Source of the DNA: Eledone cirrhosa
Taxonomy: Eukaryota
NCBI GenBank assembly: GCA_964016885.1
Contig: OZ024746.1
Span: 93,124,001 to 93,188,000 of the forward strand
Length of the DNA stretch: 64,000 nt
Direction: 5' to 3'
The position numbers and the translations under genes are program-made. Shown here piece after piece: positions 1 to 64,000 of the stretch (its first letter is position 1; each line of letters begins with the position of its first letter). The notes below the pieces were generated by a model. That model was not told where the DNA came from. It made no database searches and worked only from the letters and a program-made list of their open reading frames with translations.

Positions 1-260
1 TTCTCTAATGAATTGCTGCTCCACTCGGGGTTGGATTTAATGAGGGGCAAAGGGGGCAATTGCCCTGGACACCCTGCAGTGGGGGACCCATATGTGATGG
101 CCATAGCAATTTTTGTGCCCCTCAGAAACACAAACCCTCCATCTCAATTTTACGTTTGAAAATCATAAGAACTGTGAAAACGGTAAATAAATAAATATTC
201 TTAAGACTCCAGTTGCATTTTAAATTTCTTTTCCTTATATATAGATATATATATATATAT

Positions 261-884
261 GATCCCACTACATCTTTTATGCAAAGTATGGGTGCATAAA
301 AGATGTAGTGGGATCACAGGTAAGCTAACTAAGAATATAGATTTTATATGTGGCCGGTACTCTGGTGCAATAAGTAGCAGAAAATGCCCACAGAATACTA
401 GCTCATTCCATTGCCCAGATGGTTCTATAGAAATAGTGGACACCTTCCGTTGGGTGACAAAATCAGCAGTGGTGGAGGGTGCTCCGAAAGTACTGTAGTT
501 AGTCCGAACGGGATGAAAAAGTTCAGAGCTTATACCACTATTGGCCGCTAAAGGGTTCTCTCTAAAAATGAAAAGCAGGCTGTATGATGCCTGCATACGA
601 ACAGCGATGTTACATGGCAGTGAGACATGGGCCTTGTGTGCAGAGGATCTACGCAGACTGGAGAGGAACGAAGCTTGCATGCTGTAATGTGGCCATGTAG
701 GGAACACGGTAAAAACCTCCCAGTCCACATTGTAAACGTGGTTGGTGTTAGGAAGGGCATCCAGCCATAGAAAACCTGCCAGACAGTCCTATACGAGCGA
801 GACGACCAATCTTGCCTCAAGTGGGACAATTCTCGTCTAAACCCATGTTAGCGTGGAAGATAGACGTTAAATGATGATGATGAT
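261..884 (+). mobile_element. Truncated, internally deleted RTE copy of the same family
   Basis: CKVWVHKRCSGITGKLTKNIDF..CGR nearly identical to the 46.6-48.5 kb ORF; frameshifted; jumps to the 3'UTR at about 683; (ATG)n tail; flanked by (TA)n. Confidence 0.92.
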
Positions 885-1214
885 ATGTATATATGTGTAT
901 ATATATATATATATAATGTGTGTGTGTGTGTGTATATATATATAAATGTAAGTATGCACGCACGCACGTGTATGTGTAGATTATATCGATCATTAATAAT
1001 AATGTTCGATTCGTTTGTAAACAAACGGCCCGATTTGAAGCTGTGCTGTGACTGATTGTCACCTGTTGTTCATAACCCGTATGTATATATGTGTGTGTAT
1101 GTATATATATATGTGTTTGTGTGCGTATATATATATATATGTGTGTGTACATGTACATACTTACATTTATGTATCAGCTGTGCTAGGGCGAGAAATAAAA
1201 TTCTAATTTTATAT

Positions 1215-1246
<32 letters not shown>

Positions 1247-1434
1247 TAGAGAAAGAGTGAGAGTCCCAGGTTCAATCGTGGGTAAACACAGTAAGTAAGG
1301 TACTCAATACATTAGTAGAGTGTAAACATCAAATTTAATATACTTATATACAGTTGTTGCTATATTTGTATGTTGTGGTCATAACATACAAATATAGCAA
1401 CAGCTGTATAATATATATATGTATATTAAATTTA

Positions 1435-1551
1435 ATTGCTGAAGCTCACAGAGGAGATGACGAGGGACCGTGATGAATGGAGAGATCTACTGTGCTGAAG
1501 AGGACCTGTCCCACCCTTGCAAGCAGGGAAAGTGGACGTAAAATGAGGATG

Positions 1552-1582
<31 letters not shown>

Positions 1583-2252
1583 GTAAGGATTTTCTGTAGG
1601 TCACTTCTAATTTACTTAGTCGATAATGTAATATAAGTTAATATTTTCTGATTTACTGAATGAAGCTTTAAAGGCTCACAGACAAAGAATGGTCTCTGAG
1701 GAGTTACTCCAAATAGGACTAAAATCTGTTTTAGTCGATCTATTTATTCCTGTTAATGACAACATGCAGAATCACCAGAATCTATAATTATTCAATTGAC
1801 ATGACTGCCAGCAAAGTTTACTTATGCTAATCAGATTTTGCAGTTTAGGAAATCTCTTAATTATTGTGGCTATACATATATATAAATATATATATATACA
1901 GACTGTAAAGTGGTCATTTTGGTGCCATAACAAAAAGTGCCTAGGCCACACTGTAGTCACGTTTGTGACAATGAAAAACACCCAGTCCACATTGTAAAGT
2001 GGTCATGTCTTTGTCATGACAAAAGTGCCCAGCCCATACAGTAAAGTCGTTGTGTAGGTGTCACAAAAAAAAATCACCCTATACACACTCTGAATGTGGT
2101 TGGCAATAGGAAGGGCATCCAGCTGTAGAAGCCAAGCCAAAATCAGTTCTGTATGATCAAGACACGGTTATCTGATCTGGCTTGTTTCACAATGGCACAA
2201 CTTGTGTAATCCATGCTGTGGAAAAATGGACGTTAAATGGTGATGAGGATGA
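1435..2252 (+). mobile_element. Degraded RTE 3'-end fragments (about 1435-1553 and 1900-2252)
   Basis: ggaagggcatccagctgtaga motif and ...ggacgt(t/a)aaatgatga tails shared with the RTE 3'UTR. Confidence 0.65.
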
Positions 2253-2392
2253 TACGCACTCACTCGCACACTCTCTGCTTGAGGACAAAAGCAGGCAATC
2301 CCTGAGGAGTTGTCATAAACAGAGCAAAAACAAGCCAGGTTCCCCCCCCCCATTTCCTGCCCACAAAGATTATAAAAGACATTTGTCTAGTG

Positions 2393-2732
2393 CAGCTGTT
2401 CTCAAAGTGGGTGCTACCCACCGGGGATGGGCATTGGGAAGGTGCAGTGGTCGCTGGAGCCTAAGGGGTTGGTGGTGAGAGGTAGTATATTAAATATCAA
2501 ATGATATATAGTATATATAAATATAGTAAAATAAAAAATATATAATATTTATTTATACATAGTATATATATTATTTATTATATATAAATTAGTGATTTTA
2601 TTTATTATATATTATTTACAATTGTGGTAAATAATATAGGTAGGCAGGTCTCTCTGCAAACGGGGTTGAGGGCACTGAGGGTATTACTTAGCCGTGAGGT
2701 GGGCGGTGGCCCAAAGAGTTTGAGAACCTCTG
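2393..2732. mobile_element. hAT (Charlie-like) MITE
   Basis: TIR cagctgttctcaaa / tttgagaacctctg; exact 8-bp TSD gtctagtg (2385-2392 and 2733-2740). Confidence 0.88.
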
Positions 2733-3639
2733 GTCTAGTGTATTTGATTAAACAACAGCAGCTGAAACTTCTACATGGATTACAGTCTATCTTACATTAT
2801 AATTGAATGTCGGGTTTTAGATTTATAAGCAACAACATTTAAGATATGAAGTCTGTCTAGACTTTACAGAGAGAACATTATTAACAGCAGTACAGCTGAC
2901 CCTGATGTCAGCCACCTCAATACAATATAGACTAGGCATGTTTTAAATATATTGCTATCGTATTACCCTATTTTCCTCATCTGACAGGTAAACTAAAACG
3001 AGATACGGATACTTGTTCTATAAAAGAATAAAATAAAATAAATGAATTTTAAAAATTAAAATAAAATAAAAGAAATTAAGAAAAAGAGATATTTGCTCTT
3101 TAAGACTAATCGCATACATTTACATCCCACATATACTTCAGCAGAGCTCATATTCCACAAGTTATTTTAAAACAAGTATTTCATCTAACACGAAGACCAA
3201 TGACCTCACTAATCTAATACACAAATATACAATCAGAGAGAGAGAGAGAGAGCTTCTACATGAGTCAGGGAGAGCTTCTACATGAGAGAGAGAGAGAGCA
3301 AGAGACACTTCTCAATCTGCTTGAAATAGCAACCAAATTATCTGAAACCACACCCTATTATCTAAGTAAACTAAGAATTTATAGATATTTATACGAGGGT
3401 CTGCAGAAAATTTCAATAGGCTGACTATGAAGGAGTAATGCTAGAGCTGTGAAATCTTGCACACTTTTATTTCAAATCTTCTTATTAATAACTGCCTTGT
3501 TTCTTTCTTGGGACTGTCAAAAAATAAACCTCATTTGGTCATTCCATGAGGGAATCTTGGTTAGCCTATGAACTTTTCAGTCAACTATTGTAAATTATAA
3601 TTACATGAATGTACAACCTTTGCTAGCAAGGATCAGGCA

Positions 3640-3845
3640 TTAACCCTTTAGCATTTAAACTGGCCATATCCGGCCAAAATTCTTTCACCCCCATCTGTTC
3701 AAACTGGCTGTAACCGGCTGCTCATGTTAAGGTATTGTTCTCAAAATAACATCAAAATCTCGTAGATTTGATATTATGTCAGATAAAGTGTTTACTGTAA
3801 AAATATAATAGTAAATATAGAGTAATGTAAATGCTAAAGGGTTAA
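3640..3845. mobile_element. TTAA-flanked piggyBac-like MITE family 1 (about 200-215 bp); copies at about 4982, 7465, 8835, 12329, 16895, 25847, 26076, 27395, 30100, 37905, 42326, 43645, 44064, 58218, 59318 and 62304
   Basis: TIR ttaa|ccctttagcattta ... taaatgctaaaggg|ttaa with a conserved interior (ctgttcaaactggc, gtattgttctcaaaata, gagtaatg). Confidence 0.88.
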
Positions 3846-4628
3846 ATGATGTTGATGTCATCCTCATCTCATCATTTAATATTTTCCTTGTTAGTAAGGG
3901 TTAGACAAGTTTTCAATGACCGATTTGGTATTCAGACAGGATTATTGATCCACATTCTACTGAGTGCATTTTATTATGACTCTAGCACTAGGGAGGTAGT
4001 TATGTCTTTGACACAGTGGAAGAGTCCTTTCAACTCTTTGTTTGGCAGGTTTTCTATAGCTGGGTGCCCTTCTATTATAAACCACTTTACAGAATGTACA
4101 CAGTACATTTATCATGCAGATCACCAACACTAATGAGGTTGCCTTATCTTTGACAGCCCTTTGTTTGACAAGCTTTTTTCAGTTAGATGCCCTTCATATC
4201 ACCAACCTGTTGTATATGTAGGAATAATGCTGTCCCCTTCTCTTCATATAGTAACATAAAGATAACCTCATTCTTCCCGTCTGCCTGAATCTGTAACTTT
4301 CTCTCCTTTCATCTGCCTACACAACGGAGAGAAATCAGCTGTATTAGACCATCATTGTGAGCTCCCAGTTTTACCTAAGGTCACTGGCTTCAATGTCATG
4401 GTAACAAGTTTTATTCCAAGCGACTGTAACTGTGAGTCTCAATATCAGGGGGAGACAAGGTTTCTCAGCTGTGCTGAAGGCAACCTGTCAAGGAAGCTGG
4501 GAATTACAAATAAACCCAACAGTATTCCTAAACAGTTCTCTCCTAACCACACACAGTTGACATAGACTCTGCAAGCTGCAGTGTTGGCAATCTGAGAAGG
4601 AGTGCACTAACTTTGAATTAACACATAA

Positions 4629-4965
4629 TGGAGGCACATGGCTAAGTGGTTAGAGCATTGGCCTTGCAATCGAAAGGTTGTGAGTTCAATTCTCAGACCG
4701 GGTGATGTGTTGTTTCCTTGAGCAAGACACTTTATTTCACATTGCTTCAGTTTACTCAGCTGTAGAAATGAGATGACAGGACTGGGGTCCCTATCATTCC
4801 ACTGCAAAGTGGTCGTGGAGGTGCCACGACAAAAGAGCTCCCAGCACTCACTGTAAATGAGGTTGGTGTTAGGAAAATCATCCAGCTGTAGAAATCAAGC
4901 CAGAATCAGTTTCCGTCCCACCCTTGCAAGCAGGGAAAAGCAGACGTAAAATGATGATGATGATG
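4629..4965 (+). mobile_element. tRNA-derived CORE-type SINE with RTE-derived tail
   Basis: A box tggctaagtgg, B box gttcaattc, CORE-like tgtttccttgagcaagacacttt...ctcagctgtagaaatg, RTE 3'UTR motif and (ATG)n tail. Confidence 0.85.
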
Positions 4966-5469
4966 GGATAGAGGGGATACTTTAATCCTTTAGCAATCAA
5001 ACCGGCTGCTCATACTTATGTTAAAGTAGTGTTCTCAAAATAACATCAAATTCTTGTAGATTTGATATTTTGTGAAATAAAGTGTTTACTGTGAAAATTC
5101 AATACTAAATATAGAGTAATGTAAATGCTAAAGGGTTAATCCTGCAGTTCCTGGACTGGGGTCCACAAAGTTAGTCCTTGGTGGTAAAGATCAGTGTTTT
5201 CAGGTAAAGAATTAGAGAAGAAATTCCAAACATGGGAGCAGAGTCTAAAAGCAAGGTCTTCAAATAAACTTAGCAAAGATAAAAATGCTGCAAGCATGGT
5301 AAAATATTTCTTTTTATTAGCCACAAGGGCCAACAAAAAGGGGACAAAACAACAGACAGGGGGGTGGGGGGCACTGAAATCAAGTAGAAAGAAATTAACA
5401 AACAAATAATAATAATGATATATTTTAAAATTACATATTTACATTTGAATAAAATGTTGGTATGGAAGA

Positions 5470-5930
5470 GAAACTTTGTCAGCTAAAGTTTACTATAAAT
5501 ATCGAGATCTTTGGCGCTATGCAGTAATACAGAAGTCCCGCCTTGCCCAAGTACAAAGCGAAACCTACAGTCAGTAGGCTCCTCTTAACCAAAAATACAC
5601 CCCCTACCCCACTACCCTTACTCCCACTCCCATCTACACCTAAAGTTATGTCGGTGCCACAACATCCAGTCCTAAATAAATGAGGTTGTGTAAGTGTCAT
5701 GACAAAAAATCACAGTCCACGCTGTAATGTGGCCGTGTAGGTAACACGGTAAAAACCTCCCAGTCCACACTGTAAATGTAGTTGGTGTTAGGAAGGGCAT
5801 CCAGCTGTAGAAAACCCGCCAGACAGTCCTATACGAGCAAGACAACCAATCTTGCGTCACGTGGGACAACTCCTGTCTAAACCCATGCTAGCGTGGAAGA
5901 TAGACGTTAAATGATGATGATGATGATGAT
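5470..5930 (+). mobile_element. RTE 3' end (ORF end, 3'UTR, tail)
   Basis: gatctttggcgctatgcagta (DLWRYAV) then 3'UTR homologous to the reverse complement of 46094-46620; (ATG)n tail. Confidence 0.85.
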
Positions 5931-6249
5931 TTTGAAAACAAAATTTGTTTATTATCCAAATAATTTAATGTTTTTCTTACTATATTTATAATGAAAGACA
6001 CAGCCAATGTGATTCAAATAATTTTGAAAATAATCAACAATTTGGAGGAATTTAATAAAGTAACTAACTCAAGTTGATGTTTAGAACATTAATTAACAAA
6101 AAAAATGTTCTTACATGAAATTATGATGGATGGTTTAAATATAAGTATGAACATTTGGTATGTAACTTAGTGGTAAGGGTGTCCAGCTCACGATTGTAGA
6201 GTCATGGGTTCGATTCCTAGCAGTGAATACATAAGATCAACAACTCTGT

Positions 6250-7445
6250 ACACATGCACACACTTACACATGCACACACTTACACATGCACACACTTACA
6301 CATGCACACACATACACACGCTTACACATACACACGCTTACACATACACACACTTACACATACACACGCTTACACATACACACACTTACACATACACAAG
6401 CTTACACATACACACGCTTACACATACACATGCTTACACATACACACACTTACACATACACAAGCTTACACATACACACACTTACACATACACATGCTTA
6501 CACATACACATGCTTACACATACACACACTTACACATACACAAGCTTACACATACACACGCTTACACATACACATGCTTACACATACACACACTTACACA
6601 TACACACACTTACACATACACATGCTTACACATACACACGCTTACACACACACACGCTTACACATACACACGCTTACACATACACACGCTTACACATACA
6701 CACGCTTACACATACACACGCTTACACATACACACGCTTACACATACACACGCTTACACATACACACGCTTACACATACACAAGCTTACACATACACACG
6801 CTTACACATACACACACTTACACATACACAAGCTTACACATACACAAGCTTACACATACACATGCTTACACATACACACACTTACACATACACAAGCTTA
6901 CACATACACAAGCTTACACATACACACGCTTACACATACACACGCTTACACATACACACGCTTACACATACACAAGCTTACACATACACAAGCTTACACA
7001 TACACACGCTTACACATACACATGCTTACACATACACATGCTTACACATACACACACATACACAAGCTTACACATACACACGCTTACACATACACAAGCT
7101 TACACATACACATGCTTACACATACACACGCTTACACATACACACGCTTACACATACACACGCTTACACATACACACGCTTACACATACACACGCTTACA
7201 CATACACACGCTTACACATACACACGCTTACACATACACACGCTTACACATACACACGCTTACACATACACACACTTACACATACACACACTTACACATA
7301 CACACACTTACACATACACACACTTACACATACACACACTTACATATACACACACTTACATATACACACACTTACATATACACACACTTACATATACACA
7401 CACTTACATATACACACACTTACATATACACACACTTACACATAC
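6250..7445. repeat. 16-bp minisatellite (cttacacatacacacg), about 74 copies
   Basis: Direct tandem array; explains the His/Thr/Tyr ORFs. Confidence 0.97.
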
Positions 7446-8194
7446 GCACACAAATACTTCAATATTAACCCTTTAGCATTTAAATCGGCCATATCCGCCC
7501 AGAATTCTCTTACCGCTTTCTGTTCAAACTGGCCATAACTTGCTACCCATACTGATGTTAAGGTATTGTTCTCAAAATCTCGTAGATTCGATGTTATGTG
7601 AGATAATTATGTGAAGTAAAGCCTTTACCATGAAAATATGATAGCATATAGAGAAATGTAAATGGTAAAGGGTTAAGAGGATAGGCAAAAATATAACTAT
7701 ACACTTCATTAACAAAATATTGAAAGTAGGACAGCTATTTGTATTGGATTTGACATTTCATGTATGTAATATGAAGTGTATGACAGAAAAAGGAACAGTC
7801 ATTAACAATTATATATAAATCTTCAAACATATAATGGTAGTTATATATAAATACATCAGTGAATAAGAATGTGATTTAATGAAACAGTGAAGGGCTTTAG
7901 ACTATAATTTCCAGTTAACTGTATGAATGACACTGTGGTGAAATGTAGGAATATGAAATTGCTATTGAGGGGTGGTTTTTTTTAATCTCAGTTAGCTCTG
8001 ATCAAGTAAATTCATAATGAAAGTGTTCCAGCCATGACTTTCCCATCTTAGGTCTATAGTAATTGCTATTTCTAGCAGATTAGCAGTGGCTCCCAAACTG
8101 AGGTACACAGTTTAGGAAACACCGTCTGTGAAAGAGCAAGGTTCTAGTTCAAAATGAGAAAAATACAAATTTAAATTCCTATTGAAGTTCATAT

Positions 8195-8495
8195 ATAGCT
8201 GTGGCAACCTGGTGCGTTTGACTACTAGCCTTGACTACCAGGCTCTGCTGCCCGTCGAGCTGAAGAGGGCAAACTGTCCAAGTATCAGCCACTCTCAGAT
8301 AGGTTTGTGGTAGAACTTGTAGCAGTTGAGATTTCTGGTGTTCTTAGACCCCAGATCACATCTCTACTCACTACTATCGGAATGGAGTTGGCTGCTTGCA
8401 GATGCGAGCACCACAAGGTAGAGTGGCTGTTCCAGTGCGTCTCGATTGCCATCCTCCAGGGCAATGTATTCTCCAGAAGCGGAGGATAAGTTAGT
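8195..8495 (+). mobile_element. CRE-like non-LTR retrotransposon 3' fragment (restriction-like endonuclease C-terminus)
   Basis: PGSAARRAEEGKLSKYQPLSDRF..VAVEISGVL..EWLFQCVSIAILQGN resembles the AAxxAExxKxxKY, PxAVETxG and FQRxSxAIQRGN motifs of CRE-clade elements. Confidence 0.75.
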
Positions 8496-9509
8496 TAGAA
8501 GCTGAGGATACTTGTTCGGCTGTCACTTTCTCTCTATTACTTTAAAATTCTATGACTCTCCCCACTACATTACTACATTAGTAAAGACACATAATTGCGA
8601 CTAGATTCACCTGAGTTGGCAGAGGACATCAATGATGCTATATGTAAATAGTTACCCACTGGAGATTCTTTGTTGATACAAAATTTGATCAATTCAAATA
8701 CTGATAAAGTGGGAAACAACTAAACTAAGAATGAAAATGTTATTTAAAAAAAAAACACACGTTTCTCATTGATAGCATTTCTCCATTTATTTACTAAAGA
8801 AGGAAGTACAAGTTTTGGTTGAGTTGGTAACTAAAGCGTTACCCTTCAGAATTTACTTTGCTCTATATTTACTATTGTATATTCACGGTAAACACTCTAT
8901 TTCACATAATTATCCCACATAATATCGAAGCTATGAGATTTTGATATTTATCTTGAGAACAATACCTCAACGTCATTGTGAGTGGCCAGTTACAGCCAGT
9001 TTGAACAGAAAGAGGTGAGAGAATTCAAGACGGATATGGCCGGTTTAAATGCTAAAGGGTTAAGTATTTATAAGAAAAGTTAATAAAACAAAACAAAACA
9101 ACATAGTAGAAAACTATAATACAATGATGATATATTAGTTTAGGCTTGATATAGTTGGAAAATAGTTGGACAGGGATTCATGATCCTTCAAACATCACTT
9201 TTTTCCCCTATAACATGGACATACAGTATCAGCAGCTATGAGGATTGGAAGAGACCAGACCATAATTGAAAGGGGTTCTTAACATTTTGGGTACCAATTC
9301 TTCAACAGAAGATAGATACATAGAGAGAGAGAGGCTGCTTGGGAGAGAAAAGAAAAAAAAGACAGACGAGTAGAAAAAAACGGAAAAGGATAGAGAGGAG
9401 AGAAAGCACATTGTTGTTAGTCAGCCATCCTGAAATTTTATAAGTCATAGTCATGTGATTTCTGGAGAAAGTATGTAACTGTGTTAACCTCAGTCTGCTT
9501 GATTGAGAA

Positions 9510-9795
9510 AACTAATTCTACTCTTACTAGAAATTGCTTTGCTGTTGAAGGGACCCCAGATTTTTAATAAGCTGCCAAAGAATCTGAGAGATCTACATGG
9601 TGTGAATGTAGATGTTTTCAAGAAATATCTCGACATTCTGCTAAACAAGATCTTGGATGAACCCACAGAACGAGAAGTGCAAATAAGGGATGTAGCAACA
9701 AACTCCTTTTTGCATCAATGGCTATAGAACATGTAGCATCAATGGCAGTGCCCCAGCATGGCCTCAGCCTGTTGGCTGGAACATATAATAGAGTA
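9510..9795 (+). mobile_element. CR1/L2-group LINE 3' fragment
   Basis: GPQIFNKLPKNLRDLHG..VDVFKKYLD..L..DEP..ATNS..HQ is a typical C-terminus. Its tail (gtgccccagcatggcc) recurs as short copies near 13825, 18715, 25125, 26410 and 27770. Confidence 0.7.
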
Positions 9796-9854
9796 ATAGA
9801 GAATAATGAATATAATGCGTTGGTGTATCTCCACTTGGACACACCTCTATCTTC

Positions 9855-10331
9855 ACCTAAACAAACAATAAAACATACTGTATGACGCCTGTGTGTGAAG
9901 TGCGATGCTGTATGGTAATGAAACATGGGCAGTGACTGTGGGAGACATGCATAGACTGAAAAGAAATGAAGCAAACATTCTTTATTGGATGTGCAACATA
10001 AGTGTGAGAGATAGGCAGAGCTTGGCTGATTTGAAGGAGAAGCTGGGTTTAAGAGGAAAGTGGTGTGCAGGAGAGAAGACTGCATCAGTTTGGACATATG
10101 ATGTGCATGGACAATGATCAATGGTGAAGAAGTGCCAGGAAATGTCAGTGGAAGGAAATCACAGTAGTAGACCATGAAAGATCTGGGCAAATGTTGTGAG
10201 AGCTGGCCTCAAATTAGTGAGACTCACAGAGGCAATGATAAAGGATTACGATGGGTGGAGAGATGCTGAGAAGGATCCGTCCAATCCATGCAAGTGTGGA
10301 GAAGTGGACATAAAAATGATGGTGATGATGA
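9855..10331 (+). mobile_element. Degraded RTE C-terminal fragment
   Basis: LYDACV..AMLYGNETW..RLKRNEA..WMCNISVR, ending in an atgatggtgatgatg tail. Confidence 0.85.
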
Positions 10332-10449
10332 ATGTATATAGTTTTTGAACAAGTTTTATCTCATTTTGTTACATTTGGGGAAGATCATGTTGTCCTAATA
10401 TTGCCAAAAGTAGTAAAACACACTCACTGTCTAGTACTGGGGCCGGCTC

Positions 10450-10632
10450 TTCCTCTATATCTCTTTCTCATTTCCTCTCTCTCACCTTCTATCCTTCTCT
10501 GGAAGAAATCTGCTGGACTCAGGCCTGGAGAGGGATGAGCTCCACCAGGCTTAAAATGCCCAAGAAACACCATATCTCAATACAGTGCCCCTACGGCTCT
10601 ATCAGGAGTTACGGGACCATGCATACATACAT
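10450..10632 (+). repeat. Unclassified dispersed retroelement 3' end with (CATA)n tail; second copy at 48992-49170
   Basis: ggaagaaatctgctg.actcaggcctggagagggat ... gagttacgggaccat.catacata shared by both copies. Confidence 0.7.
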
Positions 10633-11944
10633 TTTGTTTGGTGTGTGCTCATGTGTTTGTGTCTGAGTCTGCGTGTATTTATCTCATTTATTTTGTTTCC
10701 TTTTCTTTCAGCTGTTTTGAGTCCTATCTCCCTCCCTTACATTTATGCCTCTTACCCGATTTCTACTCTCTCCCTCCCTTCATCTCTCTCCTTCCTTTCT
10801 TGTTTACAAAGCATTGTTTGTAACAATTATATGATGCACTATATATACAATGGTAAATGGATTTTAAAAAAATATTTAAAATAATGGTTTCTGATTTAGG
10901 CACAAGTCCAGCAATTTTGGGGGAGGGGAAAGTCGATCAAATCGACCCCAGTGGGCCACTGGTTCTTTGTCATTGACCCTCTAAGGATGACAGGCAAAGC
11001 CAACCTTGGCAAGATTTTTACTCAGAACACAAACAGAATTCTGGCCGGATACAGCCAGTTTAAATGTTAGAGTTAATAGACTACATGAATAAAATATCCT
11101 AAAAAAATTCTATCTTTTACACCAACCAATGTACAAGATTAAAAGATCTACAGTTGTTTTCCCATTTTTGATGAAATAGTTAAAATAATATTAGTTGTGA
11201 ACTAATATACTTTTTTTTCCTCCCTGCAGATATTTAAAATTAGTTGTTCCATCTATTAGATATGTTAACACTAACTATTGTATATATGTTTATGCATTTT
11301 TAACCCTTTAGTTACTAACCTGACGAAAACTGCTCCTGATTTTATGAAACAGAACGATCCATATTCAAATTAAAACCTAACATTCTTTTATATAAGAACC
11401 ATTTAACCCTTTTGTTACCAATCCCGCCAAAACTGGCTCTGGTTCTATGAAATGAAGTCACCCATTTTAGAGGGTTTCTATTTAAATTAAATATTGCAAC
11501 ATAATTTTATATATGAACCATATGTTAAGTTACTATCTTAGTAATTAAATAATTAATAATTTTAATAAAACCTTCAAAATTCTTCATTAACTCCTTTGAT
11601 ACCAACCCAACCAAAACTAGCTTCAGTTCTTTGAAACAAAACCACTCAAGGTTTCCAATTTAAATAAAAATCTTCCAACATAATTTTATATAAGAACTTT
11701 ATAATAAGTTACTATTTTAGTATTGAAATAAAAATGTTAGTAAATCCCTCAAAATCCTTCATTAATTAATTAAAATAGTGTGTATATCATTAGAAATGTG
11801 GTAATGAAAGATTTAATGTTATGGATATGAAAATATCATTTTTTTTGTTTCAGATATGTTTGAAGTATGTACTACCTCATCCAGTTGTTCTAGCTGTTGT
11901 TGTTCTGCCAAGCACCATCAAGGAAATAGCTTCTTCTTACTACA

Positions 11945-12100
11945 ATGGATTCTATTTCTCTGTCATCATCAAGGATTTACTCACCTGTCTTTTCACCAAA
12001 CACAGAAATCTCTTGCAACAGTCGGAATTCCTCTTTACCGAGAGGAAACGTATATGGCGGTATCCCAGTGAATTTATTGCTCAATGTTATTGGCTGGCTG
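11945..12100 (+). CDS. TMEM63: TMEM63/CSC1-like channel, first coding exon (exon begins at 11854 with 5'UTR)
   Basis: Acceptor ttttgtttcag at 11853; in-frame TAG at 11927 upstream of a strong-context ATG (acaATGG); encodes MDSISL...NVYGGIPVNLLLNVIGWL (TM0 of TMEM63); donor gtgagt at 12101, phase 0. Confidence 0.9.
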
Positions 12101-13540
12101 GTGAGTCTTCCTCTTCATAGTCTTCATAAAATTTTGAATTAATTTCATTAACCTTCTCAATACCAACAAGCTTGAGTCCACCTCTGTTCAAAGATGCATG
12201 TCTGGTGGCTAGAGTGTTGGACTCACAATCATAATATTGTGGGCTTGATTCCTGGACTGGTTAATGTGTTGTGTTCCTGAGCAAGTTACTTCATTTTTGT
12301 TGCTTTTCATAAGACTGGAGTCATATCATTAACCCTTTAGCATTCACATTACTCTATATTTACTATTGTATTTTCGCAGTAAAGGCTTTATCTTACATTA
12401 TATCAAATCTATGAGATTTTGATATCATTTATTTTGAGAACGATATCTTAATGTTGGATGAGCAGCCAGTTATGGCCAGTTTAAACAGAAAGATGAGAGA
12501 ATTTTGGCCAGATACGGCTGGTTTAAATGCTAGTGTTAAAACGTCCAATAAATCTCCTATGCAATACAACCTCATAGGAGGCCACTAAACCTGCATAAGT
12601 GTATGCTGACAATTTTATTCTTCATTACATATTACTAAAGTGTGTATATAAATTAAAATCTTAATAAAATTCTCATAAGATTTCAGTTGGTCAACACTAG
12701 TCTAATCTATACCAATATATAAAGTTACAAAGGCAGTGGAATAGAATTGTGAGATTGTCACATAAAATGTCGATGTGATATTTGCTATGGCTCTTAACAT
12801 ACCAAGTTCAAATCTCATTGCGGTCAACTTTACCTTTCATCCTTCCAGGGTCAATAAAATACCAGTCAAGTACTGAGGTTGTACAGTACAGATATTTTAC
12901 TAAACTTCTCCAAACTTTTGATTAAATCTTGAAGCAAGAAAAGATATTTCATTTTCAACAGATTTAAATCAATTACAAAAATTTTCTTCTGTATTTCCAT
13001 CACTCATTTTCAAACATATATCCACTAAAGAAATAAATAATAGTTAGCTAAGGGCAGACTCCTAGCAGAGCAACCTGACATAAGCCTTCTATCAGTTAGT
13101 GGAACTGGATCAGTAAGTAGTACATGTGTTCCCAATATAGTCATATTGAATGGTTATGAATGATGGACCCAATCACCTTAAATATTGACTAGATATGGTC
13201 ACTTTTTACTTCGGTATTTGTCGTAGCACAAGAAATAAAATGATTAAAGAGATAAAATAGAAATAGCTTTCGCCATATTTTTTGACTAATGGAATTTTAA
13301 CCTGATAGTGGGGTTTAAAATCCTCTAAGAAATGGAAAAAGATGAGTATTGATGTAGGGTTTTAAACCCCACTATTAGGGTAAAATTTCTTTATTAAAAA
13401 AAAAAAATAAAAAATAAAAATAAATAAAAATACACCAAAATCTTCTATTTCAAACTTCGCTTGCTGTTTCAAAACAAACTTACTTGACTAAAGAGATATA
13501 CTTAGAAATTTCAAATTTAATGTGATGCTTTGTTGCTAGC

Positions 13541-13758
13541 CTCTTAATGTCCTGTACCACATGAAACCACATTAACAGGGCATTCTTGAAAAGAACAAAA
13601 TAGCACAATGACTGAGTCATGTTAAAAATTAAAATCTTTATTTTAGTTTATTGTAGATTTTCATGATTTGTCCACTGGTAAACATACTATAAAGATTTGA
13701 GTAACCAACCCATTTTTACATATTTTCTGTTAATTCATTACAGGATGTTAAGAGTTAA
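13541..13758. mobile_element. TTAA-type MITE family 3; copies at about 20172-20388, 29372-30008 and 39215-39515
   Basis: ctcttaatgtcctgtaccacatgaaaccacatt ... tacaggatgttaagag|ttaa inverted termini. Confidence 0.7.
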
Positions 13759-13902
13759 TCGGAGAACCAAATTTTATTCTATTAATATTCTTTTATTCCT
13801 TTACTAGTTTCATTCATTACACTGTGACCATACTGGGGCACCATCTTTGAAGGACCTCTAAGTTATAGAACATAAATACTTCACATAAATATCCATGTGC
13901 AT

Positions 13903-13936
<34 letters not shown>

Positions 13937-14759
13937 AGAGACACGCACTGAGACACGCACTGAGAGACACGCACTGAGAGACACGCACTGAGAGACACGC
14001 ACTGAGAGACACGCACTGAGAGACACGCACTGGGAGACACGCACTGGGAGACACGCACTGGGAGACACGCACTGGGAGACACGCACTGGGAGACACGCAC
14101 TGGGAGACACGCACTGGGAGACACGCACTGGGAGACACGCACTGGGAGACACGCACTGGGAGACACGCACTGGGAGACACGCACTGGGAGACACGCACTG
14201 GGAGACACGCACTGGGAGACACGCACTGGGAGACACGCACTGGGAGACACGCACTGGGAGACACGCACTGGGAGACACGCACTGGGAGACACGCACTGGG
14301 AGACACGCACTGGGAGACACGCACTGGGAGACACGCACTGGGAGACACGCACTGGGAGACACGCACTGGGAGAGACGCACTCTCTCGCACGCACTCTCTC
14401 GCACGCACTCTCTCGCACGCACTCTCTCTCGCACGCACTCTCTCTCGCACGCACTCTCTCTCGCACGCACTCTCTCTCGCACGCACTCTCTCTCGCACGC
14501 ACTCTCTCTCGCACGCACTCTCTCTCGCACGCACTCTCTCTCGCACGCACTCTCTCTCGCACGCACTCTCTCTCTCACGCTCTCTCTCTCTCACGCTCTC
14601 TCTCTCTCTCACGCTCTCTCTCTCTCTCACGCTCTCTCTCTCTCACGCACTCTCTCTCTCTCACGCTCTCTCTCTCTCTCACGCTCTCTCTCTCTCTCAC
14701 GCTCTCTCTCTCTCACACTCTCTCTCTCTCTCACACTCTCTCTCTCTCTCACACTCACA

Positions 14760-14833
<74 letters not shown>

Positions 14834-14866
14834 CTCGCTCTCGCTCTCGCTCTCTCTCTCTCTCTC
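13903..14866. repeat. Compound array: (CA)n, 14-bp gcactgggagacac (about 31 copies), 16-bp gcactctctctcgcac, (CT)n
   Basis: Directly visible tandem units. Confidence 0.97.
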
Positions 14867-15097
14867 AATGGGCTTCTGCACAGTTTTTTCTACCAAATTT
14901 TTCTCATGGGATATTGGTCATCCTGCAGTGCCATGCCATAGGATTGAACCTAAAGCCATGTGATTGTGAAGCAAGCTCCTTAACACAACCATGCATCCAC
15001 CTGTTATGTTTCAGTTGGCCTAATCTTATGATTAGATGGTAAATAGGTGTTACTAAATGTAGGTCCCTACGGCCATAATGGAAGGTAGAGATCTCTA

Positions 15098-15915
15098 ACT
15101 GCCATTATGGCCACCTCTGACCTCTACATGCCATTGTGGCCACCTCTGACCCCCTACATGCCATTATGGCCACCTCTGACCCCCTACATGCCATTATGGC
15201 CACCTCTGACCCCCTACATGCCAGTTTGGCAATATTCACACTGTTGACATCTACCTGTGTATATCACCATATTGACATTTCTGACATCTACCTATGTGTA
15301 TCACCATATTGACACTGTTGACATCTACCTGTGTATATTACCTTATTGACATCTACCTGTGTATATCACCATATTGACACTTCTGATCTCTACCTTTCAT
15401 TATGGAATCAAAGATGTTTAGCTGTAGTCATTAAAATTAAGCAACTTTAGAATTATTAAAAAAACCTAAAAGAAACATTTTAAAGCCATGTCACATGCAA
15501 AGACAACAGTTAACCATGCATAGCTTATCAACAAACAAGGGGCTTTCAAACATAGCTTATCTACAAACGAGGGGCTTTCAAACATAACTTATCTACAAAC
15601 AAGGGGCTTTCAAACATAGCTTATCTACAAACAAGGTGCTTTCAAACATAGCTTATCTACAAACAAGGGGCTTTCAAACATAGCTTATCTATAAACAAGG
15701 AGCTTTCAAACATAGCTTATCTACAAACAAGGGGCTTTCAAACATAGCTTATCTACAAACAAGGGGATTTCAAACATAGCTTATCTACAAACAAGGGGAT
15801 TTCAAACATAGCTTATCTACAAAGAAGGAGCTTTTAAACTTAATTTATCTACAAACAAGGGGCTTTCAAATATAGCTTATCTGCAATCAAGGGACTTTCA
15901 AAGATAGTTTATCTA
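15098..15915. repeat. Cluster of short minisatellites: 30-bp unit (about 4 copies), degenerate ~40-bp unit, 32-bp catagcttatctacaaacaaggggctttcaaa (about 12 copies, 15520-15915)
   Basis: Directly visible tandem units. Confidence 0.9.
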
Positions 15916-17340
15916 GAGGAGCCTGGCTGGCTTGTAAATTGTAATAGTTACTTGTAGTCATCATCACCATCATCACTATTTTACGTCAATTGTTCCATGC
16001 TAGCATGGGTTAGATGGGTGGTCTTGTTGTCAGCAATGCTAAGTCAGGTGACTGTTTTACACATATAGAACAGATTTTGGCTTGGTTTCTACAGCTGGAT
16101 GCCCTTCCTAACACCCTCATTTACAGTGAGTACTATTATAAATAAATACTGTACAAACATGGGGGAGGGGTTTTCTATCATTGAAACTGGTCATTGGCTT
16201 AGTCTTACTTTCTTCAGTGAATTCAATAGAACCATTATTTGGTTGTTTGACCTGCTAGAAATATCTGCCAAATTCCTTCAAATCACAATTGACCATTGGA
16301 AAAACAAAAACAAAACACTCATTGGACAATGTAGTTTTAGATATAGAAAAAGATGGGATGGTCATTGCTAAACCATCTTTGATGATAGGTGTGGTCAATA
16401 ATGGTGGACCTGATGGTAAACAACAATAATATTTAAAAGGAAAACAAAACAAAACTGACTTTTATTGGATAAAATCTGAAACAAATAAAACATTTCCATG
16501 TTAAAGATAAAAAGTACAGAACCTCACAACAACAGCAGACATGTATATGGAGCCATATGGAAAGATTGTTATTAGACTCCATTAAATATTAATATCTTTA
16601 TCATATTAATCTAATGGAAATTGACCTTTTGTTTATATTGTCTATTGTCTATAGAAATTGTTTGGTTTGTTGTTCCTACCTTATGTGCTTCACGACAATA
16701 AGTTAGGACATTATTAACAATCCTAAACATATAAGGCATTACATAAAAAAAAAAAAAAAAAAAAAACAGCAAATGATACAAACCCCCACACATAAAATAC
16801 ATGTTGACATGACAAACACAAAAATGACAGACATGGAGGCGCAGAAATGAAACACAAAATGCACTACAAAACAAAGACAAGATGGAGTAGAAGTTTAACC
16901 CTTTAGCATTTAAACTGGCTGTATCTGGCTAGAGAGATCCCACACCTCTTTCTGTTCAAACCAGCTGTAACTTGCTACTCATAATGATGTTAAGTTATTA
17001 TCCTCAAAATAAATAATATCAAAATCTCATAGATTCGATATTATAATAGTTAAAGCCTTTACCACGAAAATACAACAGTATATATAATGTAAATGCTAAA
17101 GGGTTAAGACCACAAAGAAGAGGCACAAAACAGATTGTCATTGAGGATGGCACAGAATGTATGACAAAAGAACATTGATAAACAAATAAATAACGAATAA
17201 AGATATGAAAATTATGTGGTGCAGGTTTCTTTCAATTAGCAACGTGACTATCTCCAAATATAACAATAGCTTTACATAATTATTTATTTATATTTTTTTG
17301 CCTTCTCTTTTTAAATGAACTGTCATTATTATTTTACAAA

Positions 17341-17535
17341 AGGGCGGTGGATTGGCAGTATCGGTAGAGTGTCAGATGCTATGCTTTGCAGCATAGTTAC
17401 GTCCCTTTACGATCTGAGTTCAAATCCCGCCGTGGTTAACTTTGCCTTTCATCCTTACGGGGTCGATAAAATAAAGTACCAGAAATGCACTGGGTAATTG
17501 CTGGCCTTGTGCCAAAAGTAGAAACAATTATTATT
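17341..17535 (+). mobile_element. Second tRNA-like SINE family; copies at about 10882(-), 12735, 26450, 29625(-), 30495(-), 30690(-), 33300, 34225(-), 40090(-), 48835, 56140 and 59587
   Basis: tggcagtatcggtagag ... gagttcaaatccc (A/B boxes), central gcctttcatccttacggggtcgataaaataaagtacc (resembles the Meta/MESC SINE domain, from memory), tail ggccttgtgcc..agaaac(att)n. Confidence 0.8.
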
Positions 17536-18562
17536 TTACATTGTCTTTCCATGGGTTGGATGGGTTGTCATGGTCTGAGACCAGGGTGTGCTGTGTGCAC
17601 TTTTCATAGCAGTAACATTATCATTTTACAGAGCAGACTGGGTGCATTTTTTTTATTGACATCAACAATACCATTTTACAGAATGCACTGGCTGCATTTT
17701 TTCATGGCACCGCCACTACCACTTTCAATAATGTATTGGGTGCATTTTTTTGTCGTGCAAAAAATGTACTGAGTATACTGTGTAGGTTTTATCATGGCAC
17801 CAACACTAGGTGTATATAAATTACAAATTCTAATTACAGGAATTTGCAACTGAAATGAGGTTCCTCCGATGGATCTTTGAAGTAATGTTATAGAGTGCAT
17901 AGCTTGATAGAGTCCATAGCTCGTAGATCAGTGAGTTACTCAAGGTAGAGCTGCTACTTCTCCGAATTGAAAGATCACAGCTCCAGTAGTATGGGCATGT
18001 AGTTAGAATGTTTCAGGAAAGAATTGCTGGACAGATTTTACAGGTAAAACCAACTGACAGAAGACCCAGAGGTAGACCCTGAGCAAGATGGTTGGATAAC
18101 ATCCATGAGCTTGCCTGGTCTCACTTAGAGATCCAGCTGGATCAGTTGGAGACAGTTGTTTCTGACAGAACCCACTAGAGGGAGTGTTTGGGGACTCTGC
18201 TCCCATGACCCTCTCGAGAATAAGTGGGTGAAGAAGAAGATTAATATTTTAATAATTTATTTCTAAGATATAATTACATAAATGTTCAGTATATACACAT
18301 GATATACGAGATTATATTTATGAGTAACTTAGAAGAAATAACTATTTACCGGACGAAGTGTAAGGTTAGAACCCAGTAACTAGGGATAAGAAAACAAATT
18401 CTTTATTGTAGCAGCATGACTGAGGTTGGAGGTACATTGTGTGTGTGCTTGTGTGTTTATCATTATCACAACTCTCTCAGGAATGTGTTTTTTAAAAAAA
18501 AAAATTGATTAAGTTTTTACTTGAATTTAAAAATAAATATTGTTTTTCTACTTTAATCATAG

Positions 18563-18645
18563 GTTCTCCTTTTATTGTTCTCAATCTTGCGGAGATTGGC
18601 ATGGGACTATGGCAGAATTGCTCTCGTCAGTCGCAACGAAGACAA
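18563..18645 (+). CDS. TMEM63: TMEM63 coding exon 2
   Basis: ag|VLLLLFSILRRLAWDYGRIALVSRNED|gtaagt; contains the TMEM63 hallmark AWDYGRxALV; phase 0 to 2. Confidence 0.95.
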
Positions 18646-19013
18646 GTAAGTGCAATTAATTTTCTTTTAATTTCCATTTGTATTATTCTGTTACTGGCTT
18701 CAGTTGGTAGACTACGGCCATTCTGGGGCACCACCTTGGTTTTAGTTGACCATATCAACCCCCATTACATTTGTTTTAATTTGATGATCTCCTTTTTGTC
18801 GAACTTCTAGGTTACAGGACGCACACACGCACACATACAGAAATGACTTCTACAGGACTAGAACTGTTTCATTCATATGAAATCAAGCCAATCGTGATGA
18901 TTTTTATATGTAATAAAGATGCCTGTGCTCTACCAATATATTGAGTACCTTTTTTAACTCTGGTTACCCCCTGAGACAACTTGGGAACCTATGTATGTAT
19001 ACGTGTGTGTGAG

Positions 19014-19068
<55 letters not shown>

Positions 19069-19076
<8 letters not shown>

Positions 19077-19728
19077 ATACTTTGGGAGGGTCATGTTGCC
19101 AATAAGAAACACACGCACCAGTTGCTTTCACTTCAATTTATTATAATAAATTTATAAATTTAGGAATTTATAAATTTCCGGTTGGTTGGTTCCACAACCA
19201 GATGATTGTTCATATATTGTCAAAGTTCTTTCGTCACACATTCTGTGACCTCTTCAGTGACTGGGGATTCTTTTCCAACCAAAATTAAATAGAAAACATG
19301 AATGGAACAGCAACATCACAACTTACAATTAAGGACAAAATGAAAACGCACACACACATAGAACAAACAACCAACCAGTAACATGTAAATAAACAAATAA
19401 ATAAACAAATATAAACACACACAGACACCCGGATGTAACACATGCGCAAACTAAGCACACAACACACACAAAAACAAGATGGCGTAGGACAGAACAAAGG
19501 AGAGGCACAAAAACAAAGAAAAGAATCCCCAGTCACTGAAGAGGTCACAGAATGTGTGACGAAAGAACTTTGACAATATATGAACAATCATCTGGTTGTG
19601 GAACCAACCAACCAATCGGAAATTTATAAATTCCTAAATTTATAAATTTATTATAATAAATTGAAGTGAAAGCAACTGGTGCATGTGTTTCTTATTGGCA
19701 ACATGACCCTCCCAAAGTATAACAATAT
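19069..19728. repeat. Long inverted repeat (arms about 19069-19274 and 19518-19728), probable Penelope-like element terminus
   Basis: Near-perfect arms of about 205 bp next to (TA)n; the terminal gttatatttgggagggtcatgttg motif recurs near 10367, 21075/21250 and 21429/23118; contains a hammerhead motif. Confidence 0.8.
19532..19574 (+). ncRNA. Minimal type I hammerhead ribozyme-like motif (mirror copy on - strand at 19219-19261)
   Basis: gtca-CTGAAGA-g-gtcaca(gaatg)tgtgac-GAAA-g(aa)c-TT-tgac: core boxes, 6-bp stem II, minimal stem III, 4-bp stem I. Confidence 0.6.
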
Positions 19729-21639
19729 CGGTTTCAACACACGTTTTCAGATAAAGAATCTTGCTAAACAAATTCAGAAACAAAATATATATATAAAAAT
19801 GCAAAAGGCAAACAGAAATAACAAAGCAAACAACACAGTACAATGAAGAAATATATTATTAGTTTTACGCTTGAAATAGTAGGAAAAGAGCCTTAACGTT
19901 TTGGACTCTAGTCCTTCATCAGAAAATAGAATGAGAAATTAAAGAAGAAATAGAAAGAGAGAGGAGACTTGGCAGTGGCAGAAACAAGAAAACACACACA
20001 TGCCAGTTTCTGCAAAGGCAATTTTGAAATTGTTTGCCCATGACTGATATAGCCTATGATAGGATGCTTGTTTTAATCTTGATTTGTTAAACTAAATTAC
20101 ATTCAGAGGAAGTATTCAATGGTTATGCCCCTTTACATTTTCAATCAAAATCCAGCCCAGTTCCATAAATTAATAATATCCTGTACCACATGAAACCACA
20201 TTAGCAAGATATTTTCGAAAAATACTAAGCAGCACTATGACTGCACTACATTAAAATTTCCAATACTTTAAAACTGTAAAAAGAATTCACAACAGTCTGA
20301 TCACCAATAAAAATACAATAAACATTTGACTAAACAAACCTATTTTAAATTATTTTTTGCTAAATCCTTACAGGATGTTAAGAGTTAACCTTTATTTGTA
20401 TGTTTATTTATTCATCATAACCACATAGCTTAGTGGTTAGAGTGCTAGGCTCCCAAATATAAGGCTGTGTGTTCAATTCTTGAACTGGGTGATACATTGT
20501 GTCTATGAACAAGACACTTTGTTTCACATTGTTTCAGTAAACTCAGCTGGTAAAGATGAATTCTGATGATACTTATGTCAAGTTATATCAGCCTTTGCCT
20601 TTCTTTTGGATAACATTGGTGTTGTGGAGAGGGAAGACTTACACACATGAGCCTCTGCTGGTCTTCCCAAAAATACACTGACCAGGCTTGTGCCTTGGAA
20701 AGGCATATCTATAGTCAGTCATGACCAGAGACATAACTAGGGATAATAGCGCCTATGGCAAGCAGTGAAATTGCACCCCTGTCCAGCTCTATTTTTTACC
20801 TATGGGCCTTAATAATTTAAATAAATGGTTTAAAGATCCAGCCACCATAGTGTTCTCACCCATGATAGAGACAGATCATACATCTGAAGGAGTTTCTTTT
20901 TTCACTCTTTGCCAAGGCTTATTTGACTTTAATAAAACGTGTGCCTAGTCCAAGTGGCGCCCTCTTCATGCGGTGCCCATGGCATGGGCCATGTTTGCCA
21001 TACCTTAGTTACATCTCTGGTCAGACCAAAGGGAGCACTTTCCTATTCATTTATCTCAATAGTATTCTTTTTATTGTTATATTTGGGAAGGGTCATGTCC
21101 TAATATTGTCAAAAATAGTAAAACACACTGTTTATTTTGGTTTTCGCTTCAGTATATTTTTATGTTTTTATGAATACCAAACCAAACAGTGAGTGTGTTT
21201 TACTATTTTTTGGCAATATTAGGACAATATGACCCTCTGCAAATATAACATCTGTTTCAACACATGATTTCATACCAAAAAAGTATTTGTTTTATTTGGT
21301 TTCAAAGTTTCAGTATTTTTGCTTTCTTTTAAATACTATAAGATATTTTAATTTGAAGAATTTTATTTTTTGTATGATTTTAATGATTTATTTATATTTG
21401 TTTTGCAAGATTCTTGATGTGAGATTTTGTTGTACCTTGGGAAAGTCATACTGCCAATGAAAAACATACAGTAGTTGTATTATACTCAATTAGATAATTA
21501 GTTAATTAAAGTGAAGGTGCATGGCTTAGTGATTAGAGCGTTGGGCTTGTAATTGAGAGCTTGTGAGTTTGATTCTTGGACTGGGTGATGTGTTGTGTCC
21601 TTGAGCAAGACACTTTATTTCACATTGCTCCAGTTCACT

Positions 21640-22788
21640 CAGTTGTTTTAGTGTCACTGCTCTTGTACTGGTGAATAGCTGTTTTAGTATCACTGTGCTT
21701 GTTGTACTGGTGAATAGCTGTTTTGGTGCCACTGCTCTTGTACTGGTGAATAGCTGTTTTGGTGCCACTGCTCTTGTACTGGTGAATAGCTGTTTTAGTG
21801 TCACTGTGCTTGTTGTACTGGTGAATAGCTGTTTTGGTGCCACTGCTCTTGTACTGGTGAATAGCTGTTTTAGTGTCACTGTGTTTGTTATACTGGTGAA
21901 TAGCTGTTTTGGTGCCACTGCTCTTGTACTGGTGAATAGCTGTTTTAGTGTCACTGTGTTTGTTGTACTGGTGAATAGCTGTTTTGGTGCCACTGTGCTT
22001 GTATTGGTGAATAGCTGTTTTAGTGTCAGTGTTTGTTGTACTAGTGAATAACTGTTTTAGTGTCATTGTGCTTGTTGTACTGTTGAATAGCTGTTTTGGT
22101 ATCTTTGTGCTAGTGAATAGCTGTTTTAATGTCATTGTGCTTGTTGTACTGGTGAATAGCTGTTTTGGTATCTTTGTGCTAGTGAATAGCTGTTTTAATG
22201 TCATTGTGCTTGTTGTACTGGTGAATAGCTGTTTTGGTATCTTTGTGCTAGTGAATAGCTGTTTTAATGTCATTGTGCTTGTTGTACTGGTGAATAGCTG
22301 TTTTGGTATCTTTGTGCTAGTGAATAGCTGTTTTAATGTCATTGTGCTTGTTGTACTGGTGAATAGCTGTTTTGGTATCTTTGTGCTAGTGAATAGCTGT
22401 TTTAATGTCATTGTGCTTGTTGTACTGGTGAATAGCTGTTTTGGTATCTTTGTGCTAGTGAATAGCTGTTTTAATGTCATTGTGCTTGTTGTACTGGTGA
22501 ATAGCTGTTTTGGTATCTTTGTGCTAGTGAATAGCTGTTTTAATGTCATTGTGCTTGTTGTACTGGTGAATAGCTGTTTTGGTATCTTTGTGCTAGTGAA
22601 TAGCTGTTTTAATGTCATTGTGCTTGTTGTACTGGTGAATAGCTGTTTTGGTATCTTTGTGCTAGTGAATAGCTGTTTTAATGTCATTGTGCTTGTTGTA
22701 CTGGTGAATAGCTGTTTTGGTATCTCTGTGCTGGTGAATAGCTGTTTTAATGTCGTTGTGCTTGTTGTACTGGTGAATAGCTGTTTTG
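21640..22788. repeat. Minisatellite with 39/36/33-bp variants and a 72-bp higher-order dimer
   Basis: Core gtgaatagctgtttt; all unit lengths are multiples of 3, hence the long ORFs. Confidence 0.95.
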
Positions 22789-23224
22789 TATTATGGCATA
22801 TCATACTGATAATACGCACCATTCAGTGGCAGCTGGGAGGGATGGGGTTAGCTTTGTGACAGACTGTATTCTTAATTGCTTAATATTTCATGAAACTAAG
22901 ATAAGCTTCAGCCTGTGACCAACTCTTGTAAGCATGGAAGAGTGGATCCTAAAACGATATCTCATTTCATTTTCTCTGTTTGCCTCTCAGAACCTAATTT
23001 GACAAACCAATTGATAAAATGATTAATTATTTAACTAATTATCTAATTGGTTAATAAAACTGAAGCGAAAACAACTAGTGCATGTTTTTCTTGGCAGTAT
23101 GACTTCTAAAATACAACATATTTTTATTTCAAAGGTATCGAGGCATTGAATAGATAAAAAGTTGAGAAATCTCAAATGCAGAAAATAATTGTAACCACAG
23201 TCGCCATTGCTGCTGCTGCTGCTG

Positions 23225-23816
23225 TCTCCTTCTTCTCCTTCTTCACCTTCTTCACCTTCTTCACCTTCTTCTTTCCTTCTTCTCCTCCTTCACCTTCTCC
23301 TTCTTCTCCTTCTTCTCCTCCTCTTCCTTCTCCTTCTTCTCCTTCTCCTTCTCCTCTTCCTTCTCCTTCTTCTCCTTCTCCTTCTCCTCTTCCTTCTTCT
23401 TCTCCTTCTTCTCCTCCTTCTTCTTCTTCTCCTTCTTCTCCTCCTTCTTCTTCTCTTTCTTTTTTCTTTTTCTTTTTTCTTTCTTTTTTCTTTTCTTTTT
23501 TCTTTCTTATTTCTTTCTTTTTTCTTTCTTTCTTTTTTTCTTTTCTTTTCTTCTTTCTTTCCCTTTTCCCTTTTCTTTCCCTTTTCTTTCCCTTTTCTTT
23601 CCTTTTTCTTTCTTTTTTCTTTTTTCTTTTCTTTTTTCTTTTTTCTTTTTTCTTTTTATCTTTGTTCTTTCTTTCTTTTTTTCTCTTTTTTTTCTTTCTT
23701 TTCTTTCTTTTTTTCTTTCCTTTCTTTTCCTTTCTTTCTTTCTTTTTCTTTCGTTTTTCTTTCTCCTCTTCTTTTTTTTCTCATTTTTTTCTCCTTTCTT
23801 TCTTTCTTCTTCTTTG
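23225..23816. repeat. Polypyrimidine tract of about 590 bp
   Basis: Almost pure C/T on the + strand. Confidence 0.97.
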
Positions 23817-24671
23817 TCCATTTATTCCTGAGGGGGGTCATGGTGCGCAGAGTCCTCAAACATTCCTTCCAGCTGGTCCTGTCAGAAGCAACCATCTCCA
23901 ACTGATCCCTAAGCATGACCAGCCAAGCTCATGGGTGTTATCCAACCATCTTATTTGGGTTTTACCCCTAGGTCTCCTGGCAGTTCGTTTTGCCCATAAA
24001 ACCTGTCCAGTAAATCTTTCCTGAGACATTCTAACCACATACTCATAGTATCAGAGCTGTAATATCTCAATTTGGAGATATAGTGGCTCTACCTGGAGTG
24101 ACTCTCTGATCTCCGAGCTCTGCACTCTATTGAATAACATTACTTCAAAAACCCTTCGGAGGAATCCCATTTCAGCTGCTTCTATTCGTGATCGTATTCT
24201 TTTGGTCATTATCCAAGATTCATGACCATAGGCACGAATACCAAATTGAAGATAGCAAGTTTGGCTTTTATGCCTACCTCCCTTCTGATTACTGTAATCA
24301 TAGTTGATTCTTCTAAATACCAGCTAGTGGCCACTTTTTTTCCATTTACAGGGGTATTTTACCTGATTTTTAAAACTATTATCTATAGCAATTGACTGTG
24401 CTTACAGTTACTTTCTGCATTTGGGATCTGATTTCTAAGAGTATGTATATTTATTTATCCCATAGTATTTTTTCTATTTGATTTCTAAGCTTCAACATTG
24501 TTTTTCTTTTGATTTCTATGAAATGTTTTAATTAAAAGAATTTTGTTAACTTTTGTATCATTCTAATGACTTGTTTTATTTTGTATTTTTATTATTATTT
24601 GCTTAGTTTTATTTTTGTTTTTCATTATTTTTGGTTCTTTTTATTTTTTTTATTTTTTATTTCTACTACAG

Positions 24672-24707
24672 TGAGCCAGAAAGTGGAACAACAAATGCGT
24701 ATAATGT
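24672..24707 (+). CDS. TMEM63: Candidate 36-nt cassette microexon of TMEM63 (NEPESGTTNAYNV)
   Basis: Long T-rich tract then ctacag acceptor, gtatgt donor; phase 2-2 and 36 nt, so it fits between exons 2 and 3 without frameshift or stop. Confidence 0.65.
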
Positions 24708-25377
24708 GTATGTTTTTTGTTTTGTTGACTTAAGTCATTGAAGCTAATCCTGCTACTATTACTACTACAGCTAACACTACTATTAATACTACAACAAACA
24801 CTACTACTATTAATACTGCAACAAAAACACTACTACTACTATTAATACTACAAACAACACTACTACTACTACTATTGCTGCACTTTATTATGCCTTCTCA
24901 TTTTATATGGTTCTTTTGGTGCTTTATAAACTCCCTTTTAAAGATCCTTCAAATGACTCCCTATAAAGACCTCCTATTTAACCACCACACCTGATAAATA
25001 CATCACTTTAGCTACACCTAATAAATACATCTACTAATTAACCTTTCCCTTGTTTGTATACCTTTATTACAACACTTTAGATAACCGTTATTTTTTTTTT
25101 TACTGGTTTCACTCATCGGACTGTGGTCATACTGGGGCACTGCTTTTAGGGGCTTTTAACTGTTTATATAAGCTGCTGTCTCCTCAACCATTTTACTACA
25201 TATGAACCTCTTCCTATCAGCCAGTTCCTTTCTTTGGTTTCTATCTTTCCTTTCACAATTTTGTTAATACTTCTAAAACTTAGCTTGTTTTAAGATTGTT
25301 GTTTACCATTTCCAGGTGTCATGAGTGGTACATGGTTTTTTATGTAGAGGGTGAGGGAGGGTTGTTTTTATTAGCCT

Positions 25378-25660
25378 CATTATCATCATTATCATCATTA
25401 CAACCATAACTACCACCACCATCAATTCTACCACCACTACTACCATCACCACCATTACCGCCACCACCACTACTGCCATCACCACCATTACCACCATCAC
25501 CACTATTACCACCACCACTACTGCCATCACCACCACTAACATTACTACCACCACTAACATTACTACCACCACTAACATTACTACCACCACTAACATTACT
25601 ACCACCACTACCATTACTTCCACTACCATCACCACCGTTACTACCACCACCACTACCATT
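25378..25660. repeat. Trinucleotide (ACC/ACT/ATC) low-complexity repeat
   Basis: Directly visible. Confidence 0.9.
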
Positions 25661-28600
25661 AACATCTTTCCATATGTCACTAACTCTTTTTACTGATTTT
25701 GTCCTATTATTTCCTATACAGGTTTCCATACATCCAAAACTGCATTAAATCCCTTCTGTTAATGTTCCTCAACCACTCCTGTCATTTTATATACATCACA
25801 TCAGATTACAATACAATAATTGCTTTCTCCAGCTTTCCTCTTCGTTATTAACCCTTTAGCTTTTAAACCGGATATATCCAGCCAGAATTCTTTCGCCTCT
25901 TTTTTTTCAAACTGACTGTAGCCATCCACTCGTATACTGGTGTTAAGGTATTGTTCTCAAAATAAATATCAAAATTTCATAGATTCAGTATTATGTAAGA
26001 TAATTATGTGAGGTAAAGCCTTCATCAGGTAAATATAATAGTAAATATAGAGTAATGTAAATACTAAGGAGGGAGTTAACCATTTAACATTTAAACCGAC
26101 CGTATCCAGCTAGAATTCTCTCACCTCTCTCTGTTCAAACTTGCCGTAACCGGCCATTCATACTGATGTTAAGGTATTGTTTTCAAAATAAATAATATTA
26201 AAATCTCATAGATTTGATATTATATGAGATAATTATGCGAAATAAATTGTTTACCATGAAAATACAATAGTATATATAGAGTAATGTAAATGTTAAAGGG
26301 TTAATCACTTCAGTTTGGTTTTTACATATTTATTGATTACCTTCGATCTCATGAATTTATTGGCTGGTCTACACATTACTATATTACTCTATTACATGTT
26401 CCAGCCAACAGGCTGAGACCAAGCTGGAGCACTGCCATTATTACAAAAAAGGGCTGTGGATTGGCAGTATCAGTAGACTGTCGAACACCATGCTGTTTGT
26501 GACATGTAGTTATGGCTCTTTACAATCCGAGTTCAAATCCCGCTGAGGTTAACTTTGCGTTTCATCCTTGCAGGGTCGATAAAATAAAGTACCAGTAATG
26601 CACTGGGGTCGATTTAATTGACCCCTCCCCCTCCCCAATTGCTGGCCTTGTGCCTTAATCAGAAACCATTATTATAAAAAAAAGAACTAAACGTATATTT
26701 CTGATATCTGTTGTTTTGTCATTGTTACTGTAGCATGGCCTGTAATGGAAATATTTCAGCTGATGTCACCAGCATCGATCCCTCTTCTCCCCCTTCTCTC
26801 TGCTATCCCCATCTGTCTTTGTGAAGCTGCATGGTTTAGTAGTTCATCATCATTTAATGTCTATCTTCCACACTAGCTTGGATTAGACAGGCTGTCCCAT
26901 TTGAAGTAAGTAGAGACAACCCGTCTAACCCATGCTAGCATGAAAGATGGAGATTAAATGATGATGATGATGAATCACTAAACCAGCCAAACACTTCATT
27001 TCACATTGCTTTTCATGATGTGTGTAGGGCGCTCTATAATTAAAATACCCAAGAAATCTCCTACGAGATGCAACCTTGTAGGAGGACACCTGAACTTGTG
27101 AAGGTGTGAGCTGTAACATGATAGAGGTCTGGGGTCCCTATCATTAAAACATCCAAGAAACCTCCTATGACATACAACCTTGTTGAAGGCCAACTAAACC
27201 TGCATAAGTGAGAGCTGTAAATTTTAAAAAATAGATGTGTGTCTGTGAGGGGAGGATTTGAGGGTCAAATTCAAATTGCCACAATAATTTGAGGGATTTA
27301 GAAATATAACTTTCTGGGTTTTGGAACATAACTTAACAAAGGTTCTTACATAAAATTATGATAGATGTTTTTTTTAGATAAATATGACCACTTTTACGCT
27401 ATATTTACTATTGTATTTTTGTGGTAAAGGCTTTCTCTTACATAATATCAAATCTATGAGATTTTGATATCTATTTTGAGAACACTACCTTAATGTCAGT
27501 ACGAGTGGCCAGTTACAGCCAGTTTGAACAGAAAGAAGTGAAAGAATTCTGACCGGATATGGCTGGTTTAAATGCTAAAGGGTTAACATAAGCACTTTAG
27601 TATCATAGAACCTGGGGCAGTTTCAGTTTTTGGTATCGAGAGGGTTAATGTAATTGTAAATGTTTTTGAAATGTTTCATCTCTGAAAATGAATTAAAATC
27701 TTATTTTACCAGACTTGAAAAAATAAGTACTATGGTTAATATGATTGACTGAGTCAAGGTGCAGCTGTAGCATGGCCACAGTCTAATAATAAAAAGTAGA
27801 AATAATTGGCACAGAGTCAGAGATTTTGAAAGAAAATTAGTTGTTTTTCTTTTGTCCTATATTTCTGATCTGATCACAGACAGAATAACTGGCAGTCAGC
27901 CCTCTCTCATTTCTTTCTCTTTCTCACTTTTTTTTTCATCTTCCTCTCTCAAAATGTTTGTCTGCAAGGCACAGCCCAAACACTGCCCTGCTCTAGGCCC
28001 AGAACCCCTCACCATCTCCCCTTCACCCTCCCTTTCTTCTGTGGTCAAGAGTCCTTGCTTTCCCCCTCCCTTTTCTCTCATTTATGGCATTTATAGTCCT
28101 TTACTTTCCCATACAGCTTGATCTGCCTTTCTTTACCCCTTCCCCCTTTTTCTCATTACTTAATTTTTTTTATCTTTCTTTTTCATATTTATGTAATTAT
28201 CAATAGATTTTAAGCCAACTTTGTGAGTTAAACACATGTATTGAACTTAAGTTAGTGTTTTAAAACCTTTTCAGTACCAACTCAACCAAGGCTGTCTCTA
28301 ATTCTTGTACAAAACCCCTCATTTTAAAATGTTAGGACTTCATCACAACTTTATGTCAGACCTTTTATTATTAAATCATGCTCTAAACATGAACATAATA
28401 ATGAAAGAGTTATTTTACTAAATCCCTCTAAATTCTCGATAATTTTTCACAATTAATTGAAAAACATAAACCATCTATTTTACAAAAATCTAGTTATAAA
28501 AGGGGTTAACCTTTTAGTTAGCAACCCAGACCAAACCAGCTCTGGTTCTATGAAATAAAGCCACCCATTTAGGTTTCCAATTTATATTAAAATCTTCCAA

Positions 28601-28935
28601 CATAATTTTATATAGGACCTTTACATTAAGTTACTATCTTAGTTATGATATAATTGATAATTTTAGTAAATTCATCTCTGGTTCTATGGAATAAAGTCAT
28701 TTATTTTAAAGGTTTCCAATTTATATTAAAATCTTCCAACATAATTTCATAAGAACCTTACATTAAGTAATTATCTTAGTAATGAAATAATTAATAATTT
28801 CTTATGTGTATAGAGGAATAGTTGAAAGTGTTTACACCTTATAGCAAAAGCCTTCTAATCTAAAAACTGGTTATATCTACCTTAAGTTTACCCTAAAATC
28901 TTCAAATATACATTGTGTTCTAGCAGAAATAGTCA

Positions 28936-29171
28936 TTAACCCTTTAGTTACCAGCCCAGACTAAACCAGCTCTGGTTCTATGAAATAAAGCCACCTATTT
29001 TAAAGGTTTCCAGTTTATATTAAATCTTCCAACATAATTTTATATAAAAACCTTACATTATATATATCTTAGTAATGAAATAATTAATAATTTTAGTCAA
29101 TCCTTCAAAAGTCTTCATTAATTAATTAAAATAGAGCACATTTCATTAGAAATGTGGTGAGGAAAGGGTTA
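28936..29171. mobile_element. TTAA-flanked MITE family 2; copies at 11300-11815 (three in tandem), 28260-28800, 34080-34572 (SINE-interrupted), 27240-27648 and 48700-49272
   Basis: ttaa|ccctttagttacc ... gg(a/t)aa.aaaggg|ttaa termini; shared interior ctctggttctatgaaataaag. Confidence 0.75.
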
Positions 29172-30746
29172 AAAATAACAACAAACTGAAGAATATAGTT
29201 TACTGTACCATTCCTACAGACTACCTTGACACCATACTGTCTGCACCATGTTGATTTGGCTCCACATAGTTTCTAAATTTACTTCATACTAATTCCAGCA
29301 AATCAATAGGTTTTCATTATTGAGTTAAGGCTGTGACTTGGCAGAAATAGCAAAGTGCAGTGCCAGTCATAACACTTAGTGTCCTGTATCACATGAAACC
29401 ACATTAGCAAAAGATTTTTGAAAAGTGCTAAGCAGTACTATGACAGCATTACAATTAAATATTAAAGTATTTTGTATTTGTAAGTGAAGAATAATATAAT
29501 AATATCATAATATTATTAATATTTGGTTTGTTTACACGTAAACAGCTTCATAAAACAACACGTAGTAGATGACAACGTGGTGTTTTATGAAGCTTTTTAC
29601 TTGTAAATAAACCGAATAACAATATTGGTTTCTGATTTTGGCACAAGGCCAACAATATTTGGGGAAAATCGAATAAATCGACCCCAGTGCATTAATGGTA
29701 ATTTGTTATTGACCCCGCAAGGATGAAAGGCAAAACTAACCTCAGCGGGATTTGAACTTGGAATATAAAGGGCCGTAACTGTATGTCGTTAAGCATGGTA
29801 GCCGACGCTCTACTGATTCTGCCAATCCACTCGCAAATACATTTAGATATCCACCACGTTAAGAGCAAAAACAAATTTTGTTTTAAAGATTTTATTTTAC
29901 AGCAAATGTTCACAATAATCTATCCACAAGTAAAGATACTATAAACATTTCAATTAACAAACTCAGTTTTAGATATTTTCTAAGTCATTACAGGATGTTA
30001 AAAGTTAATACCAATTCTTCTACATTTTTATAAATCTTTGGACAGTATAATCAAACTGAAATAAATAAACTAGTCAGAAATTTGGATAAATAAGTTAAGT
30101 TAACCCTTTAGCATTTAAACCGGCCATATCCGGCCAGAACTCTCTCACCTCTTTCTGTTCAAACTGGCCATAACTGGGTGCTCATACTTATGTTATGGTA
30201 TTGTTCTCAAAATAAATATCAAAATTTCATAGATTTGTGAGATATTGTGTGAGGTAAAGCCTTTACTGTGAAAATACAATAGTAAATATAGAGTAATGTA
30301 AATGGTAAAGGGTTAAAAGGAGGAGATGTACTAAATGCCTACTTTGCCTCCCATTAAATCCAGCCCTGTGGGCACATGTGTCTATGGAATGCTAAGTCAC
30401 TAGCACATTAATTTCATGAGCAGGCTGTTCTGTTGGTTGTACAACTGGAACACTTATTGTTGAAACCGATCCACCATCCTTATCTAATAATAATAATGGT
30501 TTCTACGTTTGGCACAAGGCCAGCAATTGGAAGGGGGGGGGGGTCGATTAAATTGACTCCAGTGCGTTACTGGTACTTTATTTTATCAACCCTGTAAGGA
30601 TGAAAGGCTAAGCTTGGCGAGATTGAACTCAGAAATGTAAAGGGACGAAACTCTGTCACTAAGCATGTTGTCCGACCCTCTACCGAAATAATGATTTCTA
30701 ATTTAAACACAAGGCCAAGGATTTGTGTGGAGGTGAAAGTTGATTA

Positions 30747-32738
30747 TATCAACCCAGTATGTAACTGATACTCTATAATATCAACCCAGTATGTAACTGA
30801 TACTCTATAATATCAACCCAGTATGTGACTGATACTCTATAATATCAACCCAGTATGTGACTGATACTCTATAATATCAACCCAGTATGTGACTGATACT
30901 CTATAATATCAACCCAGTATGTGACTGATACTCTATAATATCAACCCAGTATGTGACTGATACTCTATAATATCAACCCAGTGTGTGACTGATACTCTAT
31001 AATACCAACCCAGTATGTGACTGATACTCTATAATATCAACCCAGTATGTGACTGATACTCTATAATATCAACCCAGTATGTGACTGATACTCTATTATA
31101 TCAACCCCAGTGTGTGACTGATACTCTATAATATCAACCCAGTATGTGACTGATACTCTATTATATCAACCCAATATGTGACTGATACTCTATAATATCA
31201 ACCCAGTATGTGACTGATACTCTATTATATCAACCCAGTATGTGACTGATACTCTATAATACCAACCCAGTATGTGACTGATACTCTATTATATCAACCC
31301 AATATGTGACTGATACTCTATAATATCAACCCAGTATGTGACTGATACTCTATAATATCAACCCCAGTGTGTGACTGATACTCTATAATATCAACCCAGT
31401 ATGTGACTGATACTCTATAATATCAACCCAGTATGTGACTGATACTCTATAATACCAACCCAGTGTGTGACTGATACTCTATAATATCAACCCCAGTATG
31501 TGACTGATACTCTATTATATCAACCCAGTATGTGACTGATACTCTATAATATCAACCCAGTATGTGACTGATACTCTATATCAACCCAGTATGTGACTGA
31601 TACTCTATTATATCAACCCAGTATGTGACTGATACTCTATATCAACCCAGTATGTGACTGATACTCTATTATATCAACCCAGTGTGTGACTGATACTCTA
31701 TAATATCAACCCAGTATGTGACTGATACTCTATAATATCAACCCAGTATGTGACTGATACTCTATATCAACCCAGTATGTGACTGATACTCTATAATACC
31801 AACCCAGTGTGTGACTGATACTCTATAATATCAACCCAGTATGTGACTGATACTCTATATCAACCCAGTATGTGACTGATACTCTATAATATCAACCCAG
31901 TATGTGACTGATACTCTATAATATCAACCCAGTATGTGACTGATACTCTATTATATCAACCCAGTGTGTGACTGATACTCTATAATACCAACCCAGTGTG
32001 TGACTGATACTCTATAATATCAACCCAGTATGTGACTGATACTCTATATCAACCCAGTATGTGACTGATACTCTATAATATCAACCCAGTATGTGACTGA
32101 TACTCTATAATATCAACCCAGTATGTGACTGATACTCTATAATATCAACCCAGTGTGTGACTGATACTCTATAATATCAACCCCAGTGTGTGACTGATAC
32201 TCTATAATATCAACCCAGTGTGTGACTGATACTCTATAATATCAACCCCAGTGTGTGACTGATACTCTATAATATCAACCCAGTGTGTGACTGATACTCT
32301 ATAATATCAACCCCAGTGTGTGACTGATACTCTATAATATCAACCCAGTGTGTGACTGATACTCTATAATATCAACCCCAGTATGTGACTGATACTCTAT
32401 AATATCAACCCAGTATGTGACTGATACTCTATAATATCAACCCCAGTGTGTGACTGATACTCTATAATATCAACCCAGTATGTGACTGATACTCTATAAT
32501 ATCAACCCCAGTGTGTGACTGATACTCTATAATATCAACCCCAGTATGTGACTGATACTCTATAATATCAACCCAGTATGTGACTGATACTCTATAATAT
32601 CAACCCCAGTGTGTGACTGATACTCTATAATATCAACCCAGTGTGTGACTGATACTCTATAATATCAACCCAGTATGTGACTGATACTCTATAATATCAA
32701 CCCAGTATGTGACTGATACTCTATAATATCAACCCCAG
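30747..32738. repeat. 32-bp minisatellite (tatcaacccagtatgtgactgatactctataa), about 62 copies, embedded in a SINE
   Basis: Tandem array with 29- and 33-bp variants; the flanks are the two halves of a - strand SINE. Confidence 0.97.
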
Positions 32739-35700
32739 AAAGATGAAAAGCTAAGTTAAACTTGACAGTATAGGAACTTGGAATATAAATACCGGGAATT
32801 GTCTGGCCCCTTCCTCTTTACACCAGTGGCTGTCTAGACCTCAGGCGTACTTGGACCCTGTATATTTGAGCTCCTCTGCAAGATCGGAACATCAGCGGCC
32901 CATCTGAGGAAGGAGCCCTGTAAGGTGGGGTGGCTGTTGCAGCTGGTGTTGCTGGTCATTGTCAACAGGAATGCTTTTACAGTCTTGTCCGCGAGGCACA
33001 GCCCCTTTATCGCTGCACCCTAGGCCCAGAGCCCAATCATATCCCCCTCCCCCCACTCTTCTGTGACACTAGAGTCCTTGCCATTCCCTCCCCTTTTCCC
33101 TTTTTTTTCTTTATATTTTCCTATTTTACATTTCATTCTTTCTTTTCTATTAAACTGTATTTACATGAAAAAAAAAGAAGAAAAAAAAGAGCCAGAATGC
33201 AAAGCATTTGTTTGGCACTCAAACAATTCTACCAATCTGTTCCCTTTATAATAATAATTTCTTTATTAGCTGCCTGGGCTGACACCATCTTTATAATAGT
33301 TACGGCCCTTCCATTCTGAGTTCAAATCCCGCCGAGGTTAACTTTGCCTTTCATCCTTACGGGGTCGATAAAATAAAGTACCAGTAATACACTGGGGTAA
33401 TATCTGGCCTTGTGCCAAAAGTAGAAACAATTATTACTATTATACTTTCCCATCTTTGTCAAAGACACAAGCAATTTAGTGTTGTAATTAGGTAGTGTTG
33501 GTGCTAATATAAAATGCAATGTCCATTTTATAATGTGGTAGTGCTGGCACCGTGATAAAATGCATCCAGCCCACAATAAAATGTTCTCTGTGTAAGCTGT
33601 AAAGTAGTTGGCATTATGAAGGGCTTCCAGCTGTAGAAACAAAGCTAAAACAGAATGCATGAGCAAGATGTGATCACCTGAACAGTCAACCTCAGAATAT
33701 GACAGCCCATCTAACCTATGCAAGCATGGAAAATTGACAAACAGTGAAGAACAGATATCTTCTATACATATTATTTCTTTATTAATCAATCAAACTCATG
33801 AAACATTACTGTTCCACTTGTCATATTCCGTTTTGCAGATCAATCATAGATAATGTTGTTGATTTTTGTAACCTGCTTAGTAGAGTAAAATTCTGAGCGA
33901 ATCAGTGAGTATTTAGAGATAGTCAAAGATGATAAGTCTGTTATAGTTAGCAAGTTTCTTTCCAAAAACATTGCTTGTTGAAGTGAATGACTATGAAGTA
34001 TATTAATTGTGATGAGAGATAATACTGCTTACTAGTGAAAATTAATGGTTATTTGAACTAGGAAAAACTACAATGATGCTTAACCCTTTTGATACCAAAC
34101 TGTCTAAAACTGGACCTGTTTCTACAATATAAAATTGCTTATTTTAAAGTGTTTATATTTATTTAAGAAATGTCCATCATAATTTTTTTTAAACATTTAA
34201 GTTATGCTCCAAATACCAGCTTAATAATAATTTCTGATTTAGGCACAAGGCCAACCATTTTTGGGGAGGGCAAAGTCGATTAAATCAACCTCAGTGCATT
34301 ACTGGTACTTTATTTTATTGACCCCGTAAGGATGAAAGGCAAAGTTAACCTTGACAGGATTTGAGTTTAGAACATAAAGGGCCGTAACTATATGCTGTAA
34401 AGCATGTTGTCTGATGCTCTACTGATACTGTCAATCCATCATCCTAAGAAACACTTACGTAACAAGAAACTTAATTATATTACTATATCTCTCCAAATTC
34501 TTGATAATTTTCAAAGTAATTTGAAAATTATAGGCAGTGTCTTTCATTAGAAATATAGTAAAGAAAGGGTTTTTAAAGTATAATTGCTACAGACAGTGGT
34601 AAGAAACTCTCAGCAGAAAGTCTTCAGAGAAGAAACCTCCTTCAAGTGAATGTTTCAGCCCTTAACTTCTACTAAATTAATAAAATCAAAAAGAAAATGT
34701 AAAGGAACATTACATAAAAGTTGAGAATGAAGGAATTTTTATTTGTAAGAAATTTATCAATCAGACAGATCATCATCGTCACATCTGTTTCTCCAAGCTT
34801 GCATGAGTTAGACAAATATTTTTCAGCACAGTTTCCCTCCACTTGTGTTCCTTTATCTCCTCTGTGAAGTTCAGAATTCTGAGATCCACTCTTACCACTT
34901 CTGCCCAGGTTCTCCTTGATCATCCTCTACTAGAACTCCTGGCACTTATTCACCTAACAATCATCACCCATCTGCATCACATGGCTACACTGGTGCAGTC
35001 TTCTCTCCTGCACTCAACATCTGATTCTACTTATACTAAATTTCTCTCTCAGATCATCCATTCACATTAACATCATACATCCGTTAAAGCATGCTTGCTT
35101 CATTATAAATATATGATTATCAATTTCTTTACATATTAGCAATTTCATGATCTATAAAAGAAGGCATGTGAATTTTGTGATGTTTATGACTTCTTTCCTT
35201 AAGTGAAACTGTTTGCAACTAAGATTTAAAGCCAGGTTCAAAACCAGGGTTAGATTTATGTATTGAGTTAGGTTCAGGCTGTACCTAGATTTTATTAATG
35301 TTTCTATCAATTTTGTGCTCACCTTCTTTGTATGTTTGTCTGTTTGTCTATCCAACCATCCACCCATCTTTCTTTCCCCCATTCTTTCTCTCTCTCTATC
35401 TTGTATATTTCAGGTTTTACCTTCCTCACTATGTCTATTTGCCTGTCTGATTTTCTCTATGAATGTACCTGTCAATAAATAAAGTATTCTTGTATATGTA
35501 GATATGTATGTGTGTGGGTGGTGGAAATAAACTAGATGTTTGTGTCTACCCAGGCCTCTGTTTTTTTATAATTACGATTCATAATAAAAATTAGAAGTAT
35601 TTAATTTATTGAAAATATATTATTGTATGTAGTATTTTCCTGTTAAACTGATATAATACTCTCTACTTTCTGAGCTATATAATCCTATACAAGTGTCTGG

Positions 35701-35757
35701 AATATTCAACTATTTGAATTACAGTATAATTCAATGATTTTATCAAGTATCTGAATA

Positions 35758-37312
35758 TGTGGCTCTGTTGATCAAGTGTCTGTACAGATGGCTCTGTTGA
35801 TCAAGTGTCTGTACAGATGGCTCTGTTGATCAAGTGTCTGTACAGATGGCTCTGTTGATCAAGTGACTGTACAGATGGCTCTGTTGATCAAGTGACTGTA
35901 GAGATGGCTCTGTTGATCAAGTGGCTGTACAGATGGCTCTGTTGATCAAGTGTCTGTACAGATGGCTCTGTTGATCAAGTGTCTGTACAGATGGCTCTGT
36001 TGATCAAGTGTCTGTACAGATGGCTCTGTTGATCAAGTGTCTGTACAGATGGCTCTGTTGATCAAGTGTCTGTACAGATGGCTCTGTTGATCAAGTGTCT
36101 GTACAGATGGCTCTGTTGATCAAGTGTCTGTACAGATGGCTCTGTTGATCAAGTGTCTGTACAGATGGCTCTGTTGATCAAGTGTCTGTACAGATGGCTC
36201 TGTTGATCAAGTGTCTGTACAGATGGCTCTGTTGATCAAGTGTCTGTACAGATGGCTCTGTTGATCAAGTGTCTGTACAGATGGCTCTGTTGATCAAGTG
36301 TCTGTACAGATGGCTCTGTTGATCAAGTGTCTGTACAGATGGCTCTGTTGATCAAGTGTCTGTACAGATGGCTCTGTTGATCAAGTGTCTGTACAGATGG
36401 CTCTGTTGATCAAGTGTCTGTACAGATGGCTCTGTTGATCAAGTGACTGTACAGATGGCTCTGTTGATCAAGTGACTGTACAGATGGCTCTGTTGATCAA
36501 GTGTCTGTACAGATGGCTCTGTTGATCAAGTGTCTGTACAGATGGCTCTGTTGATCAAGTGTCTGTACAGATGGCTCTGTTGATCAAGTGTCTGTACAGA
36601 TGGCTCTGTTGATCAAGTGACTGTACAGATGGCTCTGTTGATCAAGTGACTGTACAGATGGCTCTGTTGATCAAGTGTCTGTACAGATGGCTCTGTTGAT
36701 CAAGTGTCTGTACAGATGGCTCTGTTGATCAAGTGTCTGTACAGATGGCTCTGTTGATCAAGTGTCTGTACAGATGGCTCTGTTGATCAAGTGTCTGTAC
36801 AGATGGCTCTGTTGATCAAGTGACTGTACAGATGGCTCTGTTGATCAAGTGACTGTACAGATGGCTCTGTTGATCAAGTGACTGTACAGATGGCTCTGTT
36901 GATCAAGTGTCTGTACAGATGGCTCTGTTGATCAAGTGTCTGTACAGATGGCTCTGTTGATCAAGTGACTGTACAGATGGCTCTGTTGATCAAGTGTCTG
37001 TACAGATGGCTCTGTTGATCAAGTGTCTGTACAGATGGCTCTGTTGATCAAGTGTCTGTACAGATGGCTCTGTTGATCAAGTGACTGTACAGATGGCTCT
37101 GTTGATCAAGTGTCTGTACAGATGGCTCTGTTGATCAAGTGTCTGTACAGATGGCTCTGTTGATCAAGTGTCTGTACAGATGGCTCTGTTGATCAAGTGA
37201 CTGTACAGATGGCTCTGTTGATCAAGTGACTGTACAGATGGCTCTGTTGATCAAGTGACTGTACAGATGGCTCTGTTGATCAAGTGTCTGAGTTAATAGT
37301 TCTGTTGATCAA
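35758..37312. repeat. 29-bp minisatellite (tgtacagatggctctgttgatcaagtgtc), about 53 copies
   Basis: Highly homogeneous array with one common T/A variant position. Confidence 0.97.
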
Positions 37313-37416
37313 GTCACCCTGTAAATGAATATTGAGGGAGAGGTAAAATATCTACATAGTAATATATCTATATTCCTGTGGCTACACTAATATATGATCT
37401 CTGTGTTGTGTTTCAG

Positions 37417-37504
37417 GTGGACAACTTTATTCTACTGCAGTCATGATCAAAATATGTCAGGTTCTACAGAATCATTGGATACAACAATTCACTTACAAGA
37501 TCGG
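37417..37504 (+). CDS. TMEM63: TMEM63 coding exon 3
   Basis: tttcag|(K)WTTLFYCSHDQNMSGSTESLDTTIHLQDR|gtaaga; phase 2 to 0. Confidence 0.9.
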
Positions 37505-40055
37505 GTAAGATTGCAACTCACTCTCTTCAAGGTTACGTCCATAATGCAACTCGGGCTCTTCCACAGTGGGATGAATCCCTCCCTTAGCCAGCAATATGTA
37601 GCTACGCCTCTCATCTTATCCCCCCCCCTCTCTTATCACTTCACTGCTTCCCTGGCTTTGACCAAGGACAGAATAAGCATCCTAACATTGTAATGAAATA
37701 TTGATGTTCTCACAAATAAAACAATTCAGTTAACTCTGTAACGTGAAAATGTTAGTGCCACAATAAAAGCACCCAGTTCACCCTGTAATGTGATAGTGTT
37801 GGTGCCACAATAAAAGCACCCACTTCACTCTGTAGTATGATAGTGCTGGTGCTACAAAAAAAGCACCCAGTTCACCCTGTAGTGTGATAGTGCTACAATA
37901 AAACGTAAAGTATTTTCGCGGTAAAAGCTTTATCTCATATAATTAACTCACATATCAAATGTGTGTGATTTTGATGACGTTATTTATTTTGAGAACAATG
38001 CCTTCACATCAGTATGAGCAGCCAATTACTGCCAGTTTGAACAAAAAGAAGCGAGAGAATTCTGGCCGGATACGGCTGGTTTAAATGTTAAAGAGTTAAA
38101 ACATATATTTAGGCTATATATATATACTTACCCTTACTCAAAAGGAGTTATAATTCCTAGACTGAATAAACACTCTTTGTTAAATTGTGTATGTATGAGG
38201 TTTGTCAAAGTATCTGACCTTGAGCTGGGGGGGGGGGGGGTGCTTGGTGGAGTTCAAATACTAATCTATTTTGAAGCAGGTCCCTTGTACCTCTATACAT
38301 TTAGCCCAGTGATCCTTCAACAGTTCAAAGCATGTATAGAATGTTTCTGCTGGATTGACTCTCAGCTCTGCCATTGAAATCCTTTTTGACTCTCAAAACA
38401 GGAACCTTTCAGTGGCATCTTCATTTCTGGGAACAACCAGAGGTCAGAAGGAGACATGTCTGGAAAGTAGGGAGCTTGGTAAATAAGTGAAATACCTTTC
38501 TTTCTCAAGAAACCTTCGTATGGAGGAAAATAGATGTCTCACCCCTTCTCAAAAACATGACTTCTAGTAATGCTAGTTTAAAATAAAGGTTTAAAAGGAA
38601 AGAAACAGAAATTGTTAATGAATTTAATTTTAAATTTGGTTATAATTAATACACATCCCATATTTTAGAATAGGTATATCCTAAAGCTGCATATCATAAG
38701 AGGTAACTATAATGGTTTGCATCAAGAATCTGGCAGTAAAACATTGCTTCAAAATGTTCCATCCAACCCATTTTCTGCATTGAAAAGCAGATGTAAAAAT
38801 GAAGCATGAATTAAGTTATTTGTAAGCTGAGTAAACAATGGCAAATAAGATAGTCACTCCTATATTATGGGTGAATTCATGTTAAGAAAGCTTTTGTTCA
38901 ATTATAGGTTGAGTGTTATAACAGATTGAGAATATCGTCTCAAATTCAGTTGATCCTCCCCTAAAAGGCTATGCTCTAAATATTTAATTTTGTATGCTTT
39001 TTACTGTATTACCCTGACAAAGATACTGTGCCCTAGTTCACCTAGTTGTGAGTAGGTGTTCTGGGTTGAGGATGGGTATAGGTCATTATTGTAAGCAGTG
39101 CAGGCATTGTATAATTAAGTTTTTTAGCATTCAATAATTTAAGCTGAAAATTACAGAAGAAAAACTACATTGGTTTCAATTGAGTTAGTGTTAAAATATT
39201 CTATATAGGGTATTTTAACTCTTAACATTCTATAATGATTTAGCAGAAAATATCTAAAAATAGGTTTATTAATTAAAATATTCATAATATCTTTATTAGA
39301 TTGTTATAAAAATTTGCAGTATTATCCTGTAATGATTTAGCAGAAAATATCTAAAAACAGATTTAAAAATTGAAATGTTTATAGAATCACTGTGAAAATT
39401 TGCAGTAGACTAAAGGCTTCAATTTTTAATGTGATGCAGTCATACTGCTGTTTTTTGTAATTTTCAATAATGTCTTACTAATGAAATTTTGTATAGTACA
39501 AACATTGAGAGTTAAATACCTGACGATAAATTATGTGATGAGGAAAATCAATTTTAGCCAATGACTAAAATTGATTTATTTTGGAAAAAATTGAAGACAA
39601 CTCCAGGCATATTTCAGTTTTATTAAGAGCTTATCTGTAAAGCATAATCATGACCCTATTTGCTGAAGGAATAATGGGAGAGTCACTTGATTAATATACA
39701 GAAATATAATTGGTACAATGAAACTTTGATTAGGAAGACCTATACATGTTATGTTACAGGCATGTGTATCTAGAGCTATAACTACATTGTCTAATGTGAC
39801 TGTCTTTAAGATGGGGATGGTGGAGAGATTTGGCTGATATTTCTAGCAAATTTTATAACCAGATAGAGAGTCCTTCATTTGAATGAAATGGAGCTGCCTA
39901 CTTATGCATTTTTATCTACTAGAATTTTTTTCAACATACTGACACTTATGTGTGTACGTGTGTAGATTGTACACACAAGTTTAGTGAATGTTAGATGCTG
40001 TTTTCTATAGTTTGTCATCACCCCTTCCTTTCTCAGTCATCTCTCTCTCTCTCTG

Positions 40056-40092
<37 letters not shown>

Positions 40093-40416
40093 TCTACTAT
40101 TGGCACAAGGTCAGCAATTACCCAGTACATTACTGGTACTTTATTTTATCGACCCCCGTAAGGCTGAAAGGCAAAGTTAACCTTGGCGGGATTTGAACTC
40201 ACAATGGCAAGGGCCGTAACTCAATGTGTCAAAGCATGGTGTCCGACCCTCTACCGATACTGCCAATTCACCGCTTTTTATATACACACATATATAATAC
40301 TTGCCCCCCCCCCCCTGCCCGATGATGGGCCAGTTTAAAAGTGCCTTCTCTAATATGCAGTGGTGGCCATACATGTTAAGTGTATGAAACTTTGTTTATA
40401 CTATATATATATATAT

Positions 40417-40782
40417 GGAGGCACACATAGATATATATATGGAGGCACATATAATGGAGGCTTAGTGGTTAGAGCATTGGCCATGCAATCGAAAGGTTGT
40501 GAGTTCAATTCTCAGACCGGGTGATGTGTTGTTTCCTTGAGCAAGACACTTTATTTCACATTGCTCCAGTTCACTCAGCTGTAGAAATGAGATAAGGACT
40601 GGGGTCCATATCGTTCCACTGCAAAGTGGTCGTGGAGGTGTCACGGAAAAAAAGCACCCAACACTCACTGTAAATGAGGTTGGTGTTAGGAAGGGCATCC
40701 AGCTGTAGAAATCAAGCCAGAATCAGTTCCCGTCCCACCCTTGCAAGTAGGGAAAAGCGGACGTAAAATGATGATGATGATA
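40417..40782 (+). mobile_element. Same CORE-type SINE, near-identical to 4629-4965
   Basis: Colinear sequence; inserted in (TA)n; 5' head repeated. Confidence 0.87.
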
Positions 40783-40856
40783 TATAAAGTTATTCCGGGT
40801 TGAATCGAGGGTAACCTCAATAAGTAAGGTACTCAATACATAGCATGGTATAAATG

Positions 40857-41066
40857 TTTTAATATAGATAAACTTTTACAGGACTAGAACTGTTTCATTC
40901 ATGAGAAATCATCAGGAAGCTGGCTGTCCAAGTAAATGTGGTGGTATTTATATCTTTTGTGGTGGTAGGAGAGGGTGGGGATTGGGATGTGTGGAGGTCA
41001 TTGGTTGATGGATTTAAAGAAAAGGGAGTTCATTTAAAGCTATGTGTGTGTATTTATGTATATATG

Positions 41067-41111
<45 letters not shown>

Positions 41112-41947
41112 GTGTGTATATATGTATGTATGTGTGTGTATATATATATGTATGTGTATGTATGTGTGTGTATGTATGTGTGTGTGTATGTATGTATGTG
41201 TGTGTGTGTGTATATATATGTGTGTGCGTGTGTATATATATATATGTGTATACACATGTATGTACGTGTGTGTGTGTGTATCTATGTATATATGTATGTG
41301 TATATACAGTTTGTGTATGTATGTATATATATATATATATATATTTGTATGTATGTGTATATATGTGTGTGTGTATATATATATATATGTATATATATAT
41401 GTGTGTGTGTGGGTGTATGTACTTATATGTATGTTTGTTGTGTGTGTGCATGCCTGCGTGTGCGCTTGTGTGTACGTGTGTAAGCAGACGCCTATGTGAA
41501 TGTGCTTGTTGACACCTGGAATATAAATTAAGAGAAACTTCACAATAAGGGAAAGCACCCCAACACTTACAACCCCTTCTGCCTTTGTCCCCTTTATTTC
41601 AGCCTTAAAGAATTAGCTCCTAAAGAATTTCTCTTTTCTTTAAACCAATGAACCCCACCCATCCTGTAGACACCTGTCTCACAGGTATTGTTAGTCTAAG
41701 TGATAAGCAAGGATTGGTATTCCAATTTTAATTTGTTTACAGTATTCTTTCTGCCTTAGTTAATATTATAGCTTTAAAGAATTGGCTTTTAATGAACTCC
41801 CTTTTCTTTAAATCCATCCCAATCCCCACCCTCTCCTACCACCAGAAAAGATGTAAATACCACCACATTTACTCGGACAGCCAGCTTCCAGATGATTTCT
41901 CATGAATGAAACAGTTCTAGTCCTGTAAAAGCTTTTCTATATTAAAA
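40857..41947. repeat. Inverted repeat (arms about 40857-41041 and 41784-41947) of a second Penelope-like family around a TA/TG microsatellite
   Basis: Arms are reverse complements with one indel; cctgatga...gaaac motif; related fragments at about 1265-1330 and 18850-18990. Confidence 0.7.
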
Positions 41948-42147
41948 AATATATATATATATATACAATATTAAATAAATGGAAAACTATATTTATAAAA
42001 CCATATTTATTTCATCCTATATATTTCATCATATATAAATATAGTTTTCCATTTATTTAATATTGTAAATATACTCCAAATATTTGTCGAGTGCTTTTAT
42101 ATCAGTTATAAATATTTACTAGTTGTAACCCAACAATTTTAAATATA

Positions 42148-42195
<48 letters not shown>

Positions 42196-42615
42196 TATTA
42201 TAAAGAAGAGAGACAATTTCAGGTGTTCATCCTCTGTTTATTATATAATAAACAGGATGTATATGTAAAATTGTTCCTCTTCTTTATAATATCGACAATC
42301 TATTTGATACTTTATTGATAATATTTTAACCCTTTAGCATTTACATTCCTCTGTATATACTGTTGTATTTTCAATTTTCATGGTAAACTCTTTATCTCAC
42401 ATATTATCAAATCTATGAGATTTTGATATTATTTATTTTGAGAACAATACCTTAACATCAGTATGAGTGGCTGGTTACAGCCGGTTTGAACAGGAAGAGG
42501 TTTAAATGCTACAGGGTTAAGGAACCCAAATCATGGAGTGCTTTACATCTGTTTACAACTACAGGCGGTCAATTAATTAATCAACCAAGATTTCTTTACT
42601 TGAATTATATATATA

Positions 42616-42675
<60 letters not shown>

Positions 42676-42939
42676 AAAGCAAATAAATTCATAACCTCTT
42701 CACACTGCCATTTTATTTTTCTTGGTGCTTATATATATATATATATATGAGATTTTTATATTTTTGTGTGTATATGTATATATACTATACATGCACCTTT
42801 GATGAGTTGTAGTGCACCTGAGCACTGTACACAATAATTTCATTATTATTATTATTACGCACACGCAAGAGAGAGACGGAGAGGGAGAGACAGTATGCAA
42901 TAAATATATAACTAATATATAATTTTATTTTATTTTTAG

Positions 42940-42977
42940 GGATTTTGTTCATGGATTGCTGCATTTATACGAGTGAA
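42940..42977 (+). CDS. TMEM63: TMEM63 coding exon 4
   Basis: tttttag|GFCSWIAAFIRV(K)|gtaaga; matches the family motif GFCSWLxAxFRxK; phase 0 to 2. Confidence 0.95.
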
Positions 42978-44407
42978 GTAAGAAAACTATCTTTCTTTTT
43001 ACATGTTCTTTTCATGTTTTGACGGCAGCTTTTTCTGTTTGAATATTTTTCTATTGTTAGAAAGTAAGTTGTGGCCTAGTGGTTAAGATGTAGGACTCAT
43101 AATCTTAACGTTGTGGAGTTTTTTTCTTGAACCAGGTGTTGCATTGAATTATTTAGCAAGACACTAGATTTCATGATGCTTTTCATGACAAGACTGGGGT
43201 CCTTATCATTAAAATGCCTAAGGAACCTCCTATGAGATACAACCATGTAGGAGGCCAGCTAAACCTACATATGTGTCAACTGTAAATTTCACTTTTTTTA
43301 TGTGCATGCTCAGACGTGCACACACACATGCATACATATATTTATTAGGGTTTGGAACTCATGATCGTATGGTTGTGGGTTCAATTCCTGGATTAAGTGT
43401 CCCATTGTGTTCTTGAGGAAGACACTTCCTGTCATGTTGTTTTTCATAAAACTGAAGAGCTCCATCCTTAAAATACCCAAGGAACCTCAAGGTAGATGCA
43501 ACCTTGTGGGAGGCCAGCTAAACCTGGGTAGGTGTGAGCTGTAAGAAGCCACTGTTGAGTATGATTCTGGTGTGACTCTGAGGTGGAATATTAGATATAG
43601 CTCTCATAGCAAGTGTCATGTACATGTTAACTTCAAAATCATCGTTGAACCCTTTAGCATTTACATTACTCTATATTTACTATTATATTTTCATAGTAAA
43701 GGCTTTATCTCACATAATATCAAATCTATGAAATTTTGATATTTATTTTGAGAACAATCCCTTAACATCAGTATGAGCGGCTGGTTACAGCTAGTTTGAA
43801 CAGAAAGAGGTGAGAGAATTCTGGGCGGATATGGCCGGTTTAAAGACTAAAGGATTAATGTCTGTTTTCCCTGCTAGCAAAGGCTGGACATGTTGTATCA
43901 GACAAACTCAATACTCAAGTAAAACTACTGACCACTCATATGAACTAGGGCCACATTTTGCATATATATGTTCCACACCCTACCGAGGGGGCCAGCAACT
44001 TGCTAACATATGCTTTCGAGTGCATTTTATTGTGGCACCAGCACTAGGGAGGTTGTCATGTCTTTAACCCTTTAGCATTTACATTACTCTGTATTTACTA
44101 TTGTATTTTCACAGTAAAGGCTTTATTTCACATAATATCGAATCTATGAGATTTTGATATTATTTATTTTGAGAACAATACCTTAACATAAGTATGAGCA
44201 GCCGGTTATTACCAGTTTGAACAGAAAGGGATGAGAGAAGTTTGGCCGGATATGGTCGGTTTAAATGCTAGAGGGTTAACATTGCTATAGAGTCCTCCTG
44301 ACCCTTTGACATGATCATTGCCATTATAATGAGGATAGAATTGTTGATTGATGGTCCTTCTTTTATTATCTATTCATGTATTTGGATATGGATTTCCTTC
44401 TTTTCAG

Positions 44408-44547
44408 AGATGCAGATATTCTTCGCAAATGTGGCCGTGATGCAGTGCAGTATCTGTCATTTCAGCGCTATCTTTTGGTCTATCTTTGTGTAATATGTAC
44501 TCTTTCTACTGCTGTCGTCTTACCAGTAAACTTTCAGGGAAATCTCG
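44408..44547 (+). CDS. TMEM63: TMEM63 coding exon 5
   Basis: ttttcag|DADILRKCGRDAVQYLSFQRYLLVYLCVICTLSTAVVLPVNFQGNL|gtaagt; KCGxDAxxYLSFQR and LPVNF are CSC1/OSCA N-terminal TM domain motifs; phase 2 to 1. Confidence 0.97.
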
Positions 44548-44843
44548 GTAAGTATCTGTAAAGCTCTATATAATATATATCAGGACAATCTCTGTGTGTA
44601 TCTGTAAAGCTCTATATAATATAGATCAGGACAATCTCTGTGTGTATCTGTAAAACTCTATATAGTATAGATCAAGATAATCTCTCTTTGTGTGTATCTA
44701 TAAAGGTCTATTGTAGTATAGATCAAGACAATCTCTGTGTATCAACAAATCTCTATATAGTATAGATCAAGACAATCTATGTGTACCAACAAAGCTCTAT
44801 ATAGTATAGATCTGGGAAATCAGTGACACTATATAGCATAGAT
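44535..44843. repeat. Degenerate tandem repeat of about 46 bp (about 6 copies) starting at the exon 5 donor
   Basis: caggacaatctctgtgtgtatctgtaaagctctatataatatagat units. Confidence 0.85.
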
Positions 44844-44999
44844 TGAAAAAAATGTCTAAATTTGGAAGTATATTTACCCCTGTAGGTAAACACATAAAAA
44901 TGTATAGATATATACATCTGTTACTGTCTGATGAGTATATATATACTGTATATATATACTGTATATATACATCTGTTACTGTCTGAATGAGTATATATA

Positions 45000-45850
45000 T
45001 AGTGTGGCAGAGATAAATCTGGAAAAAATTGATGGATAATAAAAACAGCTTTTTTTACATAACAAATTAAAATAATTTAATGAAACTTTTTACACAATTA
45101 GGCACATATATAAGGTACAAACATCACTTAATGTGGCTACCACTTTCTCCAGGTGGGACTGGAAGCTAGAGCAGCCCTTAGCAATGACCTCCCTGTCCAT
45201 GTTGGCCATGACATCCCTGATGGCTGCCTTAAGAGCCTCTTTGGTATTGTAGGGCCTGCTGTTCACCACCCCCAAAATAGTCCAGAAGATTACTGTCTGG
45301 TGATGATGGGGAAGGGGGCGGGGGGCATAAGTCGGGTAAGCAGTGGTACGGCACATTGGCAAAGAGCCAGGTCCGGGTGTTCCTGGCCTTGTGGGTAGGG
45401 GAAGAGTCCTGTTGAAAGAAATAGGGCCGTCCACTAACCACCCTGTCCATCCAGAGCTCTACATGCTCATTCAGAAGCCTCACGTAGCTGTTGGCACCAA
45501 GGCAGAGGCCATCAGGAATGAACTTGGGTGTCCCGGTGCTACTAGAGCTCTTCTTATGAGTCTTGCATTCTGGCCTGAAATTGTCCTTGTTGTCTGAGGC
45601 CCTACATGCCTTTCCAAGGTGGTAGACCATGGTTTTAGGCTATTTATACTACTCCATGATTTCCTGGGCTTTGTTGCCAGTGTGGAAGCTCTCCACAACA
45701 GCAACTTGATGATTGTATGCTGAAGACATTGATTAATAAGCACAGCTACTGAGGTGTGGTACTTTCTAATGACACTCTCAAACATCGCTATGCTGTGATG
45801 TCACAGTAATGTTGCCATGTAAAAATTCTGAATTTATCTGTGTCACACTG
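45000..45850 (-). mobile_element. Defective Tc1/mariner DNA transposon, maT/DD37D-like
   Basis: Imperfect TIRs (agtgtggcagagataaat / atttatctgtgtcacactg) flanked by TA; frameshifted transposase remnant YFFQQDSSPTHKA..W..PSSPDSNLLDYF and NTKEALKAAI...CSSFQSHLEKVV. Confidence 0.88.
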
Positions 45851-46077
45851 TATATATGAATAAATATTTCCATAAATGTTAATTCCATTCATCAAAAAGA
45901 ACAAAGAAAATTGTAAATTTGTACAAACAATATAAGTAGAATGATGTCTCCGCAGATGATATTTTGTGTGTGTTTATGTTTATATATGTATGCAAGGTGA
46001 TATTATTGTGTGTTTATGTGTGTGTGTCCAACCCTTGCTATCAGGGAAAGCAGATGTTAAAATGACGATGATATATT

Positions 46078-48500
46078 CATCATCATCATCATCAGGTTTA
46101 GCGTCCGTGTTCCACGCTTGCATGGGTTTGGACGGGAGTTTTCCCACTTGAGGCAAGAGTGGTTGTCTTGCTCGCATAGGACTGTCTGGCGGGTTTTCTA
46201 CAGTTGGATGCCCTTCCTAACACCAACCACATTTACAGTGTGGGGCTGGGAGGTTTTTACCGTGTTGCCTACACGGCCACATTACAGCGTGGACTGTCTG
46301 GCGGGTTTTCTACAGCTGGATGCCCTTCCTAACACCAACCACATTTACAGTGTGGGGCTGGGAGGTTTTTACCGTGTTGCCTACACGGCCACATTTACAG
46401 CGTGGACTGTGTGTTTTTTGTCGTGACACCTACACGATCTCATTTGTTTCGGCCTGGATGTTGTGGGACCAACATAACTTTACATTGAAAGGGGTGGTGT
46501 GGGTGGGGTGGAGGTGGTGGGACGGGGGTGTGTTTTGATAGAGATGCCTACTGACTGTAGTAGGTTTTTACTTTGTATTTAGGTAAGGCGGGTCTTCTCT
46601 ATTACTGAGTACCGCCAAAGGTCTCGGTCCAGTGACATTGTCTTGGAGAGGTGTAAGCGTGTGAGGTCGGAATTTATCAGCTCGTCCCATGTTTTTCTGG
46701 GTCTGCCTACTCCGTGGCTACCGTCTATCTTTATTGCCCTGCACTTTGTTATACAGCTGTCGTCTTTCATGCGCATCACGTGACCGTACCAACGTAGCCT
46801 TCTCTCGAGTAAACAACATCTGATCCCTCTTATTTCTAATTTTTTCCTTAGTTCGTTTATGCTTTGCCGTTCACGTATATTACTATTGCACATCCAGCGG
46901 AGCATGCAAGCTTCGTTCCTCTCTAGTCTGCGTATATCCTCTGCACACAATGCCCAGGTCTCACTGCCATGCAGCATTGCTGTTCGTATGCAGGCATCGT
47001 ATAACCTGCCTTTCATTTTTAGGGAGAACCCTCTAGCGGCTAATAGTGGTATAAGCTCTCTGAACTTTTTCCATCCAGTTCTGACTCTAGCTACTGTACT
47101 TTCAGAGCACCCTCCCCCACTGCTGATTTTGTCACCCAGATAACGGAAGCTGTCCACTATTTCTATAGAACCCTCTGCGCAGTTGAAGGAGCTAGTATTT
47201 TGTGGGCACTTGCTGCTACTTATTGCACCAGAGCACCGGCCACATGTAAAATCTATGTTCTTAGTTAGCTTACCTGTGATCCCACTACATCTTTTATGCA
47301 CCCATACTTTGCATTTGGGACATAAAATGGAGTTTCTACCTACGCCTTTCCTGCACACTGAGCATGGCCATTTCCCAGATGGGACCGCCGCCTTATTTTC
47401 TTTCCTACAAACTAGAACTTTAGTCTTAGCCAGGTTAATTTTAAGGCCTTTTGATTCTAGGCCGTGCTTCCATGTTTGGAATTTCTTCTCTAGTTCGGTC
47501 ATTGATTCAGCTATGAGCGTTAGATCATCTGCGTATAGGAGTTCCCATGGGCAGCCGGTCTTGAACTCCTCTGTTATAGCCTGAAGGGCAATAATAAATA
47601 GTAGGGGGCTAAGAACAGAGCCCTGATGGACACCAACTTTTACGCTAAACTCTTCACTATATTCGTTGTTAATTCTAACCTTACTGACTGTTTCTTTATA
47701 CATGGCTTGTATAGCTCTCACAAGCCATTCGTCAACACCTAGTTTTCTAAGAGACCACCAGATAATGGAACGGGGGACTCTGTCGAAGGCTTTCTCCAAG
47801 TCGACGAAAGCTAAGTATAGGGGTTTACTTTTAGTTAGGTTCTTCTCCTGTAGTTGTCGTACAATTAAAAGAGCGTCTGTGGTACTTTTGCCTGACACAA
47901 ACCCGAACTGCATTTCATCTAGATCAATTCTCTCTCTGATTAGTTGCGCTATTACTTTTTCCGTGACCTTCATGACCTGGTCGATTAATTTAATGCCTCT
48001 ATAGTTACTCCTATCTAGGGCATCTCCTTTTCCCTTATAGCAGTTAACGATGATGCTGCTACGCCATTCCTTCGGAACAACCCCATTCTGTACGACTTGG
48101 TTAACTATCCGGGTGACCATGGTGTGTCCCACCGAACCAGATGCCTTCAGCATCTCAGCAACTATTTCCGAAGGCCCAGCCGCCTTACCCGTCTTCATAT
48201 CTTTGATTGCCTTACTTATTATACTACCTTCAACTAACACTGCTGGTCCCTCTATTGGATCGATCTGGGGGAGACTGTCTTTCTCCCATTTGTTCTCCTC
48301 ATTTAGAAGCCTTTCGTAGTGACACTTCCAAGCTACCTTCTTATCAGCGCTGGTGATGGCAAGTATGCCATCATCGTTAAGTACACACTTCTCCCCGACA
48401 ATATCACGGTTTTCCTTGACACATTGCCTGGCAATCCTGAACACCTCACGTTTTTGAATCCTGAACACCTCGCGTTTTTCAATCCTGAACACCTCACGTT
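46078..48500 (-). mobile_element. RTE LINE insertion (ORF, 3'UTR and (ATG)n tail) in the intron between exons 5 and 6, antisense to TMEM63
   Basis: (CAT)n tail at about 46078-46093; 3'UTR 46094-46578 similar to copies at 5470-5930 and 683-884; 5' end truncated near 48500. Confidence 0.93.
46579..48492 (-). CDS. RTE-clade non-LTR retrotransposon ORF, 5'-truncated: reverse transcriptase plus Cys/His finger
   Basis: 637 codons without a stop: KGKGD..NYRGIKL, QFGF, AFVDLEKAFDRVP, GVHQGSVLSPLLF, LLYADD, CxxC..CxxC..HxxC..CxxC finger, FRYLG, LHGSETW, RLRWYGHV, GRPRKTW. No AP-endonuclease domain. Confidence 0.95.
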   Translation of the reverse strand: MFRIEKREVFRIQKREVFRIARQCVKENRDIVGEKCVLNDDGILAITSADKKVAWKCHYERLLNEENKWEKDSLPQIDPIEGPAVLVEGSIISKAIKDMKTGKAAGPSEIVAEMLKASGSVGHTMVTRIVNQVVQNGVVPKEWRSSIIVNCYKGKGDALDRSNYRGIKLIDQVMKVTEKVIAQLIRERIDLDEMQFGFVSGKSTTDALLIVRQLQEKNLTKSKPLYLAFVDLEKAFDRVPRSIIWWSLRKLGVDEWLVRAIQAMYKETVSKVRINNEYSEEFSVKVGVHQGSVLSPLLFIIALQAITEEFKTGCPWELLYADDLTLIAESMTELEKKFQTWKHGLESKGLKINLAKTKVLVCRKENKAAVPSGKWPCSVCRKGVGRNSILCPKCKVWVHKRCSGITGKLTKNIDFTCGRCSGAISSSKCPQNTSSFNCAEGSIEIVDSFRYLGDKISSGGGCSESTVARVRTGWKKFRELIPLLAARGFSLKMKGRLYDACIRTAMLHGSETWALCAEDIRRLERNEACMLRWMCNSNIRERQSINELRKKLEIRGIRCCLLERRLRWYGHVMRMKDDSCITKCRAIKIDGSHGVGRPRKTWDELINSDLTRLHLSKTMSLDRDLWRYSVIEKTRLT

Positions 48501-48548
48501 ATTAATAAATATATTATTTATATATATATATTTTGGTCTTCACATTTA

Positions 48549-48579
<31 letters not shown>

Positions 48580-48601
48580 ATTTTTAAAAAATATTTTTCA
48601 G

Positions 48602-48653
48602 TTGGTAATTCCACTGATTTTGGCCACACTACAATTGCTAATGTTGATTCTAG
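48602..48653 (+). CDS. TMEM63: TMEM63 coding exon 6
   Basis: ttttcag|(V)GNSTDFGHTTIANVDS|gtaagt; FGxTTIAN motif; phase 1 to 2. Confidence 0.95.
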
Positions 48654-50356
48654 GTAAGTAATAGTTCTTTGTATTTCTAATAAAAATCTCTTATTTATTA
48701 TTGTGTAGATGTATTTCTCATAGAATATATTGTTTTTATTAGTTTTAATAATATTCAAGAATTTGGAAGGATATATTATAAGTAACTTTTAAAATTATTA
48801 TTATACAATGTTTTGAACATAATTAAAAAGGTTCTTAGGCAGTGAATTGGCAGTCGTTAGAACGTTGGATAGAATGTTTTATGGTATTCATTTTGGCTCT
48901 CTGAGTTCAGATCCCACTTAGGTCAACTTTGTCTTTCATCCTTTCGAGGTAGATAAAAAGAAGTACCAGTTTAGTACTGGGGTCGATTTTTCCTCTATAT
49001 CTCTGTCTTGCTTCTATTCTTTCACTTTCTATCTTTCTCTGGAAGAAATCTGCTGTACTCAGGCCTGGAGAGGGATAGGCTCTTCCAGGTTTTATATGCC
49101 CAAGAAATTCTGTATGTCACTATGGTGCCTCTACGACTCCCTCGGGAGTTACGGGACCATACATACATAAAAAGGTTCTTAGATAAAATTATTGAACTAT
49201 TTTAATTTAGATATTATAATGACTTTAAAATGGGAAGTTTTGGGGAAGGGAACATGAGGGAATTTCATGTAGGTTGGTATCAAAAAGGTTAATAATAGCT
49301 ATGTTGTTCTTATTGACCAATACTATTGTACTAAAATGATTCGTTGAACTCAAATTTTGTATAATTTGATCTTTTTTCTCTGAATTCCTTCAAATTGTCA
49401 TGGCAACTGGCTTTCATTCTCTGACTAAACCATATAAAAAAATATTAGTTGGGCTGCTCTTCCATTGATGGATACCTCTGTTTATGAATTATGAAGGACT
49501 AAACAAATTACTTTATTTATAGCATTATGTCATTACATTTTGTGAAAGTTAAGCAGTATATCATTGTAACATTTCTCTAAGTATTATATATATAAGGTGT
49601 TGTAGTTTGCTTGAAGCATTGTGGAATATGAGATACAAATATGACTAGGAAATAAGTTTGGTTATTTGGAAGCCCTACAATGCATGTTTGGTAAATATGC
49701 CAAGGTAATAAGAAAGACTAAATAGAACACAGTGACCTGAAATAAAAGAGTGGGGATGATAGAAAGTTACCATAGCAATTTTATTTATTTATTCAAAATA
49801 AATTAAACAGCCACCCACGACAATTCTCAGGTTTCTCTCTGAGCCCCCCCCCCCCCACCCCCCCTTTATAGACTCCTCTTGATAATGGACGGAAAATTGT
49901 TTTTTCCAGAGGGAAGTCTGGAATCGTCGGAGCATAAGGAATGTAGAAATATGTAACTAAAATCCTAGTCATTTAGGGTACATAATTGTTATTAGTGTCA
50001 TAGGCATCATGTGGAGAGTCAGGTTAGTACTTAGTACTACCCTACATATTTATAGTTATATCAAACATTTATAAATATTCTTATTACTATATATATATAT
50101 ATATATATAAAAACAAACAAGAAGTCTAAGTCAACAGGTTAAAATTAACTTCATTTATTCATAGTAACTGTTATATATATTTTGGTGATAACTGTTATGT
50201 GACAGCTATGACTTCATTAGACATAGAATTTGAACAGAAAGAACAGAAAAACATGACAATGGAATAAAGCTTACTTCTGTTATGTCAATTTTTTGATATG
50301 TTACGTGCTGAATTTTGCCTTTGCTTTCTCAAGGTCTGTGTGTTTTATTTTTCCAG

Positions 50357-50465
50357 TTCTCAGTTACTATGGATCCATGTTCTTCTTGCCATAATCTACC
50401 TAATGATTGCAGTCTTCTTCATGCAACATTTCTCTCACAGTCTTCAATTTGAAGAAGATGATCAG
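50357..50465 (+). CDS. TMEM63: TMEM63 coding exon 7
   Basis: ttccag|SQLLWIHVLLAIIYLMIAVFFMQHFSHSLQFEEDDQ|gtaatt; LLWxH TM helix; phase 2 to 0. Confidence 0.95.
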
Positions 50466-50496
50466 GTAATTATTGATTAAATCATGATTCAAAGTA

Positions 50497-50697
50497 TATG
50501 TGGGTGGACTGAAAGGTTCATAGACTGACTATGAAGGAATGATGCTAGAGCTGTGAAATCTTGCCTGCATTAATTTCAACTCTCTGTATTAATAACTGCA
50601 TTGTTTCTTTCCAAAACTATGTTGAAAAATAAACCCCATTTGGTCATTCCATGAGAGTATCTTGGTCAGCTTATGAACTTTTCAGTCGACCCTCATA
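50497..50697. mobile_element. Mariner-type MITE (about 200 bp); second copy at 3392-3592
   Basis: TIR consensus tacgagggtcgactgaaaagttcata, TA ends, colinear interior in both copies. Confidence 0.8.
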
Positions 50698-51194
50698 TAA
50701 TATTATCATCATCCTTTAATACCCAGTTTCTCTGCTAGTAAAGGTTGGATGAGTGGTCACTGACAAAATCAGTACTTGTTGATGCTGATAATGGAAAACC
50801 ATCATCATCATTTAATGTCTATTTTCCATGCTAGCATGGATTAGATGAACTGTTTCACGGTGAGACAAGCCATGTCAGGTGACCACGTCTTGCTCACACA
50901 GAACTGATTTTGGCTTGGTTTCTACGGCTGGATGTCCTTCCTAATGCCAACCACATTTACAGTGTGGGCTGGGTGCTTTTTGTTGTGACTCTTACACGAA
51001 CACCTTGCAGTGTGTGCTGGGGGATTTTTGTCATGTCACCTACATGACAACTTTATCGGGTGAGCTGGGGAGTTGGGTGGGGGAGGTAAGAATGGGGGCA
51101 TGGATGAGGTGTTAGGACATGTATTTCTGCATAACGTCAGAGATTAAGTTACCGTGTCATCACCTTTGTTGATGATAATGCTGATGTTGAAAAT

Positions 51195-51595
51195 CATCAT
51201 CATCATCATCATCACCATTTTACGTCTGTTCTTCCACGCTAGCATGGGTTAGACGGCTTTTCCTGTTGTGGGCAGTGTCCGGTCAGCTGACCTTGTCTTG
51301 CTCATACGGGAACTGATTCTGGCTTGATTTCTACAGCTGGATGCCCTTCCTAACACCAATCTCATTTACAGTGAGTGCTGGGTGCTTTTTTTCTGTGGCA
51401 CCTCCATGACCACTTTGCAGTGGAATGATAGGGACCCCTGTCCCTATCATTCTCATTTCTACAGCTGAGTGAACTGGAGCAATGTGAAATAAAGTGTCTT
51501 GCTCAAGGAAACAACACATCACCCGGTTCGAGAATTGAACTCACAACCTTTCGATTGCAAGCCCAATGCTCTAACCACTAAGCCATGCGCCTTCC
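51195..51595 (-). mobile_element. Full-length CORE-type SINE with 29-bp target-site duplication
   Basis: TSD ttgttgatgataatgctgatgttgaaaat at 51166-51194 and 51598-51626. Older or partial copies lie near 12195, 20425, 21518, 26990(-), 43070, 43345 and 61230(-). Confidence 0.9.
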
Positions 51596-52519
51596 AATTG
51601 TTGATGATAATGCTGATGTTGAAAATGAGAGTAAATAAGCATTATTGAGTTATGTGCTTTTATGTTCTGAGTTCAAATCCTTCTAAATTTAATATTGGAG
51701 TTGATATAAGCTGACCCCTTCTCCAGATTTTATGATCACATGTCGGTGTTTGATATCATTAAAGCATTAACGTTATAATTTTACATCCATTTTTCTATGC
51801 TTGTGTAGATTGGTCTAACTTTATCCTGATTTCATCAGCCCTGAGTGTGTGAAAATACAATATTCTCCCATTAATGGGGCACTTGTCTGGCTATTGCTGG
51901 TATTCATTTCCAGCTAGGGATCAAGCTAGGCTTGGCCTGGCCCAATTGAGACCAGTGAACAGAAACACATGGAGTGGGATGTTAAGGTGCGCTCTCAGAC
52001 AGGACTGACCCCCCTACTTAGGGATTATGTCCTGCATAATAAAAAACTGGATGATGATGAACTAGAGTAGCATGAAATGAAGTGCCTTGCTCAAGGACAC
52101 AATGACTTTTTGGGCTTTAAACACTAAACCATGTGCCTTCATTATAATGCAATGCAATTTCTAATACTTTTACTAAATACAATAGAACAGTGCTAGAAGT
52201 AATTTAGAAAGACATTTGTTTATTATGTTATACAAAGACAGCTCTTTCATAGCTAAAGGTATTTTTGCCTCAAACCATTTATTTGAAAATATCTTAGTCC
52301 AGATGTCTTTTGTTTTACATTATACATCATTATTTTAACATATTATTCATGAAGTATAATTAAATATTTAATTAAATATTCTGTTATATAATTTTTTAAC
52401 TGTTCTGTTTTAGAACACTGTGCTCAAAAGGTTAAGTTGTTCACAATAATGAAAATAGTTTGATATGATAGCTACTTTGAGAACTAATTAGCAACTACTG
52501 GTTTGAACATTTTTATATT

Positions 52520-53410
52520 GTATTGTCACAATTCACAACCAATTCACCTATTTGGGCAGCATAATCTCTAATTAAGGCCTCACTGAGCTTGATGTAAACA
52601 GCAGAATTTGAAAGGCATCAGGAGTATTTCAGTGCAAGAGAAGCATTTGGTCATCACAAATAATCTCCACACCCATCAAACTGCAGCACTTCAATATAAT
52701 TACAACTGCTAGTAAACATAGAAAATTACTGCCAAAATTCTAAAGCTCCTCAAAATTTTCTAACAAAGATGCATAAGAAAAATCCTGAAAATCACTTATT
52801 GAGACCGGATTACTAATGTAGAGGTGCTGAAGAGAAGTAAACAGAAGCTACTGATTGACACCATCACTGGAAGGCACCTGAAACAGGCTGGACGTATTCT
52901 GCATACCGGAACCCCTCTGTGGCAATGAGATGGATCCTAGTCCATGGTAAGAGAAAAAAGGAAGACCCAAGAAAACCTGGCACTCAACTTTCAAAGAAGA
53001 TCTCCAGAGGATTGGACTGAACTGGGAAACTATGCAAGATGCCGCAGCTGGTGCCCATGTCTCACTACCATGCAGCATCATGCATCTCACACAGGCATCG
53101 TATAACTGGCCTTTCATTCATAGGGAGAAACCTGAAGCAGCTCCCTAAACTTCTTCCAGCCCGTCCTTATTCTAGATACTATGACCTTGGAGCACCCTCC
53201 TCTCTTGCTAATTTGATCACCTTGGTATCGGAAGCTATCAACCACCTCTATAGATCCTACCTGCATTTGGAAAATGTATCTATCACTGCGACTTCTACTG
53301 TCAAATTTCCCTGAACATCTACTGCATATGTAGTTTTCTCTACCTGATAGTTTGCCTGCTATCCCACTACATCTGTTGTGTACCCAAGATCTGCATTGTG
53401 TACATTCTAT
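52520..53410. mobile_element. Two abutting degraded RTE-type fragments (+ strand about 52520-53045; - strand about 53050-53410)
   Basis: + strand: FTYLGSIIS..., RKKGRPKKTWHSTFKEDL; - strand: MKGQLYDACVRCMMLHGSETW. Confidence 0.75.
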
Positions 53411-53659
53411 AGCATCATTAAATTAAAATCGGCAATTAATTTAAAATTGGAAATTATCGTGAACTGCCAACACACAAAAAAATATACATTCTCTGCCCTG
53501 GTATTTAGACATAAACTGCAGACCCCAATTTAGCCACCTGAACATGTACTTTGCACATCAACCACTCACATACACCACCAGCATCTTCTTAATAACCACA
53601 ATTATTGTCACTTTTATTATCAACTTTATCATCATTCTTATTACATCAGTTGTTAGTTT

Positions 53660-53955
53660 CCGGGACACTGCAACATTTTTTCACGCTCAGAGTTGCTGAA
53701 GCCTGGAACAAACTACCTGCATCAGTTGTTAGCTGCCGAGACACTGCATCCTTTACAACCTCCATGCTTCCTGAAATTCGCCAACACTACACCTGATATC
53801 CCCCTCCCCCTCCATACACACGCACACATGTAAATCATGATTCATACACTGTTCACTTTCCTGACATTTATACATTATTCTATGTACTATACATGCACCT
53901 TTGATAAGTTGTAGTGCACCTGAACACTGTACACAATAATTTCATTATTATTATT
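53660..53955 (+). mobile_element. CR1-type LINE 3' end
   Basis: HFFTLRVAEAWNKLPASVV..ASF C-terminal motif; 3'UTR ending (ATT)n is repeated at 42785-42856. Confidence 0.8.
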
Positions 53956-54214
53956 TTTGTTACTATTATCATTTCCCATTCTTAAAATTATTTACCCCTA
54001 TTATTTATCCCACCATATAATCTTGTAGGATATATCTCTGGACATATGTCCTTGTGTATATATACTTATGTGTGCATGTCAGTGAGTGCTTGATCCACAT
54101 CTATGTATGTTTGTCCATGGACATGCCGATGTGTATGTATGTGTGTGTGTTTGTGTGTATATGTGTGTGTTTGTGTATATACGTGTGTATGTATAAATAT
54201 GTGTGTATGTACAA

Positions 54215-54251
<37 letters not shown>

Positions 54252-54464
54252 ATCATTTATTATATTATCATTTATTTTGTTTGATCTGTTTAGCTTGATT
54301 TTTTTTTTTTTTGGCTTTCTTAACCACTTTTTCAGTTTGTATGGCGTTTTAACATATTGTTTAGCTCTAGTTTTTTAACTATTGAGCGCTTGCCAGCATT
54401 TCTACGATTTTGCGTTTCGTTTCGCTTTTTCTACCAGCCAAAATGCGATTCTCGATGAATTATA

Positions 54465-54483
54465 TTTATATATATATATATAG

Positions 54484-54520
<37 letters not shown>

Positions 54521-55618
54521 GCTAGGTGTGTGTGTGTGTGTGTATGTATAGCTAGGTGTGTGTGTGTGTGTGTATATATAGCTAGGTGTGTGTGTGTGTA
54601 TGTATATATAGCTAGGTGTGTGTGTGTATATATATATATATAGCTAGTTATGTGTGTATATGTAGGCACGTATGTGTGTGTGTTCAATGGCATGCCTCTG
54701 TATAGGTATGTGTGTGTGTGTGTGTGTGTATTTTAGTAGACGTCTACGTAGTTAGCTGCATGTATGTACATATGGATATATATTATCAGTGTACTAATCC
54801 ATTTACTTATCTATATATTTATTTATTATTATTTTCTTACTTGCCTAAATTTTAAATACCCCAAACCCCCTTTTTTTTTATATACTACCTACCTCCTCAT
54901 AAACACTAAACTTCCTTTCCTTTTTTATTTTCCTTTTCATTCTTATTGTATTCTTATCTTTAATTTATTTTAATTTATTTTAATTTATTTTTACTTCTAT
55001 TTTCCATTTCTATCTTTCTCTTTTTTCTTTGTACTACAGTATCTGACCAACACAAACCCCACTTCCCTCTGTTTCACCATCACATCCTTTCATCTCCCAC
55101 CCCATATCACTTCTACTCATCTCTACAATCTCACCCAGCACCCTCACATCACCACATAAATGCCAAAATGTCTACTAACCAGCCAAACCACCACACCTTC
55201 ACCACCTCCACCAAGCGATGATCCCCTCCCACCATCTCTCTGTCACCATCTCTTCATTATAACTCTTCCCCTCACCTATTACACATACCCAAACATTCCT
55301 TCTCACAAAACCACCAATCAAAACCAACTAAAACTGACCCCCATTAATGAATGTGACTCATTATATACTGTTTCAAAGCCCCAAGAGGTTCATTCTGTCA
55401 TTACCACAACAGAAGTCCGAGCTTTTGATTCCAGAGTCGGGCCAGATTGATACAGATCGAACCCTGAGCTGATCAATTGCAAAACACGTGTCACACCTCG
55501 AGTAATGTAGACCTAACACTTCATGCTTTTTTTTTTTATCATTAGTATATATATATATATATAGTATCTCTCATTATATATATATAGTATATATATAGTA
55601 TCACTCATTATATATATA

Positions 55619-55652
<34 letters not shown>

Positions 55653-55767
55653 TCTCTCATTATATATATAGTGTATATATATATAGTATCTCTCATTATA
55701 TATATAGTGTATATATATATATAGTATCTCTCATTATATATATAGTGTATATATATATATATATATG
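54465..55767. repeat. Microsatellite-derived arrays: (tatagctaggtgtgtg..) at 54478-54650 and (tatagtatctctcattatatatatagtg..) at 55545-55767
   Basis: Directly visible. Confidence 0.85.
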
Positions 55768-56041
55768 AATTGCAGTGACAATGTTGGTAAAGTGTATAGG
55801 TCTTTGTGCTCTCCTTTGAACATCAGTGACACAGAGAGAGGAAACTGGTATGCATGGGTGACTGCTGGCCGTCTTAAAAATATCTTGCCCAGTTTTGTGA
55901 CTTAAAGAGTAACTTTCTAGATGAAAATCCATGGTCAGTCATCACTGAAGGTGACCTTATCTATATTTTCTCTTTTCTATACATTTTCAGCATCACTTGT
56001 TTCTCTTTCATTCATAAATGTTTTTCTAATTTTTTCACTAG

Positions 56042-56115
56042 GTTTCCAAGACTTTGATGATATCTAATATTCCAAAAGATAAATGTTTCAAAAGCATTGT
56101 ATTACAACATTTTCA
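56042..56115 (+). CDS. TMEM63: TMEM63 coding exon 8
   Basis: actag|VSKTLMISNIPKDKCFKSIVLQHF|gtgagt; start of the cytosolic domain (TLxIxxIP); phase 0 to 2. Confidence 0.95.
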
Positions 56116-56560
56116 GTGAGTATAATTATTGTTAGTATTATTAGCAGGATCTGTAGGATGTCTGGCAAAATGCTTTCTGGTATTTAGTTACAACCTTTTC
56201 CTCCTCCTGAGAGGGTCATAGGTGCAGAGTCCTCAAGCATACCTTCTAGTGGGCCCTATCAGAAGCAACTATCTCCAATTGATCCAGTTAAATCTAAATC
56301 CCACCAAAGTTAACTTTGCCTTTCATACTTAAAGTACCAGTCCAGAACTGGGGCCAGTTTTATCAACTCTTCCCTTCTCTTCAAATTGGTGACCTTGTGC
56401 CAAATGTAGAAACAATTATTACTAGAAAACTTTCCAAACAAAAAGTCGAGAGGACTCTTCAATTCTGTCATAGACATGACAACCTCCTACAATGAAATAT
56501 AAACCCACATGTTCCTCTTTGTTGTATATCAATACTGTACCTGTTATATTTTATTTCTAG

Positions 56561-56641
56561 AGAGTCATATGAAGATATCACAATTCTTGACATTCAGTTT
56601 GCCTATGACATCACAAAACTTGTTAAATTGGACACCAGTCG
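56561..56641 (+). CDS. TMEM63: TMEM63 coding exon 9
   Basis: ttctag|(Q)ESYEDITILDIQFAYDITKLVKLDTS(R)|gtaagt; phase 2 to 2. Confidence 0.93.
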
Positions 56642-56699
56642 GTAAGTTGTCAACAATTTAGAGTTACTGTCAGTTCAGTACTTTTACTAGCTTGTTCAT

Positions 56700-57325
56700 T
56701 TTGTTGTTACAGTGGTCATTGGTGTTGCTGTTGTTATTACAGTGGTCATTGGTGTTGCTGTTGTTGTTACAGTGGTCATTGGTGTTACTGTTGTTATTAC
56801 AGTGGTCATTGGTGTTGCTGTTGTTGTTACAGTGGTCATTGGTGTTGCTGTTGTTGTTACAGTGGTCATTGGTGTTACTGTTGTTATTACAGTGGTCATT
56901 GGTGTTGCTGTTGTTGTTACAGTGGTCATTGGTGTTGCTGTTGTTGTTACAGTGGTCATTGGTGTTACTGTTGTTATTACAGTGGTCATTGGTGTTGCTG
57001 TTGTTGTTACAGTGGTCATTGGTGTTGCTGTTGTTGTTACAGTGGTCATTGGTGTTGCTGTTGTTGTTACAGTGGTCATTGGTGTTGCTGTTGTTGTTAC
57101 AGTGGTCATTGGTGTTGCTGTTGTTGTTACAGTGGTCATTGGTGTTGCTGTTGTTACAGTGGTCATTGGTGTTGCTGTTGTTGTTACAGTGGTCATTGGT
57201 GTTGCTGTTGTTGTTACAGTGGTCATTGGTGTTGCTGTTGTTGTTACAGTGGTCATTGATGTTGCTGTTGTTGTTACAGTGGTCATTGATGTTGCTGTTA
57301 CAGTGGTCATTGATGTTGCTGTTGT
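56700..57325. repeat. 30-bp minisatellite (ttgttgttacagtggtcattggtgttgctg), about 20 copies
   Basis: Directly visible; begins about 60 bp after exon 9. Confidence 0.96.
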
Positions 57326-57669
57326 CATTGTTGTTGCTGCCCTTACTGTTGTTACTGTTATTGTTTTTCCTACTGTTGCTGCTGCTGCTAAACTCAAGTG
57401 AACTCCCAATGAACAGATCTATAATCAAACACCTGTCAATCTCCAGTCTCGTATTTGTTTATTCAGACATAGTGTATTTAGGACTACATTATCTAATGTG
57501 ACCTACCCTTTTTTTAAAGACGGTAGTATAGGATTTGAGAAGATTTAGCTGTTGTTTTTAACACATCAAATGACTGTTTAGAGGCTCCTTCATTGGCATT
57601 TATACTGATTATCAGTATATTACAGTGGTGTTGAGTCCTGAGTACTACTCATCAGTATATTACAGGAAA

Positions 57670-58575
57670 ACTTCTTCGACCACTTATTCCTGGGAGAGTC
57701 ATGGGGCCAGAGTACTCAAACACTCCTTCCAGTGGGTCCTGTCAGAAGCAACTGTCTCTGATTGATCTAGCTGGATCCCCAAGCGAGACCAGCCAAGCTC
57801 ATGGATGTTATCCAACCATCTTGCTCAGGGTCTACCCCTGGGTCTCCTGCTGGTTGGTTTTGCCCCATAAAATCTCGCCAGCAATTCTTTCCTGAAGCAG
57901 TCTAACCACTTGCTTGAATTATTGGAGCTGTGATCTCTCAATTTGGTGAAGTAGTGGCTCTACCTGGAGCAACTGTCTGATCTCCAAGCTATGCACTCTA
58001 TTGAGTAACATTACTCCAAAGACCCTTTAGAAGAATCCCATTTCAGCCACTTGTAATCATATTCTTTCGGTCATTACCCAAGATTCCTGACTATAATTAA
58101 GGCATGGATACCAAATTGAAAGTAGCAATTTTGGCTTTTTCACCTACCTCCCTTTTTCTGATTACCGAACGCTGAAGCTGGTGCATTGCTGCACCAGCTC
58201 TTACAATACTTACACTTAATCATTTAGCATTTAAACCGGCTGTATCCGCCCGGAATTCTCGCATCTCTTTCTGTTCAAAACAGTTGTAAACAGCCACTCA
58301 TACCAACATTAAGGTATTGTTCTCAAAATAAATAATATCAAAATCTCAGATTCGATATTATGTGAGATAAAGCCTTTACCATGAAAATACAATAGTATAT
58401 ATGGAGTAATGTAAATGCTAAAGGGTTAATTCAGCCTCCTGGCTACCATCACTTGAAATACTTGAACTTCTCCACCTACTTCAGTGGAACTTGACTGTGC
58501 AGGCTTCCTTGAGAAGTGCACTTTGCAGCCTTAGTTTTCATTCCAGTCATTCTGTACTCAGCATCAGACCTATCA
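57670..58575 (-). mobile_element. Degraded LINE of a second RTE-like family; related copies at about 17830-18240 (+), 23820-24300 (-) and 56205-56285 (-)
   Basis: Shared sequence (caagctcatggatgttatccaaccatct, aatcccatttcagc, ggtcattacccaagattc = ESWVMT); interrupted by a MITE at about 58218-58429. Confidence 0.75.
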
Positions 58576-59889
58576 TTAATTTTTAGTTTTCCTGTAAAAA
58601 ACGTTTTGATAGGTTTTTTTTTTTTTTGCTTTTTGTTTTTTTTTTTACAGGAAAACTAAAAATTAAAATCCTAGAAGCAAATAGTTGAGGATTCTTTTTT
58701 TTTTTTTTTTTGAGGATTCTTTTTTTTTTTTTGTTGGTTTGGTCTGTGAGGCTGACATGGTTAACATTACATGTCAACAGCTGCATAGAGGGAATTCCAG
58801 GGGGATGGTGTTTTGAGGAGGAAAAACTAGAAGAATTGTTTAGTGCAATGTCATTTACTATGACTAAGATAATTCTGTATAATGCTTTTTTATGTGGTTA
58901 TTTTTTACTAAGAGTTTAGTTTTGTTGAATGGACTCAACCTTCCTTAGGACACATGAAGGAAATGACAATGCCTCGTCCATCAACTCACTCACACTCACT
59001 CTCTCTGGAATATTTGGTCTTAACTTACACCCCTTTTTTTAATGCATTTGGTTGTCATTTGCACATCAAAAATTAGCTACAATCTTTTGAATACATTTAG
59101 AATATTCTAGAAGTTTTGGGTCAGGTGACAGCAGATTACAAAATTAGACAGGAATCTTAGACTAGCAAAAAAAATCTGCATTTTTCTCCTTAGGGATTTG
59201 TATCTTGGCAAGCTTTTCCTGCCAATAATTTTTTGTGTAACAGATTCTTTGCTACACACAAAATATTTGCACATCATTTTCATCAAAAGAATCTTACTTT
59301 CACAAAGATATTTATTATTTAGCATTTACATTACTCTATATTTTCTATTATATTTTCATGGTAAAGTCTTTACCTCACATAATTATCTGACATAATATCG
59401 AGTCTGTAAGATTTGATATTACTTATTTTGAGAACAATACCTAAACATCAATATGAGCAGCCAGCTACAGCCAGTTTGAAAAGAAAGAGGTGAGAGAATT
59501 CTGGCTGGATAGGACCGGTTTAAATGCTAAAGGGTTAATACTTAAGCCAAAAGCATTGCATACACCACGTTAATTGATATTATTTTTCAAATCCCGCCGA
59601 GGTTGACTTTGCCTTTCATCCTTATGGGTCGATGAAATAAAGTACCAGTAACGCACTGGGTAATTGCTGGCCTTGTGCCTAAAGTAGAAACAATTATTTT
59701 TCCTACGAAGCAATGTTATGTTAATTTTACATAGTGTTAATAAAAGGAAATATTTATTTGGGCATAGTTTCCCTTGCTTGTTATTTAACAGACTGCATTT
59801 TAATCCTTCTAATTTTACCATCAAACACATATTTATTTGCTACAAATTAGTGACTTGTAGTCATTTTATTGGTACAAGTTGGTTTACCT

Positions 59890-60184
59890 CAGAGGTTCTC
59901 AAACTTTCCCTCATTCCTCACCACCTCACCCCTATTTCCAGAGAGACCTGCCTACATGCAAATTTAAATATTATATAGTAAATAAAATTGTTAATTTATA
60001 TATAATATATACTATGTATAAATCAATATTGTATATTTTTTATTTTACTATATTCATATATAATATATATCATTTGATATGTAATATACTATTATATCAT
60101 CTCTACAATCCCTTAAGGCCCCAGCACCCCTCTGGACCTTCTCAACACTTCCAGGGACAGTAGTGCCCACTTTAAGAACCTCTG
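59890..60184. mobile_element. hAT (Charlie-like) MITE 85 bp upstream of exon 10
   Basis: TIR cagaggttctcaaa / tttaagaacctctg; TSD gtttacct / gtttacca (7 of 8). Confidence 0.82.
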
Positions 60185-60269
60185 GTTTACCATCTTGGAT
60201 ATGTTAGTTTTTGGGGGTTTTTTTTAGAGAAAATTACTAGTCTTAATACTTGACTTTGGTATATTGCAG

Positions 60270-60396
60270 GAGAAGAGCACTTGAAGCTAAGGTAAATTCA
60301 GAAAATGAGTTCCACAAAATGGGTCAAAGACCAACTCTTCGTCCATATTATTGTGGTCAGTTTTGCTGTTGCTGTAATAGATGTGGATGTCAAAAG
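60270..60396 (+). CDS. TMEM63: TMEM63 coding exon 10 (Cys-rich loop)
   Basis: ttgcag|RRALEAKVNSENEFHKMGQRPTLRPYYCGQFCCCCNRCGCQK|gtgatt; phase 2 to 0. Confidence 0.93.
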
Positions 60397-61964
60397 GTGA
60401 TTAGTAGTTATTTTTCTTATTCATATTTATTTCTAATTCGAAAATTTTGCCCATCAAAGCAAGCTGATAGCCAATGAGATTTATGTGAAGCATGGTTACT
60501 GTTAGTTGAAAACAATCTACCAGTACAAGCATTGCAACACTAAAAGTAAATGGGGTGAGAGACTTGAGGCTACAGTGTTTGGTGATTGAACAGAGACAAT
60601 ATAGGGTCTGGGAGGTTTCTTCAATCTTGATGATAATGTGACAACCTCTCTAGTGCTGGTCCTATGATAAAATGTGCCCAGTTCACATTTTAAAGTGTTA
60701 GTGTTGGGGTCACGATAAGATACACCCAGTTCATTCTGTAAAGTGGTAGTGTTGGTGCCATGAAAAATGCACCTAGTACACATTGTAGGGTTGTAAGAAA
60801 GGGCATCCTGCTGTAGAAATCATATCAAATATGGAACATATGAGCAAGACATGATCACCTGACGGGTTTAGTTTCAAAACATGACAACCTGTTCAATCCA
60901 TGCCAGCATGGAGAGTGGATGTATAAACAATGATGATGATTTTCACTATAAAAGCACTCTGTTGCTTTTTATAGATAAAGGGCTCTTGAAGAGCAGCAGT
61001 TCCTAAGCTGTGATCCATGAATGCCTAAGGGTCTGCAAAGGCAGTAAAGGAGTCCATGACCTTGGGTTTCAATTAACTTTTAGAAAATAATCAAATTGTT
61101 AAAGGGATTTAATAAAATAACTAAATTCTCCATTATTAACCTGATGTTTGGAAGATTATTTGACAAAAGGTTCTCCCATAAAATTAAGATGGAGTGATTC
61201 TATACAAATTTGAACACTTTCAAAGGATTTGCAATTCCGAGGTTGCGAGTTCAATATTCAGAGCAGGTGATGCACTATATCCTTGAGCAGGGCACTTTAT
61301 TTCACATTGCTCTTTCTGCCAGGAGTTGCAACTAGTAGATAGTGTCAGCAATGGAACGACCAATGGAAACATTGTTTCCTTGATCTGATTTGACAAGGTC
61401 CACCCCACTCGGCAAGCAAATGAGATCTGGGGATCTTGTCAATCGCTTAAAGAAGAAAAGGGATAATATAATTTTTGATTATTTTCAAAATTATATGAAA
61501 TTTATAAACTGTATTTTATAGGGTTAAAGAAGGGTTAAAATGTCAATTGACTTATAGCTTGGCAAGAGTTGGCAGCCATTAATCTAACTTATCCAAGATT
61601 CTTAGATTTTCTTTTATTAATCAGAGGATTAGGGTAGGTCCTCCAAGACTGGTATCGTCAAAAGGGTTCATTTTGAACTTCTGTATATCTTGCCTGTAGG
61701 AAAAACATGAACAGGGAGGGGATTCAAGAGGATTGTAATTCTACTGAAAAATAATTTGGTGAATGTTCATTGCCAGATCTGGTTGTGTGCTGATGTTATT
61801 GTAAGAGATGAAGTTGATGTTGAAGACTGTTCTGTGATGGGGTATCTCTAATGATAGTAATACAGACCTGGTTCTGTGATGGCGTGTTGCTAGAAGTAAT
61901 ACAGACCTGGTTGTGTGCAAGAGACAAAGTTGGTATTGAAGGATGTTTTGTAATGGGGTGTCTC

Positions 61965-62131
61965 CAGAGGCATAACTAGGGGAAATAGTGCCTATGGCAA
62001 GCAGTGGAATTGCACCTCTGTCCTGCAGTTTTATTTTACTTTAATAGAATGTGCTCCTAACTCAAGTGGCACCCCCTTCATGTGGTGCCCATGGCATGTG
62101 ACATGCTTGCCATACCCTAGTTACATCTCTG
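61965..62131. mobile_element. hAT-like MITE; longer relative at 20726-21019
   Basis: TIR cagaggcataactagg / cctagttacatctctg; exact 8-bp TSD ggtgtctc. Confidence 0.85.
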
Positions 62132-62753
62132 GGTGTCTCTAATGATAGAAGCTATACAGACCTAGTTGTGTGATGATGTTTATTGTAAGAGAAGTTGGTA
62201 TTGAAGGCTGTTTGGTGGTGGTAGATTATCTCTGCTTATGGAAGCAGTGCAGGTCTAACAAGAAGTCTTTGTGTGAGAATGAATGATGTCAGCAAGTAGA
62301 AGTTTAACCCTTTAGCATTCACATTACTCTATATATACTATTATATTTTCATGGTAAATGCTTTATCTCACATAATATTGAATTTATGAGATTTTGAAAG
62401 TATTTATTTTGAGAACAATACCTATCATCAGTTTGAGTGACCAGTTACAGCCAGTTTCAACAGAAAGAGGTAGAGAATTCTGGACGGTTTTGGCCGGTTT
62501 GAACATTAAAGGGTTAAGGACATGACAGAAGTTATGATTAATAGAAATGCTGGCTTATATGACTCAATTTAAACTAAATTATATAATCATTTAAAAAGGG
62601 AATAGAAATTATTGTATTGAATGTTTTCATAATTATCAAAATAATATCCCATGGAAGAAAAGTAGGTTTTGTAAAGAAAATTCTCCTGATTGAAATAGTC
62701 ATTATTTCTGATGGATTTGTTTTTTAGTTAACTCTAAATAATCTCTCTTTCAG

Positions 62754-62887
62754 GTGGATGCTATTGAGTTTTACACAGAAAATGAACTAAGACTTAGTAA
62801 TGAAGTGGAGAGTGAAAAAGTTTGTGCCTATCAAAGACCTCTAGGAATGGCATTCCTTACTCTTGCTACTGATGTCATGGCTGAAAA
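62754..62887 (+). CDS. TMEM63: TMEM63 coding exon 11 (gene continues beyond window)
   Basis: tttcag|VDAIEFYTENELRLSNEVESEKVCAYQRPLGMAFLTLATDVMAE|gtaagt; VDAIxYYT and PLGMAF motifs. Confidence 0.95.
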
Positions 62888-64000
62888 GTAAGTTAATATT
62901 GAAACATTAATCTGTTTACAACAGTGATTTTCAATGGCAGAAGTATAAGTACCTGGTTAGATGCTTTGAATTACTTCATTTTGTCATTCTATATTCCATC
63001 CTTTTATACCTTCAATGTCACTAAAATAAGTACCACACAGAGATTAAGATTGCCTGTATTGATTCCTATACAAATATGGCCTTGAACTAATGTAACGTTG
63101 ATATTTATCATGAGTGAAATGCTGTGAAATATGGATTAAATTGGTTGTGAGTAGATTGGGAGATAGTTTTGTTCCTTGATCAAAGCTATTTCATTTGCAC
63201 TTAGGAGAGGTAGTAATATGACACAATCTTAATCTCTGTCAGTATAAATCTTTGATATTGTATCTATGTTAAAAACTCACATGAATTCTTTCACAAACCA
63301 CCAGAATGAATTACAACACTCTTCAATTCCAGTATTTGAAGAAGTTCTGAATAATTTGAGTTGCACTTGTCTGACAAATAACTTGAACTGAGACCATGTG
63401 TTGAAACTAAAATAATTACTGTATGGAAAAGTCATTTTAGCCAATTAAAGTCAGAAAATCTGTTAAATTTATATTTATCATTTATTTCCTGGAGTAAAAA
63501 TTTTCATCACACTGTCTCCGACCTGGTCACTAAATATTAAGTAAATTTAAGTTTTTGTGTTTTTAAAAGGCTAAAATGACTCTTCCATGCAGAAATTGTG
63601 CTGAATAACTTTCTCCTGGAATGGAAGCTAACTGTACTTAGGTATTTTTTATTAGAAAGCTTTGTAAACAATTTCCAGCCAGATACAATAAAGGTATTTC
63701 TAACAAACTAATAAACCATGTAGAGACATCATCATTGGTTTATGTGTTGTTTATGTTGTTGTTTAGCTCCTGGAATTTACTGGGCTCTTTATCAGCTGTA
63801 CCCACCCCTAAACATGTATGGCCTTTTGCCTATATTAGAAACCATTCATTATACAGTATGGGCCATAAATCATGCACCAAAGCATTAAAAACAATTTATA
63901 CAATACAGTATAGATGTATATTGTATTGTATTAATAATAAAAAATTATATTAAAATAACAAAGATATCATTTTCATCATCCTATCATGTGATTTTAAGGG

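Follow-up and report, generated by a model that had tools for sequence, protein, structure and literature searches.

In the octopus Eledone cirrhosa, the TMEM63 gene carries a 36-nt cassette exon whose inclusion places 12 additional residues, ending in Y-N-V, in the first intracellular loop of the channel. The exon is real, and the evidence as a whole is best explained, with moderate confidence, by an ancestral optional cassette that is the counterpart of vertebrate exon 4 and whose Y-N-V tail would tune the channel.

The analysed window comprises 64,000 nt (G000:C6:93124001-93188000) of a 3.0-Gb genome, and the gene extends ~38 kb beyond its end. A homology-guided model built over the window and the following stretches (Table 1) contains 24 coding exons and no stop, and is identical to Octopus sinensis isoform X1 at 745 of 802 residues; its exon 22 starts six bases later than in the RNA contig described below, which does not affect the cassette finding. 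A likely acceptor 15 nt upstream of the first coding exon would imply one 5′UTR exon, and counting it the cassette is exon 4. Membership in the OSCA/TMEM63 family is indicated by full-length homology and by the Pfam domains RSN1_TM, PHM7_cyt and RSN1_7TM; the upstream constitutive exon matches TMEM63 structures, and O. sinensis X1 matched TMEM63B structures with an E value of 1e-197. In a quick tree of 28 protein rows, computed without bootstrap and with O. sinensis standing in for this species, vertebrate TMEM63A, B and C formed one clade excluding invertebrates (SH-aLRT 100), which argues against specific orthology to TMEM63B. Judged from this topology, the octopus gene is the pro-orthologue of TMEM63A/B/C. 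Elsewhere in the genome, an intronless and fast-evolving TMEM63 paralogue, ~30% identical to the main protein, keeps an open frame of 730 codons but has lost WDYGR and WTxLF, and is likely an old retrogene. Dating the cassette by this copy was abandoned, its loop of 57 residues lying between the included (65) and the skipped (53) lengths, with scores of 960 vs 958.

Table 1. Features of the TMEM63 locus and its surroundings (window positions unless prefixed by G000).
Feature	Position	Strand	Remarks and basis
First coding exon, from ATG	11945-12100	+	homology-guided model
Upstream constitutive exon, end of TM0, WDYGRIALVSRNED	18563-18645	+	phase 0-2; ends AA/GTAAGT
Minisatellite array	21663-22788		69-nt unit
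RTE-type LINE reverse transcriptase-like fragment	23859-24323	-	by eye
U-rich tract and CAG acceptor	24572-24671	+	sequence
Cassette exon, 36 nt	24672-24707	+	phase 2-2; sequence, X4 junction, orthologous inclusion/skip pairs
Weak donor TGT/GTATGT	24705-24713	+	U1 consensus match 5/9
Minisatellite array	30746-32735		32-nt unit
Minisatellite array	35742-37290		29-nt unit
Downstream constitutive exon, WTTLFY...QDR	37417-37504	+	phase 2-0
Next coding exon	42940-42977	+	model; also loose end of X4 contig
Coding exon	44408-44547	+	homology-guided model
RTE-type LINE reverse transcriptase-like fragment	46582-48498	-	by eye
Coding exon	48602-48653	+	homology-guided model
Coding exon	50357-50465	+	homology-guided model
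Coding exon	56042-56115	+	homology-guided model
Coding exon	56561-56641	+	homology-guided model
Coding exon	60270-60396	+	homology-guided model
Coding exon	62754-62887	+	homology-guided model
Q/R-site exon	G000:C6:93203698-93203803		beyond window; homology-guided model; Q codon in the region 93203716-93203718
Second optional exon, 39 nt, RAPTDSDEEALYQ-type, C-terminal tail	G000:C6:93215218-93215256		phase 0-0
Intronless TMEM63 paralogue	G000:C2:283239114-283241306	-	open 730-codon frame

When checked against the sequence, the coordinates, splice sites, 2-2 phase and both peptides that had been given for the exon proved correct. It is delimited by a CAG acceptor (24669-24671) and a GTATGT donor (from 24708), and translation yields SRNED-NEPESGTTNAYNV-WTTLFY upon inclusion and SRNED-K-WTTLFY upon skipping. 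Thymine makes up 72% of the region from -100 to -3 of the cassette, against 32-54% at the other 23 coding exons, and ~63 nt before the acceptor are free of AG; the donor shares the lowest U1 match among the 23 donors of the gene, and its GTATGT hexamer occurs at none of the other 22. Regulated exons typically have such a combination of a weak donor and a long U-rich tract. The 18.8-kb interval has 164 YAG..GT candidates with an open frame and a length of 9-60 nt, and this exon was the only one of them to pass both a donor match of at least 5/6 and a pyrimidine content of at least 75%, thresholds chosen after the exon had been seen. The term microexon applied to it by a first-pass annotation of the window is appropriate under the loose definition (up to 51 nt) only. 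A neural microexon of the SRRM3/4 (eMIC) type, a class bounded at 3-27 nt and marked by a UGC enhancer just upstream of the acceptor, was excluded by the length of 36 nt and by the absence of the SRRM4-type motif, no TGC being present from -30 to -3. The counts of Rbfox, Nova, MBNL, QKI, PTB and ESRP motifs around the cassette made none of them stand out. As for repeats, minisatellite arrays fill much of both introns flanking the cassette, the 29-nt array ending ~125 nt before the downstream exon, and one LINE-like fragment ends ~350 nt upstream of the cassette.

Four sequencing runs contain the downstream exon and none of them is recorded as RNA. Runs X1-X3 behave as genomic at the Q/R exons, and X4 was taken as RNA on two grounds: the contig from it shows splicing at exon borders, and the assembly has a single match to the upstream exon. 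This contig of 3337 nt covers exactly 37417-37505 without differences; the loose sequence at its 5′ side, before 37417, consists of the final 30 nt of the cassette exon, that at its 3′ side, after 37505, corresponds to the next exon, and four later exons are covered end to end by it, spliced and without differences. Since the 5′ loose end corresponds to the cassette, the 24707-37417 junction is real; the 18645-24672 junction is deduced from orthologues. No skip form was found in X4, the only RNA-like run, which gave a single inclusion contig and thus suggests that inclusion was dominant in that sample; contigs drop rarer splice variants, so that this one is blind to minority forms. Judging from its relatives, the cassette is very probably skipped in this species too. 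The description of the exon as hidden was overstated, as the O. sinensis RefSeq set already has both isoforms.

Nineteen same-species pairs of inclusion and skip isoforms were picked by hand from homologue searches and cluster look-ups. Seventeen of them, spanning five phyla of invertebrates, differ by an insert of 10-18 residues at the cassette point, ending in YN[VI]. They come from three Octopus species and a cuttlefish cluster (whose Logan members have no species label), from five bivalves and three gastropods, and from the brachiopod Lingula, the annelid Owenia, the barnacle Pollicipes, the sea spider Pycnogonum and the sea cucumber Apostichopus. The two pairs outside this set come from eel TMEM63B, with an insert of 13 residues, and from a psyllid, with one of 3 residues that lacks the tail. 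Only the inclusion form was present among the records examined for Argonauta, two nemerteans, krill and the amphioxus Branchiostoma lanceolatum, whose insert ends in YDV, and the insert is absent from both isoforms of the sea anemone Actinia, the sole cnidarian outgroup. Among related cephalopods, the insert occurs in the three Octopus species, the cuttlefish cluster and Argonauta. The isoforms of these relatives are mostly automatic annotation, and their intron positions were deduced from proteins. In the cuttlefish cluster, 91 contigs skip the exon vs 33 that include it (two genome records counted), which hints at regulation, either form being able to dominate an assembly.

A census of all collected proteins served as a check on the hand-picking. 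It comprised 188 proteins with the upstream anchor, 144 of which also had the downstream one, the 44 omitted being mostly vertebrates, and resolved into 78 distinct loops, namely 42 with inserts of at least 8 residues, 28 with none and 8 with 1-7 residues. A Y-[ND]-[VI] tail preceded the conserved W-T-x-L-F in 38 of the 42 inserts and in none of the 28 insert-free loops. The residues at the split codon (K/R when skipped; N/R/K when included) were consistent with phase 2. Conservation reached 85-94% in the tail columns and 18-47% in the spacer, in rows chosen as inclusion forms, and the substitutions seen in the tail were conservative (N/D, V/I). Scored against mollusc tails, the non-mollusc tails ranked first to third among the 800-1085 4-mers of their own proteins. 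The YNV tail was absent from the insect records examined. An RXR motif was present in one of 29 invertebrate inserts examined, that of amphioxus, and the octopus peptide has no Arg, as the first-pass annotation had remarked of its lack of RXR. That annotation had left the exon as either ancient or convergent; pairs, tails and census favour the former, at least for invertebrates and amphioxus, and on this comparison the cassette was in all likelihood inherited from the bilaterian ancestor, with amphioxus, nemerteans and krill known as inclusion forms only and a single cnidarian as outgroup.

Other optional segments were also observed. The C-terminal optional exon (exon 23) lies 27 kb past the window end and has inclusion/skip pairs in Octopus and Sepia, and scallops and Mercenaria harbor inserts of 9-14 aa at about its place. 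Cuttlefish contigs combined exons 4 and 23 as skip/inclusion (69), skip/skip (22), inclusion/inclusion (16) and inclusion/skip (15), counts that leave out one record (P0002) and come from short-read contigs, which cannot phase the two exons. In Biomphalaria, the cassette slot contains three or more optional segments, of which only one carries the YNV tail. An S/N variation within the cuttlefish cassette was considered as A-to-I editing and rejected, the direction being wrong if the NCBI record is genomic; it was read as allelic.

In mouse, Tmem63b exon 4 has 39 nt and is skipped in ~80% of brain mRNA, and its skipping is coupled to Q/R editing in exon 20 (PMC7939439). Its RER signal binds COPI and reduces surface expression (PMC9830214); exon 4 is unmentioned in the available portion of the mouse TMEM63B structure paper (PMC11753361). 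The published primer table, read by hand against the mouse protein, gives exon 4 a 2-2 phase, a Ser skip codon and a GTATGT donor. Seven mouse borders (both ends of exons 3 and 5, the start of exon 19 and the ends of exons 20 and 21) agree with the octopus model, the two that flank exon 4 only within one codon, mouse exon 3 being one codon shorter and exon 5 one codon longer than their octopus counterparts; in each species, 15 exons separate the cassette from the Q exon. The 63B junction was placed one codon off by MAFFT and by five of eight pairwise alignments, and in register by two of the eight. When TMEM63C, which keeps L-T-S-L-F-Y-G, was used as a bridge, offset 0 was best for 5/5 vertebrate sequences, a preference that was clear for 63C and narrow for 63B, and 63B and 63C aligned without gaps in 6/6 cases. 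The TMEM63C offset and the ungapped 63B-63C alignment together resolve the register toward an exact intron match. The placement of the octopus exon at the slot of mouse exon 4 has thus held, with phase 2-2 and the same intron to within one codon; in the wider comparison of mollusc and vertebrate gene structures, borders, phase and exon count agree and the peptides do not. Vertebrate exon tails showed no similarity to mollusc tails (eel rank 309 of 868, turkey 211 of 610), and both vertebrate exons examined end in Tyr.

These data would make the cassette a probable homologue of vertebrate exon 4 with its peptide turned over. It is unlikely, on balance, that the invertebrate cassette is ancient and TMEM63B exon 4 a separate exon acquired later in the same intron after loss, as the missing peptide similarity, the one-codon offset in blind alignments and the absence of the insert from the shark TMEM63C isoforms examined could suggest. 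A disordered loop with a phase-2 intron can accommodate new exons, and Biomphalaria has extra ones; moreover, Mantica et al. report that neural exons have arisen extensively and repeatedly in the same genes (bioRxiv 10.64898/2026.09.05.749416). However, a tailed insert is present in amphioxus, a chordate, the phase is the same and the length similar (39 nt vs 30-54), and an insert of 13 aa is present at this point in a partial hagfish record, to which the Tyr end of both vertebrate exons and the donor hexamer common to mouse and octopus add small coincidences. The hagfish insert contains Arg, ends in Tyr and comes after ALLNDND, a TMEM63C-like stretch, which hints at an origin of the exon before the A/B/C split. 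The more ambitious form of the shared-ancestry reading, in which one tissue-regulated TMEM63 switch has persisted since the bilaterian ancestor, with a previously undescribed Y-N-V-W-T-x-L-F sorting motif in invertebrates and amphioxus and ER-retention content in vertebrates, is doubtful; if true, it would place this cassette among very few alternative exons so old.

The way in which an ancestral cassette with a conserved tail may act can be outlined as follows. The weak donor and the unusually long U-rich tract would make inclusion dependent on RNA-binding proteins, from which an inclusion/skip ratio differing between tissues would be expected, and the cassette is likely tissue-regulated. Upon skipping, the short W-T-x-L-F helix would be immediately preceded by acidic residues and K, and inclusion would interpose a variable spacer of 7-15 residues and the near-invariant Y-[ND]-[VI], lengthening the motif to a Y-N-V-W-T-x-L-F segment within the disordered loop. 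This segment could constitute a short binding motif for an adaptor or a membrane surface, altering trafficking; mouse exon 4 alters trafficking through another motif (RER/COPI), and the octopus route would be other than RXR/COPI. The cassette is thus predicted to tune the location of the channel or its ease of opening. In the AlphaFold models of both isoforms, the whole loop has pLDDT below 50 and a short helix covers W-T-T-L-F, starting at V92 with inclusion and at W81 without it, a shift too weak to use, and the low confidence of the loop lends little support to the structural step. A conserved aromatic island in a disordered loop is the usual look of short binding motifs, and on this ground a motif-lengthening switch altering trafficking or gating is favoured. 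An action mainly via trafficking can be proposed tentatively, and one mainly via gating would be a more doubtful proposal. Two known motifs were discarded: a YxxPhi reading of the tail, since this motif requires L/M/V/I/F at +3, where the tail has W, and an LIR-like W-x-x-L core as the switch, which is common to both isoforms.

The optional exon could instead be a mere spacer, or its tail be kept for splicing-level reasons, leaving the isoforms functionally near-equal. The free variation of the spacer in length (10-18 aa) and sequence, the low confidence of the loop in both models, the tail abutting the donor and its loss in the insect records examined would all be compatible with this. It is nevertheless improbable, given that the tail departs from the donor consensus, that its substitutions are conservative and that both forms persist in five phyla.

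The first-pass annotation also connected the exon with the heavy RNA recoding of cephalopods. In that scenario, skipping would be coupled to ADAR editing of the Q/R codon, as in mouse brain, in a cephalopod-enhanced recoding switch. The context of the Q codon (GAG TTC CAG TTT GG) is indeed identical to the mouse primers, with the downstream intron in the same place. However, no cephalopod protein covering the site in the census of collected proteins had R there, and Q was also present in the skip-form cuttlefish sequences, which stand for 91 contigs; no editing-type differences tracking with skipping were found in the cephalopod proteins examined, consensus contigs being able to conceal minority editing. 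The X4 contig displayed no editing over 645 exon bases, in an inclusion form that is unedited in mouse too. Nor was a hairpin detected: the Q exon (exon 20) with its proximal intron folded at z = +1.0, 169 of 200 shuffles being as good, in an analysis without positive control, and the Q codon was covered by none of the 25 longest of 81 inverted repeats. Coupling of editing to the cassette is unsupported in this species and very unlikely, and the link to recoding is not supported either, on the same grounds and because the exon far predates coleoids. Among more distant sequences, about five or six divergent TMEM63 proteins have Arg at the position where ADAR2 recodes Gln in mouse brain (YEFRFG), possibly genome-encoded; they are not cephalopod-like and were rejected as edited cephalopod forms. 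Arthropod records mostly have Pro or Glu at this position.

That the cassette is constitutive here and the database skip forms minor splicing noise, as the unbroken inclusion contig of X4 might indicate, is highly improbable in view of the skip forms recorded in three Octopus species, the 91 vs 33 cuttlefish-cluster contigs, the weak donor and the loss of rarer variants from contigs.

No description of invertebrate TMEM63 splicing or of conservation of this cassette was found in the literature searched. TMEM63 is not mentioned in the main text of Mantica et al., although the supplementary exon-orthogroup tables may contain the cassette; in that survey of 20 bilaterians, only two neural exons were ancestral under strict criteria (bioRxiv 10.64898/2026.09.05.749416). 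Cephalopod splicing was reported to be highest in neural tissue, in a paper whose available portion does not mention TMEM63 (PMC9699675). The examined supplements of cephalopod papers had no TMEM63/CSC1 rows, and their small coverage deprives this of evidential weight. The database isoforms and the published mouse exon were already known, and what appears new, from the sequence comparisons, is the shared exon and its tail. Alternative exons rarely survive across phyla, and this one is optional in database pairs of five invertebrate phyla and probably in vertebrates, which makes it well suited to the question of whether a splice switch can outlive its peptide. For channel biology, it draws attention to a near-invariant motif within a loop for which disorder is predicted, and suggests that the two-isoform TMEM63 switch goes back much further than the mouse work would imply. 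The evidence argues against the cassette being part of cephalopod RNA recoding.

Among known systems, the neural microexons of APBB1/2/3 and MADD are likewise short, frame-preserving and bilaterian-wide (bioRxiv 10.64898/2026.09.05.749416). They measure 6 and 9 nt, are included in neural tissue and occur in insects, whereas the TMEM63 cassette has 30-54 nt, is absent from the insect records examined and lacks the UGC motif, and its mouse counterpart is skipped in brain. The same insert is present in RefSeq/GenBank isoforms of invertebrate CSC1-like/TMEM63 proteins (e.g., XP_029637639 and XP_029637641), which are automatically annotated and in which it is known only through isoform X numbers. 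The closest likeness is mouse Tmem63b exon 4, which belongs to the same family and lies in the same IL1 loop between TM0 and TM1, with phase 2-2, 39 nt against 36 in the octopus, the same donor hexamer and an equal number of exons up to the Q/R exon. The mouse exon is skipped specifically in brain, is controlled by Nova and is coupled to the Q/R site (PMC7939439; PMC9830214). Its peptide is rich in Arg and Glu and contains the RER retention signal, whereas the octopus peptide has no RXR and ends in YNV.
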